This document shows positions 1 to 63,049 of a DNA stretch of 63,049 bases, piece after piece. The position numbers and the translations under genes are program-made. The DNA is from a virus. Its lineage: Duplodnaviria > Caudoviricetes. Each line of letters begins with the position of its first letter. The first letter of the stretch is position 1. The notes beneath the pieces are model-generated. The model did not search any database. It saw nothing but the letters and a program-made list of their open reading frames with translations, and had not been told where the DNA came from. The stretch spans positions 1 to 63,049 of IMG/VR virus record IMGVR_UViG_3300027782_000082; one strand, written 5' to 3'.

Positions 1-1
1 T

Positions 2-337
2 AAGGGTTGGTTTGACCCAAAAGAAAAACAAAAACGGTTGATCACCAAAACACTAAAAGGACCACATGCTGAAAAAGCCATGGCAGACCTAAATGGTGAA
101 CCGTGGGTGGGTGTACTCAGCACCAATATTGATGTTAAGAATCCACGTTCTGGGTACTTTGAGCTTGATTGGAACGATAAATTCGTTGACATGTTGCGCA
201 ATGCAGGGTATACTGGTAGTACAGGTGAAGAAGTAGTCGATCGTTGGTTCAACGATCTTGCAAAAAACATTGCCGCTAGCGTCGACGAAGAGTCCAAATT
301 TGTTGCAGATGCGGATCGTCTTCCTCCTAGAGGCTAA
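2..337 (+). CDS. Hypothetical phage protein, 5'-truncated by the window edge
   Basis: Frame is open from position 2 to TAA at 337. The TTG start at 38 in the track is probably internal. Confidence 0.7.
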   Translation, partial: KGWFDPKEKQKRLITKTLKGPHAEKAMADLNGEPWVGVLSTNIDVKNPRSGYFELDWNDKFVDMLRNAGYTGSTGEEVVDRWFNDLAKNIAASVDEESKFVADADRLPPRG

Positions 338-351
338 CACAGAGAGAACTT

Positions 352-1332
352 ATGTCATATCTTTTGGTTGATACTGCTAACATGTTTTTCCGAGCACGTC
401 ACGTGGTACGTGGAGATGCTGATGAAAAGATTGGCATGGCATACCATATCATGTTTGCCAGCATTGCCAAGGCTTGGAGAGACTTCCAGGGCAAGCACGT
501 GATTTTCTGTCTCGAAGGTCGAAGCTGGCGCAAAGATGTAGACGTTAACTACAAGGCAAATCGTGCTGTGGCACGTGCCGCACTAACTGCAAAAGAAGCA
601 GAAGAAGACAAGATGTTTTGGGAAGCGTATGATGAGTTCACTACTTTCCTGGCAACCAAGACAAATGCCACAGTACTACAGCAAGGGCGATGCGAAGCTG
701 ACGACTTTATTGCACGTTGGATTCAACTGCACAACGATGACAATCATGTTATCGTTTCTAGCGACGGTGACTTCTATCAGTTGATTGCTCCTAATGTTCG
801 AATCTACAATGGCATCAGCAAGCAGACGATCACACATGAAGGTTTCTTTGATGAAAAAGGTAAGAAAGTCAAAGACAAGAAAACCAAGGAAGAACTGTCT
901 GCGCCGGACCCAGAATGGCTACTCTTCGAGAAGTGCATGCGCGGTGATGTCAGCGACAACATCTTCTCGGCGTTCCCAGGTGTGCGTACCAAAGGTAGCA
1001 AAAATAAAGTTGGACTACAGGAAGCGTTTTCAGATCGCAATAGCAAAGGCTACAACTGGAATAATCTCATGCTTCAGCGATGGGTTGACCATAATGGCAA
1101 CGAGCATAGGGTCAAGGATCGTTATGAGGCCAACAAACAATTGATTGACCTTACTGCACAACCAGACGACATTAAGGAATTGCTCGACGCGGCAATTTCT
1201 ACACAGGTGCAGAAAGAAACTACCAACCAAGTGGGATTACACTTGCTCAAGTTTTGTGGCAAATATAATCTTGCTCGTATCAGTGATGATGTCAAAGCAC
1301 ATTCCGATTACTTGTCAGCAGGCTACGCATGA
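352..1332 (+). CDS. rnh: T4 RNase H-like / FEN-family 5'-3' exonuclease
   Basis: N-terminal LLVD, YKANR, EADD, IVSSDGDFYQL and GDVSDNI motifs of the 5' nuclease family. Confidence 0.9.
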   Translation: MSYLLVDTANMFFRARHVVRGDADEKIGMAYHIMFASIAKAWRDFQGKHVIFCLEGRSWRKDVDVNYKANRAVARAALTAKEAEEDKMFWEAYDEFTTFLATKTNATVLQQGRCEADDFIARWIQLHNDDNHVIVSSDGDFYQLIAPNVRIYNGISKQTITHEGFFDEKGKKVKDKKTKEELSAPDPEWLLFEKCMRGDVSDNIFSAFPGVRTKGSKNKVGLQEAFSDRNSKGYNWNNLMLQRWVDHNGNEHRVKDRYEANKQLIDLTAQPDDIKELLDAAISTQVQKETTNQVGLHLLKFCGKYNLARISDDVKAHSDYLSAGYA

Positions 1333-1829
1333 TATCCGCAAAAGTTGTTCTCAAAGATAAATTCTGGATGCTTCAAAAAGAAGGAGTGTCAGTTGGCACT
1401 TTGCGATTCGAAGCTGATCATATTTCTGTGATGCTTGACGGAAGTCCGTTGAAATTTGCTGATATCAATGAAGCAAAGTCTGCACTGGAAATAGTTGACT
1501 CGATCACATCAACTGTGTCCGGATCATCTAGACTGGAAGAAGCGTATGGTTATCCAACCGATCTTGAACGAGTTTTCAACCTGGTCGAAGATCAGGGATT
1601 GCCTTGTTATACCAAAGCAAAAAATAGCAAAGTAGTACATGCTGCCGGTTGGTATGGTATGCAACGAAACGGACTACATGCTGAAGCATTTTGTCCCAAG
1701 GTAAATACCCTCAAGACATATCCGTATATTGGGCCATTCAAGAGTCAGACTGATTTGAGAGTTGCCATGACTTCATGGAAAAGAAATGATAAATCGGGAT
1801 CTAACACCACTAGACAAGTTCTTAGCTAA
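1329..1829 (+). CDS. Hypothetical protein
   Basis: ATGA-coupled to rnh; 166 aa. Confidence 0.75.
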   Translation: MISAKVVLKDKFWMLQKEGVSVGTLRFEADHISVMLDGSPLKFADINEAKSALEIVDSITSTVSGSSRLEEAYGYPTDLERVFNLVEDQGLPCYTKAKNSKVVHAAGWYGMQRNGLHAEAFCPKVNTLKTYPYIGPFKSQTDLRVAMTSWKRNDKSGSNTTRQVLS

Positions 1830-2001
1830 AGTAAAAGATGCAAGTCGCCAGGGCCTCAAAGAGGTTAGATTAGACACCAGAGACGCAATAGAGATCACCA
1901 CCCTCCTGACTCAAATTTTACTCAAACAACAGATTGCTACTGTACCAAAAGATGTTGTGCCTGCATCTCTTTCAAAATCAATGGATGGTGGTAAATTCTA
2001 A
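1786..2001 (+). CDS. Hypothetical protein
   Basis: 71 aa, same strand as neighbours, ends DGGKF. Confidence 0.65.
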   Translation: MINRDLTPLDKFLAKVKDASRQGLKEVRLDTRDAIEITTLLTQILLKQQIATVPKDVVPASLSKSMDGGKF

Positions 2002-2159
2002 TGAAAACAAGATTTGTCAGCATTGTGGTTGGCGCATTGATAATTGTCATATTTGCTATGAATTTTGAAGTGATACAGTATCAAGCTAGAGAAATCGTAT
2101 ACAAGCAATCCGCTGTTCCTACTACCGCTAAACAAGAGCCAAAGCAATGCTGGATCTAG
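2001..2159 (+). CDS. Small membrane-anchored protein (52 aa, not in ORF track)
   Basis: TAATG coupling to the upstream stop. MKTRFVSIVVGALIIVIFAMNF... has a basic N-terminus and a hydrophobic helix. Confidence 0.6.
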   Translation: MKTRFVSIVVGALIIVIFAMNFEVIQYQAREIVYKQSAVPTTAKQEPKQCWI

Positions 2160-2194
2160 CATAAAAATACCGCTATAAAAAACCCACTTGGTCA

Positions 2195-2200
2195 TAAATA
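2195..2200 (+). promoter_or_regulatory. Late-type promoter (TAAATA, T4 TATAAATA-like)
   Basis: cATAAATA 30 nt upstream of ATG 2231. The same hexamer recurs just upstream of genes at 8823+, 11941+, 13836+, 21467-, 27924-, 30020-, 30684-, 44601-, 45837-, 53067-, 59754-, 59778- and 59813+. Confidence 0.65.
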
Positions 2201-2230
2201 ACTGAGCATAGAAAGAAGAGAGCTCAGACA

Positions 2231-2533
2231 ATGGCCAGACCTAAACCAACAATACTGTTAGAAATAACAAACAAGAAGACCTACAAGAGTGACCAAGTTT
2301 TGGAAGCAGATGCGATCTATGCTGTGTTCCACGACAGTAAGCCAATCAATCTTCGCATGGTCAATAGCCTAGTCAATTACCCTGGACCCAAGTACAAGAA
2401 GGTCAGCTTTAGCAATCCCGGACATGCTTACAATCTAGCACAGAAGCTAAACAAACAATTCAACACCAAGGGATTCGAAGTATATGAACTCAAGTCAGGA
2501 AGATGTTTGGGAAGTGAAGACCCCGCTAGTTGA
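2231..2533 (+). CDS. Hypothetical phage protein
   Basis: 100 aa, downstream of a late-type promoter. Confidence 0.8.
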   Translation: MARPKPTILLEITNKKTYKSDQVLEADAIYAVFHDSKPINLRMVNSLVNYPGPKYKKVSFSNPGHAYNLAQKLNKQFNTKGFEVYELKSGRCLGSEDPAS

Positions 2534-2867
2534 GACTGTACTGCGAGAAGTTTCTCCATTACATCCAACCCCATTAACTCCTTTCCAAATTTTTCAAAAT
2601 TATAGAGACGGGCGCGGCACAAGGTTCACTACCCTGGGAATGAAACTAGCCAAGCAGGTGTTCGAAGCCTACACCGTGCGCATTCCAAAAGATACACCAA
2701 TAAAAGCTAAATATCTAACGGCACTGGATAGACACATGCAGTGGCCCTATTTCCTTGACCGCAATAGATTGATATTGTTCAATGAGATGGATGCCATGGA
2801 ATTTACGCTGTTCGGCGGTGACCTTGAAAGTTGGTGTGAAGGTAAAGAACCTGGGCGTGGAATATGA
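2484..2867 (+). CDS. Hypothetical protein (true start may be slightly downstream)
   Basis: ATGA-coupled to the next gene. Confidence 0.65.
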   Translation: MNSSQEDVWEVKTPLVETVLREVSPLHPTPLTPFQIFQNYRDGRGTRFTTLGMKLAKQVFEAYTVRIPKDTPIKAKYLTALDRHMQWPYFLDRNRLILFNEMDAMEFTLFGGDLESWCEGKEPGRGI

Positions 2868-3982
2868 GACTTTACGAACTTATTAACGAAACTGCTATTA
2901 GACTTTCTGGCTCTTCAGATAAGGCAAAGGCATGGATAAAGAAAGTCTATGACTTGTACCCGCAGACTTGGCAGAACAATCACGTGATGCCACTGGGAGG
3001 TTCTGGCGATGACCAACAGTTTGCTATGTTTGAACTGGAGCCTAGTTTTTCCAAACGCGGTGCAGTGGAAGTCAAGTGGTTTCAAGCATACCCATTGCGA
3101 CAAGGTGTTGGTTCACGTGCCATGAAAGAATTGCAACGCATGGCACAAGAAGATGGCATCGCACTGACACTTTATCCTTGGGACAAAGGTCAGGTGAGCC
3201 AAAGCAAACTGACCAAGTTCTACAAAGGCCATGGGTTCAAACCTACCACCAAGGGTGCCAAGAACATGGCATGGAATCCAGTTGAAGAGGGGCGCGAAGA
3301 AGCATTACACTTTGCAACTCAAGCACATGCCGGTCAAACTCGGGCAGGCGGCGCACCTTATATTTCTCATCCTGTACGTGTTGCTCAGCATGTTGAACAA
3401 TGGAAGAAGTCTCATAATATAGAAGCATTGATCAGTGCGGCTTACCTACATGACACCCTAGAAGATACAGATACCACGCATGAAGCCTTGCACGACTTGT
3501 TTGGCGGATTGGTTGCATCACTAGTGCAAGAACTAACAAGCGATCCAGAAGAAATTAAAAAAGTAGGTAAGGCTGCGTACCTGGCGCATAAGATGGCTGC
3601 AATGAGCAGTTATGCTCTTGTTATCAAACTTGCTGACAGATTAGATAATGTCAAAGACATTACCACTGCTAAAACACCAGAATGGCGTACAAAGTACAAA
3701 GCAGAAACAGAACATATATTAGATTACATTGAAAAGAATCGTGCGCTGAGTGGTACACATCAAAAGCTAATTGAATTGATACGTAATAAGCTACAAGAAC
3801 TTCAGACCGTAGATGAAAACTTTGATGATGGGAAAAATCCTGGACGCAAAGGACTGAGCCAGCGTGTGGGCATACCCAAGAACGCAACTGTTTCACAGCT
3901 AGAGAAACATGCTAAAGCCCCGGGCGAAGAAGGAAGAATGGCTCGCTGGCAACTAAATATGCGAAGAGGACGCAACAAATGA
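2864..3982 (+). CDS. Multidomain protein: GNAT acetyltransferase + RelA/SpoT-type HD (p)ppGpp-hydrolase-like domain + basic C-terminal module
   Basis: GNAT: LRQGVGS acetyl-CoA loop and KFYKGHGF. HD: HAGQTR..G.PYISHP, AAYLHDTLEDT, IKLADRLDN. Confidence 0.85.
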   Translation: MRLYELINETAIRLSGSSDKAKAWIKKVYDLYPQTWQNNHVMPLGGSGDDQQFAMFELEPSFSKRGAVEVKWFQAYPLRQGVGSRAMKELQRMAQEDGIALTLYPWDKGQVSQSKLTKFYKGHGFKPTTKGAKNMAWNPVEEGREEALHFATQAHAGQTRAGGAPYISHPVRVAQHVEQWKKSHNIEALISAAYLHDTLEDTDTTHEALHDLFGGLVASLVQELTSDPEEIKKVGKAAYLAHKMAAMSSYALVIKLADRLDNVKDITTAKTPEWRTKYKAETEHILDYIEKNRALSGTHQKLIELIRNKLQELQTVDENFDDGKNPGRKGLSQRVGIPKNATVSQLEKHAKAPGEEGRMARWQLNMRRGRNK

Positions 3983-5355
3983 AAATCCATGACATTATAA
4001 CCGAAGCAAAGCAAGACAAGAAGCCCAAGCTACCTGCTGGTGCCAAAAAGATGAACGGCTTGACTGTGATTCCACTGGATGCATTTGTTGATCAACCTAT
4101 AAAAGAAGGCGGAGATGGCGAAACTCCAAAAAGCAGAGGCATTGCTGATGGTTACTATGGTCGTCCGCCAAACCCACACAAGTATGCAAAAGACAGCACA
4201 GGTAAAAATGTTCGCGTCAAACTAACTGATCCTGCTGAAATTGCCGAATACATGGCAGGTTATAAAGATGATTCGTTTGGTTCCAAGGCCTATGAAGGTG
4301 TCAACGAAGCACCTGGTGATTTTGGCCTAGGTGCTAGCACACGTACTGCTAGTGATGATGAGATGCAGGCTTATGCAAAGCGCATCAAGGACAAAGAGAA
4401 GAACAAGCTAGACCCATACAACATGCCTTATGTGCATGGTTCCAACATACAGATCAAAGACGAAGGCGGCAAGGACTACAACTTGGATGCTCTTCGCAAT
4501 GCTATCACAGAACGTCCTACAAAGATCCTCAAGCAAAATGAAAAGATGCAACACAGTGATGGATCCAGCAGTATCTTCTTCAACGTAGGATTGCCTGCTC
4601 TTAAAGGACTCGCTGTAAATGAACAAACAGGTGAATTTGTTATTGTTGACACTTGCCCTGGTGCTGGTGCTTGCAAAACTTTCTGTTATGCAATGAAAGG
4701 TTCTTACGTGATGTTCAAGGCAGTGAGCATGAACCAAACACGCATGCTGAACTTCTTGCTCAACGACCCCGAAGGCTTTGCCGACGAAATGAGCAGTGAA
4801 CTACGTTCTGCTCAACGCAAGTTTGCCAAAGACGGTACCAAGGTAATTGTGCGCTGGCACGATGCTGGTGACTTCTTCAGCCCAGAATATCTTGCACTGG
4901 CATACAGCATCGCTCGCAAGTTCCCTACTGTAGATTTCTACGCTTATACCAAACTGGCCGATGTTGCCAGCGGAGACAAGCCAGCCAACTTCAAAATGAA
5001 CTTCTCCGGTGGTGCCAAAGGCAGCGAAGAAAAACAGATCAACTTCCAAAAGGTCAAGCACAGTCGTGTGGTGCCGAAGGACATGTTCTTTGATCTTATT
5101 TCTCGCAAGGGCAACAACCTGATCAAGGATGCAAAAGGCCGCATGCAATTTGCCAGCCAAGAGAACCTGGACACTTTCAAACAGCGCCTGGCCCAACAGT
5201 ACAAGATTGATAGAAACAGCATCATCACGTATGACCAGATGATGGCTACCAAAGACAGCGGCAAGCCAACTTGGAACGTGATTGTTATGCCTGGCGATGG
5301 TGATGACTCTGCTAACCGCAACGACGTGTTGGGTAGCTATCTCTTGTTCCATTGA
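3979..5355 (+). CDS. Gp88-like Cys-motif (radical-SAM-like) protein with N-terminal extensions
   Basis: TCPGAGACKTFCYA (CX5CX3C), VRWHDAGDFF and FYAYTK; ATGA-coupled. Confidence 0.65.
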   Translation: MKIHDIITEAKQDKKPKLPAGAKKMNGLTVIPLDAFVDQPIKEGGDGETPKSRGIADGYYGRPPNPHKYAKDSTGKNVRVKLTDPAEIAEYMAGYKDDSFGSKAYEGVNEAPGDFGLGASTRTASDDEMQAYAKRIKDKEKNKLDPYNMPYVHGSNIQIKDEGGKDYNLDALRNAITERPTKILKQNEKMQHSDGSSSIFFNVGLPALKGLAVNEQTGEFVIVDTCPGAGACKTFCYAMKGSYVMFKAVSMNQTRMLNFLLNDPEGFADEMSSELRSAQRKFAKDGTKVIVRWHDAGDFFSPEYLALAYSIARKFPTVDFYAYTKLADVASGDKPANFKMNFSGGAKGSEEKQINFQKVKHSRVVPKDMFFDLISRKGNNLIKDAKGRMQFASQENLDTFKQRLAQQYKIDRNSIITYDQMMATKDSGKPTWNVIVMPGDGDDSANRNDVLGSYLLFH

Positions 5356-5356
5356 T

Positions 5357-5434
5357 ATGAATCCAGACCAATACCCTGTATACCCAGAGGATGATGGCAG
5401 TGACCGTCCGAGAAATCCTTACAGCCCTGTATGA
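5357..5434 (+). CDS. Micro-ORF, 25 aa (MNPDQYPVYPEDDGSDRPRNPYSPV)
   Basis: ATG lies 1 nt after the upstream stop; its TGA overlaps ATG 5431. Confidence 0.45.
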   Translation: MNPDQYPVYPEDDGSDRPRNPYSPV

Positions 5435-5510
5435 AGGACTGGCACGATTTGGCCTGGGCCAAGTGGGAATACCATGGCCAGAGGAAACAGACAAATCCAA
5501 ACACCCTTAG
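5391..5510 (+). CDS. Micro-ORF, 39 aa (MMAVTVREILTALYEGLARFGLGQVGIPWPEETDKSKHP)
   Basis: GAGG immediately upstream; amphipathic-looking N-terminal half. Confidence 0.35.
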   Translation: MMAVTVREILTALYEGLARFGLGQVGIPWPEETDKSKHP

Positions 5511-5526
5511 GACCCGTTATTCGTAA
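5431..5526 (+). CDS. Micro-ORF, 31 aa (MKDWHDLAWAKWEYHGQRKQTNPNTLRTRYS)
   Basis: ATGA coupling with the 25-aa ORF. Confidence 0.3.
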   Translation: MKDWHDLAWAKWEYHGQRKQTNPNTLRTRYS

Positions 5527-5592
5527 CGGCGGTGTGGGCGGCCACTGCTCGCATGCAACAGGAGTCGTGCCCTTTAGCATGCAAAGTGTGGC
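5505..5592 (+). ncRNA. Candidate small structured RNA with a possible pseudoknot; 5' part complementary to 23S rRNA H69-H70
   Basis: ccgtta-TTCG-taacgg hairpin; gtgggcgg/ctgctcgc stem with G-U pairs only on the + strand; gcatgc/gcatgc stem enclosing agg/cct; loop gccac complementary to gtggc 5588-5592. Confidence 0.5.
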
Positions 5593-5624
5593 ATTTTTAC
5601 AACACATTGCGTAAATAGCCCGAA

Positions 5625-5694
5625 AGCTAAGTCATTGATTTTGCTAGGGTTTTTATCGTACCCTAGCTAAGTTGTTGATTTTGCTAGGGTTTTT
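5625..5694. repeat. Two 30-bp direct repeats at 40-bp spacing with an embedded inverted repeat
   Basis: agctaagtcattgattttgctagggttttt (5625-5654) and agctaagttgttgattttgctagggttttt (5665-5694); gctagggt/accctagc inverted repeat at 5643-5667. Confidence 0.9.
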
Positions 5695-5721
5695 TTCTGG
5701 GTTTTTCCTGGAAAAAAGTGG

Positions 5722-5750
5722 TTGACGCCCAACCCAGTTCAGTGCATAAT
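5722..5750 (+). promoter_or_regulatory. Sigma70-type early promoter
   Basis: TTGACG-N17-CATAAT preceded by GTGG. Confidence 0.75.
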
Positions 5751-5756
5751 ACGAGT

Positions 5757-5924
5757 ATGATGAAACAGAAGCTCACCATAACAGTCAACGCACCGCGCAA
5801 GCGCACCCGCGCCCATGCTGTGCTCTTTTTGGACTCACGCTATAAACAGCGCACGGTTAAGTCCGAGCGTCTTTATGACCGTAAGCGCCAAAAAGAGGTT
5901 GACCGTAAAGCGAGTCTGCTGTAA
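5757..5924 (+). CDS. Small basic protein, ArfA (alternative ribosome-rescue factor A)-like
   Basis: AVLFLDSRYKQRTVKSERLYDRKRQK resembles the ArfA core (ALLHDPLFRQRVEK...SYMRKGKH) but lacks KGKGS. Start moved to the ATG 6 nt after the -10 box. Confidence 0.45.
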   Translation: MMKQKLTITVNAPRKRTRAHAVLFLDSRYKQRTVKSERLYDRKRQKEVDRKASLL

Positions 5925-5927
5925 CAT
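5899..5927 (+). promoter_or_regulatory. Sigma70-type early promoter
   Basis: GAGG-TTGACC-N17-TAACAT. Confidence 0.55.
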
Positions 5928-5981
5928 CATAAATGGGTAGGGCATGTCGCACTACTCAAACACACAGAGAGGTAATTTACC

Positions 5982-6248
5982 ATGGCTTCCAAGTCACTCA
6001 AGACGTTCAAGTTCGTTGGCGTTTCTTTGCTCAATGGCAATGTTAAGGCCCGTTTCACGAACGATACTGCAACCCGCATCAAGGTGATGCAACGTGGTGG
6101 TCACACCAACATTGAGTTCACCGAACTCCCCCGCGAAATGACCAAGGCTGAGATTGAGAGCGAAGGTATGCTCCAGAAGGCTTTGGCTTCTTATAAGGGC
6201 GCCGCTCCTGCGGAGAAGCCTGCCAAGCCAGCGAAGGCTGTTGCTTAA
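5982..6248 (+). CDS. Hypothetical early protein
   Basis: GAGAGG RBS; 88 aa with an Ala/Lys/Pro tail. Confidence 0.85.
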   Translation: MASKSLKTFKFVGVSLLNGNVKARFTNDTATRIKVMQRGGHTNIEFTELPREMTKAEIESEGMLQKALASYKGAAPAEKPAKPAKAVA

Positions 6249-6257
6249 ATGCAACAC

Positions 6258-6310
6258 GTGTCAAGAGCTTGGTAACAGGCTCTTGACACAATGCCTACAT
6301 AGTGTATAAT
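6258..6310 (+). promoter_or_regulatory. Sigma70 promoter whose -35 box lies in a 14-bp inverted repeat
   Basis: gtgtcaagagcttg-GTAA-caggctcttgacac; TTGACA 6283-6288, TATAAT 6305-6310. Confidence 0.75.
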
Positions 6311-6344
6311 GTAGACATGTTCAACGCTAAGAGGAAAACTTAAA

Positions 6345-7454
6345 ATGGCATCCAAAGACACCGTAGACAGTCGTACTGTCAAAATTTCAGAAGCTCGTAC
6401 GCTCATCCGCAAAGCTATCAGCAAGCGCCGTCCGGTGTTTATTTGGGGACCTCCGGGTGTGGGCAAGAGCGATCTCGTTGGGCAGATTGCCGACGACTTG
6501 AATGGCATCACCATCGACATGCGCATGGCGCTGATGGAACCTACCGACATCAAGGGCATCCCTTATTACAACGCCACCGAAAATACCATGAAGTGGGCTC
6601 CCCCGTCGGACTTGCCCACTGTGGAATTTGCCAGCCAGTATGACATCGTCATCCTGTTCCTAGATGAGCTTAACTCTGCTCCCCCTGCTGTACAAGCCGC
6701 GGCATACCAACTGGTGCTGAACCGTCGTGTTGGACAGTATGTGCTGCCGGACAATGTTGTTGTGGTTGCCGCAGGTAACCGACTCAGCGACAAGGGTGTT
6801 GCATATCGCATGCCTAGCCCACTTGCCAATCGTTTCGTACACGTTGAGCTCCATGTGGACTTTCCAGACTGGCAAGTTTGGGCTGTTAAGAACCAGATCC
6901 ACCCTGACGTGGTTGGTTACCTGAGCTACCAGAAAGCAGACTTGTTCCAGTTTGATCCGCAGGTACACGACCGTTCGTTTGGTACTCCGCGCTCTTGGTC
7001 ATTCGTGTCCGACTTGTTGGACGACCAGATGACTGACAACCAACAGAGCGACTTGGTTGCTGGTTGCGTTGGCTCTGGACTGAGCGTCAAGTTTATGGCA
7101 CACCGTAAGGTTGCGGCTCGCTTGCCTAATCCAACTGACGTGCTAGCTGGTAAAGTTACCACGATGGATGTGAAAGAGATTTCCGCCAAGTTCAGTTTGG
7201 TGACTGCTATGTGCTACGAGCTCAAAGCGGCTTATGACAGCCTTAACAAGGAAAAGAAGCTGGATGCATGGCACCCAATGTGCGAGCATTTCATCCAGTT
7301 CATGATGGACAATATGGAAAAAGAGATCGTTGTTATGGGTGCCGCTACTGCGCTCAAGACATATGAGCTCAAGTTCGATTATCGTAAGCTCAAGAACTTC
7401 AAAGAGTTCTACGACAAGTTTGCCCATCTTATCGTTGACGTGGATGCCAAGTAA
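6345..7454 (+). CDS. MoxR-type AAA+ ATPase
   Basis: Walker A GPPGVGKS, Walker B ILFLDE, AAGN sensor, PLANRF arginine finger and TPRSW. Confidence 0.9.
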   Translation: MASKDTVDSRTVKISEARTLIRKAISKRRPVFIWGPPGVGKSDLVGQIADDLNGITIDMRMALMEPTDIKGIPYYNATENTMKWAPPSDLPTVEFASQYDIVILFLDELNSAPPAVQAAAYQLVLNRRVGQYVLPDNVVVVAAGNRLSDKGVAYRMPSPLANRFVHVELHVDFPDWQVWAVKNQIHPDVVGYLSYQKADLFQFDPQVHDRSFGTPRSWSFVSDLLDDQMTDNQQSDLVAGCVGSGLSVKFMAHRKVAARLPNPTDVLAGKVTTMDVKEISAKFSLVTAMCYELKAAYDSLNKEKKLDAWHPMCEHFIQFMMDNMEKEIVVMGAATALKTYELKFDYRKLKNFKEFYDKFAHLIVDVDAK

Positions 7455-7460
7455 GATGGG

Positions 7461-7532
7461 TGGAGAGCAATCTTTTAGCGGGGTTGCTCTCCAATTTATG
7501 TGGTTGACAGTGAGTCCAAACTGTCGTACAAT
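7461..7532 (+). promoter_or_regulatory. 12-bp hairpin followed by a sigma70 promoter
   Basis: tggagagcaatc/ggttgctctcca (7461-7493); TGG-TTGACA(7504)-N17-TACAAT. Confidence 0.7.
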
Positions 7533-7557
7533 ATATAAACACTAAAGGAGCATCCAC

Positions 7558-8727
7558 ATGCAACATAAACTTTCAGCTTCAGACCGTATTACCAAAGCTC
7601 GTGTGCGCATGCTACTCAAGCATGGGTTCTTTGGGCAGATTGCTACTCGTTTGCAATTGGTTGAAGAGCCTGGTATTCCTACTGCGGCGGTGGATGGAAA
7701 GAAATTCTATTACAATGCGGACTTCGTACAGAAGCTCAGCGATGACGAACTAGTGTTCTTGGTTGGACATGAAGTTGGACATTGCGTGTGGCAACATTTC
7801 TTGCGACGCGGTGATCGTCGACGCGACGTTTGGAACATGGCTGGTGACTTTGTGATCAACCAGATCCTTGTAGACGAACGCATTGGTGCCCAGATCAAGG
7901 CTGTTCCTATCCTGCTCGATAACAAGTATCGCGGCATGGCTAGTGAGGAAGTCTACGAAGAACTGATGAAGAACGCTGTCAAGATCCAAGCCACACTTGA
8001 TATCCATATGGATGGTGACGGCAATGAAGATGGTGAAGGCGAAGGAAAAGGTTTCAAAGGTGAGCCTCTTACTGAAGAAGAAAAGAAAGCTCTAAGCGAC
8101 GAGCTCAAAGAAGCTGTACTGCAAGCGGCACAGGCTAGCGGCGCTGGCAACATTCCAAAAGGCTTCCAGCGTCTGATCAACGATATCACTGCGCCCAAGA
8201 TGAACTGGCGCGATATGTTGAAGATCCAGCTTAACAGTATCATCAAGAACGACTACTCGTTCATGCGTCCTAATCGCAAGGGATGGCATATTGGTGCTGT
8301 ACTGCCTGGCATGTTACCCGGCGACGAAGTGAACATTGCTATTGCTATTGATACTTCTGGATCCATTAGCGAGAGCATGCTCAAAGACTTTTTAGGTGAG
8401 ATTGCTGGCATCATGGATCAGTTTGATTCTTACATTGTGCGTGTCTTCCAATTTGACACTCATGTGTATGGTGAAGAGATCTTCTCGAGTGATTCTAACA
8501 GTGACATCCGTACTTACGAAGTACGTGGTGGTGGCGGTACTGACTTTGAAGTGATCTTTAGTCACTTGAAGAACGAAGACGTAACGCCAAATCAATTGGT
8601 AGTGTTCACAGATGGCGAACCCTGGGGTAGCTGGGGCGATGCTGACTACTGCGATACGCTGTGGATCGTGCATAGCAATTCCAACAAGAAAGCTCCGTTT
8701 GGTGTCACTACCCACTACGAAGCGTAA
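7558..8727 (+). CDS. Metallopeptidase-like + VWA domain protein (DUF2201-type partner of the AAA ATPase)
   Basis: HEVGH (HExxH), MIDAS DTSGS, GGGGTDF and FTDG. Confidence 0.88.
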   Translation: MQHKLSASDRITKARVRMLLKHGFFGQIATRLQLVEEPGIPTAAVDGKKFYYNADFVQKLSDDELVFLVGHEVGHCVWQHFLRRGDRRRDVWNMAGDFVINQILVDERIGAQIKAVPILLDNKYRGMASEEVYEELMKNAVKIQATLDIHMDGDGNEDGEGEGKGFKGEPLTEEEKKALSDELKEAVLQAAQASGAGNIPKGFQRLINDITAPKMNWRDMLKIQLNSIIKNDYSFMRPNRKGWHIGAVLPGMLPGDEVNIAIAIDTSGSISESMLKDFLGEIAGIMDQFDSYIVRVFQFDTHVYGEEIFSSDSNSDIRTYEVRGGGGTDFEVIFSHLKNEDVTPNQLVVFTDGEPWGSWGDADYCDTLWIVHSNSNKKAPFGVTTHYEA

Positions 8728-8787
8728 GACTTAGAGTTGCTCCGTCTAAGTCTTCAAATAGCGGCTCTTCGGAGCCGCTATTCTTTT
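8726..8787 (+). terminator. Rho-independent terminator preceded by a second hairpin
   Basis: aatagcggctc-TTCG-gagccgctatt followed by cttttc; upstream aagacttaga/tctaagtctt stem at 8726-8754. Confidence 0.85.
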
Positions 8788-8869
8788 CAAAAACCCTAGA
8801 CCTGGCTTTTGACACATACCATTAAATAAATGCATGGTTAACTAACCAACCGTCAGAAGGAGACAAATC

Positions 8870-9079
8870 ATGAACTTGAATATTAACGATCTGGCCACAA
8901 TGGCCAATGTAATTGATCTTGCAACACAGCGCGGTGCATTCCGTGCAAACGAACTAAAGGCAGTGGGCGAGTTGTTTGAGAAGATCACTGCGTTTGTTAA
9001 GGCTGCACAAGAGCAAGCCAAGAAGGAAGAAGAAGAAGCCGCGGCAGCGCCTGCTGATGCGCCCAAGGAAGGTGAATAA
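8870..9079 (+). CDS. Hypothetical protein
   Basis: AAGGAG RBS; TAAATA at 8823. Confidence 0.85.
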   Translation: MNLNINDLATMANVIDLATQRGAFRANELKAVGELFEKITAFVKAAQEQAKKEEEEAAAAPADAPKEGE

Positions 9080-9081
9080 AA

Positions 9082-9666
9082 ATGAGTGCATTTATCAAGC
9101 ATATTGGCAAATCAGCCAATAACAAGAAACTGGTAGTGGTATTCAGAGAACTGCCAGATGCACCAGATCAGGCCTTGGTGGTGTTTACACAAGACTTGAA
9201 ACCAGAATTGTCAGATGAACTGATGCACATCGTAGAAAACCAAGGTCAGTCCGATATGGATTTCTACAAGGTCGCTTCACGTACTTCTTTCATCAATGGT
9301 GGCCAGGTGCTAGAAGACCTACACAAGCGTGGTGTGCTATCCAAGGTTCCTGTAACTGAAATCACAATGACGCCTTTGCCAAATGTTACCATCTCACTCA
9401 CTGATCTTAATGCACAGTTGAAGCAGATGATTCCACAAAAGACCACCAGCGGTGATATCAGCGGTGAAGCTGACGTGCCACCATTGACACAACGATCTGC
9501 ACCAGGTACACTGGATGACAAGACCATTGCTGAAGGTATGCGTCGTCAGGCGTTGCAGTTTGAATTCGAAGCCAAGAAGCTGAGAGAAGAAGCAGATTCG
9601 TTGGATCCATCACGACCAGGTCGTCCTCGTAAGGGCGCCGATGCCAAGACCGCTGTTGAAGCATGA
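9082..9666 (+). CDS. Hypothetical protein with C-terminal AT-hook-like RPGRPRK
   Basis: Operonic; 194 aa. Confidence 0.8.
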   Translation: MSAFIKHIGKSANNKKLVVVFRELPDAPDQALVVFTQDLKPELSDELMHIVENQGQSDMDFYKVASRTSFINGGQVLEDLHKRGVLSKVPVTEITMTPLPNVTISLTDLNAQLKQMIPQKTTSGDISGEADVPPLTQRSAPGTLDDKTIAEGMRRQALQFEFEAKKLREEADSLDPSRPGRPRKGADAKTAVEA

Positions 9667-9938
9667 CAACTGAAAACGTCTTAGAATCGATTGCTACAGA
9701 AAGAAATAGGCAGAAGGACCTCTGGGGATCTGAGTACGACCTGAAACATGGTCCGAATGATTGGTCAGCGATCGCTTCTTCCTATCTCAATGCAGAAGTG
9801 TCCAACAAGGGTAGATCTCCGGATAGTTCTCAGTGGCGCGACTCCATGATAAAGGCAGCGGCAGTTATTGTGGCGGCGCTGGAGCACGAAAAAAACATGT
9901 GCAACCGTGGCCAACTAACAGATAATGATACCCAATAA
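9663..9938 (+). CDS. Small MazG-like all-alpha protein
   Basis: ERNRQKDLWG...HGPNDW...IKAAAVIVAALE pattern. Confidence 0.5.
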   Translation: MTTENVLESIATERNRQKDLWGSEYDLKHGPNDWSAIASSYLNAEVSNKGRSPDSSQWRDSMIKAAAVIVAALEHEKNMCNRGQLTDNDTQ

Positions 9939-9949
9939 AGGACTGATCG

Positions 9950-10252
9950 GTGGCTATAAAAAAGAAAGATCGAAGTTTCGAAGAATTGCTAGGCGATGTG
10001 GTCTGGGATGATGTTCCTATTGATTACATCGAGCAGGTTACCATCTATCTTGACGGTGGCGAGATGTTGGTCATCAAACAAGAAGAACTCAAAGGAATTA
10101 AAAACACCAGCGAGCTATTCAATGTCAGCGGACTGGACCAATTGGTAAGTCGAGTCAAGAACATTGATGTTAAAATGGATACTGAGAAACTGAAGCATGC
10201 TGTTCATAAACATGTTCGCACCTTATTGGGTAAACATTTTTCTGATGATTGA
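9950..10252 (+). CDS. Hypothetical protein
   Basis: GTG start with AAGGA RBS. Confidence 0.75.
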   Translation: MAIKKKDRSFEELLGDVVWDDVPIDYIEQVTIYLDGGEMLVIKQEELKGIKNTSELFNVSGLDQLVSRVKNIDVKMDTEKLKHAVHKHVRTLLGKHFSDD

Positions 10253-10264
10253 GCAAAAATATTC

Positions 10265-10293
10265 TTGCATATACACACGTGATGTCTTATAAT
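10265..10293 (+). promoter_or_regulatory. Sigma70-type promoter for thyX
   Basis: TTGCAT-N17-TATAAT. Confidence 0.65.
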
Positions 10294-10317
10294 AAGATAT
10301 CATATTAGGAGCAACTC

Positions 10318-11208
10318 GTGGCAGAAGAAAAATCAAAATGGCTGACTTGGGAAGATGTCCAGGGCAACAATGCACGTAAAGTACACGACAACGGATTCGT
10401 TGTGCTAGTGGATCATATGGGCAGTGACGCTGATATTGCCGAAGCCGCTCGCATCAGCTACGGGCAAGGCACAAAAACAATCAATGATGATCGCAATCTA
10501 ATACGCTATCTAATGCGTCATCAACATACCACACCGTTTGAAATGTGCGAAGTCAAGTTCATGATCAAGATGCCAATCTTTATCATGCGACAGCTGGTAC
10601 GTCATCGTACTGCCAGCATCAACGAATACTCTGGTCGCTACAGCGAAATGAGTGATGAGTTTTATGTGCCCGATTCTGAATACCTTGCGCCACAAAGCCA
10701 GACCAATCGGCAAGGGCGCGATGGTGAAATGGATGTTGGTACCAAGGTACGTGTGCTTGCTCGCATGGAACATGTGAACAAGATTTCATACGATGCATAT
10801 CAAGATCAACTTGAAGATGAACTCAGCAGAGAACTTGCACGTATCACGCTACCACTAAACAACTACACAATCATCTACTGGAAGGCCAATCTAAAGAACT
10901 TCCTGCATATGATTCGCCTACGTGCAGACAGTCATGCACAGCAAGAGATCCAGGACTTTGCCAATGCCATGTATGAGCTGGCCAAGCCGTTGTTTCCTAT
11001 CGCATGCGAAGCTTGGGAAGACTATCAACAGGATGGTATGTACCTTAGTCGCCAGGAAGCTGAAATGCTACGTGCATTTATCAACAAAGACAAATGGATG
11101 GATTACGAATCAGGAATGAGAAATGACAAAGCTATCAGAGCACAACACGGAATTAGTCAACGAGAACTCGACGAGTTCCGTACTAAGTTCGGGCTCGGAA
11201 GTCCTTAA
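10318..11208 (+). CDS. thyX: Flavin-dependent thymidylate synthase
   Basis: RHRTASINEYSGRY (RHRx7S) motif, AARISYG, HTTPFE, ELAR..LP and HAQQEI. Confidence 0.95.
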   Translation: MAEEKSKWLTWEDVQGNNARKVHDNGFVVLVDHMGSDADIAEAARISYGQGTKTINDDRNLIRYLMRHQHTTPFEMCEVKFMIKMPIFIMRQLVRHRTASINEYSGRYSEMSDEFYVPDSEYLAPQSQTNRQGRDGEMDVGTKVRVLARMEHVNKISYDAYQDQLEDELSRELARITLPLNNYTIIYWKANLKNFLHMIRLRADSHAQQEIQDFANAMYELAKPLFPIACEAWEDYQQDGMYLSRQEAEMLRAFINKDKWMDYESGMRNDKAIRAQHGISQRELDEFRTKFGLGSP

Positions 11209-11644
11209 ACAACAAGGATACAGCCAACGTCGCAAAGACTGGAACGACTACATCTCGCATACTATGGATGTATGGTTCCGGTGGGACAACGACATGGAGG
11301 CCAGCTTCGCGTGGTATGTAGAACCAATGCACTTGAATGCTGCCAAGGTTCTACATGGTGGTGCCACAATGACATTCCTGGACCATTGTATGGGTGCGTT
11401 CTGTTATAACATGACTGAAGGCAAGTTTGCGCATACTGTACAACTGAGCACACAATTCCTTCATCCTGTACGTGCCAATAGATGGTTAATGTGCCATGTC
11501 ACACTGGCTGCTGGATCAAGGCAATTGATACAGTTAGAATCTATAGCGTATCAGCAGGATCTTGCCAAGTGGGGTACCATGGGTACTGTTGCTGCCAAGG
11601 CCCATGGTACGTTTGTTAACCCTAATAGACGTATCAAACCTTAG
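11123..11644 (+). CDS. PaaI-family hotdog-fold thioesterase (start uncertain; overlaps thyX)
   Basis: HLNAAKVLHGGATMTFLD and TVQLSTQFLHP motifs. Confidence 0.8.
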   Translation: MTKLSEHNTELVNENSTSSVLSSGSEVLKQQGYSQRRKDWNDYISHTMDVWFRWDNDMEASFAWYVEPMHLNAAKVLHGGATMTFLDHCMGAFCYNMTEGKFAHTVQLSTQFLHPVRANRWLMCHVTLAAGSRQLIQLESIAYQQDLAKWGTMGTVAAKAHGTFVNPNRRIKP

Positions 11645-11912
11645 CGTGGATTTCGTTACAGGAAATAGAATTTTCCTTGTTATACGTTTCAAGATCAGAT
11701 ACAAAAAGTAATACTGTTGGATCGTTTGCCCAGCGTTGATATATGTCTTCGTTTGGCCAAACATGGATATGGCGTAATGTATCAGAGTCTACTATCTTGT
11801 GTTCATATGACCATTTTGTACGATACATCTTTTGTTGATATGCTTCAAATGCGCCATCTTCAAAAAACTGTGCGTCTTTGTTCTTACGAAATGTTTTCTT
11901 AACTAGATACAT
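11634..11912 (-). CDS. Small protein, probable paralogue of 45483-45800 (ABM-like fold?)
   Basis: CAGGAG RBS; shared Y.(V/I)K....R/ D.L.....W / YN..N pattern. Confidence 0.7.
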   Translation of the reverse strand: MYLVKKTFRKNKDAQFFEDGAFEAYQQKMYRTKWSYEHKIVDSDTLRHIHVWPNEDIYQRWANDPTVLLFVSDLETYNKENSISCNEIHAKV

Positions 11913-11951
11913 GCATGCTCCTGTAGTTTACAATCACGGTTAAATAACACT

Positions 11952-12554
11952 ATGTATAATTTTCCTGTAGCACATCTTGATATCGATCTTAATAAGATAT
12001 ACAGTCTATGGAAAGACAAGTATCAAGCTGAACATCTTAAGAAGCCACAAAAAAATACTGTCAGTGTTGAACGCAGTGATCTGTCAGTATTTAACAACGA
12101 GCCGTGGGTAGTCGGTAGAGGATTGAAACCAGCTTCTGCGTTCTTTGGAGTAACTGGCCCAAACAGTTGCATGAATCCACATAAAGATCCTAGTAGTGAT
12201 CCAGAGGTAATTAAGAATGGATTTGTTTCGCATCCATGGGCGTTGAACATTCCTCTCACATGCGACGTCGGCAGCTACATGTCTTGGTATCGAGTCAAGC
12301 CTGGAAAGATCACCAGGCTTGAAGGTGAGAAGCATAGTCCTTATGGCAATGTGCGTGTGCCAATGGCAAATCTAGAAGACCTTGACCCTGTTGCCACTGT
12401 TTGCCTAGATCGTCCTATGCTGGTTAGCACAAGCGAGTGGCATGCTGTTGTCAACAACAACAATACTACTAGACTTATTTTCAGCTTAAGGTTTTCACCG
12501 ATTATGTCGTTGGCAGAGGCTGCTAAAGTTTTTAGTTCTTCAGCATCTCTTTAA
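11952..12554 (+). CDS. Fe(II)/2OG-type (double-stranded beta-helix) oxygenase
   Basis: PHKD, WALNIPL and WHAVVN...RLIFSLRF (HxD...H...RxxxS). Confidence 0.7.
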   Translation: MYNFPVAHLDIDLNKIYSLWKDKYQAEHLKKPQKNTVSVERSDLSVFNNEPWVVGRGLKPASAFFGVTGPNSCMNPHKDPSSDPEVIKNGFVSHPWALNIPLTCDVGSYMSWYRVKPGKITRLEGEKHSPYGNVRVPMANLEDLDPVATVCLDRPMLVSTSEWHAVVNNNNTTRLIFSLRFSPIMSLAEAAKVFSSSASL

Positions 12555-13353
12555 GATAAGCATCTGCTTCTTTGAAGTTTGTGGGAGATTTGTACGTTCG
12601 CTTAGGAAAAGAAGAAGCACGACACCATTGATCAATTGGCACGTTCAACTGTACTGTGACCTTATCCGGCCAGTTAAGTTCCATCTTTCCTTTTTGGTAC
12701 CATTCAACACCTAGTATGGCAGCTTTCTTTCGCCACTTCTCTTTAAGCATACGATATCGTATTGTAGATGCAACATACCAATCAAGCTGAGATTGTGTGA
12801 TCTCAAACTCGGCATCATTTGGAAGAGTCTGCCGAGCCATTCGTACCAACTGGAATATTGGATCAAAACTCTTTTCAATAAACACCACTCTTGCAGTACT
12901 GAGAAATTGATTCTCAACTGCGTTTTGTTTTTCTTGTAAATCTGGATGTACCGGTTCTGTATAGTAGCGTATAAAAGTTGAACGACTATTGATAAAAAGT
13001 GTATTAGCAAAAGCAATACGTTTATCAAATGCTGTTTCAATGGTATCAGTTGGTGTTTTAACTGATACATCTCCTTCAACTAGATACGGTTCCTCGTATG
13101 TAACAACGTCTCCTGGGCTAGTATACCCTCCAGTCCATCCAATGTCATTGACTCCTCTAACATTTAACAGCAAGTCTAAAAATCCTGCATAGTTTGGATC
13201 TCGCATTGAACGGCGATGCCAATATAAAAATATGTCATATGAAGTTGTACCTGGTGCTTCAACGAAGATGATTGGACGCTGCCACTTCATGTCAATTGCC
13301 GCATTATCATTTGCACGGGTGCTTGTAAAAGCGTTGGGAATAAGGTGTCTCAT
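12532..13353 (-). CDS. Hypothetical protein, possibly a degenerate sulfotransferase-like P-loop fold
   Basis: IIFVEAPGTTSY strand-loop-helix; weak evidence. Confidence 0.55.
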   Translation of the reverse strand: MRHLIPNAFTSTRANDNAAIDMKWQRPIIFVEAPGTTSYDIFLYWHRRSMRDPNYAGFLDLLLNVRGVNDIGWTGGYTSPGDVVTYEEPYLVEGDVSVKTPTDTIETAFDKRIAFANTLFINSRSTFIRYYTEPVHPDLQEKQNAVENQFLSTARVVFIEKSFDPIFQLVRMARQTLPNDAEFEITQSQLDWYVASTIRYRMLKEKWRKKAAILGVEWYQKGKMELNWPDKVTVQLNVPIDQWCRASSFPKRTYKSPTNFKEADAYLKEMLKN

Positions 13354-13355
13354 GT

Positions 13356-13826
13356 TTATCCGTTATGAGGTTTGTATGTGTTAAAGAGTTTATCCCATAG
13401 TGGAATAAACAGTCCGTAATTTTTACGTTGATGTCTGTGATGCACCAAGTGCCACTTGCCACTTGTTAGCCATGGGTACCAATCAAATTTAGGATTATGT
13501 TCGATTACTTCTTGTAACAAGGCCGCCCAAAAATAATAGAAGATACTAACCCACCAATGTCCTGTTACTGCTGAGAATATAAGTGTTGGTATGACTTCTG
13601 TGATCCATAAGTCCACGGTGCTTTTCCAAGTGTCGTTGTAGAGCAACAGGTTGTTCCAATGCCATGTGGTTCCACCGTGCCTATTGATATACAAATGATG
13701 GTCCTGATGGAACTTGTTAACAAAAGGAATACGATGTCCAGCGCGATGTATCCAGTACAAACAAAATGTCCATAACAGGAAAACTAACGGATATTCAATC
13801 ATCTCAATCAATTCCATGCGTCGCAA
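13356..13826 (-). CDS. Sterol desaturase / fatty-acid hydroxylase family membrane di-iron enzyme
   Basis: His boxes HRAGH, HQDHH, IEH and HLVHH; NYG..LWD.LF.T; hydrophobic segments. Confidence 0.9.
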   Translation of the reverse strand: MRRMELIEMIEYPLVFLLWTFCLYWIHRAGHRIPFVNKFHQDHHLYINRHGGTTWHWNNLLLYNDTWKSTVDLWITEVIPTLIFSAVTGHWWVSIFYYFWAALLQEVIEHNPKFDWYPWLTSGKWHLVHHRHQRKNYGLFIPLWDKLFNTYKPHNG

Positions 13827-13863
13827 CTCCTACGATAAATACTAGTATAATGAGGTACAGCAA

Positions 13864-14289
13864 ATGATGATGCTATTACGCAAATGGAATGGAAAATTTC
13901 CTTCCATCAACGATTCCAAAACTGACGTATGGTTTGGAAACGCATCATCATCAATTCGTACATGGATACTTAGCTACTCTAGCCTAACCTGGGGTTGCGC
14001 CAATTCAACAGGGTATCTAGGACATTGGGAAACTGTAACAGATTCGGCATGCTATCAGTGGCGCTGTTGGACATCCACAGACATGTTAAAGTTAGCATAT
14101 CTAAAAAATACAGATAGGTTCAAAGCCGAAAAAGAAGCTGTTGATTCTTTATCAAAAGAATTAGACCTCGCGATGTACGATCATATATTTGAAATTGAAA
14201 TTAGCAAAGACCCAGCAGGTATGTTTGCTGGCGAACTTGAGAGTCTAATTGAAATGTATCATCCAGAATTGATAAAGGGGAACAGCTGA
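13864..14289 (+). CDS. Hypothetical protein
   Basis: TAAATA at 13836, GAGG RBS, TGATG coupling to the next gene. Confidence 0.7.
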   Translation: MMMLLRKWNGKFPSINDSKTDVWFGNASSSIRTWILSYSSLTWGCANSTGYLGHWETVTDSACYQWRCWTSTDMLKLAYLKNTDRFKAEKEAVDSLSKELDLAMYDHIFEIEISKDPAGMFAGELESLIEMYHPELIKGNS

Positions 14290-14864
14290 TGAGCGAAACA
14301 ACTTACAAAAATTTCAAGCTCTTGATGACTGATCAAGGAATGCCATTGGCAACTGAATGGTTAGTTGGCGATAGCAATCAAGCCAAGATGGCCTGGGCAC
14401 AAAATCAAAGTAGACAGCGCATGACAGCGGCATTGCGTCATACTGAAAATATCCATCTACGTTATATTATGGCGCCTGCCGGATACGACACACGCAAAGC
14501 AAATGATATATTAGAAGTGTTTGATAATAAAATGCTACTAGGCATGAAAGCACTCACTGCAATTTACGATCGTGTCATGGGTATATCAAAACATCTTGGA
14601 TGTAAAGATGTTGGTCGTATATTTCTTAGCAAACTACTAGCCGAATGCGAAGTAGCACGTCATACTGATGAAGGCGACTACTTCAGCAAGTACGGACGTT
14701 ATCATTTGGTATTGCATACCAATCCCGACGCTGCCTGTGAAGTTGACGGAGAAGAATGCTTCATGCCTGCAGGGACTGTGTGGTGGTTAGAGAATGGCTT
14801 GCCACACTCATTTTGGAACCGAGGCAAAACAGATAGGATACATGTAATATGGGACGCACTATGA
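14289..14864 (+). CDS. Aspartyl/asparaginyl beta-hydroxylase-like Fe(II)/2OG oxygenase
   Basis: RHTD, RYHLVL, GTVWWLEN..PHSFWN and DRIHVIWD. Confidence 0.85.
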   Translation: MSETTYKNFKLLMTDQGMPLATEWLVGDSNQAKMAWAQNQSRQRMTAALRHTENIHLRYIMAPAGYDTRKANDILEVFDNKMLLGMKALTAIYDRVMGISKHLGCKDVGRIFLSKLLAECEVARHTDEGDYFSKYGRYHLVLHTNPDAACEVDGEECFMPAGTVWWLENGLPHSFWNRGKTDRIHVIWDAL

Positions 14865-15103
14865 ACGATACACTAGAAAGAATACAGAAAGTTGTTGCAG
14901 GATACTGCAAGATTGATGTCAAGGATGTTTGGCCCAATTCAAACTTTGTTGAAGACCTAGGCCTTGATAGTCTTGATTCAATTGAAATGGTCATGGCAGT
15001 TGAAGAAGAGTTTGGTGTCGAGCTTACAGACGATGGACTTGAAGTTGTCAAGACTATTGAACAGCTGGCAGCTGCCATTGATCGGTTAATAAAGAAAGAC
15101 TGA
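14861..15103 (+). CDS. acpP: Acyl carrier protein
   Basis: EDLGLDSLDSIEMVMAVEEEFGVEL with the phosphopantetheine Ser; ATGA-coupled start at 14861. Confidence 0.92.
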   Translation: MNDTLERIQKVVAGYCKIDVKDVWPNSNFVEDLGLDSLDSIEMVMAVEEEFGVELTDDGLEVVKTIEQLAAAIDRLIKKD

Positions 15104-15104
15104 C

Positions 15105-15851
15105 ATGCACAACATCAAAGGACAGCCTTGGTTTGATCTAGAACCATACATTGATATAGAAGCATTATCTTTGCAAAAGCATAAGATAGCGGCTGCATTA
15201 GCCGCTAGTCATCCTTTTAGATATCCAAGTATAGTAGGAGCACAAGATAATCTGTATGATCAATCATTGGTTGAACTAGGCGACTTTGCAAAGAAGCTGA
15301 TCAATGATGAAAATTACGAGCATCATAATATGCTGAAGCTACTCGGGTCTGCTCCTAAGATACAGTTGTTCTGCAAGTATATGTACGATGTTGTGGCTCT
15401 AAACGAAGCGATACATCTACGCACAGTAAGAGGCGGAGATTACTTTAACAAACACAAGGCAGCGCATTGTGTCAACACTCCTGCTTTCAAATTTTTCAAC
15501 TTCCTGAAAGTTTGGTTAGAAGAACAGAACATATTCAGTGAATATGGGCGTGTTGTTTTCTTTGTAAACGAGCCCGGTGTATCAAGCATCAGGCATCGTG
15601 ATTATCCAGACGGTGTAAGTCGTAAAGATCAATTCATTTGGTTGAGCCTAGACGGACGTAAGAATTTTTGGGTATGGGACGATGATGAGAAAGTGCAACA
15701 CAATGTCACTAGCCGTGTTGCATTATTTGACAATGCCAATTGGCATGGTAGCGATCCATGCCAATATACTGGCTGGAGTATGAGAGTCGACGGTGTATTT
15801 TCGCCGGCGTTCTTGAAGAAAACAGGTCTGGAGGACTTTTATAATGTCTGA
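15105..15851 (+). CDS. Fe(II)/2OG-type oxygenase-like protein
   Basis: RHRD and FDNANWHG...SMRVDG. Confidence 0.65.
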   Translation: MHNIKGQPWFDLEPYIDIEALSLQKHKIAAALAASHPFRYPSIVGAQDNLYDQSLVELGDFAKKLINDENYEHHNMLKLLGSAPKIQLFCKYMYDVVALNEAIHLRTVRGGDYFNKHKAAHCVNTPAFKFFNFLKVWLEEQNIFSEYGRVVFFVNEPGVSSIRHRDYPDGVSRKDQFIWLSLDGRKNFWVWDDDEKVQHNVTSRVALFDNANWHGSDPCQYTGWSMRVDGVFSPAFLKKTGLEDFYNV

Positions 15852-16755
15852 TAAAATTGATCCTAGAACTAGAGCATCAGATATATTTGATGACTGGGGT
15901 TCTATATTTGAAGGCCCACATGATTGGTTAGACAACATCATGCCCGGTAGCTTGGCCAAGATGCTGTACCAACGCAAGATACTTGTGTTCAAAAAAATAA
16001 AACTTACTCCTTTCCAATTCTGGAGACTTTCTAGGCGGTTTGGTATACCATGGAAAGAAGATCAATACAAGTATAGTAAAGAAAAGTCCATGCCACTTAT
16101 CATGCCCGAAGATGGCCGAACAGAATATATGAGTGCTATTAGCAATAAAATTAGCTCAAGACTTGGTGATAGAGAAATGCCATGGCATGCTGATATTCCC
16201 AATGCTGTTAGCTATGCTTTCCCGCATAGAGCAATCTACATGCGTACTTGTCCCAATCCCGAAGCTGGTTTTACTATCTGGATGAATACGCCCAAGGCAT
16301 TCAAGGGTGTATCTGACGATCTTAAACGTCGTTGGGGAATGACTCGTATTGTTCAACAGAGCTGGTATGAGCCTGGCAAAGATCTGCAAGAATTTCCCAG
16401 TATGACTCGGCATCCAGTTACTGGTGAATATTGTCCACGTGTCAATTACTACGTAGACGAAACACAAAACGAAGGATGGATTGTTGATACCAAAGTAGGC
16501 GGTCAGCAACGTGGCACAGGTATTGTTGCTGAGATGCTGGAAGAGATGTCAAAGCAGCCTGATTGCACATATGAGCATCATTGGGACGAAACAGATTTAG
16601 TTATATACGATAACTTTCCCTTTGTGCATCGTCGAACTGCATGTGAGCTCGACGATGGTCAGGAACGGCTAATGTGGCGTATGAATATTGATCACGACCC
16701 CAATGCCAGGAAGCTCTTTGAAGCTGTAAAGATTCCTGTAGTTTCATCCAAGTAG
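15844..16755 (+). CDS. TauD/TfdA-family dioxygenase
   Basis: WHAD, HPVTG, HHW...DLVIYDN...HRR and RLMWR. Confidence 0.9.
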   Translation: MSDKIDPRTRASDIFDDWGSIFEGPHDWLDNIMPGSLAKMLYQRKILVFKKIKLTPFQFWRLSRRFGIPWKEDQYKYSKEKSMPLIMPEDGRTEYMSAISNKISSRLGDREMPWHADIPNAVSYAFPHRAIYMRTCPNPEAGFTIWMNTPKAFKGVSDDLKRRWGMTRIVQQSWYEPGKDLQEFPSMTRHPVTGEYCPRVNYYVDETQNEGWIVDTKVGGQQRGTGIVAEMLEEMSKQPDCTYEHHWDETDLVIYDNFPFVHRRTACELDDGQERLMWRMNIDHDPNARKLFEAVKIPVVSSK

Positions 16756-17774
16756 ATGAAGTCGTGCATGTTGGCATAACGTGTAAGGCTAGGTATTGAA
16801 GGATACTTGGTCTTATACTTGAAGTATTCAAAGTCTCCGTTACATTCCAAGATCAATTTCTTAGCTGGTAGCTTGTAGCTGTACCAGTCGGTCAACACCT
16901 TGTCCTCATCCGTATACAATGCCCATAGCTGGAATTCTTTGGTTTCAAAGAAATGCAACACACGTTGAGCCATGGCATTGACCAACTCCGGAGTAGGAGC
17001 ATGGCTTACTAGGCGGAACTTAACTGCTTGCCATTTGGTAGCAAAATTCAACCACCAGAAGCAGTCATGATTTGATAACATCTTCCTTGGTGCCTGCTCA
17101 AGCAAAACTTTGATCATCTCATGGCAATTCACGACCTGTGTATGGTCTTTGACTTTTGCCAACAGCCAAGGCAACCCTTGTGTTTCAAAGTTACCATGTA
17201 TCACTGAAAAGTCTCCAGTGTGATCCATATAGCTCTTGAGTGTCAAGCTACCAAAGATGTTGTCAGCAAATTCGCCTGTGACACATACATAACGATCATC
17301 CTGTATCAGTGTATGGAATTCGCTTGCATTGATCAATCGATCAGCAAATCCAGGTATGATATACTTTTCAAAGAACGTAGGATTTTCTCTCACGGAATCT
17401 TCGTTGAATGCCAAGTGTATGTGCTCTGCATGCTTGTTCCAGTCTGGGTGCATCAGCGCAAGGCATACGATAAGCGTAGAATCAATGCCGCCTGAATAGA
17501 AGATAACAATATCCTTACCTGCATCAATTTGATCTACAATCCCTTGCCATCTATCTTCGCATATTTCTCTGAAGCTACGTGGCTTTGCTTTTTCTGGAAT
17601 ATGATCCAGCACAAGACAGTCAACAGGAGGTATATCAATTGCCCCTGTACGATCTATCAAGCTAATTGATCCATTGAACATGCTACAGAAAGCGGCTTCC
17701 TTGGCATATTTCTGCTTGATCTCAGGTATGCTGAACAATGCCTGTGGTGTGTAATAAACAAGTTTCTGGGTCAT
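16692..17774 (-). CDS. PP-loop ATP pyrophosphatase, asparagine-synthetase-like (no glutaminase domain)
   Basis: IFYSGGIDST and VTGEFADNIFG; late K motif (YKLPAK). Confidence 0.8.
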   Translation of the reverse strand: MTQKLVYYTPQALFSIPEIKQKYAKEAAFCSMFNGSISLIDRTGAIDIPPVDCLVLDHIPEKAKPRSFREICEDRWQGIVDQIDAGKDIVIFYSGGIDSTLIVCLALMHPDWNKHAEHIHLAFNEDSVRENPTFFEKYIIPGFADRLINASEFHTLIQDDRYVCVTGEFADNIFGSLTLKSYMDHTGDFSVIHGNFETQGLPWLLAKVKDHTQVVNCHEMIKVLLEQAPRKMLSNHDCFWWLNFATKWQAVKFRLVSHAPTPELVNAMAQRVLHFFETKEFQLWALYTDEDKVLTDWYSYKLPAKKLILECNGDFEYFKYKTKYPSIPSLTRYANMHDFIYLDETTGIFTASKSFLALGS

Positions 17775-18403
17775 AGTAACATATTGGTAAAGAGGTCTTT
17801 GTCGATAGCACCGTGGACCTTTTCCAATTCCTCTAAAGCCTTTGCTCGCTTGATAGCGGTCATATGTCTAATCCTTAATCTTTCCAACTTGCGCACATGT
17901 GTCATTGCATTTTCATGTTTGACTTTTATCAATCTGGCAGCATGCTCCATCTTCATTCCTGTTTCAAGGGCATAGTCTGCAACCAATCCATCATAGTAGT
18001 ATACGGAGTCGTCTTTATTTTCCAGTATGTCAAGTGCTTCTTTGTACTTGCGTTCGTATACCAAATCAAGTTCTGGCATCAGGCTTTTGGCCTTGTGCCA
18101 TCCATGTTCTATCCTTCCTCTAAATAGATTGAATAACTTGTGCTTGTACATGATCAACTTGCTTAGTTGTCGTGTATCGTCTTTGCGTTCAACTTTTTCT
18201 AGGTATACTGCGCGATGGCCGTTGTAACGAATACGGAAGTCAAACTGCCCCGCACGTAGCCATTCTATTTCTTCATCTTTGAGAGCAAATATTTTTGGTA
18301 TGACATTGAAGTATGGTTCAGTCAGCCATTGCAACTCTTCCATGTCTTCACATGCATATACTACTTCATTCTCAATATTGGCAGCAACGCAAAGCCAACC
18401 CAT
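17771..18403 (-). CDS. Hypothetical protein resembling tail-fibre assembly/associated helical proteins
   Basis: YERKYKEA...LVADYALETG....AARLIKVKH...LERLR....I..A helical pattern; recognised by eye only. Confidence 0.5.
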   Translation of the reverse strand: MGWLCVAANIENEVVYACEDMEELQWLTEPYFNVIPKIFALKDEEIEWLRAGQFDFRIRYNGHRAVYLEKVERKDDTRQLSKLIMYKHKLFNLFRGRIEHGWHKAKSLMPELDLVYERKYKEALDILENKDDSVYYYDGLVADYALETGMKMEHAARLIKVKHENAMTHVRKLERLRIRHMTAIKRAKALEELEKVHGAIDKDLFTNMLL

Positions 18404-19311
18404 TACACGATCTCCACAGGAGTCGCATTCTCATTGTGTCGCCAGGCTCTGTACCATTGACTCCAGAGACGCTTGGTTTCGCGCCAGGGTGATACAAATG
18501 GTACCAACAACAAGCAAGGATCAAACTCCCACCACTTGCCACTCACAGTAGTACCAAAGTCAAAATGCCTTGGACTCTTGTGATGATTGTTGTGCCATCC
18601 TTGTCCCCAGGCCAACCAGCCAACCAATGGCACATTCACACTCTGATCTTTTGTGTTGTAGTAGCGATAACCTGCACCCGGAAAATGACACACAGAATTT
18701 ACCACGCTGTCACTGTGTAGAGAAAACATTGTTGGTATCACAAAAAACCAAAATGCAAACATAGGATCAATCGCCATCATCACTGCCAATGTTCCCCATA
18801 GTACATAATTATAATGCTTGTGATGCCACACCATGCTCTTGTCTTTGAGATATTCTATACCATACTTCAAATTGATAGTATCGTGTTTTACTTTCAACAT
18901 CCAGCCCATATAGGCATGCCAGAATCCATCCTTAGGAGTATGTATGTCTCTTTCGGGATTGTCAGCATGCGCATGATGATATCCTCTATGCAGAGCGGCC
19001 CACCAAATAGCACTGCCTTGGCAACTGCATACCATTATCCAATGCATTATTGGTCGCATAAAAGGACGCACTTCAATTGACTTATGGCTGACCCATCTAT
19101 GTAGTCCAACACATGCACCAAGTCCGCCAAATATCACCCAACCGGCCACAAACCAGGCGGCATACATCCAGTCCCAGCTTTGATATCCAAGATACAATCC
19201 ATATACTGCTAAAATATGAAATGGTATCAAGACTGCAAAAACATAAGGCACTTGTTTTGTTGCACGATATGTTGCGATGTTATCGTCTAAGAATTGTTTT
19301 AGTTTTGTCAT
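18403..19311 (-). CDS. Delta-9-type acyl-CoA/acyl-lipid fatty acid desaturase
   Basis: His boxes HRWVSH, HRGYHHAH and GWHNNHH; D.H.P..GFWHAYMGW; VNSVCH. Confidence 0.92.
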   Translation of the reverse strand: MTKLKQFLDDNIATYRATKQVPYVFAVLIPFHILAVYGLYLGYQSWDWMYAAWFVAGWVIFGGLGACVGLHRWVSHKSIEVRPFMRPIMHWIMVCSCQGSAIWWAALHRGYHHAHADNPERDIHTPKDGFWHAYMGWMLKVKHDTINLKYGIEYLKDKSMVWHHKHYNYVLWGTLAVMMAIDPMFAFWFFVIPTMFSLHSDSVVNSVCHFPGAGYRYYNTKDQSVNVPLVGWLAWGQGWHNNHHKSPRHFDFGTTVSGKWWEFDPCLLLVPFVSPWRETKRLWSQWYRAWRHNENATPVEIV

Positions 19312-19889
19312 TTTTCGTCTGGCTCCATGCGTTCTCTACGTTTTACATACCTCCGCAGATTTACGTCAAAATTGTGTATTGCATAACCTAGCATACTATG
19401 ATAAACTGGCCACGGACTACGAGTTCCAGCCGGAATAGTACACTCTACCCATGTTATATATCTCTCACGCAAGAAACGCATAATTTTACGGTAGCTTTCT
19501 TCTCTACCACCAGGGCTTGACACATACCATTCATTTATGCCAATGCTTTCGTGATAGTCGCACAATGCCATGATCATGTCGCGGAAATTACGTACCATTG
19601 CCATGTTCTTTTGATTACTGAGCACAAAGCTCAATAACCATACAGGTTGATATTGCATGCGTCGGATACCAGCTACCATCACAAGATTGCCTTCGCTGTC
19701 GTATACGCCCAGCGTTTTACGCCACTCATGTCCACCAATGTTTTCTGGAACCAAGAACAATTCAAACATACGAGAATCTGGCTGTAGTGCTACAGGGTAA
19801 GTGTCTTTGGGATTGGCATAGGTTGCCTGTGCCAGTGCTTTGATGTCATCTAGGCTAGACATATCTAGCCATTTCATATTGTCTTGCAT
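19308..19889 (-). CDS. Hypothetical protein, possible GNAT-like acyltransferase fold
   Basis: LGVYD..GNLVMVAGI...WLLSFV beta pattern and helix ...CDYHESIGINEWY. Confidence 0.55.
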   Translation of the reverse strand: MQDNMKWLDMSSLDDIKALAQATYANPKDTYPVALQPDSRMFELFLVPENIGGHEWRKTLGVYDSEGNLVMVAGIRRMQYQPVWLLSFVLSNQKNMAMVRNFRDMIMALCDYHESIGINEWYVSSPGGREESYRKIMRFLRERYITWVECTIPAGTRSPWPVYHSMLGYAIHNFDVNLRRYVKRRERMEPDEK

Positions 19890-20863
19890 ACGCTCACCTT
19901 GCCTTGTTTCATGTTCTTTATCAATTCATGTGCACCAAACTCGTATATCCTGGGTTCAGTCGCAAATAATAGATTGGCGCATTGATGTTCTACATCTGTC
20001 CATATGTGGAATAACTTTTCTACTCCAGTGCGCTTGGGTCTTGGCTTAAACGGATATCGAGTCAATGAACCGTAAATTTCATTCTTGCTAGATGTCCATC
20101 CCATCTTGCCTGGCATCTGATCAGTTATCAATCTGTTGACCACATAGCCTTCAAGGAAAGCCAGCATGGTCTCTGGGTTATATGTATAAAAGTTGTTGTA
20201 CGCTGGTATACCAGTCTTGGCAACAAACCTACGCCATACACCGTCCTGATCTTCTTTCTTCAAGAATACCCAATGCATACGATGCTCGCCTGTTTTCAAC
20301 AAGTGATCCATGTCTGGTGTTTTTTCTATTTCTACTTCATCAATAGTGATCATTGGTTCAGCAAAGTTTTCAGCAACCTTGCATAGCACTTGCTGATAAA
20401 ATGTATAGCTCTGATATTCTTTGCATATACGCTGCCAGTCTCCGCTTTCGTAAAATGCCACCGGATCAAAGTCCAAGTAAGTCGGTGTCAAGCCAGCAGC
20501 CTCACAAAAGCCAGTTGCTTGATCCACGTCTGCGTTGTTTAGATCGTCTTTGAATTTCACAATGACTGGTCTAAAAGGAGCACGGCTTTCCATCCAGGCC
20601 TGCAATGCGATTTCGCTGTCAAGGCCGCCGCTGAAAAATACTGCTATTGGTTCTTTGTGTTTGCGTGAAATTATCTTTGTTGTGCGTATGAGCTCACCGC
20701 GGAATGTCAATCTAGGACGTACACTATGTCCAACTGTGCTAACTGTTTGTTGCCAGTCGTCGTCTCTGAATATTTTCAAAGGATCGTTATCATACCAATA
20801 CTTGATATGATTGTTTTCAGTGAATTCAAATTTATCGTAAAGGTTATTCGGAGATAGCATCAA
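19874..20863 (-). CDS. Second PP-loop (SGGxDS) ATP pyrophosphatase
   Basis: IAVFFSGGLDSE; C-terminal SSK..IY....RPK.TG.E. Confidence 0.75.
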   Translation of the reverse strand: MMLSPNNLYDKFEFTENNHIKYWYDNDPLKIFRDDDWQQTVSTVGHSVRPRLTFRGELIRTTKIISRKHKEPIAVFFSGGLDSEIALQAWMESRAPFRPVIVKFKDDLNNADVDQATGFCEAAGLTPTYLDFDPVAFYESGDWQRICKEYQSYTFYQQVLCKVAENFAEPMITIDEVEIEKTPDMDHLLKTGEHRMHWVFLKKEDQDGVWRRFVAKTGIPAYNNFYTYNPETMLAFLEGYVVNRLITDQMPGKMGWTSSKNEIYGSLTRYPFKPRPKRTGVEKLFHIWTDVEHQCANLLFATEPRIYEFGAHELIKNMKQGKVSVCKTI

Positions 20864-21461
20864 GACCCTCCGTCAATGATTTTAGTATATCAACAGAATG
20901 TCTTCCTGTTGGTTTGATCACGCACCACTGGTTAACAAATCGAACTTTTATCGGACGAGCGATAACAACACAGTCATCCCACCAGTTGCTCCAGATTTTA
21001 TCAAGTCCTGGTGCGCTACCAGAAACCTTGCGCTTGATACCATCATAGATCCACTTGTTGTAGTCATTGAATGTTAACATCATGCCAGCCATATCGTTTT
21101 GTGTTGACCACTCAAGATTAGATCCTAACAGCATGTTAGATACTACATTCTTACCTCTGTAGGGTTTCAGCACCCATGTGCGTATACCGCCAATTGACAG
21201 CAATGCTTGTTCGGTTTTCTCTACACAACTGACACCTACCACTTCTTCCTGATCATTTATCAGTATAGCAATTTCACCTTTATCAGCAGTCCAGCGTTTC
21301 TTGTTTTCAATGTTCCACAGCAAGCCTGATTCTGAATCAAGTCCCATGTTCTTGCTTGCCGGAATTTTTGGGTTATCAAGGATGATTTGCTGTACGAATC
21401 GAACCAGCAAATTGTACAAGGCAGGATCAATGGTATCACTTGACGTAGTAACTATTTTCAT
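20844..21461 (-). CDS. GNAT-family acyltransferase
   Basis: VVGVSCV...GIRTWVLKPYRGKNV. Start moved to ATG 21461, 5 nt after TAAATA. Confidence 0.7.
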   Translation of the reverse strand: MKIVTTSSDTIDPALYNLLVRFVQQIILDNPKIPASKNMGLDSESGLLWNIENKKRWTADKGEIAILINDQEEVVGVSCVEKTEQALLSIGGIRTWVLKPYRGKNVVSNMLLGSNLEWSTQNDMAGMMLTFNDYNKWIYDGIKRKVSGSAPGLDKIWSNWWDDCVVIARPIKVRFVNQWCVIKPTGRHSVDILKSLTEGLDAISE

Positions 21462-21489
21462 ACTGCTATTTATGTTGGTATATAATTGC

Positions 21490-22017
21490 CTAGTCATCCA
21501 CCCGCATCATTAGATGTAATCGGCTATCATCACCACCATTGAATGCTGTATGCAATCTTTTGGTATCTGCATACCAAATATGCCCGTCAGCTTCCATGTG
21601 TATTAGTCGCTGTTCATTGACGAAAAGGAAATATGATTTTGGATTGGTGTGTATTACGATGTGTAGTGTACGATGAAAGTCTTGATGTACGCTGTAGCAT
21701 TTACGTGGAGTTAGTCGGGCAATACGAGTCCTGCTTACTTTGTATGGTAAGTTCCTTATAAATGATTCCCACCAGGTACCTTTCAACTTTGGATGCATCT
21801 CATCAAATTTTGAAAGGTCTTCGCCTCCAGGTATTGCACCTGTTCCTTCATACCAATCATCTATTCCGCCTGTTTGTAAGCATACCTGGTTGCGATCATC
21901 AAACGGAACATCGGTCAGCAGGCTCCATGTTTCGGCACGAAGCCTTGTAAGGTCTACAGTCTGTTCCAACTTACGGAACAGGAATATCTCTTCATTTTTT
22001 AGGCTCAAATAAGACAT
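21490..22017 (-). CDS. Aspartyl/asparaginyl beta-hydroxylase-like Fe(II)/2OG oxygenase
   Basis: YSVHQD, LHIVIHTN and DT..LHTAFNGG...RLHLM. Confidence 0.8.
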   Translation of the reverse strand: MSYLSLKNEEIFLFRKLEQTVDLTRLRAETWSLLTDVPFDDRNQVCLQTGGIDDWYEGTGAIPGGEDLSKFDEMHPKLKGTWWESFIRNLPYKVSRTRIARLTPRKCYSVHQDFHRTLHIVIHTNPKSYFLFVNEQRLIHMEADGHIWYADTKRLHTAFNGGDDSRLHLMMRVDD

Positions 22018-22543
22018 TGGTTATCCTAAAATCTCTATTGTCATTTTCATCTAATGTCCAGGCTATTACTTCAGCAACACTAGCCGGAGACATTTTGGCA
22101 GCTTCAACATTTGCACCCATTTCAGTTCCTTCTACCCAGCCTGGTCGCAACAACACAATATTAGGATAAGGCGAGCTTGCTTGCAACTGCTTGACTCCTG
22201 CATCCAATGCAATTTTATGTATTTGATATAGATTAGAAAAGTTTCTGTACATTTCAGTGATATGGCTTCCTAGTACCACTATAGTTTTATCTTTCCTGCC
22301 TCGCCATTTTGACCAAATTCGATATAACATTTCCACGTTGGCAAATCCGGCATTTGCCACAATCATTACTGTGTTATACTGGTCTAGCGCATTTACCACA
22401 CGTTCTCTGGCAGTAGCCTGCTCCATGTCAAAATTTCCGTCTGATCGACTGAGCCCAGAAACCTGATGGCCATCTGCTTTCATTTTTTCAGATATAGCTT
22501 TACCTAGTGCGCCGTTGTGTCCTAATATCAATATTTTTCGCAT
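21992..22543 (-). CDS. Short-chain dehydrogenase/reductase
   Basis: ILILGHNGALG, NAG, S...YQIHK (YxxxK) and RPGWV. Confidence 0.85.
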   Translation of the reverse strand: MRKILILGHNGALGKAISEKMKADGHQVSGLSRSDGNFDMEQATARERVVNALDQYNTVMIVANAGFANVEMLYRIWSKWRGRKDKTIVVLGSHITEMYRNFSNLYQIHKIALDAGVKQLQASSPYPNIVLLRPGWVEGTEMGANVEAAKMSPASVAEVIAWTLDENDNRDFRITNVLFEPKK

Positions 22544-23178
22544 TACTTTGTTCCTATCAACATGAATCGAGTGTAGCCGCTGCCTGCATCTGTTTTATAA
22601 GCGCCTGAATACACTATGTTGCCGAGTCCGGACTGTTGTTCAAACTCTTGTAAATCTTTGCTACATCTAATGTGTTCCTTGCACGAGAAGAAATCGTTGC
22701 CTTGTAACACAACTGTAGTTCCTGCTGGAATACGATCGAACCATCTATCGTATGTATCCTGATCAACATGTTCACAGCTGGTATTGATTACCACAGTGGG
22801 CGCATGATCGTAATGCCATTCATCCATGCTTGAAGTAAATGCTTTGAATCTCCATTGATTCATTTCATTTGCTTTGTTCATATGATCTGCTACAGGCTCA
22901 CATTCAGGATCAATGTCAATGCTACGTATGAACTTGATAGGAAATGCGGCAGAATCAAATAGCATCACAGACAGTGACCCGTACCATCCGCCGAAGATGT
23001 GTATCACTTGTGATTCAGATCCTTTAAGGATCACGTCATTGAGTTGATCAACAAGCCATGCTTTGCTTTCAATCTGACCTCGCCAGAAGCAATCTAGTAT
23101 GCGCTGTGTCTTATCTGGAAATTGCCTAAGTGTATCAGCAATCCACAGTATGCTTTCATTGCTGAAATGTTTGTTCAT
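22543..23178 (-). CDS. Class I SAM-dependent methyltransferase-like protein
   Basis: IHIFGGWYG, SIDIDP and VINTSCEH. Confidence 0.7.
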   Translation of the reverse strand: MNKHFSNESILWIADTLRQFPDKTQRILDCFWRGQIESKAWLVDQLNDVILKGSESQVIHIFGGWYGSLSVMLFDSAAFPIKFIRSIDIDPECEPVADHMNKANEMNQWRFKAFTSSMDEWHYDHAPTVVINTSCEHVDQDTYDRWFDRIPAGTTVVLQGNDFFSCKEHIRCSKDLQEFEQQSGLGNIVYSGAYKTDAGSGYTRFMLIGTK

Positions 23179-23842
23179 ATCGTTCTTTCAACCAGGCGTA
23201 ATCATTGATCATTTCAATTGTACTGTTGCTCAGTCCGTATTCTTTTCCTGCGTTGGCTCCAGCAAGTATTGCCCTACTATATTCACCGGTAGCAGTTGTG
23301 GTCCAGATGTTTAGTTTTTCTTCAGACACGGTGACACTACCATGTGATAGTTTTGCACATTCTCTAAAAGCGCCTCGCCAGGCAGTCCAGTTACTGGCAG
23401 CAAATCTGTTTTCGCATGCTACCCAATCAAGTGGCATAATGCAAGAAGAGATACCAGTGGTTACATCCACAGAGCCTACATGATCCAGAGTCAACTGCTT
23501 GGGCAACAGCTTGAGTCCGCCGTTACCGTATTTTAGTCCGTTGTAGGGATTGATACTGCTCCAAACAAATACACAATCAGATATTTCTTTATTGTTGTAT
23601 GGGTATGGCAGATAGATAGTATCAAACCATTCAGCAGTAAAGTTCCAATCATCGTGTATCCATGCATCGCCATCCACTACAAAGAAAGAGCTGGTAGAGC
23701 TTTGTTGTGCTGCCGCCTGATGTGCCTGTAGTATGCCTTTGACCCCGTGTATCCTTCTTGCACCAGGTGCAAATTTCAACAGGCGTTGCCAATTGACTTC
23801 TGCATCTGGTTCGTCATAACTGATAAAGAATATATCATACAT
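23156..23842 (-). CDS. GT-A glycosyltransferase-like protein
   Basis: FISYDEP, VVDGD (DxD), YGNGGLKL and AWRGAFRE; clear paralogue of 23842-24816. Confidence 0.75.
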   Translation of the reverse strand: MYDIFFISYDEPDAEVNWQRLLKFAPGARRIHGVKGILQAHQAAAQQSSTSSFFVVDGDAWIHDDWNFTAEWFDTIYLPYPYNNKEISDCVFVWSSINPYNGLKYGNGGLKLLPKQLTLDHVGSVDVTTGISSCIMPLDWVACENRFAASNWTAWRGAFRECAKLSHGSVTVSEEKLNIWTTTATGEYSRAILAGANAGKEYGLSNSTIEMINDYAWLKERYEQTFQQ

Positions 23843-24816
23843 CAGAAGCCATCCACACCTTGTATGACTTGATCTTCTTTAATCATTGGTCCTAGTCTGT
23901 TGGGATTGATGTAGCTTTCTTTGAAGAATCTTGAACCATTCTCATCAAGCTCGGCAATTGACAAGTTTGCTTTGGTGCGTAGCTCTGTGCCAAGAAATTT
24001 AATATCATTCTTTAGTGTTTCAATATTCCATTGCCAACCTGTGGCTTTGCAGATTTCTTTGCCACCTGCAAAATCAGGTTGAACTGTATTGAACCAATGT
24101 TCATCGTGCCATTCAAAGTCACGCACATCAACGTAGTTGAATGTCTTATCAAACAATGTACGCATGGTACCAAGCCGTGCTCCATACATGGCCCATAGAC
24201 CGTTTTCGGCATCAGCACCAACACTCTGCCAGACCAAAAGTCTACGCAGATTCTTGGGATGCACACGCTGTCGCAGTTCGCCTACGCTGACAGGTATGCC
24301 GCCAGCTAGACACATCTTGACTCCTTCTCTGAATCCGGCACGGAAGGCTTGATATGCGCTGCCATTGTTGTATGTCCAGCAGTACACATTGTTCATCTGG
24401 TGGTAGTGTATATCCCAACAGAAGTCTACTTGTGCGCTGGCAGCTTCGGCGGCTTCGTGTGTTTTCATGCTCATCACCACACTCTTAGGCCAGAGTTTGA
24501 TACCGCCATTGCCATATATGAGCCCATTGACTGCATTCTTGCCTGCCCAGCTGATTACATCAGTGGGTCCAACTTTGCTCATGTCCAGTTCAATGTTGAA
24601 GAAGTCGTCCCATACCACATTGTCTGCATCTATGGTGATGAATCGTTCAGTGTCACTGAGTGCGGCAGCGGCTTTGTGACAAGCATCGCTCCCCTTGACT
24701 CCATGACTGCGTTTGGCCCATGGAGCCTTGGTCAAGAGATCGGCAAAATTTGCATCAGCATTGGGTTCATCGTAGCTGATAAACACGATGTCAAATTCAT
24801 TAATTGGAGTTAACAT
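23842..24816 (-). CDS. GT-A glycosyltransferase-like protein
   Basis: FISYDEP, TIDAD, YGNGGIKL and AFRAGFREG. Confidence 0.75.
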   Translation of the reverse strand: MLTPINEFDIVFISYDEPNADANFADLLTKAPWAKRSHGVKGSDACHKAAAALSDTERFITIDADNVVWDDFFNIELDMSKVGPTDVISWAGKNAVNGLIYGNGGIKLWPKSVVMSMKTHEAAEAASAQVDFCWDIHYHQMNNVYCWTYNNGSAYQAFRAGFREGVKMCLAGGIPVSVGELRQRVHPKNLRRLLVWQSVGADAENGLWAMYGARLGTMRTLFDKTFNYVDVRDFEWHDEHWFNTVQPDFAGGKEICKATGWQWNIETLKNDIKFLGTELRTKANLSIAELDENGSRFFKESYINPNRLGPMIKEDQVIQGVDGF

Positions 24817-25813
24817 ACTCAGAGTCCTTCATGTATATCTTAATATACTGGTTACTTGTCAAAAAGTCAAGATTATCAAAGTCTAATCCTTTAAGATGTC
24901 CTGTGTCAATTCTGAATGACTTTTTGCTTGAAATCATATCAATTGGTATGTTGATATTGCCAATCAATGCATCTGGGTGCTCACGCTGTGTGATCCAAAT
25001 TTTAATGTTTGATTGGATGTTGTAGTTTGCTGGATCATTTATTGTGCTATCACATATCAGATGCTCACCGTGCATGCGGAAGTTAAGATGCGCATAGTCT
25101 TCTGACCGAGATGCAGGGATCACTCTTGTGCGATTGACACGTACCACTCGTTCAATTTGATTTTCTTGCCAAGTCCACGAGTAGGTACAGAAATTCTTAT
25201 GGCTAATGACTTCGATATCGTCAAGATTGCACTCGGCCAGCCAGTCTGCTTTTTCTTCCATCAACTCATCATTGGTAATGTCAAATTCAAATGAGTGTTT
25301 GGCCAACAGATATCCAGTGTTCTTATCTCTAATAAAGAACTTGATTGCCTGGCGCTGGCTGTGGGCAATCTGATCTTCATTGCCTTTTCTAAACATGTTG
25401 ATAAATGCATCGTGGTTTACAATCAATTCGCATTTCTTTTGATTCTTATAGAAGCTGAGTGCAAACTGGCTGGAGATATCATGTTCTGCCACATAATCAA
25501 TAAACTGTAGCTCATGCGTTTCGCCCAATAGGTTCCCCCATTCGGTGATATGCATCAATCTTTTTACTTCTTGCTCCGGGTCATACCCTATCAGATATTC
25601 TTTGATTGCAACATCGCCGCTGAGCAGTTCGATACACACATCTGATTCCGATACAATGAAGTTTCCTTCGTCGCTGTGAGAATTTGGTGCAATGCCTGTT
25701 ATTTTTCCTGTGACACTATCATACCATATGCTAAATTTTTCCACAGCATTCCTAGGGCGAAACAAAAAAGAAATATCTACATCGTCGGTCACAGGCTTAT
25801 TTTTTCTAGCCAT
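24800..25813 (-). CDS. Hypothetical protein
   Basis: 337 aa; overlaps both neighbours in the operon. Confidence 0.8.
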   Translation of the reverse strand: MARKNKPVTDDVDISFLFRPRNAVEKFSIWYDSVTGKITGIAPNSHSDEGNFIVSESDVCIELLSGDVAIKEYLIGYDPEQEVKRLMHITEWGNLLGETHELQFIDYVAEHDISSQFALSFYKNQKKCELIVNHDAFINMFRKGNEDQIAHSQRQAIKFFIRDKNTGYLLAKHSFEFDITNDELMEEKADWLAECNLDDIEVISHKNFCTYSWTWQENQIERVVRVNRTRVIPASRSEDYAHLNFRMHGEHLICDSTINDPANYNIQSNIKIWITQREHPDALIGNINIPIDMISSKKSFRIDTGHLKGLDFDNLDFLTSNQYIKIYMKDSEYVNSN

Positions 25814-26613
25814 GCTTCAACCTTTGCTATATAGTCACCACTCAAATAAACTAGTCCTTGCTGTCTAAAATTTTCTACTCGTATGTGCGGAGTATCTTTG
25901 GTAACCCACCAGATATCAAGCCAGTTGTACCAATCTTTGCTGACCCAGTTGCTGTCTCGAGCAAAATCTCTTCTGCTAAAATTGCGATAGTTGAGTATGT
26001 CTGTTTTAGAACATTCATCGTCGTTTGTTTGGCATACAAAGCTAATGACATTGTCTAGTGTCAGTTCTTTCATTGCACCGTCGCTTATTTCTCTACCAAT
26101 GCTTTGCCAAGCAAGTGAGTATTCTTCAAGGGCTTTGAAAAATGATCTAGACATGTCGTCCTTGTTAAGGAACAGGCACTTGGTACTGATAATGGGCCAG
26201 CCATGCTTGGACATTGACTTTTGCGCATTCCATGTCAATGCCGTATCCACATTGTGCTCTCTAAAGTCTAACACACTCTTAGAGATGTATACTCCAGATG
26301 TCAAATTACGTGTAACAGCATTATGTATTGGAGTAAATGAAAAAAGATTTTCATCAAGGTACAGTATGCTATCTCCCTGTATCAAAGGCAGCGTTTTAGC
26401 CAGGAAGCTGACAGCATTGTCATTTTCTTCTCTTGCTTCATATATGTGATCAAATAGTTTTATGTTAACGCCAAGGTCTTTTGCTGAACCACTCAGCACT
26501 AGATTGATTGTGCAATCTTTATTCAGCAGTCTCAGCAGTCGCGTGTTGGCTTCAACTGCACGATATCGATCTTTGATGTTTTCTCCATTGATGACAAACG
26601 CAATGTTTAGCAT
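25789..26613 (-). CDS. Degenerate GT-A glycosyltransferase-like protein
   Basis: LFDHI and SILYLDEN (DxN) align in outline with 26607-27518; GGAGG RBS before MLNIAF. Confidence 0.6.
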   Translation of the reverse strand: MLNIAFVINGENIKDRYRAVEANTRLLRLLNKDCTINLVLSGSAKDLGVNIKLFDHIYEAREENDNAVSFLAKTLPLIQGDSILYLDENLFSFTPIHNAVTRNLTSGVYISKSVLDFREHNVDTALTWNAQKSMSKHGWPIISTKCLFLNKDDMSRSFFKALEEYSLAWQSIGREISDGAMKELTLDNVISFVCQTNDDECSKTDILNYRNFSRRDFARDSNWVSKDWYNWLDIWWVTKDTPHIRVENFRQQGLVYLSGDYIAKVEAWLEKISL

Positions 26614-27518
26614 ACTGCCTCCATGGCCTTTTCCCAATGTCGCAACAGTCCTCGTTTGTTCATGAAGTGTACGTTTTCATCCTGTATCCTGACTGCAAGA
26701 TTTTTCCAGTTCTCATGACGATCGTTGCTTAGAAACAACCAACCATTTTTGTCTGCGGCGGCAAGATCATCTTTACCATCCATGTAACGCATTGGCTGGT
26801 TGGAAATACGAGATGCCCACTCTTCGCCTGTTTGTCCTGCAAGCAGATGGCAAGCAATACTTACAGCATAGTCGGTGCGGAATAAGGCTCCCGGAAACTT
26901 GTAGGTGAACTTGTAGAATTCATAGTTCTCTTTAACATGTTCCCACAGATCAAAGAATAGCTGTGCATGTTCATCTTGCTGCCAGTATACTGCTGTACTC
27001 CACCACATCTTGATGCCAAGAGGATGTAGGTGCTGTTCATAATGGTGAGGAGGAAGGCCGCGCAAGTCCATTGCTTCGCCAAACATCGCAACGCTGGAAT
27101 CAGTGCCAAAAATATGGTCGAGATTGTTGTTACCAATGATGTAGTCTACATCTATCAGCAGGCTTCGCTTGAAAGGAGTTTTGTGGAATACTGAATGCTT
27201 GTTGGTGTTAGAGAACTGAGCCTGGAATTGATTCCAAGGACTATCGTAGTGTGTACGAATATTCTTTTCGTGTGCAACATCTTCCACAATGATGTGATCA
27301 AATGCCCGCAGAACAAGATCTCTTGGCAAACTCTGTTGCATCCAATCCAGCGTGCCTTTATCGGTCATCAATGCCACCTGGTTATTCATCATGTGTTTCT
27401 TTGCACTTAATGCTGCCAATAAAGCCAAACGGATGTAGTCTATTTGCTCATTGTTGTAGGCAAACATGAGGATACCAGTATCCTCATGCGGCTGTGCTTG
27501 AGGATTCTGATTGGTCAT
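26607..27518 (-). CDS. GT-A (GT8-like) glycosyltransferase
   Basis: GILMFAYN, FDHII, TPF..SLLIDVDY (DxD), FRTDYAVS and HFMNK. Confidence 0.75.
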   Translation of the reverse strand: MTNQNPQAQPHEDTGILMFAYNNEQIDYIRLALLAALSAKKHMMNNQVALMTDKGTLDWMQQSLPRDLVLRAFDHIIVEDVAHEKNIRTHYDSPWNQFQAQFSNTNKHSVFHKTPFKRSLLIDVDYIIGNNNLDHIFGTDSSVAMFGEAMDLRGLPPHHYEQHLHPLGIKMWWSTAVYWQQDEHAQLFFDLWEHVKENYEFYKFTYKFPGALFRTDYAVSIACHLLAGQTGEEWASRISNQPMRYMDGKDDLAAADKNGWLFLSNDRHENWKNLAVRIQDENVHFMNKRGLLRHWEKAMEAVC

Positions 27519-27894
27519 TGATTGTCTCTGTTTTTTCTACTTCTTGCGGAATGTCTACTATTTTTTCAATGGTTCTAGCACGTTTGATTTTTTCATTTTC
27601 AGCGTGTAGAAGATTCATTGCTTTGGCATGTCCATCAACCATTTTCCTGTGCAGTGATGGAATGTCTTTGACCAGTATTGGTTGATCGTTGGAATCGTTA
27701 AGAACGTATTGTTCTGTTCCGTTTCTAATGAGGTAATCTAACCAGAGTATTAGCTGTTCTGTTGAACGGAACATACCACCTGAATCGCTTACCAGCTGGA
27801 TTGCTTCAGCTCGTAAACGTATGTTCTTTTTATGGGTAGCAAGAGTTAGCCGGTAGTTGCTATACTCAATGGCTTCTTTGAGTCTTTGGTCCAT
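27484..27894 (-). CDS. Hypothetical protein, possibly tail-fibre-associated
   Basis: First gene after TAAATA 27924; GAGG RBS; follows the fibre genes. Confidence 0.75.
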   Translation of the reverse strand: MDQRLKEAIEYSNYRLTLATHKKNIRLRAEAIQLVSDSGGMFRSTEQLILWLDYLIRNGTEQYVLNDSNDQPILVKDIPSLHRKMVDGHAKAMNLLHAENEKIKRARTIEKIVDIPQEVEKTETINDQSESSSTAA

Positions 27895-27954
27895 GTGTCC
27901 TCACGATGATTTATATACGCAGTTATTTATCGCTACGTAATCACCAGGTGAGTA

Positions 27955-28968
27955 TCATGATCCTATAAATTCACCAATCAAGTTAAGTTCTGGCTCTGGG
28001 ATGATCAATGTGGTGCTGGGGCGCGAGTTATCAACTGGCTTGCGCCTACTGATAAAGCATCGGGTGGTTCCATTTACAACTTTTTCGCCAACTGCATTGT
28101 TTGTGTTGTCTAATACAACTCTGAATCGTACCACGTTTTTCGGAGTTCCAACCAGCTTGCTGTATATGCGCATGTAAAGTGGATCTCCATAGCCGCCATA
28201 ACCACCATAGCCTCCGTATCCGCCATAGCAGCCATATCCGCCATATCCGCCATATCCGCCATAGCATCCACCTGTTTGTATTGTTCCAACCAGCTGATAT
28301 GAATCACTGGTTAACTGTACAAAAGGCACATTGCCATTGGTATAATGTGCAACGCCGCTAATGCTTAATCCATTAACCCCGTATGATACAATGCCGGCCC
28401 TGTAGAACATGTATTGCCAGTCTCTATAGCCTTGCCCGGCGCCATTTCCTGCCATTTCAAAATCCATACGTATAGTGGATCCTGAATTGAAAAAGTGTCT
28501 AGCTTCATCGTAATTGGGAAAAATAGCATCAAATGTCAGCACGACTTGGTTGCGCCAATTGGTAGTGCGCGATGCTGTGCCAATTTGTAAAATAGATGCA
28601 CGTGCTGGACTCAGTGTGTTTGGCACTGTGAGCACATTGGTAGCATAATCATTGATAGCATTATAGTATGCTGTAAGGATCTTTTGATTCTCTGGCAACT
28701 GCCTGTCCAATTCAACATTGGCTAATCCTGTGTTTTCTACAGCAATGTTAAGACGATCAATCAACTGGTTGAAAGACTGCGCGGTGATTTTGTCACCTAC
28801 ATCTTTGTTTGTTGTGTTACCGCCGCCCCAGCCGTATTTCAATCGTGTTCGTACCGCTGGGTCCGTGCTGGGCCCTTGGTTACGAAAAAGATCCGCATAG
28901 ACCTTGTCTACTTTAAGTCTGGCGTCATCGTGTAACTGAGCCAGTATCTTGTCGCCTTTGAGCGCCAT
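27955..28968 (-). CDS. Virion structural / fibre-tip-like protein with a Gly-Tyr repeat
   Basis: GDKI(T/L)A repeats, F.NYDEARHFFNSG..IR and a (G-G/C-Y)9 insert. Confidence 0.75.
   Translation of the reverse strand: MALKGDKILAQLHDDARLKVDKVYADLFRNQGPSTDPAVRTRLKYGWGGGNTTNKDVGDKITAQSFNQLIDRLNIAVENTGLANVELDRQLPENQKILTAYYNAINDYATNVLTVPNTLSPARASILQIGTASRTTNWRNQVVLTFDAIFPNYDEARHFFNSGSTIRMDFEMAGNGAGQGYRDWQYMFYRAGIVSYGVNGLSISGVAHYTNGNVPFVQLTSDSYQLVGTIQTGGCYGGYGGYGGYGCYGGYGGYGGYGGYGDPLYMRIYSKLVGTPKNVVRFRVVLDNTNNAVGEKVVNGTTRCFISRRKPVDNSRPSTTLIIPEPELNLIGEFIGS
28186..28272 (-). repeat. 9-bp coding repeat encoding GGCYGGYGGYGGYGCYGGYGGYGGYGGYG
   Basis: Read directly; synonymous codons vary between units. 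Confidence 0.95.
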
Positions 28969-28970
28969 AG

Positions 28971-29999
28971 TTACCTAACTCCAATAGTTGCTTCAACCTT
29001 GCCTTCTCCAGATGAATCTTTGTTTCCTAATGCTCTACCAAATACAGCATCAGGATCATCACCTGTTTTCATTGAACGTGCAACGCCTGCAAGTTCGCTG
29101 GATACCAGCTTGTCACCTTTTTTAACTTCACCAATCACACGTACAGGTATACGACCTTTAAGTGCAACTGGTACTCTGGTTTCGTTTATGCCAATCCTAC
29201 TACCAATCAGCAATGCTGGATCAGTTGATACAACACCAAATATATCTGCATCTGCATCAGTTGTTACAACAGTTACTTCAGACTCGCCGCCAATCTTGAT
29301 CAGTGTGCCGGCCATGTAGTTCTTGTCACTGCGATACATTTCTGCCAAGTCAGCAAACTCTGCTTCAACAGCAATACCACGGAACTTGAAGCCTGTGCGA
29401 TTTGTCAGCTGTAGGCCTTTGCCAATCTGTGGGAATTCTGCTGTCAGTAGGCCAACAGTATCTTCTAGCTTTTCATCTGGATGTGGAGTATATGGTCCTT
29501 CTCCTGAGAAGATTGCCATCAGCTCGCCGCTCATGATGACTTTAATAGCATCATGCAGGATGGAATTCACGTCCTTGATGCGCACAAATTTAATTGTGGT
29601 TGCGCCGCTTGGAAAGCCAACTGGTTGATGCTTGGAACCATCCCAGATCCACAACTGCTTGATATCAGTCTGATACCAGAAGTCGCCTACCCTGCGGGTG
29701 TTTCCAGTTGGTTGGTTGATCTGCGCTACCAACTGTCCTAGTTCTTTCCAGTTGCCCTGTGAATCGTATACCGAAATACGATTGGTAACTGGATTAAACC
29801 ATAACTGTCCGGCGATAGGATTTCCAGGAGCTGACGCTGAACTAAAATGTTCCATCATGTGAACCAGGTCTTCAGCGACAATTTCACCGTATCCAGCAAA
29901 ATTCTTACCTAACAGCTTGATAGATGTACTAGTATCTAGGTCACCATCTGGAATGGTTACTAGTAATGTGCCATTGCTTTTGTTAATGTCGTAAGCCAT
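28971..29999 (-). CDS. Tail-fibre/baseplate protein with C-terminal intramolecular chaperone (peptidase G2-like) domain
   Basis: P.NP..GQLWF and GDFWY repeats; ADLAEMY...GVVST.PA...PVAL.GRIPV.V.GEV.KGD.LVSS. Confidence 0.75.
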   Translation of the reverse strand: MAYDINKSNGTLLVTIPDGDLDTSTSIKLLGKNFAGYGEIVAEDLVHMMEHFSSASAPGNPIAGQLWFNPVTNRISVYDSQGNWKELGQLVAQINQPTGNTRRVGDFWYQTDIKQLWIWDGSKHQPVGFPSGATTIKFVRIKDVNSILHDAIKVIMSGELMAIFSGEGPYTPHPDEKLEDTVGLLTAEFPQIGKGLQLTNRTGFKFRGIAVEAEFADLAEMYRSDKNYMAGTLIKIGGESEVTVVTTDADADIFGVVSTDPALLIGSRIGINETRVPVALKGRIPVRVIGEVKKGDKLVSSELAGVARSMKTGDDPDAVFGRALGNKDSSGEGKVEATIGVR

Positions 30000-30026
30000 A
30001 TGTTATTTCCTCGTTCTCTTATTTAA

Positions 30027-30665
30027 TCAACCTGCACGTATACGCAAGGTGTATATAACTTGCAACAAGCGGTTAGCACTTTTTTGTACTGGGTGGAAGA
30101 TCACATGTGTGATCAACAACCCTGTACCCAGCGAACCAGATGCGCTTTTTATCTTTAGCCCTAGCTCGTCAAATACGAAAGAACCTTCCATATTTGTAGC
30201 AGTATCTTGTACATCTTGCGATGTGCCAGCTAGATTAAACGTAGTGTCACCTGTAATTGGCTCATCATAGTCAATGGTACAAGTTACTATCAAATCAGTG
30301 TAGTTCAAGCCATTTACGTGTGTTACGTTTGTCTTGTTTAGATTTGGGTCAGTGTTGTTGACAAAATCATCTTCGTCAACGACTTTGAAAAAAGTAGCAT
30401 TATAAAGCTGTTCGGCTTGCCCATTGACATTAGGAGGACGATAGCTAACAGCACCAGTGCTATCGATTACTGTTCCACCGTTGCCAAAATGCATTTCGGA
30501 TACAAAATACCCGGTTGTAAAGTTACCTGCCAACAGGTTAGCAATAGCAACGGAAATGTTTTCAAAGTTAACGGCATTGCGCTTGTTCACAAAGACTTCA
30601 CCAGAATCTGGATCCCAGATCTTAATGTGTCCTTCAACTAGCGCATCCAAAGTGTCTTTTATCAT
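30027..30665 (-). CDS. Virion structural protein (baseplate/fibre-associated)
   Basis: GHIKI.D..SGE....KRNAV, FGNGG and FDELGL; late promoter at 30684. Confidence 0.7.
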   Translation of the reverse strand: MIKDTLDALVEGHIKIWDPDSGEVFVNKRNAVNFENISVAIANLLAGNFTTGYFVSEMHFGNGGTVIDSTGAVSYRPPNVNGQAEQLYNATFFKVVDEDDFVNNTDPNLNKTNVTHVNGLNYTDLIVTCTIDYDEPITGDTTFNLAGTSQDVQDTATNMEGSFVFDELGLKIKSASGSLGTGLLITHVIFHPVQKSANRLLQVIYTLRIRAG

Positions 30666-30721
30666 GCTAAATCCTCTATCTCATATTTATGTGTTGATTA
30701 CCGTTGTACTTAATCATTTTT

Positions 30722-33700
30722 TTACGCTGGAACAAAATAGCCGCGTCCTTCTTTCAAGAAAACTGCTTCTCGGGTGGTGCTGTTCAACAATGTTAGCGTT
30801 TCTTCGTTCCATTGCGGATACAGCGCATTTTGCCAGTTTTTCAGCTCACTAGGTGTAGGAACTTGGTTTTGCTGTCCACCATCGTACACCCTACGACCAA
30901 CAGTTTGAGGTAGTACAGGTGTTCCTAGTGTACCACGTACCAGTCGCTTGATTGTGTTTCCGTCAATTTCCCAGAACTCAACACGCTCACGAGCGAGCCA
31001 TACTACTCCTGGCTTGCCGTTTACTGGATCTGGTCGGGTCAATACCGATGCATCATCTAGCTGTATTTCAGTGGCAGTTTCATTTGCTGTTGCTGTGACT
31101 GTAGTAGATGCCGCGTTGTTGTATCTGTAAACTGTTGTTCCGCCCAGGATATCCATATGATATCTCCAGGCCACTGTGCTGTTATTTACAATCCTGCCGC
31201 TGGCATTGTTTATCACACGTATTTCCACGCTTTCGCCTGGGCTCAACGCTACCATTTCTTCTGGCCAACGATCCCATTCAGGCTGATAGAAAGCATTACC
31301 ATCTACGATTGCCTGTAGTGCTTCCGGCTGTACACCAAAGCTATGCCCTGCAATGATTGTGTCAATCAATGCTTCGTAGCCTGGCTGTTCCATATCCCAC
31401 AGATAGTTTTTCATGCGAGACACACGCTCGCCAGTTGCTGGTAGTAATCCTTCTGCTGTGAAGTCAAAATCCCAAGGATTACGATCCCACCCTTCCTGCA
31501 AATGCCCAAACGGATGTCCGTCAATGTAGTAGCCTTGCCATGTTTGATCACCATGGCGGCCATAACGCATGACAATTTTACCAGTGTGTGAATCTTCAAA
31601 CGACACTTCAACATTGTCTTTGATCTGATCTACTTCGGTTTGATTCAATATCTTTGTATGGTATGGCTTGACTTCATTGATGAAGTCTGTCAGAACATTG
31701 TCGTCGTTACGCAAATACTCCTTGCGGAAATATGCCGTTGCTGCCAGTGGTTCAGTGCTGACTCGCTCAACGTCAACATAGCTGGACTTTCTGATCCAAT
31801 GACAAGATGGATTCTGGCGCAGTACTTCTTTTGCCAATGCAAAGAAAACAACATTGTAATGCACTTGAGCTGAATCAACAAACACATCTTCTCTAAGAGC
31901 TGTTATGATTTCAAACAGCTCTACAAAAGGATAGGCATCCCAGCGTAGACTATCCCATGGACTCGCATCCCATAAATCCTGCGCCTTGGCCAGATCAAAT
32001 AATTTCTTGCTCAAGTGTATAGTGCCGTTTTCCTGGAATACCAGCTTCCAGCCATCTACTGATTTTTCCCAGACATTTTTAAGTTGTTGTTCGCCTAGCA
32101 ATACTTCTACATAGTCCCCGACTTTTGCTGTGCTATAATTGTATAACTCGGTTCCTGTAGTCAATACTGCTACTGGAATCTTGTTGCTATCAAAACTAGA
32201 ATCTGCGTAGTCAACATAATCCCAGTAGGTAGAAATATCATATGAGAAAGACGGGTCGTTGGTTGCAATGACTCTGCTCAGTCTGTTGTTCCATCCAACA
32301 ATGGATGTTACATTTACTTTGGCTAATTCTCTATTGGCAACATTTACAAATATACGAATAGCTTCAATACGATCATTTAACCAGCTTTGCTGTGTTGGTC
32401 GTATTTCGTTGCCATAACGATTGTACTTGTGCCTGCTGTAATCAGGAACACTCTTTCCTTGTATCTCTGAAATCTTGTCTGCTTCAACTAAGCGGAAATC
32501 CCAGAGACGCTGCCATGGTTGTGAAGCAAACGCAACAAAACTACCATCTTCAAATGCCACATCAGATGCCAGGAAGTCTCTAAATGCACGATAGTAATTT
32601 CCGTCGTATCTTACAACTGCACCACGGCCATAGTTGGTTCCAATTTGATAATTGCTCACGTCATAGATAGTTTCTGACTGATCTTCGCCAATGATACTGT
32701 CTCGCATGCGGATATGCAACCAATCAGACACTGTGGATGTGATGTCATTTTCTTTCATCAACAACCACTGGTCATGTGAGTCACTATTGCCATCAGTTTC
32801 GATTCGTAGCACAGCACCTTTTTTACCCAGTAACTTGCCTACACCGCTCAACAATATGGCATTTTTCTGCAATCCAGCAAACCACATCGCACCGCTCACA
32901 CGTGGATTGCCAACAACCGATGCAATCTGTGTCACATTGAATTTGTTTGATGTCAGCGGAATGCCCGCAGTTGCACGGGTGTAAACCTGTGCCGATGAAA
33001 TGCTTGTGGATTTTTGTGCTACTGATTGGATATTGGTTCTTGTTGAATATGTGCGATCCATACCCGATACCCAGAAATAGTAGAACGTGCGTAGCACACC
33101 CTTCTTGTCTTTTTCTTCACGCTCGCACCAGAAGTATTTGTTTTCTCCGTTGACTGTTTTATGATAAGGTGTACCAGTAACTGATTCAAAGTCAACCAAG
33201 AATCCAGTACGTGCTGACTCAACCCATTGTGCAGGAGGGATGACGCTTTTTACCCATTCATATATTTGTACTGTGCTACCTGGGAACTGTTTGCCCCACT
33301 GGAATGCTTTTTCTCTAGTCCTGCCTTGATAATAATCATAGTAACGTACAGCACTCAGATCCCACCACACTTCGCCCTGATGTTCGTCAAACCATGCAAA
33401 TCGAGGACGTACACTATACCCTTCCTGATCCTCTAGGTCTGCATTGGTATAGCTGGCAGGGTCATCATGTTCTTTCCAGTTTATAAATGTGTCTACGTAT
33501 GCTGGTAATACCCCAGCTGCTGGATCATATGGATTTAGTGTTGCCAGCACAGTATTTGTTTCGTAGTCAACGATTTCAACATTGGTAATACGACTGTGGT
33601 CAACAATGTCGCCTAGTGCTCGATCAAATATAAACGGAATGTGATTGAATGTGCCAGCACGTTTACCAAATGAGTTCACAGTATCCAGCAATGCTATCGC

Positions 33701-36700
33701 ATCTGAATCGCGCTTGAGCCTGGATGCATATCCCATTGCTACCATCATTAGTTCTCTCGACGAGAATGGCTTTATGCCTATCATGTGGTATTCAACTAAT
33801 GGATTTCCGTCGGCATCTTCAGTATCATTTTGCAATGCAAACATACCTGTACCGTTGTAATCCAATAGCACATTCCTGTTGGCATAGATTTTTCCTCTAA
33901 AGAACCAGGAGTCTTGTGCAAACAAATACTGATAATCAGTATACGACCAGATTTTCTTTGCAATCTTAGCAAGGTCTAATGTAGTAGCCGAACCGTTGGT
34001 TGTTGAATCAACTTCAGCAACAAATGCAATGCACTCGTCGGCAAACATGGTATTGATTGCTGCCGCGGCCAGTGTGCCGCTGGTGTAAATTTTTTCTGCT
34101 AATACCCATGCACAGTCATTGAACTGACGGAATATGATTCCGTTCAATGCTTCTGCTACAGTAATTGATGGAAGGTCTGTTGGCAATACTGTTGGCCCAG
34201 TCACATTCAATGCTGCCAAGCTGACTGGACAGGTGTCCGTCAATGCAAGGGTGCCAGCATCCAGTTTCATGAATGTGGCAAGCAATATACCGATTGCAAA
34301 CAACCATGGCATATTTTCTTCGCCACTTGCTTGCCACTGATGTAGCACATTGTCAGCATTAAAATCGTAGAATACCAAGCCTCTGTTGTCAGATGGAATA
34401 TCATTGTTTGTGAATAAAGAATAATTTCCCTTATAGGTATACGCACTGGGCTCGTTAACACGATCATCAATATAAGCCATCTGACCATTGGCCCATTCGT
34501 AGCCTGGATCCAATATACTGGCATTCATTTCGTCTACTGTGTAGAAATGAGTGTGTTTGACTACAAAAAGTTTTCCGTCTGCAGATGTGTTTCCAGGTGG
34601 AAATTCTGGAACAACAAAGTCTAGAGGATTATATTTCAACTCAATGAAGAATGATTCTGTATCTCTGATGGTGGTTACTTTGTAGTATCCGTTGACATCT
34701 TTCTTCTCTGTGCTTAGTATCAGTACCCAGTCTCCAACTGACAAGTTATGCTTGACGCCTGGAAGCATTTCACATAATGGATGATAAGGATCGTCAAACG
34801 TGCCAGCGCATAGTTCTTTGATACCAAGATTCTTATCCATGGTTTGTAGCACAGTCCAGTCTTTAACATCATTGGACTCTGGTGTTTTGTTTGCTAACCA
34901 AATGCTTGGCAAATACAGTTCTTCAATGGCCAGCCAATCAGCCGGATCAAATGTTGTTTTGGCCAAGTGTGAGTAATTTGCTTTGTACAGCTGACCTTTA
35001 TATCTCACACGATCTCCTTCATCGTATGGCAACTTTGTTGACCAGCTTTCAATAGCAGACATTTCTCCAAGTATGTCATCAGCAATGTCAATTTCATACA
35101 GCTGATCCACATCCATGAACTTGTAATCAGTTTCTATGCGATCTGGAATACCAGCTTGCGGCAAGTCTGTTTCTCTAACTGATTTTGATCGTATAGGCAA
35201 CTCAAAGTCACGTGGGTATTTTACCCAACGGCTGTCGTTTGGTCCCAGCAGGTCAATGATGTTATCTGCTGCCTTATCAACGTATGTTTCGTAATAGGTG
35301 TTTTCCCTAAATGGCGGTATCACACGCACAGTTATCAGATCCAGTAGTGTCTCTCTAGTGTCTGCGGGGATTTGAATTTCCCATGTGGACTTTTCGCCAG
35401 TAGTGCCAAAATCTCCCATACGGAACATCCAATTTTCTCGTACGGTGATACCTGGGGGTACAGACAGTGAGGATGATGACAAGTCGCCTAAAATTCCTTT
35501 AGTAAATTTGTCGATGATATTTGGTGTACCTTTTCGTCGCAGGCTTCCTGCTTGGAATTGGTCAATGGTATCTTTACTGAACCCAGCTGCCAGCAATGCA
35601 TCTTCTGGACGCGATAGTCCCAACTGACTTTTCTTTAGATTGCGTATCCAAGGATTAGAACTACGGTTTTCAACAGTGATATAGTCATCACCAATTTCTC
35701 TTGATATAGTGTCAAGATTTGACCCAATACCAGATTCGCCTATCAAGTAACCATGTCCTTCTGGACGACCATTCCAGTTGGTTGTGCGTTTGCCTTGCGC
35801 ACGTAGTCTAGGAATGATCAATCCAAACAAGTAATCATTGATCTGATCATTGAAAATAGTAGTGTCATTGAAAACAACAGCATGGGTATATTCTTCAAGG
35901 CCGCAACGCACAAAGTATATGCCAATGCCTGGGCGGCTCTTGATAGTGGTTTCTTCGTCTTCTCTTACCACTTCAGTGTCTTTGAAATCAATTCGTCGGC
36001 TATTTTCATCCAGCAAATAAGTTCTGCTCAAGAACGTGGTGTCAAGACGACCAAAGAATCGTGTGGAATGTGACAACACAAGATTTTGTGCTGCCGGGCT
36101 TAGTGCAATTTGAGTATTTGCCTGCCAGCGTGTCTGACTCCAGGTTGCAAACTCCCGTGCGCTATAACTCCAATCAAGGATGTCATCCTGTGTTGGCGCA
36201 GTATCCTCAAACTTCCAGCCTTGAGACTCAAGGTAATGTCCATAACCCAACAAGAAGTTGATCACTTCCTGCCTTGTCATCAGCACAGTACCATAGTCAA
36301 GATATGATATCACAGTCTCAAAGGTTGTGTACTTTTTATATGTGATACTTCCTACTTCAACTGGTATGCTTGGGCCGCTGGCCTTTACTGCATAGTAAGG
36401 AAAATAAGTTGATATGTTATCAAAACCCTGGATCCTATATCCGCCTGCATCATCTACGATCACCTTGACACCGCTGTAGGTTAGCACAACGCTGGGGCTG
36501 GTATTTTTCAAGCTGATCGCATAATCTTCTTGTGGAATACGATTGCCTTTTTCTTGTTCAATTAAAATATCTGCCACGAAGTCCAAGCTGGTCGCATCAA
36601 GGAATCCATTGGCAGTCCATTGCAACCTACTCTTGACATTACGGATCTCACTGATAATACTTTGCAAAACGTCCGCGCTTAGACTGGATGCTAATTCACT

Positions 36701-39700
36701 GATCAGCATGCCAAATCCTGGTACAATGTCTGCGCTTGTTTCTCTATGTTGATTTGCTGTGGCCCATGCTACTATCTTTTGATTGGTTCTATCAACATTG
36801 AGTGTGTTATCAAGTATGCCTGGAACAAGCCTAGGGCCTTCCCATACTGATTCCAAATACTCTGGGCCACCAGATAGCAATAGCCAATTTGCATAAGAGA
36901 ACGCAAACTCACTGCTTCTACGCCATGCAAGTTCCTGTGTGCCGATGTTGCCAAATGTCCAATCATCGATTGTTGCATCACTAGTAGTAATAGTGGTCTC
37001 GTCATACCAACCAGCCGCAACTGGATTGCGTAGCGTTCCGTCGGTATCTACTGGCAAGAAAGGTGCATCAGGTCCTGTCAGATATTCTATATCATGCTTG
37101 ATAGAACTGTTTGTATCAACATCTGGAAATGGCGTGTTGCTCCTATTGCCAATGGTCAATGCCGCAATCAATCTGACTCGTTTAACAGGATCAGTCCAGC
37201 TGTACATCGAATCCCAGTTGCTTGGCTTGCGAGCAAACCCCAGCATTTCCCAAGGATGTGTGTCTGGTCGGTCCGTGCCATACACATGTCGATATATGTC
37301 TCTCCAGCTGCCATAACGATTTCCATCAACAGCATCAAATACAGAATAGTTATATGTCAGTGGGCGGCCAATTATATGACCAAGGTTTGGTGTTTCCACA
37401 ATCTTGTGCTCGTTTGACCATGTTAGCCAAGCATCTTCAAGATAAGAGTTCAGTTCTGCTCTGTTATACCAAGTCTGACGCATCTTTCGAGGCTGGTGCT
37501 TGGCCAATAATATCTCTGCACGTTCGCCACGTGCTTTACCAATGCTACTGGCAACACGACGCTCAAATTCCAGCAACATGTCATCGCGGAAGTCACCCCA
37601 GGCTGGTGTCAAACTGCCATCGTGTCCTTGGATGAATAACACGTCTGGCCCTTGATATGTGGTATCAGTGTAGTACTCAGGATGATACCATGGTGTGATG
37701 CCCATCTTGGCAGGTGTTGGCGGTACATAACTCACACGTGTTTTCTTGAATACACAGATCTTGAACTGGCACGGAGTGTCAAACTCTGCAGAAATATGCA
37801 CAGTCTTTGCGGTCTGGTCAATGTCGTAATCTTTTGTGTATGTTAGTATGCGCCAGGCTGTGTCATTGTAATTCTTATAGTAAACGTACACATGATCTGT
37901 TGATATTTCGCCAAGCTCTGCTGTACTTGGTATCTCGCACTCATAATCCACAAAAGAAGCAGCCAGGCCGCCATTTAATATGATAATTGGTGGAGTAGGG
38001 TCGGCGTCTTCACCGTCAACAATATCAACCACTGTTGGATCTGTATCGTCACCATCAATCTCCAACTGCGCCGTGGAATCAGCAAAGGTGTAGATTTTTT
38101 CAGCGTCAGGTGTACCCCACATGACCATGTGGCTGTGTGCATATCTAAATGATTCGTTTCGTCCCACAAATATGTCTGACAATGCTTTGTCAACGGATGC
38201 CTGTACATTTGAAATATCTTGGTCCAGGTATAGTCTTTCAATTTTTTGTATGAACTTCAATTTGAAATTAGCATAGGCTTTTCTGGCATCTTCCAGCAAG
38301 GGAAATGCTGAACCTGTTTCGCCCGAGCGCATCATCCAGAAGTATCTATTGGCAGGGGAGTCATGCAATAGTATGTTGTTGCCCGGCGATGTTCTGGTTT
38401 CTGTAAACATCCAGTCGTTATCACCAAATGAATTGTTGTACCCTTCGGCTTCGGCAAATCTAGGATATTGCGAATTTGCATGGTAGGTATCTACAACAAA
38501 TCGCGGAATCAATGTCTTGGCGATTGACGAACGGAAATGTTCAAAGAACTGGCCGTAAGATCCTTTCGATACTATTTCATTGTATGGATTTTTAGACAAG
38601 TTTGAAATGTCAACATTGCGATTAACTGATGTCAGCATGCTGCCGTTAGTAACCACGTCAACAATATCTCCGGATGCAAGCCCAAGTACTTTTATGCCTA
38701 GCACAGGTGTGGTGTATGCATCTACACCGCCTTCATATGCTATTCTCCACTGGCTGGGGTCTTGTTCTTTGCCATTTACCAGCACACGTGGATGTCGGAT
38801 GTCATCACGACGCCTACCAACCACGCGAGCTATGTTATATCTTCCTTCTCCAATTCGCCATTTGATTATGTAATCTCCTGGGCGGCAGTCTTGTGGATCA
38901 TAAGATACTTTTTCATCAAACAAACTGGCAGGTAGTGGCACTTCAACATCAGTGGTATCAATGAACACAACTCCGCGCTGGTTTGCCACACGCAATCTAC
39001 GTCCTGTATAGTTAAAGATTTTACCATTTTTTATCTTTGAAACGATGATGTCATCATACCACTCTTGCGCCGGACGATCTGAATACACTTCTTCCACTAG
39101 GTAATCTTTGTAACCATCTGTGCTCAATGTCATTGGCATGGCGATGTTCCAGGTGTATGTTGGATCAAATACCCATTGTTCGCCGATCAATGACAAAGTG
39201 CCAGAGCTATCAATTATGTCATCTGTGACTGTGACCGAGTACTCTTTCTTGACAGAAAAACACTCGCTGATGGGTTCCCATCCAGCATTGTACTTCCAAA
39301 TTGGATCAATTACTTTGTCAATGTTCCATTCTCTAAAGTAACTGAAAGAACTGATATCTCTAAGAGCATTGACCGGTACGCCTTCACTTCTTTTGTAGAT
39401 CTCAGCAATGTAGTTGGTAAAAGATATTGCACCAATGTTGTTGGCCAGACTATTCTTGTAACTGCTATCATATGCAATCGACAGATTTAATTCTCGGTCG
39501 TATGTGGTTCCTTTGGTATAGCCAAATATTTGGCTACCGCTGAATGCCGCAACATCATACTGTTCAATCGGGGTTCCGTTACCATCAAACAATCTAAACA
39601 GTGGTGCTTGTCCCCTGACTTCTAGTTGCTGGGCTTTTACCCAAGATGTACCGTTATACCAATATGTCAGACCAAAATTTGGTCCATCTAATACCAATAC

Positions 39701-40963
39701 AGATGCACCTGTTACAGGCGCCGCGTCACTGGCAGGTATGAACTCAACTCCAAAGTCAACTCCGGTAGCAATGAATGTTTTATTCTTGATCGCTGGGTCG
39801 CCGCCAAGGAATATCACTCTTGCATTTTCTGGTACAGGTACTCCGTCAATTACCGGGTTCACTATGCCATTGAGGCCGTTCAATGAGCTAACACTATCAG
39901 TTAACAATGTCACATGCTTCTTGCCAAGGTGGCCGTGATTCCACATGTCTATGTCAGAATAAAACTCAACGATTGGCCTTGCGGCACGATCGTTGATGTT
40001 CAATACATCACCATCAGCGATGTCCAAGAACCTGGCTACTTCAAACGCAGTTTGCTCATGTATCCAGCGATTCGTACGACTCCATACATTGTAGTTGGCG
40101 CTACCCATTGCAATGGTAACATATTGCTTTCCGCCTGGTGTTAACACATCTGTGTCCCAGCGATTCCTGTCCCAATTCTTGTTGTCCCATGGTAGTGGCG
40201 CAAGTATGGAAATCAAGCTCAACGGATTTGCATATAGCTCAAATGGCAGTAGCTTGATACTTGATCCAACCCCAGACACGATATAATACTTTGGATCCGT
40301 GCTGTCGGATGGAATAGTTAGATACTCAGTTGACTCTTCCCATATTCCTAGATCTCTCTGTACGAAATATATTTTCATACCATTGCGCAATGTCAGCTTG
40401 CGGCCATTGGCTTGAGTGTTTGTGACATAGTAGGCTTTGCCTACTATATCTGTGCCGATGTTGACTATGTCCAGTTCGCCATCATCGTTGCGCCCTGCTT
40501 CTAGTGCAATGGTTGGTAGATCAAACGGAAGCCAATAATAGTTCTGGAAATTTACAAACTTGTCTGGATCAATCTTGGGGGAAAAACCATAGGTTTTTCC
40601 AGTGAGCTGTTTTGCATCCTTGAGAGGAATATTTTCTCTGACGGTGAGTTCTTCTCTGATGTCAACTATGTCACCTACCACTTCGCCAGCTGTAATTCCC
40701 ATCTCATAACGATTGCCGTTAGTTAGGTATATATCTGAGGCTCGTCGTAGTTTGCCATTAGCACTACCAATGTATCCATCAAACGATTCCAGCGTGCCTT
40801 TGCTGGTCAGGTCTCCCAACAAAGCATTGATATACTTTTTGTTACGAGTTGTCCTGTGTACACCTGGCAGTAGACCAGATACGTTTACAGTCGCTGGCGG
40901 CACCTTACTACTACCTGGATAGGTTTGATAAGACGTTGTTATCTTTTTATTTTTGCTAGCCAT
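30722..40963 (-). CDS. Giant (3413 aa) baseplate wedge-type structural protein
   Basis: Follows the gp6-like gene; FINEVKPYHTK; WD..PWD repeats; two CBM5/12-like W/Y....Y..G..V.Y.G..Y.A modules. Confidence 0.8.
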   Translation of the reverse strand: MASKNKKITTSYQTYPGSSKVPPATVNVSGLLPGVHRTTRNKKYINALLGDLTSKGTLESFDGYIGSANGKLRRASDIYLTNGNRYEMGITAGEVVGDIVDIREELTVRENIPLKDAKQLTGKTYGFSPKIDPDKFVNFQNYYWLPFDLPTIALEAGRNDDGELDIVNIGTDIVGKAYYVTNTQANGRKLTLRNGMKIYFVQRDLGIWEESTEYLTIPSDSTDPKYYIVSGVGSSIKLLPFELYANPLSLISILAPLPWDNKNWDRNRWDTDVLTPGGKQYVTIAMGSANYNVWSRTNRWIHEQTAFEVARFLDIADGDVLNINDRAARPIVEFYSDIDMWNHGHLGKKHVTLLTDSVSSLNGLNGIVNPVIDGVPVPENARVIFLGGDPAIKNKTFIATGVDFGVEFIPASDAAPVTGASVLVLDGPNFGLTYWYNGTSWVKAQQLEVRGQAPLFRLFDGNGTPIEQYDVAAFSGSQIFGYTKGTTYDRELNLSIAYDSSYKNSLANNIGAISFTNYIAEIYKRSEGVPVNALRDISSFSYFREWNIDKVIDPIWKYNAGWEPISECFSVKKEYSVTVTDDIIDSSGTLSLIGEQWVFDPTYTWNIAMPMTLSTDGYKDYLVEEVYSDRPAQEWYDDIIVSKIKNGKIFNYTGRRLRVANQRGVVFIDTTDVEVPLPASLFDEKVSYDPQDCRPGDYIIKWRIGEGRYNIARVVGRRRDDIRHPRVLVNGKEQDPSQWRIAYEGGVDAYTTPVLGIKVLGLASGDIVDVVTNGSMLTSVNRNVDISNLSKNPYNEIVSKGSYGQFFEHFRSSIAKTLIPRFVVDTYHANSQYPRFAEAEGYNNSFGDNDWMFTETRTSPGNNILLHDSPANRYFWMMRSGETGSAFPLLEDARKAYANFKLKFIQKIERLYLDQDISNVQASVDKALSDIFVGRNESFRYAHSHMVMWGTPDAEKIYTFADSTAQLEIDGDDTDPTVVDIVDGEDADPTPPIIILNGGLAASFVDYECEIPSTAELGEISTDHVYVYYKNYNDTAWRILTYTKDYDIDQTAKTVHISAEFDTPCQFKICVFKKTRVSYVPPTPAKMGITPWYHPEYYTDTTYQGPDVLFIQGHDGSLTPAWGDFRDDMLLEFERRVASSIGKARGERAEILLAKHQPRKMRQTWYNRAELNSYLEDAWLTWSNEHKIVETPNLGHIIGRPLTYNYSVFDAVDGNRYGSWRDIYRHVYGTDRPDTHPWEMLGFARKPSNWDSMYSWTDPVKRVRLIAALTIGNRSNTPFPDVDTNSSIKHDIEYLTGPDAPFLPVDTDGTLRNPVAAGWYDETTITTSDATIDDWTFGNIGTQELAWRRSSEFAFSYANWLLLSGGPEYLESVWEGPRLVPGILDNTLNVDRTNQKIVAWATANQHRETSADIVPGFGMLISELASSLSADVLQSIISEIRNVKSRLQWTANGFLDATSLDFVADILIEQEKGNRIPQEDYAISLKNTSPSVVLTYSGVKVIVDDAGGYRIQGFDNISTYFPYYAVKASGPSIPVEVGSITYKKYTTFETVISYLDYGTVLMTRQEVINFLLGYGHYLESQGWKFEDTAPTQDDILDWSYSAREFATWSQTRWQANTQIALSPAAQNLVLSHSTRFFGRLDTTFLSRTYLLDENSRRIDFKDTEVVREDEETTIKSRPGIGIYFVRCGLEEYTHAVVFNDTTIFNDQINDYLFGLIIPRLRAQGKRTTNWNGRPEGHGYLIGESGIGSNLDTISREIGDDYITVENRSSNPWIRNLKKSQLGLSRPEDALLAAGFSKDTIDQFQAGSLRRKGTPNIIDKFTKGILGDLSSSSLSVPPGITVRENWMFRMGDFGTTGEKSTWEIQIPADTRETLLDLITVRVIPPFRENTYYETYVDKAADNIIDLLGPNDSRWVKYPRDFELPIRSKSVRETDLPQAGIPDRIETDYKFMDVDQLYEIDIADDILGEMSAIESWSTKLPYDEGDRVRYKGQLYKANYSHLAKTTFDPADWLAIEELYLPSIWLANKTPESNDVKDWTVLQTMDKNLGIKELCAGTFDDPYHPLCEMLPGVKHNLSVGDWVLILSTEKKDVNGYYKVTTIRDTESFFIELKYNPLDFVVPEFPPGNTSADGKLFVVKHTHFYTVDEMNASILDPGYEWANGQMAYIDDRVNEPSAYTYKGNYSLFTNNDIPSDNRGLVFYDFNADNVLHQWQASGEENMPWLFAIGILLATFMKLDAGTLALTDTCPVSLAALNVTGPTVLPTDLPSITVAEALNGIIFRQFNDCAWVLAEKIYTSGTLAAAAINTMFADECIAFVAEVDSTTNGSATTLDLAKIAKKIWSYTDYQYLFAQDSWFFRGKIYANRNVLLDYNGTGMFALQNDTEDADGNPLVEYHMIGIKPFSSRELMMVAMGYASRLKRDSDAIALLDTVNSFGKRAGTFNHIPFIFDRALGDIVDHSRITNVEIVDYETNTVLATLNPYDPAAGVLPAYVDTFINWKEHDDPASYTNADLEDQEGYSVRPRFAWFDEHQGEVWWDLSAVRYYDYYQGRTREKAFQWGKQFPGSTVQIYEWVKSVIPPAQWVESARTGFLVDFESVTGTPYHKTVNGENKYFWCEREEKDKKGVLRTFYYFWVSGMDRTYSTRTNIQSVAQKSTSISSAQVYTRATAGIPLTSNKFNVTQIASVVGNPRVSGAMWFAGLQKNAILLSGVGKLLGKKGAVLRIETDGNSDSHDQWLLMKENDITSTVSDWLHIRMRDSIIGEDQSETIYDVSNYQIGTNYGRGAVVRYDGNYYRAFRDFLASDVAFEDGSFVAFASQPWQRLWDFRLVEADKISEIQGKSVPDYSRHKYNRYGNEIRPTQQSWLNDRIEAIRIFVNVANRELAKVNVTSIVGWNNRLSRVIATNDPSFSYDISTYWDYVDYADSSFDSNKIPVAVLTTGTELYNYSTAKVGDYVEVLLGEQQLKNVWEKSVDGWKLVFQENGTIHLSKKLFDLAKAQDLWDASPWDSLRWDAYPFVELFEIITALREDVFVDSAQVHYNVVFFALAKEVLRQNPSCHWIRKSSYVDVERVSTEPLAATAYFRKEYLRNDDNVLTDFINEVKPYHTKILNQTEVDQIKDNVEVSFEDSHTGKIVMRYGRHGDQTWQGYYIDGHPFGHLQEGWDRNPWDFDFTAEGLLPATGERVSRMKNYLWDMEQPGYEALIDTIIAGHSFGVQPEALQAIVDGNAFYQPEWDRWPEEMVALSPGESVEIRVINNASGRIVNNSTVAWRYHMDILGGTTVYRYNNAASTTVTATANETATEIQLDDASVLTRPDPVNGKPGVVWLARERVEFWEIDGNTIKRLVRGTLGTPVLPQTVGRRVYDGGQQNQVPTPSELKNWQNALYPQWNEETLTLLNSTTREAVFLKEGRGYFVPA

Positions 40964-40964
40964 G

Positions 40965-43900
40965 TCAGTTGTTAACCCTGATGTTTGTTTCTGTAATCGA
41001 AGAAATAATTTCTATGTTATCTGCGGTAGCAACATGATAAAATATTTCATCTTCGTTTGGTGTGATCTGGAATAGGTTACCAAATCTTGCTGCTTCTACT
41101 GTTGGCACAATGACCACGCTGGCAATATTGCCCGACAACTGTTTATGTATGAATGCTGCCAACTCAGTATAATAAAATGTCTCACCAAATTCCCAATTAC
41201 TTGGAAGGAAGTACTCATCCATTGCTTTGAGTATGCGACTCTTTATTTCGTTATCACTGATCCTGGCGCCGGACATCTTTACCACTTTGAGAGTAGCACG
41301 ATATCTGCTGTCTGCCAGCTCACCGAATAAATTCAAGAACTTTCCTGAGTGATAAATGATTTCATCGCTCACGCTCTTGTGTGAATTTAATGTCAAGAAA
41401 CGCTGTATAAGATCATCGCTGGTTGGTTTTTCTGGCTCTGATGTTGGTGTGCCACCTGCATTGATCCACTCTCTATAGAGATTGTAGTAGCCTTCTAATA
41501 GAACATAAGTGTCTATCACGTTGGTAGGCGATGGATCAATGATCTGCTTGCGAGATGCCACATGGTGCCAATGGAATCGCAATCCAGATCTTCCAGTAAC
41601 AACACGGCTGACGGGATAAAGTGCAGGATCCACAGGCATTTCAAATCGCAGACCTCCTTCTTCTCTCCAGCCCAGGCTGATAGTTCGATTGCCCACAAGG
41701 TCCTCAAAAGCATAGGGATTTTCAGGCAAAAAGTCGGTGTCAACATCGGCCAATGTACATTGTACCTTTGTGGGATCAGTATAACCATCTTCGTAACGAT
41801 AATATCTGCTCAGTCTGAACAACTGTTCTTCTTCGAGATACTGTGTTGCATCGTTGGGTTTCTTGTTATTCAAATATTTGATAGTGTCGTTAGAGTTATC
41901 TGCCTTGGTACTGCCCAGTGTGTTCACAAAGTTTTCATTGTAAAAACGCACTTTCCTATCGCTGCCTGCGATAATAGAAGTCACACGTTGCTTGACTACA
42001 AACCTATCTCCTTCATAGGTAACATACATCAACCAGCTGGAGTCTAAGCCAAGTCCGGCAGTACTACCGGCATTTGCCAAACTAAAGTCATTTGTACTGA
42101 TGTTGTCAGCATTGATGATCCTGAAAGAATAATTTGTATAGTCGTATGCAATTCCAAAAGTCTGGAAGTTACCAAGCAATGATTTTAGCGTTTCTTTGAA
42201 TGCCGTTGTAAATGTTTTTACGTAAGCTGGAATTAGTCTACGTATGCTAGCACCGTCGCTTACCACTTTGTTCAATATAACAACACCTTCTCCGTTGGGC
42301 TTTAGTCCTGTGCTGATACCATATTCGTCCTGTACACCGAGACCGTTGCCGTAGATCCGTCCCAGCGGTACCCAGCGCAATCCATTCACAGGATCAGAGT
42401 CATCTTCTAACAGCATCACAGCACCTTGACGTATTTGTTTGTAGACTGGGTCAGCTGATGCACCACCGATCCTAATAATTGCATCCAGGTCAAGTCCAAA
42501 ACTATTGGTAAAGAACCCATGGCAATAATTTGTACCTCTGCCTACCCTGTTGAAATATGCTGGCTTGTTGGCAAAAGAAATATTTGGATAGTTCTTGTAG
42601 TAAAAGTTGATCAAGTCTTGGTCTGACAGCATTGCCTCAATGTCACTGATGATATCAATCACACGCTTGTTACCACGCGGATATGGATACTCATGGCGTA
42701 CTGCATTGTCTTCTCTATAGACAAAACCATCTGTGCCAAATACATCAAGATCATTGTAGGTTCCAGTTGGATCCTTGTCCTGGATGTATCTGCTCATGCC
42801 GCTGTGTATGCGGTTGATACTTTTGATCTTCAAGATTCCTGGACTGGCCGTCATTGGATAGCTAGCATAATCCTGCCCAGTTACCATACGGTCTTGTGCA
42901 TAGTAGTATGCTGGTGCTTTTGTGCGCACATCCTCAATGCTGTCAGCCATTTCAGCATTGGAAATTGTATAGTCGAGATCGCATGTTAGTGTCAGTGTAT
43001 GCGCTTGATTTGACTTGCTGATATAAGGTATACCAAATGTCAATGCTTTCATGGACGATGGTTTAATAGTATACGATAGTCCGTTACCAACTCTTACGAT
43101 AACTCTTATCAATCCGGTGGGTATGTTACCAAATTTACCGTCGGCAAATTTAATGCTGACAGCATCATTGTTTCCGGTCAGTACTTCGTATATGTTGCGC
43201 TCTTCATTGCCAAGATCATTGATATAGAGATTGCTACCATTGGTAGATGGCACACGCTGCCAATGTGCTAATACTTCTCCAGTGTCATTGATGCTCTGCA
43301 CCCAGATATCATTTTCAGTCACGTTGCTTGCTGGAATATCTATAACACGATTGATCAGAGGAGAATCGATGATGTAGTCGTAACGAGCAAGTGTTCCTTG
43401 CTTGAACATCATAAAGAAGCCAGTGTTTGGAGATAGATTACCTAGTCCGTCATTTTTATAGATGACGTTAAATGGTCCTGATTGTGTGGGCGTGTTTTCT
43501 TCGATGCTGCCGCCGTCAAGCAATCTAGCACATAGTAGTTCAAAGTCCATGGAGTTTCCTCCAACATTGGAATTGAATCCAATTGACGGAAAGTCAGCGA
43601 ATGTAGATGAAAATCCGTACTGTGCAATCTGTCCACCTGCTGATGTATACACAACTTCTGGTGTACCAAATTGCGTAGCAGAGTTGAGTGCTGTGTTCAT
43701 CACAATCACAAATTTTTCATATGCATCGGTATCTGTTGTGGCAGTCCAGTAAACCGTCTGACGTGCCAGATCATTGCCCAGGCTGTCTAGTACTGTTTCA
43801 CTTGTGCTTGCGCTTTTTATTTTTAGATAGCCAACTGCATTGCGACTGCGACGCGGCTGATAGCTCAACTGTCGTGCCAGTTTAAGGATGCTGTCACGAC

Positions 43901-44177
43901 GTTCTGCGGTGTCAAGAAATGCTTCGCGGCTGTTCAAATCATTGCGGAAGCTAAGGTTCTGTCCTACGAATGCGATCAAGTCAATCAGCGCAACAAACTC
44001 TGAGCTTTGGATATAGTCGTTGAAATCTTCTGGATAGTTGCGCTTGATGATATCCAGCATTGCTGTTCTAAGGGTGTCAAAATCGTAACTCTTAAATTCA
44101 GCATTGCGGAAACTCTGCGCAACGACCTTCCAGTCTTCCGCGGCAAAGAGTTTGCTTTGTCTGATTGCATCACTCAT
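40965..44177 (-). CDS. Baseplate wedge protein, T4 gp6-like
   Basis: YDFD.LR, F.DY..SS...LID..A, FLDTAERRDSI.KLA..L.Y.P, IKFADG.FG.IP and QDRMVT..DY. Confidence 0.88.
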   Translation of the reverse strand: MSDAIRQSKLFAAEDWKVVAQSFRNAEFKSYDFDTLRTAMLDIIKRNYPEDFNDYIQSSEFVALIDLIAFVGQNLSFRNDLNSREAFLDTAERRDSILKLARQLSYQPRRSRNAVGYLKIKSASTSETVLDSLGNDLARQTVYWTATTDTDAYEKFVIVMNTALNSATQFGTPEVVYTSAGGQIAQYGFSSTFADFPSIGFNSNVGGNSMDFELLCARLLDGGSIEENTPTQSGPFNVIYKNDGLGNLSPNTGFFMMFKQGTLARYDYIIDSPLINRVIDIPASNVTENDIWVQSINDTGEVLAHWQRVPSTNGSNLYINDLGNEERNIYEVLTGNNDAVSIKFADGKFGNIPTGLIRVIVRVGNGLSYTIKPSSMKALTFGIPYISKSNQAHTLTLTCDLDYTISNAEMADSIEDVRTKAPAYYYAQDRMVTGQDYASYPMTASPGILKIKSINRIHSGMSRYIQDKDPTGTYNDLDVFGTDGFVYREDNAVRHEYPYPRGNKRVIDIISDIEAMLSDQDLINFYYKNYPNISFANKPAYFNRVGRGTNYCHGFFTNSFGLDLDAIIRIGGASADPVYKQIRQGAVMLLEDDSDPVNGLRWVPLGRIYGNGLGVQDEYGISTGLKPNGEGVVILNKVVSDGASIRRLIPAYVKTFTTAFKETLKSLLGNFQTFGIAYDYTNYSFRIINADNISTNDFSLANAGSTAGLGLDSSWLMYVTYEGDRFVVKQRVTSIIAGSDRKVRFYNENFVNTLGSTKADNSNDTIKYLNNKKPNDATQYLEEEQLFRLSRYYRYEDGYTDPTKVQCTLADVDTDFLPENPYAFEDLVGNRTISLGWREEGGLRFEMPVDPALYPVSRVVTGRSGLRFHWHHVASRKQIIDPSPTNVIDTYVLLEGYYNLYREWINAGGTPTSEPEKPTSDDLIQRFLTLNSHKSVSDEIIYHSGKFLNLFGELADSRYRATLKVVKMSGARISDNEIKSRILKAMDEYFLPSNWEFGETFYYTELAAFIHKQLSGNIASVVIVPTVEAARFGNLFQITPNEDEIFYHVATADNIEIISSITETNIRVNN

Positions 44178-44554
44178 GGATTGTTTCCTTTAGTATTTGT
44201 CTCGAACGCTACAGTTAGCGTTTCTTCTGATGTGGTTGGAACATAAGTCAACAGCATATCTATGTATATTGCTTGTCCGTTGGTATCATTGCGAAGCTGT
44301 GCTTCCTTTAGTTTCCAACGGGGATCTTGCCCTACAATACGCTGTGTGTCAGCAAAAATTATTTCTTGGTTGTCTTCAGTCATGGGCTCAAATAAGATAT
44401 CCCAGATAACGCTACCATAAAGGGGGGCCATAAGGCGCTCGCCCTTGCGGGTATAAAAATGATTCAACAGGTCTCGGCGTGCTAGCTCTTTGTCAAAAAG
44501 AGCGGGCTCGCTAAACTCTCCTGCTAAACTAGAATAACCTTTGAATGTTGCCAT
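44174..44554 (-). CDS. Baseplate wedge protein, T4 gp25-like
   Basis: LLNHF.TRKGERLM.P.YGS....LFEP and DPR. Confidence 0.88.
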   Translation of the reverse strand: MATFKGYSSLAGEFSEPALFDKELARRDLLNHFYTRKGERLMAPLYGSVIWDILFEPMTEDNQEIIFADTQRIVGQDPRWKLKEAQLRNDTNGQAIYIDMLLTYVPTTSEETLTVAFETNTKGNNP

Positions 44555-44607
44555 GTTGGTAGTCTGTTTCCTTCACTACCTATTTATTGGCGAGAAAAAC
44601 CGAGTGG

Positions 44608-44847
44608 TTAATGCAAAATCTTACTCTGCGTGGTGTCTACGCCTATCAGTATGTTCTTCTCGATTTCTTCAAGCAGTTTGGGGATATCAGCTGAATCAGA
44701 TACCGATTGTACCAGCGCAATCAATATTGAACGTAGCATTTTTACGTTTGATTGTGTGGAAGCTTCCGGTGGGCAGTAAACTTCAATCCCACCATTTGGC
44801 TTCAATACCAATGCACAGTCTTCGTACTCAATTTCCATGTTTATCAT
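44608..44847 (-). CDS. Hypothetical protein
   Basis: GAGGAG RBS located inside an inverted repeat. Confidence 0.7.
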   Translation of the reverse strand: MINMEIEYEDCALVLKPNGGIEVYCPPEASTQSNVKMLRSILIALVQSVSDSADIPKLLEEIEKNILIGVDTTQSKILH

Positions 44848-44897
44848 GACATGCTCCTCTGCTTATAGTCTTAATTATCTGCAGAGGAGTATGAGTT

Positions 44898-45434
44898 CTA
44901 AGCGGCTTTCTCATTGTACTCTACACCAATGTACTCAGCCCATGCCGGGTCTTTCATGGTGAATTTCACATGCGCACGTGCCTTGCGAGCCATTTCCCAG
45001 TAGTTGGGCTGTGCAGGAGTCTTGCGTGGAGTGACTAGGTCAGCACCCTTCATGAAGTTGCACGAAGTACATGCTGTGACCACGTTGTCCCAGTCCAGCT
45101 TGCCGCCAAGACTCTTAGGAACCACATGATCCAGTGTTAGATCATCCACGCTGAATTCTGAACCGCAATATTGGCAGGTGTACTCATCCCGAAGGTACAC
45201 CATTTTACGGTTGAAATTCACACCCAGCTGAGGCATTATGTAATCTTTGGTTATCACGATACTGGGCACAGGTAGCACTAGCTTTTGGCTTCGTACAAAC
45301 CAGTCGTCGTGGTTTTTGATCACGACGACTTTGTCTAGCCACAATGCCTTGACAGCATCTTGCCAGGTCAATGTAGATGGGGGCAACATTCTCAGTGGCC
45401 GCCCATCCTGGTTTAACAACAATGTATCGCTCAA
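44898..45434 (-). CDS. HNH endonuclease
   Basis: RDEYTCQYCG, TLDHVVPKS.GG...WDNVVTAC..CN..KG. Confidence 0.9.
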   Translation of the reverse strand: MSDTLLLNQDGRPLRMLPPSTLTWQDAVKALWLDKVVVIKNHDDWFVRSQKLVLPVPSIVITKDYIMPQLGVNFNRKMVYLRDEYTCQYCGSEFSVDDLTLDHVVPKSLGGKLDWDNVVTACTSCNFMKGADLVTPRKTPAQPNYWEMARKARAHVKFTMKDPAWAEYIGVEYNEKAA

Positions 45435-45482
45435 AATTCTACCCTACGTTTTATATACGCTATATTAGTAGAGTATAGCGTA

Positions 45483-45800
45483 TTATCTTACTACTGTCGA
45501 CCTTGATTGCATTGTATTTTTTCGATTGTATTGACCCATCATGCCCATTACTTTGCGAACCAACTTTGGATGCGCATTTCTGAACGCTTTGGCTGCTGCC
45601 TGGCTTTCCCAACGTGTTTCTGTTGTGACTGTCAATTTGTCGTCGCTTAGTGTGCGAGACATGCCCTGGAAACCTGGGGCGTTTTTGCGAAGTTCAAAAA
45701 ACCTCTGGAACTCTGGATTTGCGCGAAGGCGCGGAGATCCAAGTGCGAAAGGACGATTTGCATTTGCGCGAGTCGTTACTCTCTTTATGACGTATGCCAT
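45483..45800 (-). CDS. Small basic protein (ABM-like fold?), probable paralogue of 11634-11912
   Basis: AGGAG RBS before MAYVIK; TAAATA at 45837. Confidence 0.75.
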   Translation of the reverse strand: MAYVIKRVTTRANANRPFALGSPRLRANPEFQRFFELRKNAPGFQGMSRTLSDDKLTVTTETRWESQAAAKAFRNAHPKLVRKVMGMMGQYNRKNTMQSRSTVVR

Positions 45801-45896
45801 GTTATTTCTCCTAAATTGGACTTTCGAGTCCATGTGTATTTATGGGTGTTTTTGATAATACCGATAAGTTGTTGTTTTTACACAACATTTTAGAGG

Positions 45897-45924
45897 TTGA
45901 CAAGGATCCAAAATGTGCTATAAT
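45897..45924 (+). promoter_or_regulatory. Sigma70-type promoter for the ligase gene
   Basis: GAGG-TTGACA-N16-TATAAT with TGn extended -10. Confidence 0.8.
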
Positions 45925-45954
45925 AATGGTACGTTAACACACAGAGGATCCAAT

Positions 45955-47262
45955 ATGCCTTGCTACAAAATCATTGATGAGCTGTCGCTTACCAGCTCAA
46001 AGCTGGCCAAAGAAGCCATTGTGCTACGCGAAGCTGAAGCAGGTAACGCTGAACTGTTTGATGGGTTCCGTATGGCATATGACCCAATGATCACATTTGG
46101 CGTCAAGCAGATCCCTGAAAAACTCACACCCAACCAGACTGGCACTTTTACGTTTGCAGATTTTTGTGAGCTTGCACGTAAGTTGAGCCAGCGCGAACTC
46201 ACTGGCAATGCCGCAAAAGAAGCCTTGGATGCGGCTGTGGTGCGTTCTACTGTGGCTGACTGGAATGGCTGGTATCGACGCATCTTGCTCAAGGACATGC
46301 GCTGTGGTGCTACTGAAGGTACTATCAATCGTGTCACTGCCAAGAAGTTTTCCAAGTTTTCCATTCCGTTGTTTGAGTGCCAGCTGGCACATGACGGTGC
46401 CAATCATGAGAGCAAGGTAAGCGGCAACAAGCTGATTGAAGTCAAGCTAGACGGGGTGCGTGTGCTCACTGTGGTTTACCCAGATGGGCGTGTGGATCAG
46501 TTCAGTCGCAATGGCAAGGAGCTTGTGAACTTTCCGCACATCAAAGAACAGTTTGCTAGCATTGCTGGCGCATTAAGTGAGCCCACTGTGTTTGATGGCG
46601 AGGTGATGAGCTCCAGCTTCCAGGACCTTATGCGCCAGGTACATCGTAAGAGTGATGTCAATGCACAGGATGCTATCTTGTACTTGTTTGACTGGTTACC
46701 GCTGGCTGATTTCCATCAGGGCAAGAGCGAGGTTGCGCAGTTGAATCGTAGCAACATGCTCAAAGAGTTTGTTGACAAGTTTGATCTGCCCAATGTACGC
46801 ACCCTGGGATATGAGCATGTGAATCTTGCCAGCCCTGGAGGTATTGCACGTTTCCGCGAGATCAATGCCAAAGCCATTGCTGATGGTTATGAAGGCATCA
46901 TGATCAAAGATCCTGCGGCACCATATGAGTGCAAACGCTCTGTGGCCTGGCTCAAGCAAAAACCCTTTATTGAGGTCAGCCTCAAAGTGATAGATATAGA
47001 AGAAGGTACCGGCAAGAACGTAGGACGTCTTGGAGCCCTGGTGCTTGAAGGAGTTGATGATGGCAAGACTATCAAGACGAATTGTGGTAGTGGATTTAGT
47101 GATGACCTACGTGATGCTGTCTGGGCCGATCGTGTTAAAGTTCTTGGCCACTTGGTAGAAGTACGTGCCGACGCTGTGACACAGAACCAAGACGGCTCTT
47201 ACAGCCTGCGCTTTCCGCGGTTCAAAGGCTTCCGCGGTTTTGAAGCAGGAGAAAAGATCTAA
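45955..47262 (+). CDS. lig: ATP-dependent DNA ligase
   Basis: EVKLDG (KxDG), FDGE, EGIMIK, WLKQK and SLRFPRF. Start moved to ATG 45955 (GAGG RBS). Confidence 0.95.
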   Translation: MPCYKIIDELSLTSSKLAKEAIVLREAEAGNAELFDGFRMAYDPMITFGVKQIPEKLTPNQTGTFTFADFCELARKLSQRELTGNAAKEALDAAVVRSTVADWNGWYRRILLKDMRCGATEGTINRVTAKKFSKFSIPLFECQLAHDGANHESKVSGNKLIEVKLDGVRVLTVVYPDGRVDQFSRNGKELVNFPHIKEQFASIAGALSEPTVFDGEVMSSSFQDLMRQVHRKSDVNAQDAILYLFDWLPLADFHQGKSEVAQLNRSNMLKEFVDKFDLPNVRTLGYEHVNLASPGGIARFREINAKAIADGYEGIMIKDPAAPYECKRSVAWLKQKPFIEVSLKVIDIEEGTGKNVGRLGALVLEGVDDGKTIKTNCGSGFSDDLRDAVWADRVKVLGHLVEVRADAVTQNQDGSYSLRFPRFKGFRGFEAGEKI

Positions 47263-47614
47263 TTTGGCATACAACAATACCAGCAAGTGGTGGGAATTCG
47301 AAAGAGACCTGCCACTGAGGATAAAGATCCGCGAGCACTCAATTCCTCCCTTCAAGGGGAGGTTCGTGCATGTGCTGACTATTATAGCCATGGACGTGGA
47401 TGATCCACAGGATGTCATATCCAATGGCATCCACTCATCTTGGGTCGGAGAATTTATTAGAAGCGAGGATGTTGTAGAAGTCTGGATAGCCGCACATCGC
47501 GATCCTTTTACACTTGACCGTCGTGTGAAAATTGCGTTGTTTGTCACACGAGAGCAGGAGTTTGTGCTACGTTTGCAACATACACACGAACTACCTGACC
47601 CTCATACTATTTGA
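47240..47614 (+). CDS. Hypothetical protein
   Basis: Fills the gap after the ligase; start uncertain. Confidence 0.55.
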   Translation: MKQEKRSNLAYNNTSKWWEFERDLPLRIKIREHSIPPFKGRFVHVLTIIAMDVDDPQDVISNGIHSSWVGEFIRSEDVVEVWIAAHRDPFTLDRRVKIALFVTREQEFVLRLQHTHELPDPHTI

Positions 47615-50044
47615 TTATCCTGTACCGCCACCCATTGAACGCTTGGCGGCATCGGCTACAGCGGTTCTTGGATCACCGCTGTACTGGAACAACAATCTTC
47701 TAGCCTGGGCCGCAGTAACTTCGTTCATACCAGTGCTTGGACCCGAGCTTCCAACTCGACCTTGCCATCCTCGGTTTCCGTTGTATCCGCCTGGGTTTCT
47801 TAAGCCCTGAGCAAGTGACCTGATCCCTTCAATCACACGTTCTTCTCTTATCTTCGCTGATCCTTTGCTGACAATGTATTTTGGATAGCATCCATTGGCA
47901 ATCAACTGTGCTTCTAGATTACGCCGAGAAGCTTCGCCAGGGTGACTACGTACCAGCTGTGCAATTCCATTCCAATTTTTCTGGCTGACCAGCTGTCTTA
48001 AAGGACCCATGTCTCTGCCGCCTGCAACACCGGGTTGTCTACCTCCGCCATTTTGATACCAGAAGCTTGCTAATCCGTTGAACACATTCTGTGGTACGGG
48101 ACCACCTATGTTCCTTGCAAATTGGCCTTGGTTGGCTTGTATATATTCATTGATCAATGTCCAGGCTTCGTCTTCTGTCAATCCGCCATTCACATCAATG
48201 GCTTTCTTGTATGCCCAATGATTTTGATCGCGCATGCTGAAACCATAACCAATTGATGCCCATACAGTAGGATCAAGGTAGGCCACGCCCCTATATGCTT
48301 CAAATGTCATGATTAACAATGTTCCGTATATGTCAACGCTTGAAGCATCAGTAGTTGGTCCCTTTTCGCAACTTGTATCTGATGATGGACGAGGTGGTAC
48401 TTCACCGGCATTCCTGGAAGGATCATATCCTGGTTGTGTTGATGCGTTACCTGTGCCAGCTGGCGCCTTTCCTGGTGGGGTTGTTCTTGAAGTTGGTGTT
48501 CTTGGATATTCGCCATACCTATCTGGATCTGACTGCACACCTGCTTTTGGATTGCTTAACAATCCATCAGCTGGTACACCCAACACGTTAGCTGAAGCTC
48601 GTGCTAGTGTACCAAGAACACCCTGTGTACCAATACCTGTTACTTGCTGTATTGCTGAACCTAACACTCCGCCCAGGGTTCCTGCAACAGTTTGACCACC
48701 AATGGCTGACACACCTGTAGACCAGACATACTTTCCAGGTAATGTTGTTTGCTGTCCTGGTGGTAATGCTGAAGAGGTGTTATTACCAACTGCGGTGGCA
48801 GCAGATTCTGGAACTCCTTCAGCAGTCTCAGAATCTGAGTTTTGCGTTGAATTCTTACCAGTTGAGTCACCACATGAGCCGTGGCCTCCCCACGGCTCAG
48901 CTTCAGGAGCCGCAGTCACTACGCCTTGTCTGTATCCTTTGTTAACAGAAAGATCATTTAATGCAGGTAGTTTGGCTTCGTCAGCCTTAGGACCATTCAT
49001 GTCAATTTTCTGCGCGGTTTCTTTGTAGTTGCCTGTTACCAAAAGATTGGCATTTTTCTTAGCAGTGGTATTAACATTTTCTCCAGTGACCTGTATATCA
49101 GCTACCGATTGCATCCTGATATCACCTGTACGGCTGCGCATGTTAATATCATTTCCTTCTATATTAACTGCTCCTTGTGCGGCAAGGTTGAGGTCGCCCA
49201 TTGCATGTAGATTTATATGGCCAGCGCCAAACACACTGAAAGATCCGTCTGCTCCTAATTCTACCCAAGCTGTTCCGTCTTTATTTGCCATATATACAAA
49301 TCCACAACTGTCGTGTAAAACAATCTGGGCACCGTTGCGTGTTCTTAATCGAATAAGCCTATTATTGCCGTCTGTATCGCCGTCGTCCATGACAAACTGT
49401 TGCTGACCGCGAGTCAGCGTACCATGTACACGACTTGGACTTTCGCGTTGGCTGGTACTAGATGAAAATCCCCTGAACGGATCTTGATCAAGTCCTTGCT
49501 TCTTTAAGGAATCATCCAGCACACGATGACGTACCCTTTCCGTTGGCTGATCGGTTTCGTTGGTATGATTGTGCTCTGTTACAGGGCCTTCAACTACGTT
49601 GCCGTCTTTGTCCTTATACTTTCCTGTACCAATACCTGGTAATGAATGTGTAAGATTATCCTGGAACATTGTACCAATCACAACTGGTTGTCCTAGATCA
49701 CCGTTAAGGAATGCAACTGTTACCTGTGTTCCAATATCTGGAGCAGGCGTAAATGTACCATAGGCTTTTTGTACTTTTTCAAAGTCTGCTTGGTTGCTTC
49801 CTGGGTTTGGTGTTGCACCACCATGTGGTGTCAGAGACTTGGCTGTTATCCAGCTGTTTGGATCAGTTTCTGCTCCGCCAAATGCAGGAACATGTATTTG
49901 CATCCTATTTAATTTTAGCGCATCAATGTTGTTCATTACCTTGGCGGTATAAAAGCCAAATGCACTATTATTTTGTCCACTAGGTCCGTCGCGGTGTGCT
50001 GGCGCTACTGTGCCTCTGTCGGATGTGTTAATTGGTCTTGCCAT
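47615..50044 (-). CDS. Baseplate hub/spike (gp5/VgrG-like) with C-terminal GH24-like lysozyme
   Basis: OB-fold (DAL..NRMQI.VP; P.IGTQV.VAF..GD...P), beta-helix repeats, low-complexity linker, FEAYRGVAYLD.....SIGYG. Confidence 0.85.
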   Translation of the reverse strand: MARPINTSDRGTVAPAHRDGPSGQNNSAFGFYTAKVMNNIDALKLNRMQIHVPAFGGAETDPNSWITAKSLTPHGGATPNPGSNQADFEKVQKAYGTFTPAPDIGTQVTVAFLNGDLGQPVVIGTMFQDNLTHSLPGIGTGKYKDKDGNVVEGPVTEHNHTNETDQPTERVRHRVLDDSLKKQGLDQDPFRGFSSSTSQRESPSRVHGTLTRGQQQFVMDDGDTDGNNRLIRLRTRNGAQIVLHDSCGFVYMANKDGTAWVELGADGSFSVFGAGHINLHAMGDLNLAAQGAVNIEGNDINMRSRTGDIRMQSVADIQVTGENVNTTAKKNANLLVTGNYKETAQKIDMNGPKADEAKLPALNDLSVNKGYRQGVVTAAPEAEPWGGHGSCGDSTGKNSTQNSDSETAEGVPESAATAVGNNTSSALPPGQQTTLPGKYVWSTGVSAIGGQTVAGTLGGVLGSAIQQVTGIGTQGVLGTLARASANVLGVPADGLLSNPKAGVQSDPDRYGEYPRTPTSRTTPPGKAPAGTGNASTQPGYDPSRNAGEVPPRPSSDTSCEKGPTTDASSVDIYGTLLIMTFEAYRGVAYLDPTVWASIGYGFSMRDQNHWAYKKAIDVNGGLTEDEAWTLINEYIQANQGQFARNIGGPVPQNVFNGLASFWYQNGGGRQPGVAGGRDMGPLRQLVSQKNWNGIAQLVRSHPGEASRRNLEAQLIANGCYPKYIVSKGSAKIREERVIEGIRSLAQGLRNPGGYNGNRGWQGRVGSSGPSTGMNEVTAAQARRLLFQYSGDPRTAVADAAKRSMGGGTG

Positions 50045-50058
50045 CTCTGTACCTTAAG

Positions 50059-52047
50059 TTATGTTGGTGGTCTGACAGTGGCTTTTTCTAAAGCCGTGTA
50101 CATGGATTCACCGTGTATCATTAAATCTCGAACGCCTGTTAATTCTTGTTCAAATCTGCCGCCAACAAATCTATTCCTGCATTCAGTTACTGTATACACA
50201 CCTGATATCGTTCTATTGGTCGGTGCAAGACCAGATTCTGTTTGAGTTGCAAGATCAGCAGATCTGACTTCCATATAAAACTTTTGTTGTCCTACAAAGA
50301 AATCTGCACGAGCGGCTTTTGCTCGCGTGATATCAGCTGGTATGCGTCCTGAAAAAGGTCCTTGAGAAAATACTGGTTTGGCCGCACCAAACCAGTATGG
50401 ATCTCCTCGTATGGTCATTGTTATCTTTTGAAAGTCTGGTCCTGTATAGTTAAGTCCATCATACACATGTTGGAATTTCATTCGTCGACTTTCGGCCTGT
50501 GATGGGTTTGAATTTGCACCTGTGCCTTTATCTGTAGCATTATTATCATAGCTATACAGGTGCGGAAACACCGGAGCATCACCGGCACTTGCGCCACCTT
50601 GCCCTGACCCTGTGCCCGTTTGTATAGCTGGTATTTTTTCTTCGGCGTAACTTAGTTTTTGATTTACAGAATTAGTTGCACCCGACATCGGCTGTGCCGC
50701 GTTTACCAATCCTACCGCACTTAGTACGGTGTTTACTATACCTGGCCGTTGTGTTGCACCTGGGCCTGTGGTTGCGCCGGATCCTGGTGAATATTGTCTT
50801 AAAAGATGTTCGGCAATGAACAATCCATATTCTGCTTTGATTTCAAACTTCAAGATTTCACTATTGATACCTGTAAAATAGTAATCATATCGCTTGCGTA
50901 GATTATTGATGTAGGCAGCATTGCTCAATCGCGCGGCAACCTGTGTCTGGAATTCGCCTTTTTCAATCTGATTCACTGGACCGTAAAACCAGTCTGGACT
51001 GTCTTGCAAAAAGATATAATAGTAAAACTTTTTAACATAGTCATTGGTAATGGTATCCCATCTACTATCCGGGTCTACCATTACGTCTACGCGATAAATT
51101 TGTTTGATTTTTTTAGCATCTTCAAGTGCTTTGGCCTTGTCAGTAATTTTTAGAGGATCGCTAAGTGTGCCATCTTGATTGAGTCCGTACTGCATGGCTT
51201 TTGTATCTGCCATGGCATTGTCAATGCATTGTAGTATGGTTGAACCTTCTCTGTTGGTGTTCAGTAGGCCATTGCTGCCATCCATGGGTCTTGCTGTCTG
51301 GGATCGAAACTGTTGTTTCTCTGGATCGCTGGCTTCAAATTTGAAATGATCACTTGACGAAATAAATGGCTCTAGTATGAAATGCCATTCGTTTTCATAC
51401 TGTTGCTCTCCTTTGCCAACTCTGCGTGTTTCTTCTTGCTTGAGTGTGGTTTCTAATTCTTTGATATAGTCCTTGAAATGACCCGCATGCTTGATTGTTT
51501 TGGTTGACGATAATGTGACATTGACATGCCGAGATGCGTCATAATCAAGTCCGCCAAAATGTAACTTGAACTCGCCGCCTTTTTCTGTCAGTCGTGTTTC
51601 TACTTTGAAAACCTGTACTATATAGATGCCGCGTTCGGGATCAATCTGTACGTTACCATTTGGAAGATGTCCTGGAAATTCAACTTCGATAAGATATCTA
51701 CAATTGATAATGCCGTTGGCAACGCCAAGCGTGGCAGCAGATTCAACGATGGCATCCATGAACTTAAATCCGCTGGGATCTAGCACAGTCATGATTCCTT
51801 GTGCAAAGAAGGCAGAACGTGCATTTGGACTCAATGAATATGACTGCTTCAATTCTAAGTCTGTTAAAATGAACCTGCTGGTTGTTGCGCTTTCTGCTAG
51901 CGTGAATCCTTTACTGGGATCCATGAATAACGCATCTTGAGGACGCAGTAAACTAACACGTAGTCGATAATCCACACTATCATATTTGTTCAGTGTGTTT
52001 TGATCAAAGGTCAGTTTATCAAAAAGTGCTTTTGTTGTTACTGGCAT
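50059..52047 (-). CDS. Baseplate hub protein (gp27-like)
   Basis: Lies upstream of the spike gene; C-terminal MTIRGDPYW...SGVYTV....N.F.GG.FEQ.L. Confidence 0.7.
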   Translation of the reverse strand: MPVTTKALFDKLTFDQNTLNKYDSVDYRLRVSLLRPQDALFMDPSKGFTLAESATTSRFILTDLELKQSYSLSPNARSAFFAQGIMTVLDPSGFKFMDAIVESAATLGVANGIINCRYLIEVEFPGHLPNGNVQIDPERGIYIVQVFKVETRLTEKGGEFKLHFGGLDYDASRHVNVTLSSTKTIKHAGHFKDYIKELETTLKQEETRRVGKGEQQYENEWHFILEPFISSSDHFKFEASDPEKQQFRSQTARPMDGSNGLLNTNREGSTILQCIDNAMADTKAMQYGLNQDGTLSDPLKITDKAKALEDAKKIKQIYRVDVMVDPDSRWDTITNDYVKKFYYYIFLQDSPDWFYGPVNQIEKGEFQTQVAARLSNAAYINNLRKRYDYYFTGINSEILKFEIKAEYGLFIAEHLLRQYSPGSGATTGPGATQRPGIVNTVLSAVGLVNAAQPMSGATNSVNQKLSYAEEKIPAIQTGTGSGQGGASAGDAPVFPHLYSYDNNATDKGTGANSNPSQAESRRMKFQHVYDGLNYTGPDFQKITMTIRGDPYWFGAAKPVFSQGPFSGRIPADITRAKAARADFFVGQQKFYMEVRSADLATQTESGLAPTNRTISGVYTVTECRNRFVGGRFEQELTGVRDLMIHGESMYTALEKATVRPPT

Positions 52048-52343
52048 CAGGCAAACCTTTTAACTGAATTTGGACTAGGTATAGTTATTTGTAATCCCGA
52101 AATAAAATCCCATACAGGATCTTCAAGTTTGTCTCTATTGATTGCGGCAAATACCCACCAGAGTTTAGCGGTACCATAAAGATCATATGCTAGTTTATCA
52201 GGACGGTTAGCATATTTTGAATCTATCATGTATTGAGATTGATCGCTGTCTAATAAAATAGCCTGAGGGGTAAGATAATCTAAGTACGCTGACTTTAACT
52301 TTGTTACCGAATAAAAACTGCGAGGATCGTATGCAACTGCCAT
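52047..52343 (-). CDS. Baseplate wedge gp53-like / LysM-type protein
   Basis: RPDKLAYDLYG...LWWVFA..N. Confidence 0.85.
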   Translation of the reverse strand: MAVAYDPRSFYSVTKLKSAYLDYLTPQAILLDSDQSQYMIDSKYANRPDKLAYDLYGTAKLWWVFAAINRDKLEDPVWDFISGLQITIPSPNSVKRFA

Positions 52344-53059
52344 TAGATGTATCCTTTATCTGCTAGTTGTCCACCTGCAAATTTACCAAGAGTAAATTCA
52401 GTACGAATTGGGCCAGTAGCACGTTGCACCATGAGTTCAATGTCGATTGTAAACAGCGTAGGAACCGCATGGTATTGGCCATCTACATTTAACTCTGCGT
52501 AGTCCACATCATCTGGTAAAGTTATACTGAAGCTCTTGACAACAACCGGTACGTTTTCAAACATATATCTTCCGTATGCTGTAAAACTAAGCACAGGAGG
52601 TGGCGCACCTCTAAGAGGATCGCCTTCACCATAACGCATCTTTGTTATTGTGCGCAAGAAATGTATCACACCCAAGCTGTGCTTTGCCCAAAGATCAGTT
52701 TGTGACGTAAATTTAGCACTGATACCGATATTTTGGATCTGAGAACGATTGAATGCATGTGGCTGATAGTTAGTATGTGTCAGTTCCATTTCAGTGTACA
52801 TTGCTTCAATACCGGTGCGTATCGTCGGTGTATAAGGAAAATTCAATACAAGGGTGTTGCCGCCACCGACAGCATTGCCGCCGAGTTTGGCTCTAACCCA
52901 GTCAGTAACCCCTTCAATACCTTGGCTGATTATGTTTGTACCGTTCTCTCTCGGCCCAGCTGTCCGTAGGAAACCCAGCAAGGGGCTGTTGGCAGCTTCG
53001 GCACCAAGTACTGTATTTGGGTCTGCTCGCATTGCGAGTCGGGCTGTGGTAATAGGCAT
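52343..53059 (-). CDS. Tail-tube initiator / baseplate-tube junction-like protein
   Basis: FPYTPTI, G.PPPVL.F..YG..MF..VPVV..SF...LP.DVDY. Confidence 0.7.
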   Translation of the reverse strand: MPITTARLAMRADPNTVLGAEAANSPLLGFLRTAGPRENGTNIISQGIEGVTDWVRAKLGGNAVGGGNTLVLNFPYTPTIRTGIEAMYTEMELTHTNYQPHAFNRSQIQNIGISAKFTSQTDLWAKHSLGVIHFLRTITKMRYGEGDPLRGAPPPVLSFTAYGRYMFENVPVVVKSFSITLPDDVDYAELNVDGQYHAVPTLFTIDIELMVQRATGPIRTEFTLGKFAGGQLADKGYI

Positions 53060-53118
53060 GATAAACTATTTAGTGCTTTGAAAAACCCAGCTTTATTGCA
53101 TTTGGTATCTTAAAGAGG

Positions 53119-53147
53119 TTGACATCCACTGACTAAAACCGTATACT
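53119..53147 (+). promoter_or_regulatory. Sigma70-type promoter for the late sigma factor gene
   Basis: GAGG-TTGACA-N17-TATACT. Confidence 0.8.
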
Positions 53148-53154
53148 GTTATAC

Positions 53155-54066
53155 ATGACAACTTCACCCGCAAAAACAATATATCTATCAAACAAAGATC
53201 TTCTCAAAGAGATCCACCACAGCAAAATGACTTATTGCTGGGTCAAAAGTCCAGAATATTACTATTACGATTTGATCCTTGACGATCTTGCCAAGTTCCA
53301 TAATCGCAAAAATGTAGCCTTTCCTAAGGGAGCAATAACTACAGCGAGAGAGAATCGTGCCAGTAGGCAAGCGGCGCAAGCATTGGAAGTCGCAGACCGT
53401 GAATGGCGAGAAACAGGGCAAAAAGGATTGAAACCAAAGCTGGATCAGTTCTTGCCAGATCCCAAGAAAATACCAGTGGAAGAACTAGTGATACGCACAT
53501 CTTCTAGCTTTGACCATATTCCAGTTGAACCAGGGCGTAAAAACAAGCCCAAGATCACAGCAGACCTACACTCAAAAGTAAACTTTCCTCCATTCAAGCA
53601 TTGGGTCAAGATTGAAGATGAATGGGTCGAGGTAGCCCGTAGTCACTGGAAAGGCGATCTCAAGAAGGGACAATTTAGTGTCAGTCATGGCAAAGTAGTT
53701 GATAACCTTGCCAGAATGTACATTAAATTGTGTGAGCGTTACAGCATGCGATCAAATTGGCGAGGCTATACCTACGTTGAAGAAATGCGAGGGCAAGCAT
53801 TACTGCAACTCAGCCAGATTGGTTTGCAGTTTGACGAAAGCAAAAGCTCTAACCCATTCGCATACTATACCGCGGCCATAACCAACAGCTTCACCCGTGT
53901 GCTCAACATGGAAAAGAAGAATCAAAATATCCGAGACGATCTCTTGCAAGACGCAGGACAAATGCCCAGCTGGTCACGCCAGCTAGAATACCAAGCACAA
54001 CAAGTAGCCACAAGAGAGCGCAATGCTGCCTTGAGCGAAGGTGCCAAGGATGAGGAAGAAGTATAA
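53155..54066 (+). CDS. Late-transcription sigma factor, T4 gp55-like
   Basis: YLSNKDLL; NWRGYTY.EEM......FDESKSSNPFAYYT....NSF.R....EKK. Confidence 0.8.
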   Translation: MTTSPAKTIYLSNKDLLKEIHHSKMTYCWVKSPEYYYYDLILDDLAKFHNRKNVAFPKGAITTARENRASRQAAQALEVADREWRETGQKGLKPKLDQFLPDPKKIPVEELVIRTSSSFDHIPVEPGRKNKPKITADLHSKVNFPPFKHWVKIEDEWVEVARSHWKGDLKKGQFSVSHGKVVDNLARMYIKLCERYSMRSNWRGYTYVEEMRGQALLQLSQIGLQFDESKSSNPFAYYTAAITNSFTRVLNMEKKNQNIRDDLLQDAGQMPSWSRQLEYQAQQVATRERNAALSEGAKDEEEV

Positions 54067-54067
54067 T

Positions 54068-54484
54068 ATGGACATGCAACATTATAAAGACTTTGTTGAG
54101 CGTATCACTAGCCCGCAAAGCAATAACCTACATGATTTTATCAGCCGCTGTAGAGAACTTGAGGAACAGACCGCAGTTGAAGGCGCACCAGATCTCAATG
54201 TGCCGTTGTTTTTGACTGCGGCCATGGGCATTGGTAGCGAGGGCGGAGAGTTCCAGGAAATTGCCAAGAAGATCTTCTTCCAAGGCAAGCCTTTCACACA
54301 GGATGTTGTGTTCCATCTCAAACGTGAACTAGGTGATATCATGTGGTATTGGGTCAATGCGTGTCGCGCACTTGGTCTCAATCCTGACGAAGTCATCTAT
54401 GAAAACATCGCCAAGCTAGAATCACGATACGGCGATAGTTTTTCAGTTAACCGTAGCGAGATCCGAAAAGACGGCGATCTCTAA
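54068..54484 (+). CDS. MazG-like nucleotide pyrophosphohydrolase
   Basis: EGGEFQEI.KK, RELGDIMWY and N..KL..RY. Start moved to ATG 54068. Confidence 0.88.
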   Translation: MDMQHYKDFVERITSPQSNNLHDFISRCRELEEQTAVEGAPDLNVPLFLTAAMGIGSEGGEFQEIAKKIFFQGKPFTQDVVFHLKRELGDIMWYWVNACRALGLNPDEVIYENIAKLESRYGDSFSVNRSEIRKDGDL

Positions 54485-54501
54485 TCACTAGAAGGAACAC
54501 A

Positions 54502-55524
54502 ATGGGTCAACTATTCAAGAAGGCAGCTTGCTTTACGGACATTCATTTTGGTATGCGTAGTAACAGTCGTACACACAACGACGATTGTGAATCGTTCATC
54601 AAGTGGTTTGTAAAGGAAGCACAAGCGGCTGGCGCTGAGACTTGTATTTTTCTTGGTGACTGGCATAACAATCGTTCAACAGTCAATGTGAGTACGCTGA
54701 ACTATACAGTGAGCAATCTAGAGTATCTCAGCAAGAGTTTTGACCGTGTGTTCTTTATCACTGGCAATCACGACTTGTTCTATAGAGAAAAGCGTGAGAT
54801 CCATAGCTTGCCATTTGGCAAGTACCTTACCAACATCACCATGGTCAATGAAGCCATAGTCGAAGGCGACGTTGCTATCGTTCCATGGCTTGTGGGTGAA
54901 GAATGGACCAACATGAAGAAGCTAGACAGCAGATATGTGTTTGGACATTTTGAGTTGCCCAGCTTCAAGATGAATGCCATGGTTGAAATGCCTGATCATG
55001 GCGGACTCAATGCAGGTCACTTTCCAAACCAAGAACTTGTGTTCTCAGGACATTTCCACAAGCGCCAACAGAAAGGCAATGTTGTGTACATGGGCAATCC
55101 ATTTCCGCATAACTTTGCTGATGCATGGGATGACGAACGTGGCATGATGCTGTTGGACTGGGGTGGCAAGCCAGAGTACAAGAGCTGGCCAGATGCACCC
55201 AAGTTCCGTGTGCTTACACTGGGTGGTGTGATTGAAGATCCAGGTCGGGTACTTGATAAAAACACATTTGCTCGTATCAGCATTGACATTGATATCAGCT
55301 ATGAAGAAGCACAGTTCCTTAAGAAAACATTCATGGAAGAATACGGTTGTAGGGATCTCACACTGATTCCTGCAAAGAAAGAAGAGCATGCCAAAGAATG
55401 GACTGCTGAGGATGTGAAATTTGAAAGCGTTGACCAAATCGTCATGACGCAATTGAATGCGATCGACTCAGATGTGATCGACAAGAAGATGTTGGTTGAC
55501 ATCTACAACGGTCTTACAGTATAA
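54502..55524 (+). CDS. Mre11/SbcD-like nuclease (T4 gp47-like)
   Basis: DIHFG, GDWH, GNHD, GHFE and SGHFH phosphoesterase motifs. Confidence 0.92.
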   Translation: MGQLFKKAACFTDIHFGMRSNSRTHNDDCESFIKWFVKEAQAAGAETCIFLGDWHNNRSTVNVSTLNYTVSNLEYLSKSFDRVFFITGNHDLFYREKREIHSLPFGKYLTNITMVNEAIVEGDVAIVPWLVGEEWTNMKKLDSRYVFGHFELPSFKMNAMVEMPDHGGLNAGHFPNQELVFSGHFHKRQQKGNVVYMGNPFPHNFADAWDDERGMMLLDWGGKPEYKSWPDAPKFRVLTLGGVIEDPGRVLDKNTFARISIDIDISYEEAQFLKKTFMEEYGCRDLTLIPAKKEEHAKEWTAEDVKFESVDQIVMTQLNAIDSDVIDKKMLVDIYNGLTV

Positions 55525-55537
55525 TGCAGGACAATCA

Positions 55538-57313
55538 ATGCTGACAATTAAAAATCTCACGGTAAAGAACTTCCTGTCTGTTGGTAATGTTACCCAAGCG
55601 GTAAACCTTGACCAACATGGCCTCACCTTGGTCATTGGTCTTAACATGGACATGGGTGGCGAAGGCGCACGTAACGGTGTGGGTAAGACCACTATCGTCA
55701 ATGCACTCAGCTATGCATTGTATGGCAATGCACTCAGCAACATCCGTAAGGACAATCTTATCAACAAGACCAATGATAAGAACATGTTGGTCACAGTGGA
55801 GTTTGAAAAGAATGGCCACAACTATCGTATTGAACGTGGCCGCAAGCCCAACATATTTCGTTTCGCAGTTGATGATGACGAAGTAAACGAAGCCGGCACC
55901 AACGAAGGACAGGGCGAAAACAAACTTACCCAGGAAGCAGTAGAACGCATCCTGGGCATGAGCCACGAGATGTTCAAACATATCCTGGCACTGAATACCT
56001 ACAATGAACCTTTCCTAAGCATGAAGAACAATGATCAGAAAGAGATCATTGAAGAGCTACTGGGTATCACACTACTCAGTGAAAAAGCAGAGCTTCTTAA
56101 AGAAGCAATGAAAAACACACGCGATGGTATCAAGGAAGAAGAATTCCGTATCAGGGCTTTGCAAGAAACCAATGCCAAGATACAGAGTTCTATTGAGGAC
56201 ATTGAACGTCGTAGTCGCATCTGGGTCAAGAAGAAAGATGATGACATGGTCAAGTTGGTTGCTTCAATCAACGAACTTGAAACCATTGACATTAACCAAG
56301 AGCTTGCAAACCATTCAGCACTGACTGCATGGAAAGAAAAAGAACAAAAGATCAAGCGTTATACCAAGGACCTGGCAAATGCACAGGCAGCAGTAAAGCG
56401 ACTGAGTGGACAGTTGGTAGAGTTGACCGGTGCATGTGACAAAGCAAAAGATCACAAGTGCCATGCTTGTGGACAGGGCTTGCATGATGACCAACAGTCA
56501 TCCATGATATCTGAGCTGGAATCTGCTATGATGAGTGTGGCAGACGATCTAGAGCGCGAGCATGCACTAGAGCAAGAGGCCAAAGCAAAAATTGAAGAAT
56601 CTGGCAGTTTGGGTACAGCACCACGTGTTCGGTATACCGACATAAATGATGCTGTGAACCACAAGAGTAGCTTGGAAAATCTAAAGTCGCAGTTGGTACA
56701 GCGTGATGCAGATAAGGATCCATATCAGGATCAAATTGAAACATTGCGCAACAAAGCACTAGCGGAAGTTGACTGGAACCCAATAAACACTCTTAACAAG
56801 AAGCTTGAACATCAAGAGTTCTTGTATAAGTTGCTCACTAACAAGGACTCATTTGTGCGACGTCGCATCATTGAGCAGAACTTGAGCTATTTGAATCACA
56901 GGTTGAATCACTATCTTACATTGCTACAGCTACCACATGAAGTCAATTTCCAAAGCGACCTTACTGTTGGTATCAAGATGCTGGGACAAGAATTTGACTT
57001 TGACAATCTCAGCCGTGGCGAACGCAACAGGCTCATCTTAGGATTGAGCTGGAGTTTCCGAGACGTGTTTGAGAGTTTGAATTTTCCTTGTAATTTGCTG
57101 TTCATTGACGAGCTTGTAGATTCAGGTATGGATCCAGTAGGTGTAGACGCCGCACTGGCCGTGCTCAAGAAGTTCAGCAGAGAATCAAAGAAGAATGTTT
57201 TCTTGATATCTCATAGAGATGAATTGATAACACGTGTAAACAACAGTTTGCAAGTTGTCAAAGAAAACGGATTTACCACGTTCTCGACGGATGTGGATAT
57301 GATGGAGGCATGA
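55538..57313 (+). CDS. Rad50/SbcC-like ATPase (T4 gp46-like)
   Basis: KNFLS.G, NGVGKT, CHAC zinc hook, LSRGE, LFIDE and ISH. Start moved to ATG 55538. Confidence 0.92.
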   Translation: MLTIKNLTVKNFLSVGNVTQAVNLDQHGLTLVIGLNMDMGGEGARNGVGKTTIVNALSYALYGNALSNIRKDNLINKTNDKNMLVTVEFEKNGHNYRIERGRKPNIFRFAVDDDEVNEAGTNEGQGENKLTQEAVERILGMSHEMFKHILALNTYNEPFLSMKNNDQKEIIEELLGITLLSEKAELLKEAMKNTRDGIKEEEFRIRALQETNAKIQSSIEDIERRSRIWVKKKDDDMVKLVASINELETIDINQELANHSALTAWKEKEQKIKRYTKDLANAQAAVKRLSGQLVELTGACDKAKDHKCHACGQGLHDDQQSSMISELESAMMSVADDLEREHALEQEAKAKIEESGSLGTAPRVRYTDINDAVNHKSSLENLKSQLVQRDADKDPYQDQIETLRNKALAEVDWNPINTLNKKLEHQEFLYKLLTNKDSFVRRRIIEQNLSYLNHRLNHYLTLLQLPHEVNFQSDLTVGIKMLGQEFDFDNLSRGERNRLILGLSWSFRDVFESLNFPCNLLFIDELVDSGMDPVGVDAALAVLKKFSRESKKNVFLISHRDELITRVNNSLQVVKENGFTTFSTDVDMMEA

Positions 57314-57522
57314 AAATGACCGAACAAACAAAAAGCAATCACGACATTATTGCAGAAGCATTTCAAACGTATCTTGATGAGAACGCAAAGTTCACTGGCA
57401 AAGGCGTCAAGGCGGCTGCAAGTCGCGCACGTAAGGCACTAGGTGACATTCGCAAGGCAGCTGGTGAGCGCCGTAAAGAAATCATGGTAGAGAAAACTGC
57501 TATGACCGAGAAGAAGGCCTGA
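57310..57522 (+). CDS. Small basic Hc1/histone-H1-like protein
   Basis: KF..KGVKAAASRARKAL..I.K....RRKEI. Confidence 0.65.
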   Translation: MKMTEQTKSNHDIIAEAFQTYLDENAKFTGKGVKAAASRARKALGDIRKAAGERRKEIMVEKTAMTEKKA

Positions 57523-57554
57523 TAAACAGGTTCATAGCATAAATCAAAGTACAC

Positions 57555-58073
57555 ATGGCGTCGAAAAGCAAAAACAAAGGTAAGTCCTGGGAAAGAGATG
57601 TTGCAAATTTCTTGTCCGAACTGTATGGAGCGTCGTTCATACGTGTTCCATCTAGCGGTGCATACGTGGGCGGCAAAAATGCTGTTCGCAAAGAGTTCTT
57701 GCACGAAGGACAGATACGCTCAATGAAGGGCGACATCACTCCACCAGGTGAATGGAAGCACCTCAACATAGAATGCAAAAGCTATGCTGAGTTTCCATTC
57801 CACCAGCTTTTCACGTCAGGTAAGATAACACTCTTAGACAACTGGATAGATCAGACCATTGAAGCTGCCGATGAAAACGACCTTAACATCGTTATCATGA
57901 AGTTCAACAGAAAAGGCAGCTTCATTGCGTTTGAGTACAAGCACTTTCCTACATTTACAACACATAGGCATGTCCGTTACGACAGCGTAAAACACGGACC
58001 ATGGGCATTTACAGGCTTTGACGACTTTTGGCAATTGAACAAAGACGCAGTTAAAACCCTTTCTATCCCTTAA
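57555..58073 (+). CDS. PD-(D/E)xK nuclease, Holliday-junction-resolvase-like
   Basis: KGKSWER.VA, R.P.SGA, GDI and IECK. Confidence 0.8.
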   Translation: MASKSKNKGKSWERDVANFLSELYGASFIRVPSSGAYVGGKNAVRKEFLHEGQIRSMKGDITPPGEWKHLNIECKSYAEFPFHQLFTSGKITLLDNWIDQTIEAADENDLNIVIMKFNRKGSFIAFEYKHFPTFTTHRHVRYDSVKHGPWAFTGFDDFWQLNKDAVKTLSIP

Positions 58074-58077
58074 AACT

Positions 58078-58630
58078 CCCCACAGGCTCATCTCTACCGA
58101 TAGGCTGCGCAACGGCCGCATAACTAGTTGCCCTAGACCTGGACACACGTATCGCAGGGACGGAAATTGTGCGCGGTAGCACAGACTCAGCACCACTATC
58201 CTTTACAGGACGTAAGTCAAACGGTATGAAACTGGCTTGGTGTGAGAATAGCAAAACCGAAATGAGCAAGCTCTATTGACAATTATAACTTGCGTGATCC
58301 CAGGACGATTCTATCGGGTGTCTTGGGTTAGTCAGCGTCATTAAAAGAAGATAGACGTAAAAAGGTACAGCATGACCGCCTTTGCCCTCTGGGTTGTTTC
58401 TGATAGATGTGGTATGGTACTCTGGAGAAAGTCCTTAGTCCAGCTTTTCACTTTGCCCTTAACAGGGCGAAGTGTGGCTGGAACCTCAGAGAAAATATCA
58501 TCTTGTTTCACTAGTAAACAAAATAACTTAGAATCTAAAAAGTAAAAATGATTCATGAACATATCACGAGCGATAGCGATGTGAATGTGAAATGAAGGCT
58601 GCGACAGCAGCCAGGTGTTAGAGGATACTT
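58078..58630 (+). ncRNA. Candidate large structured non-coding RNA (boundaries approximate)
   Basis: About 580-nt gap between convergent genes containing at least ten stems, with G-U pairs favouring the + strand. Confidence 0.6.
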
Positions 58631-58652
58631 GAAATATAAGGCAAGTTCTGAC

Positions 58653-58859
58653 TTACATCATCTGTTGTGTTTTTGTCTTAACACCAGCTAGCTTCATGTC
58701 TAGTTCGACTTTGTCCTTGACTACTTCTGCTAGGACTTGCCTTTCTTCCAGGCTCATATTGATCACTTCGTTGTAGCTTAGGCCACTATAAACCGCTAGC
58801 TGTTGCACGTCTTTGATCAGGCCCCTGGCTTCAATTCTATACTCATCAACGTATTTCAT
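58653..58859 (-). CDS. gp51-like / tail-assembly chaperone C-terminal part, probably reached by -1 frameshift
   Basis: GLSYNE..NMS.EER pattern; frame stays open upstream to the slippery site. Confidence 0.75.
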   Translation of the reverse strand: MKYVDEYRIEARGLIKDVQQLAVYSGLSYNEVINMSLEERQVLAEVVKDKVELDMKLAGVKTKTQQMM

Positions 58860-58861
58860 TA

Positions 58862-58904
58862 CCTGAGCGTTGTCTGTGGTGCTCAGGAGCCTTGAGCGAA
58901 AAAA
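58862..58904 (-). promoter_or_regulatory. Programmed -1 ribosomal frameshift signal
   Basis: T-TTT-TTC at 58904-58898; CCTGAGC/GCTCAGG hairpin 10 nt downstream. Confidence 0.7.
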
Positions 58905-59731
58905 CTTACTGGGTCCAGGGTAAAGTCAACTTCAAACCTACGACCACATCCTTCTTGTCCACAGATGACTTCTACACGAGTTTCAGCACCGCTCTGATTG
59001 ACTTCTCTTATCTTGTTTTCAATCTTCTTGAATTCACCGGTTTCAAGTTGTGATAGCCATTCGCTAATAGCTCCACGGTCGGTAATTTCTTGACCGTCAG
59101 GAGTAACAACTGCATCAATAACTTTTGATATGATTTCTTGTGCAAGTTCAATGTTACGACCAGTTACTTCATTACTGACACGTAACTTCAATCCTTCGTC
59201 TTCTGAATCCATGACTGCCTGTAGCTTGCGAACATTTTCAAATTGCACCATACCCAGTTTGTTTTGATCTGAAAGAGTGCTAGGACTTAACCGTATAGTA
59301 AGTTCATTGCTCAGTACTACTTCGTTTACTGGAGCAATACCCTTGATTTTTATCAAGAGATTATCTACGCTAATACCGTATGTGCCTGACCAATCACCGC
59401 ATGGACATGTGGTGCTGATATCCATCTTTTCTCCGTATGTGGCCTTGCGTATGGCAAGCAATATAGCGTCTACGTCTGGGTTTGGCATTTCGCTTGGGTT
59501 AGAAATGTCTGGAACACAGCTCTTTATCAACTGTATGATAGCATCGCCATTGAGCAATGAGTCAGCATTTTTAACCAGCAGTTCATCTTTTGCAGTCATT
59601 GGAAATACTGCAATTTCTCCGTCAACTGTTACCTTGGGCGGTGTCTTGTAAAACTTTCCTCCGCTGGGTAATGTTACATTGAGTCCTGGCTTTCTAAAAT
59701 ACTGGCCTAACGGGTTGTTAGCTTGTGTCAT
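58883..59731 (-). CDS. Baseplate hub assembly protein (T4 gp26-like) / tail assembly chaperone
   Basis: LPSGG.FY, PMTAKDE, D.DAILLAIR..TYG, CPC and C....C. Confidence 0.82.
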   Translation of the reverse strand: MTQANNPLGQYFRKPGLNVTLPSGGKFYKTPPKVTVDGEIAVFPMTAKDELLVKNADSLLNGDAIIQLIKSCVPDISNPSEMPNPDVDAILLAIRKATYGEKMDISTTCPCGDWSGTYGISVDNLLIKIKGIAPVNEVVLSNELTIRLSPSTLSDQNKLGMVQFENVRKLQAVMDSEDEGLKLRVSNEVTGRNIELAQEIISKVIDAVVTPDGQEITDRGAISEWLSQLETGEFKKIENKIREVNQSGAETRVEVICGQEGCGRRFEVDFTLDPVSFFAQGS

Positions 59732-59842
59732 GTGTTGATCCTCCGATTACTTTTATTTAGCTGGGTTATAATGGGGGTATTTACTCGTTCAAACACCACT
59801 TTTTCAAACCGGTAAATAAACGATAACATTGGATGACTCTAC

Positions 59843-62800
59843 ATGGCATTACCACCAGATCCGGATCAACTCACTAACAAAATTGCCAACTGGCCAAAAT
59901 GGGCCACGGAAGAATCTATCAACAGTCTTTCGGCTGCAATGGGCCGAAACAACGGTTCTCTGTTGGCTGCGGTAAAGAAGACCAATGAACTTTTAGCAAA
60001 GCAACAATCATCTGCTTCAAAAGATCAAACCGCACAGAAAGCAGTGATTGGATCTCTAGACAAGAGTGTGAAAGTACAGCAAAGCAATGCCAATGCAATA
60101 AAGTCACTGAGTGCTGGACTTAGCAGTATTGCCAAAGGACAGGCCGCAGTAGTTGCCGCTATAAAACAGCAAAACAATGCCAGTGCTATCAAATCGCTGA
60201 ATCCTGGTATCAGTAGCCTTGCCAAGGGACAAGCCGCAGTAGTCGCGGCTGTGCGCCGCTTAGAATCCAAGAATAAGACATCCGGTGCTAAAGTAACTCC
60301 TGTTACAGGCGTAAGTGCGGCATCTATATCACTAGGAAATCGCACACTGACTCGTGCAGTTGAGGTAGGTTTTAGGTCGTTATCACAGCAACAGTCACGT
60401 TCCAATGCACTACTGAAATCTATCAATAATAACACATCTGGTGGTTTAAGAGGGTCTGTTGATACCAACATCAATCGCAGAGCTGGGCAAACACAACAGC
60501 AAAATACCACTAACCGCAGAACACGCAATGCTAATAATGCAAATCAAGCTGAAAATCTTGATGATATGGTTGGAGGCAACAGATTTAGATTTAGCAAAAG
60601 ACGTTACGAGTTTGCTGACAGGAAAAATCCTAGATTTGATTCGGCTACAAATAGAGCCACTGCTTCTATTCGTAGTGTTAGAGATGATCTGAAAAAAATG
60701 ACCCCGGCACAGCGCAAAGAAGCCGCACGTATCATTGCCGAAGATATCAAAGCTACATTTGGTGCCGCTGCAAAGAAACCTCTACAGGAATTCCAAGCAA
60801 AAGTAACTGCCGCCGCCGGAGATGCTGACAAGTTAAACAAGGCTTTCAAAGAACTAAAACAACGCATAGAATCTGAAGAAGTCCAATCTAAAGGCCGCCC
60901 AGGTGAATCAAATTCAGGCACTTATAGACGCACAATGGGCCTTGATCCTAACGCAAGCAAATATAAAGAAGCTGCCGGGAAAGCCAAATCTGGAGATGCA
61001 ATAGGTAGTGTACTAAGTCTATTTGGTGGTTTGCTTGAATCTGCTGGCGGACTGTTAATACGCACATTTGGCATGAGACTTGCTCCAGTAATAGCTGCCA
61101 CAGCCGCAATGTTTAGTGTACTAGTTGGTGTTACTGAGCAACTGATCAAAATTTGGAAGATGGGTGCTGAGTCAACAACACGAGCACTCATGCAAGGTCT
61201 TGACGGCCTAACCAATTCCGCAGTTAGCTATGCCATTGCCGCAAAAACTGCTGGACTAACAATAGAACAGTTTGAAAAAGCTCTAAGAAGCGCCGGCGGC
61301 ATGGCAAATCTTCTTGATGACAATGTCAGGAACACCGGACAGGCATTTGCCGACGGAATCAAGGCTTTCCGAGAAGCCGCCAGCAGAGCAAATTATTTTG
61401 GACAGAGCTTTGAAGAACTAAACAGATCATTTGGACGTTCAATACAGATGGTAGCACTGGCTGGCCTTAAAGGCAGCGATGCTGTCACTACGGCAACACA
61501 AATGGCACTAGGTGAAGCTGATACGGTAAGACGTCTTGCTATTTCTACAGGTAAGACTGTAGAAGAAATCAACACTAGATTTGATGACCTTGCCAGGAAC
61601 GATTATTTCCGACTAAGCACAAGTAGATTATTAGCACGTGGCGAACAAGCCGCGGCTATGCAAGTTAATAATCTTGCCAAAGCATTTGTTGCGGCTAGTG
61701 ATGAATTTGGCAAAGGCATGGCTGAAGACATGTCATTGGCTGCTATTGCAGGAGTTGATCCATCCATGCTTGGTGGACCGTATCAACAGATGATGTTGAT
61801 GTTCCCAGAACTTGAGAAAGCAATCAGAGACGGACAACGAGCCGGTATGACACCGGAACAGCTTAATCAAGTGATGGCTCAGCAAGCACAGATGATCATG
61901 CGCGATCCAAGATACACAGGTCAGATCAGCATGATGGCAATGGACAAAGACATGCGTCCACAGCTGAGATTCTTGCAACAACTTGCTTCATCAAGGACAG
62001 ACTTAGCACAACCAGGTGGTCCTACAACAGAAGGAGCCAGGGCCGCAGCCACACAGCAAGACCTTGATGCGTCACTGCAGAGATTGCAAGGATCTATACT
62101 ACAAGCAGTTGAACCATTGATGGGTACAATTACTAATATGGTAAAAGCCCTTACTGGTTTAATTGAAGGGTTCAACAGTTTAAGTAACGCTACTAAAACT
62201 CTTATAATAGCATTTGGTGTTATTGCGGCAACACTTGGTGCTGGAATATTGACCGGAAAAGGATTTTCTCGCGCCATGGGCGGCGGGCGAAGCGGCCCGA
62301 CACCACCGCCTGGTGGTGCAGGCGGTGCAACTCCTTCGGGTAGCGGACCTAGAGGTGGAGGAACGCCGCCAGGCGGTGCAGGTGGTGCAGGCGGAGCCGC
62401 AGGCGCAGCCGAAGGAGCAGCTAGCGGCGGCTGGAGAGAAGCACTTAAGAAAGGTGCAGGCCGTCTTGGAAGAATTGGTAAAGCTGGTGCACTTGGGTTA
62501 TCAGCATTGCTTGGTGGACTACTAGGAGGGTCAACACCTGCTGAAGGAGGAACCCCACCACCTGCTGAAGGTACTCCACGACCACCGGCCACCGGTACTC
62601 CACGACCTGCAGATCCAAGGTTTAATACAGATCCAATGGGCAATCCAATTCCTAAGGAAATTGAAGCCAAACCTGCGGAAGTAAAACCAATTGAAGTCAA
62701 GCCAGGTACTGCTGAAGTCAAGCCAATTGAAGCCAAACCTGCGGAAGTAAAACCAATTGAAGTCAAGCCAGGTACTGCTGAAGTCAAGCCAATTGAAGCC

Positions 62801-63049
62801 AAGCCTGCGGAAGTAAAACCAATTGAAGTCAAGCCAGGTACTGCTGAAGTCAAACCAATTGAAGCCAAGCCTGCGGAAGTAAAACCAATTGAAGTCAAGC
62901 CAGGTACGGCTGAAGTCAAACCAATTGAAGTTAAACCAGTTACTGGAGAAGTCAAACCAATTGAAGTCAAACCAATTGAAGTGAACCCAGTTGACGTAAA
63001 ACCAATTGAAGTGAACCCAGTTGACGTAAAACCAGCAGAAGCTAAACCA
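59843..63049 (+). CDS. Tape-measure-like protein, 3'-truncated (missing from the ORF track)
   Basis: ATG 59843 (MALPPDPDQ...) after TAAATA 59813. No stop to the window end (about 1069 codons). Ala-rich helical sequence with hydrophobic segments. Confidence 0.85.
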   Translation, partial: MALPPDPDQLTNKIANWPKWATEESINSLSAAMGRNNGSLLAAVKKTNELLAKQQSSASKDQTAQKAVIGSLDKSVKVQQSNANAIKSLSAGLSSIAKGQAAVVAAIKQQNNASAIKSLNPGISSLAKGQAAVVAAVRRLESKNKTSGAKVTPVTGVSAASISLGNRTLTRAVEVGFRSLSQQQSRSNALLKSINNNTSGGLRGSVDTNINRRAGQTQQQNTTNRRTRNANNANQAENLDDMVGGNRFRFSKRRYEFADRKNPRFDSATNRATASIRSVRDDLKKMTPAQRKEAARIIAEDIKATFGAAAKKPLQEFQAKVTAAAGDADKLNKAFKELKQRIESEEVQSKGRPGESNSGTYRRTMGLDPNASKYKEAAGKAKSGDAIGSVLSLFGGLLESAGGLLIRTFGMRLAPVIAATAAMFSVLVGVTEQLIKIWKMGAESTTRALMQGLDGLTNSAVSYAIAAKTAGLTIEQFEKALRSAGGMANLLDDNVRNTGQAFADGIKAFREAASRANYFGQSFEELNRSFGRSIQMVALAGLKGSDAVTTATQMALGEADTVRRLAISTGKTVEEINTRFDDLARNDYFRLSTSRLLARGEQAAAMQVNNLAKAFVAASDEFGKGMAEDMSLAAIAGVDPSMLGGPYQQMMLMFPELEKAIRDGQRAGMTPEQLNQVMAQQAQMIMRDPRYTGQISMMAMDKDMRPQLRFLQQLASSRTDLAQPGGPTTEGARAAATQQDLDASLQRLQGSILQAVEPLMGTITNMVKALTGLIEGFNSLSNATKTLIIAFGVIAATLGAGILTGKGFSRAMGGGRSGPTPPPGGAGGATPSGSGPRGGGTPPGGAGGAGGAAGAAEGAASGGWREALKKGAGRLGRIGKAGALGLSALLGGLLGGSTPAEGGTPPPAEGTPRPPATGTPRPADPRFNTDPMGNPIPKEIEAKPAEVKPIEVKPGTAEVKPIEAKPAEVKPIEVKPGTAEVKPIEAKPAEVKPIEVKPGTAEVKPIEAKPAEVKPIEVKPGTAEVKPIEVKPVTGEVKPIEVKPIEVNPVDVKPIEVNPVDVKPAEAKP
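60086..60253 (+). repeat. 90-bp (30-aa) internal duplication in the tape measure
   Basis: NANAIKSLSAGLSSIAKGQAAVVAAI / NASAIKSLNPGISSLAKGQAAVVAAV. Confidence 0.85.
62663..63049 (+). repeat. Coding tandem repeat: four 66-bp units (EAKPAEVKPIEVKPGTAEVKPI), then degenerate 15-bp EVKPI units
   Basis: Units start at 62663, 62729, 62795 and 62861; the repeat continues past the window end. Confidence 0.95.

What the first reader, a model, noticed from the sequence alone, without database searches (positions are those of the whole stretch)
5505..5592. Small structured RNA whose 5' arm is complementary to 23S rRNA helix 69/70
Seen: + strand 5505-5530 reads CCTTAGGACC-C-GTTAT-TCGTA-ACGGC. Known: the conserved bacterial 23S H69-H70 segment (I-CeuI site) is GCCGTAACTATAACGGTCCTAAGG, whose reverse complement is CCTTAGGACC-GTTAT-AGTT-ACGGC. 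That gives 10 exact nt, a 1-nt bulge, 5 more, an internal loop, then 5 more. The downstream loop AGTCGTGC could also pair with GCACGA, about 35 nt further along 23S. The element folds on the + strand (UUCG hairpin, G-U-rich stem, gccac/gtggc pseudoknot). Inference: a phage antisense or guide RNA aimed at the ribosomal intersubunit bridge B2a (or an H69 decoy if transcribed from the minus strand). The match is short and partly palindromic, so chance is not excluded.
Basis: partly seen in the sequence, partly recalled or inferred. Interest (0 to 1): 0.75.

Follow-up and report, generated by a model that had tools for sequence, protein, structure and literature searches.

The report
Phage RNA complementary to 23S rRNA
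A small folded RNA found in hundreds of uncultured lake-water phages keeps exposed loops that exactly complement a universally conserved stretch of bacterial large-subunit ribosomal RNA, which suggests that these phages use an RNA to grip or disable host ribosomes.

Summary
Window 5505-5530 reads as described, and 5505-5514 is a perfect complement of E. coli 23S rRNA 1921-1930.

The site is one member of a large RNA family that Rfam does not hold. I collected more than 200 distinct copies from IMG/VR phage contigs. Five of five jumbo-phage records have one strong copy each.

Covariation supports the fold on the + strand: P1, hairpin P1a, P2, variable P3 and a pseudoknot. On 96 distinct sequences 95.5% of cells pair against 74.1% in shuffles, and 23 of 26 pairs change on both sides.

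The unpaired junction CUUAGGAC stays conserved when copies are found by other parts of the RNA. The commonest P3 loop, UUCGCUAC, complements the adjoining 23S 1930-1937. Together the two loops read 1922-1937 without a gap. A second, unrelated scaffold keeps both loops.

Taken alone, the window's 10-mer is only marginal (5 of 150 shuffles do as well). Its own P3 loop is no better than shuffled sequence.

Best reading, at about 0.5: an antisense RNA aimed at the H69-H70-H71 region of host 23S rRNA. Neither binding nor any effect on the ribosome has been tested.

The parts
5495..5598 (+). Whole RNA element: A-rich lead-in, P1, junction J, P1a, P2, P3, pseudoknot strand and U-run
   Evidence: The covariance model R1 matches 5495-5594 (41.3 bits, E 3e-9). 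It is the only significant match in the 63-kb window. TTTTT follows at 5594-5598.
5501..5505 (+). P1, 5' strand ACACC. It pairs with 5531-5535.
   Evidence: In alignment A3 all 5 P1 pairs change on both sides, and 94.3% of cells pair.
5505..5514 (+). Junction J. CCTTAGGACC is the exact complement of 23S rRNA 1921-1930. The unpaired part is 5506-5513, CTTAGGAC.
   Evidence: The match is unique in E. coli 16S+23S+5S. J is conserved in copies found through P2 and the pseudoknot alone: 65 of 101 carry CCTTAGGACC, and 89 of 101 match antisense 23S for 10 nt or more.
5514..5529 (+). P1a hairpin CCGTTA-TTCG-TAACGG. Its sequence resembles the antisense of H69.
   Evidence: 4 of 5 pairs change on both sides. 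The hairpin is variable, or absent, in other members. GTTAT can pair with 23S 1916-1920.
5531..5535 (+). P1, 3' strand GGTGT
   Evidence: helix 1.
5536..5550 (+). P2 hairpin GGGC-GGCCACT-GCTC
   Evidence: 4 of 4 pairs change on both sides, and 99.0% of cells pair.
5541..5545 (+). Pseudoknot, 5' strand GCCAC, inside the P2 loop
   Evidence: It pairs with 5588-5592. The helix was not part of the model, yet 96.5% of cells pair and 4 of 6 pairs change on both sides. Quite different partner sequences occur in L341, L270 and L233.
5551..5582 (+). P3 hairpin GCATGC...GCATGC, with inner stem GG/CC and apical loop AGTCGTG at 5563-5569 (loop type A)
   Evidence: The outer and inner stems covary, 6 of 6 pairs. 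The loop has a 6-nt complement at 23S 1964-1969, which is not significant alone.
5588..5592 (+). Pseudoknot, 3' strand GTGGC, preceded by AAAGT
   Evidence: helix 4. AAA is invariant in alignment A1.
5594..5598 (+). U-run directly after the pseudoknot strand
   Evidence: A run of 4 or more T within 14 nt occurs in 51 of 117 family members, a run of 3 T in 17, and none in 49.

Best explanation
Window 5495-5598 (+) encodes one member of a large, uncatalogued family of structured phage RNAs about 85-110 nt long.

Fold: stem P1 encloses an unpaired 8-nt junction (CUUAGGAC) and a small hairpin, P1a. A GC-rich hairpin, P2, follows. Its 7-nt loop pairs with the 3' end to form an H-type pseudoknot. 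Between them lies a variable hairpin, P3, and a U-run often follows.

Position: the RNA usually sits directly behind the stop codon of an unrelated same-strand gene, like an sRNA borne on a 3' UTR. There is about one copy per genome.

Proposed mechanism (inferred): the RNA acts as an antisense RNA against host 23S rRNA.
- The junction, with its flanks, pairs with 1919-1933. This covers the 3' strand of H69 and the 5' side of H70.
- The apical loop of P3 pairs next to it. In the majority type this is 1930-1937, in the loop of H70, so 1922-1937 is read without a gap.
- Rarer loop types have shorter or single-case complements at 1938-1943, 1964-1969 and 1966-1976.
- H69 and H70 are folded in the mature 70S ribosome. 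The likely targets are therefore nascent or unassembled 23S rRNA, or free 50S subunits, where loop 70 is single-stranded and exposed.
- The expected result is blocked 50S maturation or blocked subunit joining.

Shown here: the family, the fold, covariation, conservation of the loops, the complementarity, and invariance of the target. Inferred: binding, the form of the target, and the consequence.
For: 1. Family and fold.
- 21 contigs share the exact 25-mer.
- At least 120 stretches match a P2/pseudoknot pattern, and at least 120 match a P1+J 16-mer.
- In alignment A3 (96 distinct sequences) 95.5% of cells pair against 74.1% in shuffles. 23 of 26 pairs change on both sides. The covariation score is 0.464 against 0.129, reached by 0 of 500 shuffles. 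Sliding the partners gives at most 0.074.

2. The junction is conserved when ascertainment ignores it. Among 101 distinct copies found through P2 and the pseudoknot only, the longest exact match to antisense 23S 1906-1937 is 10 nt or more in 89. The mode is 12 and the maximum 15.

3. A second loop matches next door.
- UUCGCUACC is a unique 9-nt complement of 23S 1929-1937.
- UCGCUAC is present in 88 of 101 copies found through the P1+J 16-mer alone.
- The unpaired parts CUUAGGAC and UUCGCUAC tile 1922-1937 exactly (alignment A2 columns).
- Two 8-mers tiling a 16-mer in 4.6 kb of rRNA has a chance of about 1e-6 per pair of loops.

4. A prediction of the tiling model held. The extra CUAC, which extends J into 1930-1933, occurs in 29 of 50 non-B members but in 12 of 65 type-B members (Fisher p 1.4e-5). 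The sequences are related, so this p is optimistic.

5. Mismatch variants of J keep 10 nt or more of contiguous match by extending on the other side. CUACCUUAGGA matches 1923-1933, and UAGGACCGUU matches 1918-1927.

6. A different scaffold, found in 18 loci behind a ribonucleotide reductase-like gene, keeps CUUUAGGR, P1a and a hairpin with loop AUUCGCUAC.

7. A lone loop variant in L091 has an 11-nt complement of 23S 1966-1976.

8. The target is invariant. It is identical in E. coli and in 83 of 83 listed matches from the 65 genomes with a match, among 151 Bacteroidota genomes searched.

9. Plausibility.
- Loop 70 is described as single-stranded and is cut by MazF-mt6 in 50S but not in 70S (review PMC5408214, passages read).
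- Synthetic antisense oligomers to 23S rRNA arrest 50S assembly in vitro (PMC12274283, abstract and passages read).
- A local fold of 23S 1899-1991 leaves 1931-1940 in a loop and about 1962-1970 unpaired; 1971-1974 pairs in a weak downstream stem.

10. Strand. G-U pairs fit the + strand only. A same-strand ORF of 80 aa or more ends at most 30 nt before, or at, the invariant UAG in 77 of 109 loci.
Against: - No binding data exist. No RNA ends are known.
- Contigs from RNA libraries only show that a relative's upstream gene end and element are contiguous in two studies, and such libraries can hold DNA.
- Energy tests are weak. The whole 5' domain against rRNA gives a mean z of -0.9. The unpaired 8-mer is matched by 21 of 150 shuffles and loop B by 23 of 150.
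- A 100-nt RNA has roughly a one-in-three chance of some 10-nt complement in 4.6 kb of rRNA (my estimate).
- Loop types A and C, including the window's own type A, have their best rRNA complements elsewhere: 16S 1315-1329 and 16S 1379-1386.
- 12 of 65 type-B members also carry the CUAC extension. In these, the two loops would compete for 1930-1933.
- H69 and the H70 stem would have to open for J to pair. A phage also needs working ribosomes.
- Family members are related, so the counts are not independent events.
Confidence: 0.5

Rival explanations
1. The RNA is a structured 3'-end element whose loops are read by a protein or serve another RNA function, such as a 3' stabiliser or terminator, a ribozyme, or a ligand sensor. 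Its likeness to antisense 23S rRNA is a by-product of chance or of descent from a captured antisense rDNA fragment.
For: - It lies at the ends of transcription units. A U-run follows in 51 of 117 members, and sigma-70-like promoters often follow (in the window TTGACG-17-CATAAT at 5722-5750).
- Single-loop energy tests are not significant.
- Loop types A and C lack a convincing 23S site.
- J plus P1a resembles a contiguous antisense copy of H69 and its flank.
Against: - There is about one copy per 260-354 kb genome, so it is not a generic terminator.
- Two separate loops tile a contiguous 16 nt of rRNA.
- A second scaffold keeps both loops.
- The complement extends and compensates in the direction the rRNA predicts.
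- Descent from a contiguous antisense fragment does not explain why loop B lies about 50 nt downstream of J, in another hairpin.
- No Rfam ribozyme or riboswitch model matches.
Confidence: 0.24
2. The element acts in cis on the ribosome that terminates at the adjacent stop codon. For example, it captures the 50S subunit freed at recycling, when the H69-H71 face is exposed, or it modulates termination or recycling.
For: - The stop codon of a same-strand ORF of 80 aa or more ends 9-19 nt before the end of the invariant UAG in 60 of 109 loci, and is that UAG in 13.
- The region matched is part of the subunit interface and is said to interact with ribosome recycling factor (review PMC5408214).
Against: - In the window the nearest upstream stop, of the 25-aa micro-ORF at 5432-5434, lies about 65 nt before P1.
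- The upstream genes are unrelated to one another.
- Close packing behind a stop codon is also usual for sRNAs made from 3' UTRs (recalled).
- A terminating ribosome would cover and unfold P1 and J.
Confidence: 0.1
3. The RNA is a guide for a protein enzyme. Like a snoRNA, it positions a phage or host enzyme to modify or cut 23S rRNA near the junction of the two duplexes (1929/1930) or in loop 70.
For: - It has bipartite antisense elements abutting at one phosphate.
- It has a conserved, rigid pseudoknot scaffold that could be a protein handle.
- Bipartite antisense guides exist in eukaryotes, for example SNORD13 (PMC9670809, search listing and abstract only).
Against: - No gene is consistently linked to it. 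The neighbours differ from locus to locus, and only 2 of 80 loci holding relatives of the window's upstream gene have the RNA.
- There are no C/D or H/ACA features and no Rfam match.
Confidence: 0.1
4. The functional strand is the minus strand, giving an RNA that mimics H69/H70 as a decoy.
For: The minus-strand minimum-free-energy fold of 5505-5592 has z -2.15, against -0.07 for the + strand.
Against: - G-U pairs would become C-A on the other strand. One pseudoknot pair is G-U in 76 of 96 sequences, and P2 and P3 also hold G-U pairs.
- The element has the orientation of the upstream ORF in 77 of 109 loci. Only 3 loci instead have an opposite-strand ORF.
Confidence: 0.02
5. The region encodes a small protein: the 46-aa ORF 5474-5614, or the 39-aa ORF 5391-5510.
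For: ORFs of 31-62 aa overlap the site on both strands.
Against: - The invariant 25-mer holds stop codons in two of its three frames, TAG and TAA, read directly.
- Homologues differ by indels and by compensatory base-pair changes, not by codon-like changes.
Confidence: 0.01

Closest known systems
Base-pairing bacterial and phage sRNAs, especially those carried in 3' UTRs (for example CpxQ, DapZ; recalled, not looked up)
   Same: A short structured RNA directly behind a stop codon, with conserved unpaired seed regions, a stable 3' structure and often a U-run. It is presumed to act by Watson-Crick pairing.
   Different: The conserved complement is to rRNA, not to an mRNA. There are two seeds on separate loops that read one contiguous target. 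The 3' structure is a pseudoknot rather than a plain terminator hairpin. No chaperone or transcript data exist.
Eukaryotic and archaeal snoRNAs that pair with pre-rRNA (U3, U8, C/D and H/ACA guides; SNORD13, PMC9670809, listing and abstract seen)
   Same: A small RNA with one or two antisense elements against a conserved rRNA segment. The bipartite arrangement resembles SNORD13.
   Different: It has no C/D or H/ACA boxes and no Rfam match. It is encoded by phages of bacteria, where no rRNA guide RNAs are known (recalled). No partner protein has been identified.
Kissing-loop antisense RNAs of plasmids (CopA/CopT, RNA I/RNA II; recalled)
   Same: Recognition loops are displayed on hairpins. The loops begin with YUNR-like sequences (CUUA, UUCG, read from the sequence; the motif name is recalled). 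A two-step route of loop contact followed by extension is plausible.
   Different: The target is a host rRNA in trans, not a cis-encoded complementary transcript.
Synthetic antisense oligomers or PNAs against 23S rRNA (PMC12274283, abstract and passages read)
   Same: Antisense pairing with 23S rRNA during co-transcriptional assembly arrests 50S assembly in vitro. This is the outcome proposed here.
   Different: Those oligomers are man-made and were aimed mainly at domains I and II. This RNA is natural, structured and aimed at domain IV. I did not see whether that study targeted H69-H71: a text search for H69, H68 and H71 found nothing, and its supplement was not read.
MazF-mt6 and MazF-mt3 toxins, which cut helix/loop 70 of 23S rRNA (review PMC5408214, passages read)
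   Same: They aim at the same small rRNA region (UUCCU at 1939-1943), which is accessible in 50S but not in 70S. Hitting it blocks 70S formation.
   Different: They are protein endonucleases of bacteria, not a phage RNA, and they act by cleavage rather than pairing.
T-box leader RNAs (recalled)
   Same: A structured RNA that reads another conserved, structured RNA through two separate short pairings.
   Different: T-box RNAs sit in 5' leaders, read tRNA and control the downstream gene. This RNA lies at 3' ends, and its complement is rRNA.

Membership tests
Any Rfam 15 family, including self-cleaving ribozymes, riboswitches, snoRNAs and Y RNA | A score at or above the family's gathering threshold with its covariance model | tested here: not met
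   The gathering-threshold scan of the whole window finds only Polynucleobacter-1 at 58104-58244. The permissive scan of 5300-5800 gives nothing above 19 bits on the element (WLE3, gathering score 50, E 0.14).
tRNA / tmRNA | A cloverleaf or tRNA-like domain detected by ARAGORN | tested here: not met
   0 genes in the window.
Intrinsic (Rho-independent) terminator | A GC-rich hairpin immediately followed by a U-run | tested here: inconclusive
   In the window TTTTT follows the pseudoknot strand, but the consensus scan calls no + strand terminator there. Across the family a run of 4 or more T follows in 51 of 117 members, a run of 3 T in 17, and none in 49. About one copy per jumbo genome argues against a generic terminator.
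Trans-acting base-pairing sRNA | A conserved, unpaired seed region | tested here: met
   J lies between P1 and P1a. It is the most conserved block in alignments A1 and A2, and it is conserved when ascertainment ignores it.
Trans-acting base-pairing sRNA | A conserved complementary target in the host | tested here: met
   23S 1921-1937 is identical in E. coli and in 83 of 83 listed matches from 65 of 151 Bacteroidota genomes. The host of this phage is unknown.
Trans-acting base-pairing sRNA | A discrete, stable transcript with defined ends | not testable with these tools
   Only contigs of RNA libraries were on hand. Contigs from two studies span 5300-5609 of a relative, and contigs cannot show RNA ends.
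Trans-acting base-pairing sRNA | Demonstrated pairing with, and effect on, the target | not testable with these tools
   This needs binding or genetic experiments.
C/D or H/ACA guide RNA | Box C/D or H/ACA motifs flanking the antisense element | tested here: not met
   No snoRNA model scores near threshold. The best is snoR144, 15.3 bits against 100, and it lies off the element. I saw no such boxes on reading alignments A1 and A2.
Small protein-coding gene | An open frame conserved across homologues | tested here: not met
   TAG and TAA close two of the three frames inside the invariant 25-mer. Variation is by indels and compensatory pairs.

The most novel reading that the evidence does not exclude
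Phages encode a natural anti-ribosome RNA. A pseudoknot-braced scaffold presents two loops that clamp the H69-H70-H71 face of 23S rRNA. First the P3 loop kisses the exposed loop 70 or the 1962-1976 linker, and then the junction invades the base of H69/H70. The RNA thereby acts on free 50S subunits or nascent 23S rRNA as an RNA anti-association or anti-assembly factor. Alternatively, it shields loop 70 from host toxins that cut there. This would be the first natural RNA of bacteria or phages known to work by base-pairing with rRNA.
Probability: 0.4. Interest if true: 0.95.

Novelty: categorically new. Interest (0 to 1): 0.86.

Why it matters
If the pairing is real, phages control or exploit the ribosome with an RNA that reads rRNA directly. 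I found no such mechanism described for bacteria or their viruses in five full-text searches. This is a limited search of an open-access library.

The target is among the most conserved sequences in biology. It lies at the subunit interface, where toxins and synthetic antisense oligomers are already known to disable ribosomes. A natural, evolved binder would show:
- which form of the 50S is vulnerable,
- how a short structured RNA can invade folded rRNA,
- a possible route to antisense antibacterial scaffolds or tools for trapping assembly intermediates.

Even if the rRNA reading fails, this is a large new class of pseudoknotted phage RNA with about one copy per jumbo-phage genome. It has clear covariation and an invariant loop that needs an explanation.

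Tried and rejected
**Tried, with no useful result**
- Rfam found nothing on the element. ARAGORN found no tRNA or tmRNA.
- Cultured-phage records (INPHARED) hold no copy. This covers the 405-nt region, the window element, a type-B member and the class-2 element. The single hit proved to be AT-rich flank, not the element.
- Bacterial and archaeal species genomes gave one hit, on a 14.6-kb contig of a metagenome-assembled genome.
- The window holds no 23S-like target: 0 matches to the 16-mer with up to 3 mismatches.
- Relatives of the upstream GP88-like gene do not generally carry the RNA. Only 2 of 80 loci do.
- The MAG behind L263 gave no 23S match, so it says nothing about a host.

**Considered and rejected, by reading the alignments and from memory of the motifs**
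- HDV-like, hammerhead, hatchet and pistol topologies. The helix order differs, the would-be core GCUGCU/AGUGAGC covaries as a helix, and Rfam is silent.
- A tRNA-like structure with CUUAGGA as an anticodon-like loop. No closing pair exists, and ARAGORN is silent.
- A CsrA site. The GGA is lost in the CCUUAGGGCC variant.
- A Shine-Dalgarno-like site. No start codon lies at a fixed distance.
- Stop-codon readthrough or a conserved mini-ORF ending in Pro-UAG. The frames are not conserved.
- An external guide sequence for RNase P. The arm order is wrong and there is no 3' RCCA.
- A group I intron guide sequence. There is no intron core.
- J pairing with the P3 loop inside the RNA. Only 3 nt match, and a different 3 nt for each loop type.

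**Weak or negative tests**
- Whole-domain duplex energies are hardly better than shuffles.
- Single loops against all rRNA are mostly not significant.
- Other long complements may be chance among thousands of distinct k-mers. These include the P2 hairpin against 16S 517-527 (11 nt), L091 against 23S 648-659 (12 nt), and a P1a variant against 16S 176-186 (11 nt).
- J variants are not explained by variation in the target, which was invariant in the genomes searched.

**RNA-library runs**
- X15 and X16 contigs stop at 5463 and 5452, before the element. This proves nothing.

**Not available**
- No supplementary files of papers were read. The oligomer list of PMC12274283 may bear on whether H69-H71 has already been targeted.
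Full report
**What is at the site.** The window is a complete IMG/VR virus record of 63,049 bases that CheckV rates 18% complete. It carries phage genes: a 5'-3' exonuclease, an HD phosphohydrolase, a GP88-family protein, a MoxR-like ATPase, a VWA protein, ThyX, a DNA ligase and a baseplate-lysozyme protein. The finding lies in a stretch from 5356 to 5717 that holds no long gene. This stretch follows the GP88-like ORF (3979-5355) and a 25-codon micro-ORF (5357-5434). Two 33-nt direct repeats ending in GCTAGGG plus a T-run come after it (5625-5657 and 5665-5697), then a sigma-70-like promoter at 5722-5750.

**The observation.** I fetched the E. coli K-12 rrnH operon rather than trusting memory.
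- CCTTAGGACC (5505-5514) is the exact complement of 23S 1921-1930. It is the only 10-nt complement in 16S+23S+5S.
- GTTAT can continue the pairing to 1916-1920 across one bulged C.

On its own this is weak.
- 5 of 150 shuffled 10-mers find an equally stable site somewhere in the rRNAs.
- The unpaired 8-mer is matched by 21 of 150 shuffles.
- The window's P3 loop is worse than most shuffles (134 of 150 do as well), and its best site is in 16S.
- The + strand fold of 5505-5592 is not more stable than shuffles (z -0.07). The minus strand gives z -2.15.
- Rfam and ARAGORN are silent.

**A large family.**
- The exact 25-mer occurs in 21 IMG/VR contigs with unrelated flanks.
- A pattern built only from the P2 hairpin and the 3' strand found at least 120 stretches.
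- A 16-mer of P1 plus junction found at least 120.
- I used 117 distinct copies from the first scans and 100 from the last.
- No copy is in 50,697 cultured-phage records.
- One copy is on a short contig of a metagenome-assembled genome, among 185,579 species genomes.
- Many host contigs are large, up to 354 kb.
- A covariance model built on 49 copies finds one strong hit in each of five records of 260-354 kb. Two of these records also have a weak, partial second hit.
- The model finds exactly one significant hit in the window, at 5495-5594 (41.3 bits).
- DNA runs labelled freshwater or lake-water metagenome from four studies, besides the possible source, hold half or more of the stretch.

**Fold.** On 96 distinct sequences aligned to the model:
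- 95.5% of cells form standard pairs, against 74.1% in column shuffles.
- 23 of 26 pairs change on both sides.
- The covariation score is 0.464 against 0.129, reached by 0 of 500 shuffles. Sliding the partners gives at most 0.074.

The alignment is fitted to the nested helices, which favours them. The pseudoknot was not in the model and still pairs in 96.5% of cells, with 4 of 6 pairs changing on both sides. Wholly different partner sequences occur in L233, L270 and L341. One pseudoknot pair is G-U in 76 of 96 sequences, so the + strand is the RNA strand.

The architecture is an A-rich lead-in; P1; the unpaired junction J; hairpin P1a, which is variable and sometimes absent; P1'; P2; P3; AAA; the pseudoknot strand; and often a U-run. 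A run of 4 or more T follows in 51 of 117 members, 3 T in 17, and none in 49.

**Conservation of the anti-23S bases.** The first 21 copies are invariant there by construction, so I used copies found through other parts of the RNA. Among 101 distinct copies found through P2 and the pseudoknot only:
- The 10-mer is CCTTAGGACC in 65, CCTTAGGGCC in 10, CCTTAGGAAC in 7 and CCCTAGGACC in 6. Three further variants occur once each, and 10 copies did not fit my pattern.
- The longest exact match to the antisense of 23S 1906-1937 is 10 nt or more in 89. The mode is 12 and the maximum 15.

Many members carry CUAC before J (13 nt against 1921-1933) or GU(UAU) after it (up to 1916-1930). The two mismatch variants keep 10-11 contiguous nt by extending on the other side. 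The A-to-G variants give G-U wobbles.

**The second loop.** The P3 apical loop comes in a few types.
- In copies found through P1+J alone, 88 of 101 have UCGCUAC (type B), 9 have GUCGUGC (type A, the window's type), 2 have CCGGGAAU (type C) and 1 has AACGCCAUU (type D). One is not an element.
- Type B, UUCGCUACC, is the unique perfect complement of 23S 1929-1937.
- In the standard architecture the unpaired J (CUUAGGAC) and the unpaired loop (UUCGCUAC) read 1922-1929 and 1930-1937. That is 16 contiguous nucleotides with no gap and no overlap (columns of A2).
- The single type-D copy in L091 has 11 nt against 1966-1976.
- Types A and C have only 6 nt in the neighbourhood (1964-1969, and 1938-1943 with one G-U). 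Their best rRNA complements lie elsewhere, so they do not add support.
- A prediction of the tiling idea held. The CUAC extension, which covers 1930-1933, is frequent where loop B is absent (29 of 50) and rare where it is present (12 of 65). Fisher p is 1.4e-5, or 7e-9 in the subset found through P2 and the pseudoknot. The sequences are related, so these p values overstate independence. The 12 members with both features would have overlapping sites.

**A second scaffold.** Searching only for the P1a hairpin 16-mer gave 43 new loci.
- 23 are unrelated sequence without any other feature of the RNA.
- 2 are ordinary members.
- 18 show another architecture, placed between a ribonucleotide reductase-like gene end and a thioredoxin-like gene start (these names are my reading of the translations). 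It consists of a 5' hairpin, CUUUAGGR, P1a, and a long hairpin with loop AUUCGCUAC followed by a U-run.

Both anti-23S loops are therefore kept on a scaffold without P1, P2 or the pseudoknot.

**Target.** The 25 nt around the site are identical in E. coli and in all 83 listed matches from 65 of 151 Bacteroidota genomes. The other 86 genomes had no match, probably because their assemblies lack rRNA. A local fold of 23S 1899-1991 gives H69, a 4-bp stem with a 10-nt loop (1931-1940), H71, and a linker after it that is unpaired to about 1970. The helix names and bridge assignments are recalled. A review states that helix/loop 70 has a single-stranded area. MazF-mt6 cuts it in 50S but not in 70S ribosomes, and the region matters for subunit association, tRNA and recycling factor (PMC5408214, passages read). 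Synthetic antisense oligomers to 23S rRNA arrest 50S assembly in a co-transcriptional in vitro system (PMC12274283, abstract and passages read).

**Context.**
- In 77 of 109 loci with enough upstream sequence (8 left out, too near a contig end), a same-strand ORF of 80 aa or more stops within 30 nt before the end of the invariant UAG. In 13 of these the stop is that UAG.
- The upstream genes are unrelated to one another.
- Only 2 of 80 loci with relatives of the window's upstream gene have the RNA.
- Promoter-like sequences or a U-run often follow.
- This is the layout of an sRNA borne on a 3' UTR (recalled comparison).
- Contigs from RNA libraries of two studies run from the upstream gene end through a relative's element and 30 nt beyond. 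They show no ends, and such libraries can contain DNA.

**Reading.** The best-supported explanation is an antisense RNA against the H69-H70-H71 region of host 23S rRNA. It probably acts on nascent or unassembled rRNA, or on free 50S subunits. I put this at about 0.5.
- Against it: the weak single-loop statistics, the uninformative loop types A and C (including the window's own), the need to open H69 and H70, and the absence of any experiment.
- Rivals: a protein-read or otherwise functional 3' element whose likeness to antisense rRNA is incidental (0.24); a cis action on the ribosome that terminates next to it (0.1); a guide for an rRNA-modifying or rRNA-cutting enzyme (0.1); a minus-strand decoy (0.02); and a small protein (0.01).

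**Novelty.** Five full-text searches found no description of this RNA, or of any natural phage or bacterial RNA aimed at 23S rRNA.

Noticed in passing
window 58104-58244 (+): A full-length Polynucleobacter-1 RNA motif (RF01718, 87.4 bits against a gathering score of 37) lies in this phage record. It may hint at the host group, or show that the motif is phage-borne.
   Followed up: no
window 5357-5434 (+): A 25-codon micro-ORF, MNPDQYPVYPEDDGSDRPRNPYSPV, lies here. A peptide ...YPVYPEDDGxDxxRNPYSPV* is encoded just upstream of the RNA in 16 of 117 family loci. Its function is unknown. In the window it starts 2 nt after the GP88-like ORF ends.
   Followed up: partly
window 5625-5657 and 5665-5697 (+): Two 33-nt direct repeats (91% alike) each end in GCTAGGG plus a T-run and are spaced 40 nt apart. 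A similar GCTAAGTCATTGATTT...TAGGGTTTTT motif follows the RNA in the close relative L002. They could be terminators or a protein-binding repeat. The terminator scan did not call them.
   Followed up: partly
family P2 hairpin (for example L081:397-411); window 5529-5537: The commonest P2 hairpin, CGGCUGCUGGC, is an 11-nt perfect complement of 16S rRNA 517-527 (the 530 loop). The window's GGCGGTGTG complements 16S 1395-1403. These bases are paired inside the RNA and covary away in other members. About four 11-mers of this kind are expected by chance among the distinct k-mers (my estimate), so I treat this as probably chance.
   Followed up: partly
L220, L225, L228, L243, L245 and 13 more loci (for example L220:3900-4000): A second scaffold carries the same two anti-23S loops. 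It lies between a ribonucleotide reductase-like gene end and a thioredoxin-like gene start and ends in a terminator-like hairpin.
   Followed up: partly
L270, L295, L318, L323, L325 (for example L270:6455-6553): In this subclass the 5' half of the junction (CACCUUAG) is paired with an internal CUAAGGUG. This is a 23S-like sense copy that would mask the seed. P2 and the pseudoknot have wholly different sequences, GCCGUU/AACGGC.
   Followed up: no
L376:1501-1573 (record G002) and L377:1501-1594 (record G003): Two jumbo-phage records have weak second matches. One lacks the junction domain but keeps P2, a UCGCUACC loop and the pseudoknot strand. The other keeps the junction but has a different P3 and no clear pseudoknot.
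   Followed up: partly
window 30722-40963 (-) and 40965-44177 (-): There are very long ORFs of 3413 and 1070 aa. I did not annotate them.
   Followed up: no
window 5282-5434 (+): The frame of the micro-ORF stays open back to 5282 and overlaps the last 74 nt of the GP88-like ORF in another frame. I did not test whether this means a frameshift or is only an open frame.
   Followed up: no

Follow-up and report, generated by a model that had tools for sequence, protein, structure and literature searches.

Evidence that the Polynucleobacter-1 motif is the 5' quarter of a multiply pseudoknotted RNA of about 530 nt in aquatic T4-like phages

Introduction

Directly behind the gene of a small PD-(D/E)xK nuclease, an uncultured tailed phage carries some 550 nt (58078-58630) that are dense in hairpins and hold no long reading frame, which raises the question of whether this stretch encodes an RNA and, if so, of what kind. 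An initial annotation, made from the letters of the window alone (the window being the whole 63,049-nt stretch of DNA analysed, positions 1 to 63,049 of IMG/VR record IMGVR_UViG_3300027782_000082), had proposed a novel, large and ornate structured RNA on the + strand, possibly a partner of the nuclease or a transcript of a replication origin. The hairpin-dense, non-coding stretch is real: the stops at 58073 and 58653 enclose no ORFs other than short ones of 35-73 aa, three of which were searched against Pfam and PHROGs and matched nothing. It is not the largest ORF-free gap of the window, as had been thought, because 5356-6344 (989 nt) is longer and has no ORF of 90 aa or more; that region seems to hold small genes.

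Results

Identity, extent and spread of the RNA

A scan of 57900-58900 against Rfam at E-values up to 10 returned Polynucleobacter-1 (RF01718) and a chance-level match to L17DE (E = 3.1), and nothing else; ROOL, GOLLD, HEARO, introns, RNase P and tmRNA, the families that the initial annotation had wanted checked, were not matched, and ARAGORN found no tRNA or tmRNA in the window. The RF01718 match is on the + strand, spans model positions 1-141 of 141 and scores 87.4 bits against a gathering score of 37 (E = 3.1e-17). These 5' 141 nt are already catalogued, so they are not new, and the novelty first claimed is left to the other 370 nt or so, for which Rfam has no matching family: only the first quarter of the RNA is in Rfam.

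The extension of about 370 nt beyond the Rfam model is visible in the family alignment, and this 3' part is kept across 140 stretches of IMG/VR phage contigs. The iterated nhmmer profile of the family gave 140 matches in 201 sources; it aligns to 58084-58630 of the window and finds no further copy of the RNA there. An 18-nt pattern taken from the pseudoknot core retrieved 120 contigs, 109 of them with homologues, and the RNA is present in more than 100 contigs of uncultured freshwater T4-like phages. When the region and a typical relative were queried by blastn against 50,697 phage records of GenBank, nothing matched. The longer RNA is not described in the literature covered, which comprised work on Polynucleobacter-1, on manA/wcaG and on structured RNAs of T4-like or freshwater phages and stopped short of the supplementary drawings of Weinberg et al. 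2010. Related RNAs combine the same 3' core with another conserved 5' domain (RF01718 had 0 matches in 16 such loci).

We are highly confident that a conserved RNA of about 530 nt with multiple pseudoknots is encoded at 58084-58613 (+), the claim being one of identity and structure, and equally so that this RNA represents Polynucleobacter-1, a family of aquatic T4-like phages, in its full length.

Folding, covariation and anatomy

The + strand folds more stably than its shuffles (z = -2.48; 0 of 100 shuffles as low), while folding of the - strand is weaker (z = -1.65; 6 of 100 as low). Covariation was counted over a structure of 98 pairs on an unfitted MAFFT alignment of 55 RNAs, the structure having been derived from the same family that was used for counting. 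On this basis 88.3% of the paired cells are standard pairs, against 73.5% in shuffled alignments (none of 500 reaches the real value) and 37.6-41.3% when the structure is slid along the alignment; the covariation score is 0.452, against 0.187 shuffled and 0.07-0.10 slid. Compensatory double changes occur in 80 of the 98 pairs, and many G-U variants are found among the covarying pairs. RNAalifold, run globally on a rough alignment of 10 RNAs, was uninformative, and mutual information, computed on 108 representatives, was used instead. An RNA read from the + strand is supported because the Rfam match lies on that strand and because the covariation includes G-U variants, and the initial annotation was thus right to call it large, structured and + strand.

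Read from 5' to 3', the RNA almost certainly opens with the catalogued motif, tied to the leader by an extra pseudoknot, and goes on into an undescribed 3' core (Table 1). There is little doubt that this core comprises two pseudoknots, a tandem pair of look-alike modules with a hairpin between them, a linker rich in A and U, a mini-hairpin with a GNRA cap and, last, the terminal hairpin.

Table 1. Features of the RNA and its neighbours in window coordinates; pair counts are those formed in the window
Feature	Position	Strand	Description
Upstream nuclease gene	57555..58073	+	172 aa, PD-(D/E)xK; Pfam PDDEXK_15, E = 9.7e-28; often-conserved neighbour, outside the RNA
Whole RNA	58084..58613	+	~530 nt, from conserved 5' motif AGGCUC to terminal hairpin; both ends inferred
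PK0, 5' strand	58096..58099	+	leader ACCG with CGGU 58174-58177, loop of hairpin 58167-58183; 4/4 pairs
5' domain	58104..58244	+	Rfam RF01718, Polynucleobacter-1; 141 nt
Hairpin Pa	58266..58293	+	GCAAG/CUUGC; 5/5 pairs; lineage-variable, peripheral
Hairpin Pb	58299..58327	+	CCCAGGAC/GUCUUGGG; 8/8 pairs; loop gives one PK2 strand
PK2, 5' strand	58311..58317	+	loop CUAUCGG with CUGAUAG 58400-58406; 7/7 pairs
Core pseudoknot PK1	58337..58383	+	S1 GUCAU 58337-41/AUGAC 58372-76; S2 AAAGGU 58361-66/GCCUUU 58378-83
Box A	58420..58431	+	CUCUGGAGAAAG; family form NN-ACUC-NNNNN-AUG
Hairpin Ph	58439..58482	+	58449-58/58465-74, 10/10 pairs; base stem UCCAGC/GCUGGA 58439-44/58477-82, 6/6 pairs; then conserved GUGUG
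Box B	58485..58496	+	CUCAGAGAAAAU; family form NN-AUCU-NNNNN-AUA
A/U-rich linker	58497..58562	+	variable length, gappy; lineage-specific hairpin 58503-08/58516-21, 6/6 pairs
Short stem	58563..58585	+	closes near-invariant GA-GC-(GNRA loop)-GC-GA(A/U) 58568-58580
Terminal hairpin Pt	58597..58612	+	GGCUGC-GACA-GCAGCC
Downstream ORF	58653..58859	-	68 aa, convergent; neighbour of the RNA
T4 baseplate-hub-like gene	58883-59731	-	beyond the 68-aa ORF

In the alignment of 55 RNAs, the RF01718 helices (2-10) are 71.7-99.6% paired, mostly with changes on both sides. PK0 (helix 1) lies outside the Rfam model, whose start corresponds to 58104; it is 88.4% paired, with both-side changes at 4/4 pairs. In the 3' core, both-side changes are seen in 9/9 pairs of Pb (helix 11) and in 7/7 pairs of PK2 (helix 12), which is 94.9% paired and with which mutual information agrees. 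PK1 holds the most conserved letters of the family (GGUA..G...ACCGCC) and the pair of highest mutual information in the entire RNA; its helices 13 and 15 are 98.9% and 99.6% paired, with double changes at 3 pairs of S1. Ph (helix 17) is 92.5% paired and shows double changes at 5 pairs. Towards the 3' end, the inner GC/GC of the mini-hairpin (helix 19) is 99.1% paired with double changes at 2/2 pairs, its closing stem (helix 18) varies in sequence by eye and is 47% paired on the MAFFT alignment, and Pt (helix 20) is 94.3% paired with double changes at 8/8.

Most of the stems first noted by eye covary in the family, namely those at 58103-58117, 58168-58183, 58199-58210, 58214-58238, 58299-58327, 58361-58383, 58449-58474 and 58597-58612. 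Others are present in the window with less support from the family: gcaag/cttgc (58266-58293) and ttgttt/aaacaa (58503-58521) fall in lineage-variable parts, relatives carrying a different hairpin at the position of Pa, and tccagct/ggctgga has as its counterpart the base stem of Ph, helix 16, which is just 45% paired on the MAFFT alignment. A long-range pairing proposed between 58192-58200 and 58402-58413 has to be given up: its UAUC/GAUA half is standard in 2-5% of the 108 representatives, and its other half shows no covariation, the family pairing 58400-58406 with the loop at 58311-58317.

Two boxes that vary together as direct repeats

The two boxes of about 12 nt that flank hairpin Ph co-vary as identical direct repeats, not as base pairs. 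A 7-mer core is the same in both boxes in 88 of the 102 representatives and takes 25 different forms; in 1000 shuffling trials, 10.9 representatives on average, and never more than 23, had identical cores. A tree that leaves out the box columns offers six supported independent pairs; in five of them box B follows box A, and the opposite is never seen. On well-supported branches the test gives p = 0.06. We know of no described RNA motif whose boxes change together in this way.

Antiparallel pairing of box A with box B was considered as the cause of the identity, RGAU/AUCU being standard in 89-97% of the RNAs; it does not explain the identity, because the pairing breaks in rare variants while the identity stays. 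In the lineage of the window, the boxes share only CUC.GAGAAA and can pair with each other, and it was their letters that the initial annotation had drawn as a ctctg/cagag stem. A search for a third strand was no more successful. Within the loci, reverse complements of the 7-mer core are scattered matches at no common position. A U-rich conserved stretch near column 150 can pair with the boxes in 17 of 88 RNAs when G-U is allowed; this candidate was rejected because any purine-rich box can pair there and there is no covariation. In three large phage records, sites for an 11-nt degenerate box complement are no more frequent than those for the reversed-pattern control (for example 2 extra sites against 4 control sites in G001), the counts excluding the RNA genes' own boxes, among them a further box pair in G003.

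That no partner was found would fit the view that the box identity is a functionless by-product of DNA homogenisation, arising by slipped mispairing of short direct repeats on either side of a hairpin-forming spacer. The varying positions, too, are mostly A/G transitions that flip often on the tree, with at least 25 changes at column 315. However, some differences between the boxes are fixed (ACUC against AUCU, and final G against A) and persist in about 99 of 102 RNAs, although homogenisation should erase them, and a repeat of some 12 nt would be very short to undergo conversion without being deleted. We regard this explanation as highly improbable.

Transcription and the downstream side

Transcription was assessed in assembled metatranscriptome contigs from 24 runs considered, shares under 0.3 not being used. 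Contigs from four lake runs of four studies, which could include DNA, cover 57303-58613 and connect the nuclease gene to the RNA. The end of one contig falls at 58613, and none covers 58614-58740, coverage gaps in such assemblies being no evidence of absence. Immediately before the RNA of the window there is no promoter-like site, and around it such sites are no commoner than in shuffles. In this phage, one transcript probably carries both the nuclease gene and the RNA and stops at the terminal hairpin. In the window it may be simply a long structured 3' UTR, because the contigs bridge nuclease and RNA and no promoter-like site lies just upstream. In one relative (L111), a 12-of-12 sigma-70 promoter stands directly before the RNA, and the hairpin ahead of that promoter is classed by the scan as terminator-like on the opposite strand; the RNA of this relative would, from its sequence, be a transcription unit of its own.

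Pt is probably the 3' end of the RNA. The terminator-like call there (58612-58597) is on the - strand only, the + strand having no T-run; in relatives the 3' arm of Pt ends in CUU(U). For the convergent - strand genes, Pt is probably terminator-like as well.

These observations bear on a possible cis-acting role within the mRNA, whether as leader or riboswitch or as a structured 3' UTR by which the transcript of the nuclease operon is terminated and protected. Weinberg et al. 2010 (Genome Biol 11:R31, PMC2864571) count Polynucleobacter-1 among the likely cis-regulatory motifs and leave undecided whether it is a switch. The next ORF downstream was recorded for 128 distinct copies: it is on the same strand in 40 and convergent in 75, and 13 copies abut a contig edge. 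The 40 same-strand cases, the contigs that join nuclease gene and RNA, the terminator-like terminal hairpin (at least on the opposite strand) and the invariant pseudoknot letters, which would suit a ligand pocket, all speak for a cis-acting element. The RNA is nonetheless not a leader as a rule, because 75 of the 128 copies, the window included, are followed by a convergent gene; in the window, no same-strand gene with an expression platform lies directly downstream, and the 5'-UTR role proposed for RF01718 fits neither the window nor these 75 copies. The same-strand downstream ORFs of relatives are mutually unrelated and without a Pfam family, some 530 nt with three or more pseudoknots go far beyond what a 3'-end protector needs, and the RNA of L111 has its own promoter. 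We consider a cis-acting role quite unlikely.

The upstream side

The RNA lies at the 3' end of a replication-recombination block that encodes SbcD, SbcC, an Hc1-like protein and the nuclease, which in PHROGs falls in phrog_244 ('RusA-like Holliday junction resolvase'). The adjacency to a nuclease, on which the initial annotation had built the idea of a partner, is real: small nucleases of the GIY-YIG or PD-(D/E)xK type make up 84 of 105 upstream ORFs, and still 69 of 88 in contigs found through the RNA alone (63 SegE-type GIY-YIG of about 142 aa and 6 PDDEXK_15), and the nuclease gene stops 10-30 nt before the RNA. RNase H accounts for 1 of the 105, from the RNA-found contigs.

This arrangement invites the reading that the RNA is a guide, scaffold or decoy of the small, catalytic-domain-only nuclease upstream, and two look-alike modules could suit a dimeric enzyme. 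Yet the partnership itself does not hold up well: (i), two unrelated nuclease folds occupy the slot, each occurring with either type of 5' domain; (ii), in the complete 372-kb genomes G004 and G005 the ORF that comes after the PD-(D/E)xK gene is on the opposite strand, and the RNA, preceded by an ORF that matches DUF5591, is some 220 kb or more distant; (iii), 50 of 80 loci found through the nuclease have no RNA match with the first profile, which possibly missed divergent forms; and (iv), box complements are not enriched in the three large phage records. Pfam scans of the flanks found no RuvC, HNH or IS110-type protein. We hold a nuclease-bound role to be improbable. Since the downstream gene is mostly convergent and the RNA stands elsewhere in two complete genomes, the RNA is not a 5'-UTR switch and is not tied to the nuclease as an obligate partner.

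Discussion

In our reading, then, the RNA would be neither a leader switch of the downstream gene nor a guide for the neighbouring nuclease. The best explanation of the data as a whole is, at roughly even chances, that the full-length Polynucleobacter-1 RNA is free-standing and acts in trans. For a mechanism, we see about equal odds that it would work as a free-standing, trans-acting folded RNA made from the + strand. Its invariant pseudoknot core would be the binding site of a conserved partner. The boxes, which are the same within one RNA and differ among phages, would pair with one nucleic-acid sequence, specific to the phage and present in two copies, a step that we put forward as possible and clearly short of an even chance.

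A different account would make the RNA an origin-type pre-primer, a transcript that stays on its template and primes DNA synthesis as ColE1 RNA II does, or as the R-loop transcripts of T4 do. We judge it unlikely, and just as unlikely its explanation of the boxes, in which box A of the RNA would anneal to the template DNA of box B and thereby force the two to be identical. The published account of the T4 origins (PMC3016281) places active origins near strand switches, attributes 12-nt direct repeats to oriE, and describes transcript R-loops and an A+T-rich unwinding element at oriF and oriG. Parallels at the present locus are an RNA of likewise about 0.5 kb at a transcription strand switch, beside SbcCD and a junction-nuclease gene, direct repeats that resemble those at oriE, and an A/U-rich linker after box B; in the family, one of the 105 upstream ORFs is RNase H. 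An origin would also need no separate gene as partner of the boxes, and none was found. The same account, however, states that R-loop formation at oriF requires no specific sequence, whereas the present RNA is under strong structural selection along its entire length. Four covarying pseudoknots and invariant loop letters exceed the needs of a sequence-independent, oriF-type origin, covarying hairpins (helices 19 and 20) continue beyond boxes and linker, and some genomes hold more than one copy of the RNA.

Among catalogued RNAs, RF01718 is the one with which the window shares the whole model, the strand, the helices and the freshwater phage-type context; the motif is about a quarter of the conserved RNA, and the model lacks the leader pseudoknot and the 3' core of about 370 nt. 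A weaker likeness exists to manA (RF01745): the box-B module of one relative (L105) aligns to the start of that model, both having a hairpin followed by GUGAC-UGAA-AA-CU, at 18.6 bits for a cut-off of 55.2, and the window itself gives no match at E-values up to 10. On sequence grounds, this is at most a shared sub-module and not membership. PMC2864571 reports manA from marine metagenomes and T4-like cyanophages. Both manA and the present RNA are large orphan RNAs of T4-like phages.

With ROOL, GOLLD, HEARO, OLE and raiA, orphan RNAs of bacteria and phages that are likewise large, rich in pseudoknots and associated with phages, the likeness is one of kind only: none matches in 57900-58900 at E-values up to 10, and there is no homology in sequence or architecture. 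The omega RNAs of IscB/TnpB and the bridge RNA of IS110 differ in that the neighbours here are PDDEXK_15 or GIY-YIG proteins and the boxes have no enriched targets.

It is tempting to speculate that the RNA is a new large phage riboregulator or ribozyme-like machine whose loop-like boxes, identical within every RNA despite dozens of sequence switches, form a bivalent specificity element, coupled to the adjacent replication-recombination machinery, although we rate this as quite unlikely; in variants of this picture, the boxes would join two identical sites, or would set up an R-loop on the DNA from which the RNA is transcribed by pairing with it. Large multi-pseudoknot RNAs with invariant loop letters are rare, and those of known function are ribozymes, riboswitches or RNP scaffolds. 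The reading 'nuclease plus guide RNA' that the gene order suggests should be met with caution. The boxes are the oddest feature of the RNA and provide a concrete handle for experiments. What is new, with very little doubt, is an RNA nearly four times longer than the 141-nt motif catalogued since 2010, and both the RF01718 model and its 5'-UTR annotation need revision.

A partly catalogued RNA between convergent genes

The initial annotation described 58078-58630 as a hairpin-dense non-coding gap and proposed that it encodes a large structured RNA. The sequence is as described: the ORFs overlapping it are all short (35-73 aa), and no Pfam or PHROGs family was found for the three tested in the 58073-58653 region. 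Calling it the largest ORF-free gap was inexact, the stretch 5356-6344, at 989 nt and with no ORF that reaches 90 aa, being longer. This second ORF-poor stretch folds at a very low energy (z = -6.55, 20 shuffles). It holds a ~35-nt unit in two tandem copies that each end in a hairpin and U-run, and around 6270-6300 a long hairpin that pairs perfectly; two small ORFs for basic proteins are plausible at 5718-5924 and 5982-6248. The stretch matches no Rfam family and does not resemble the RNA at 58084-58613. Compared with shuffled sequences, the plus strand of the gap folds at -168.5 kcal/mol vs -152.6 +/- 6.4 (z = -2.48, 0 of 100 shuffles as low), and the minus strand gives z = -1.65 (6 of 100 as low). 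The fold signal alone is modest, and the decisive evidence is comparative: relatives carry a conserved, covarying structure, which bears out the reading as RNA.

Against Rfam release 15, the whole window yields a single match, to Polynucleobacter-1 RNA (RF01718; 58104-58244, +), which covers 141 of 141 model positions at 87.4 bits (gathering score 37, E = 3e-17). By score and by helices, the window RNA is a member of this family. A permissive Rfam search of 57900-58900 added nothing beyond L17DE at chance level (17 bits, E = 3.1), with no ROOL, GOLLD, HEARO, intron, RNase P, tmRNA or other large orphan RNA, and ARAGORN found no tRNA or tmRNA in the window. The novelty is therefore partial: the family is known, but the catalogued motif makes up only a quarter or so of the RNA. 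In their table, Weinberg et al. 2010 (PMC2864571) give Burkholderiales and fresh water or estuary as the source of Polynucleobacter-1, rate it likely to be an RNA and likely to be cis-regulatory, and leave open whether it is a switch; a literature search for the motif by name found this paper only.

A common core with alternative 5' domains

Among 80 contigs encoding relatives of the window nuclease, RF01718 lay directly 3' of the nuclease gene in 13 of 20 scanned, and an alignment of eight of these gaps showed that strongly conserved blocks and hairpins that covary continue for ~370 nt past the end of the Rfam model. An iterated nhmmer profile of the RNA matched 31 of 81 sources. An 18-nt pattern taken from the most conserved block retrieved at least 120 further contigs, 109 of 120 being confirmed by the profile among the matches listed, and all 201 sources together gave at least 140 profile matches. 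Of these, 79 start at the profile 5' end and thus include the Polynucleobacter-1 domain; the 61 that start at profile positions 80-251 are not truncated RNAs. In 32 such loci, a different conserved 5' domain occupies the upstream space. This domain, which takes up the 110-140 nt (up to 227) from the upstream gene to the start of the common core, has its own co-changing hairpins (e.g. in the related loci L172:5354-5470, L106:4160-4277 and L154:4391-4532) and is detected by no Rfam model; RF01718 matched none of the 16 such loci scanned. Members of the family thus share their 3' core and differ in the 5' domain, the window RNA being of the Polynucleobacter-1 type.

Some large phage genomes carry multiple or diverged copies of the RNA, at about 165.7 kb and 276.0 kb in G003 (the genome record of locus L135) and at 272.5 kb and 353.2 kb in the genome record G005.

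Structure and covariation

Mutual information with average-product correction was computed on the match columns of a sequence-only nhmmer alignment (108 representatives below 90% identity), where the top canonical signals form stacked helices. These and the Rfam helices make up a structure of 98 pairs in 20 helices (see table); its pairs were counted on an independent alignment made with MAFFT from 55 full-length RNAs, the one in the window among them. Paired cells amount to 88.3% for the structure, vs 73.5% for shuffled controls (0 of 500 reach it) and 37.6-41.3% when it is slid by 1-3 columns, and the covariation score is 0.452 vs 0.187 and 0.07-0.10, respectively; since the structure was derived from the same RNA family, the comparison with slid controls is in part biased in its favour from the outset. 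Both sides change in 80 of the 98 pairs. Two stems, the one at the base of hairpin Ph (45% paired) and the one that closes the GNRA unit (47%), fail on the MAFFT alignment; both lie where length varies, and their strands co-change by eye only.

Many of the pairs pass through G-U as they change (for example at columns 24/37, GU in 15 RNAs, and at columns 284/304, GU in 25), which supports the earlier argument from G-U pairs for a plus-strand RNA. The long-range pairing once suggested between 58192-200 and 58402-13 is not conserved in relatives, the region 58400-06 being engaged in pseudoknot PK2 instead. The core pseudoknot PK1 bears the near-invariant letters GGUA..G...ACCGCC.

Features of the RNA and of the flanking genes (window positions)
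Feature	Position	Strand	Remark
Late sigma factor	53155-54066	+	
MazG-like gene	54041-54484	+	
SbcD-like gene	54502-55524	+	
SbcC-like gene	55496-57313	+	
Hc1 histone-like protein	57310-57522	+	70 aa
PDDEXK_15 nuclease	57555-58073	+	172 aa
Conserved 5' motif	58084-89	+	AGGCUC
PK0	58096-99 with 58174-77	+	ties leader outside Rfam model to hairpin loop inside it
Small pseudoknot	58103-06 with 58114-17	+	across P1
P1	58109-13 with 58127-31	+	
Remaining Rfam helices	within 58104-58244	+	
Hairpin Pa	58266-93	+	
Hairpin Pb	58299-327	+	
PK2	58311-17 with 58400-06	+	
PK1, S1	58337-41 with 58372-76	+	core pseudoknot
PK1, S2	58361-66 with 58378-83	+	core pseudoknot
Box A	58420-31	+	
Hairpin Ph and base stem	58439-82	+	
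Box B	58485-96	+	
Variable linker	between box B and GNRA unit	+	A/U-rich
Unit GA-GC-GNRA-GC-GA	58568-80	+	inner two pairs covary (helix 19)
Terminal hairpin	58597-612	+	
ORF	58653-58859	-	68 aa
T4 baseplate-hub-like gene	58883-59731	-	

Two identical boxes

The strongest non-canonical mutual-information signals join columns 56 apart (315/371, 319/375, 321/377, 310/366 and 309/365), with z-scores that reach 15 and essentially no standard pairs. These columns form two segments, boxes A and B, on either side of Ph, each with (G)UGAC plus six variable letters ahead of it; the family forms are NN-ACUC-NNNNN-AUG (box A) and NN-AUCU-NNNNN-AUA (box B). Boxes A and B have the same 7-mer core in 88 of 102 representatives, with one mismatch in 4 more, vs a mean of 10.9 and a maximum of 23 identical when box B is shuffled among sequences (1000 trials). 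There are 25 different cores, with the three main variable positions in all combinations, and the fixed difference between the boxes (ACUC vs AUCU) is maintained throughout. On a tree built without the box columns, at least 25 changes fall on column 315; in six independent pairs on supported branches, box B follows the same way in five and the opposite way in none (p = 0.06, the limit reachable with so few supported pairs).

Standard pairing was rejected as the cause of this identity, the partner columns being invariant, and so was a 4-bp pairing of RGAU (box A) with AUCU (box B), broken in rare variants that still keep the identity. No complementary partner of the boxes was found inside the RNA or in its flanks, nor any enrichment in three large genomes. 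In the window's divergent lineage the boxes share CUC.GAGAAA and can also pair with each other, which gives the ctctg/cagag stem noticed at first.

Gene context

The window is a single IMG/VR virus record of 63,049 bases (18% complete by CheckV estimate). The genes flanking the RNA are those of a T4-like myovirus, and their strands make the RNA region a gap separating convergent gene blocks. Wedged between the SbcC-like and nuclease genes is a gene whose protein matches the chlamydial histone H1-like family Hc1 (PF07432, E = 6e-9); by tblastn, this protein has counterparts at the same position in a subset of related contigs. On the other side, the 68-aa ORF comes after the baseplate-hub-like gene with a gap of 23 nt. 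Two very large ORFs adjoin elsewhere, at 30722-40963 (-, 3413 aa) and 40965-44177 (-, 1070 aa).

Across 128 distinct RNA copies, the downstream ORF is on the opposite, convergent strand in 75, including the window, and on the same strand in 40 (contig edge in 13). The proposed 5'-UTR role therefore misfits the window copy and most others; a cis-element is retained here as a rival reading.

The upstream ORF is on the same strand in 106 copies (opposite strand 7, contig edge 15). A Pfam scan of 105 of the 113 upstream ORFs, 8 near-duplicates being dropped, assigned 63 to SegE-type GIY-YIG domain proteins (~142 aa), 21 to PDDEXK_15, one to RNase H and 4 to other families, leaving 16 with no family; for the 88 contigs found via the RNA pattern alone, the corresponding counts are 63 GIY-YIG, 6 PDDEXK_15 and 1 RNase H. 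The RNA thus usually lies 3' of a small nuclease gene from either of two unrelated folds, each found with both 5'-domain types. This frequent adjacency is what favours the RNA as a partner of the nuclease, as initially proposed and as kept among the rivals, yet the two folds are unrelated, and two complete genomes of 372 kb, both with terminal repeats, have an ORF on the opposite strand next after the PD-(D/E)xK gene; a full-length copy of the RNA stands about 220 kb or more away, after a 301-aa ORF that matches DUF5591 and before small same-strand ORFs. We infer that the adjacency reflects conserved gene order at the end of a replication-recombination block whose junction-nuclease slot has been refilled, and do not read nuclease and RNA as an RNA-protein system.

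Transcription

Of 24 runs listed with the window stretch or part of it, six are recorded as metatranscriptomes, and four of these, from four studies, were analysed. Their contigs cover 57303-58613, and two (57303-58412 and 57303-58378) bridge the nuclease gene and the RNA. One stops at 58613, one base past the terminal hairpin, and none covers 58614-58740; assembled contigs attest to presence in RNA libraries, not to strand, transcript ends or level, and may stem from carried-over DNA. Variant letters at 58300 and 58303 (two runs) fall in the 5' arm of Pb, and by our reading both keep the pairing (C-G to U-G, G-U to A-U).

A scan found no promoter-like site just before the RNA in the window. 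In the related contig L111, a perfect 12/12 sigma-70 promoter (TTGACA-17-TATAAT; 2790-2818, -) directly precedes the RNA gene, which indicates that the RNA can be its own transcription unit; upstream of it, the scan called a hairpin (2837-2855) terminator-like on the opposite (+) strand. The terminal hairpin of the window RNA is called terminator-like on the minus strand only, and it may serve both convergent units.

Possible role

The best-supported reading is that of a free-standing, trans-acting structured RNA, as a candidate role. A rival is that the transcript acts as a pre-primer RNA. In its passages on origins, the T4 review PMC3016281 describes parallels: a strand-switch location, as for the window RNA, 12-nt direct repeats at oriE, and R-loops formed by transcripts, together with an unwinding element rich in A+T. 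The same passages state that R-loop formation needs no specific sequence, which speaks against a pre-primer. Another likeness is to the manA motif of cyanophages: the box B module of the related locus L105 aligns with the start of that model below threshold (18.6 bits vs 55.2), and L105:10408-10565 gives a full-length sub-threshold alignment (E about 0.01) with a common hairpin followed by GUGAC-UGAA-AA-CU. This resemblance may reflect a module that two families of orphan phage RNAs share, rather than membership.

The genomic context of the RNA contradicts the published guess of a 5'-UTR, cis-regulatory role, and the identical boxes are the feature of this family most worth an experiment.
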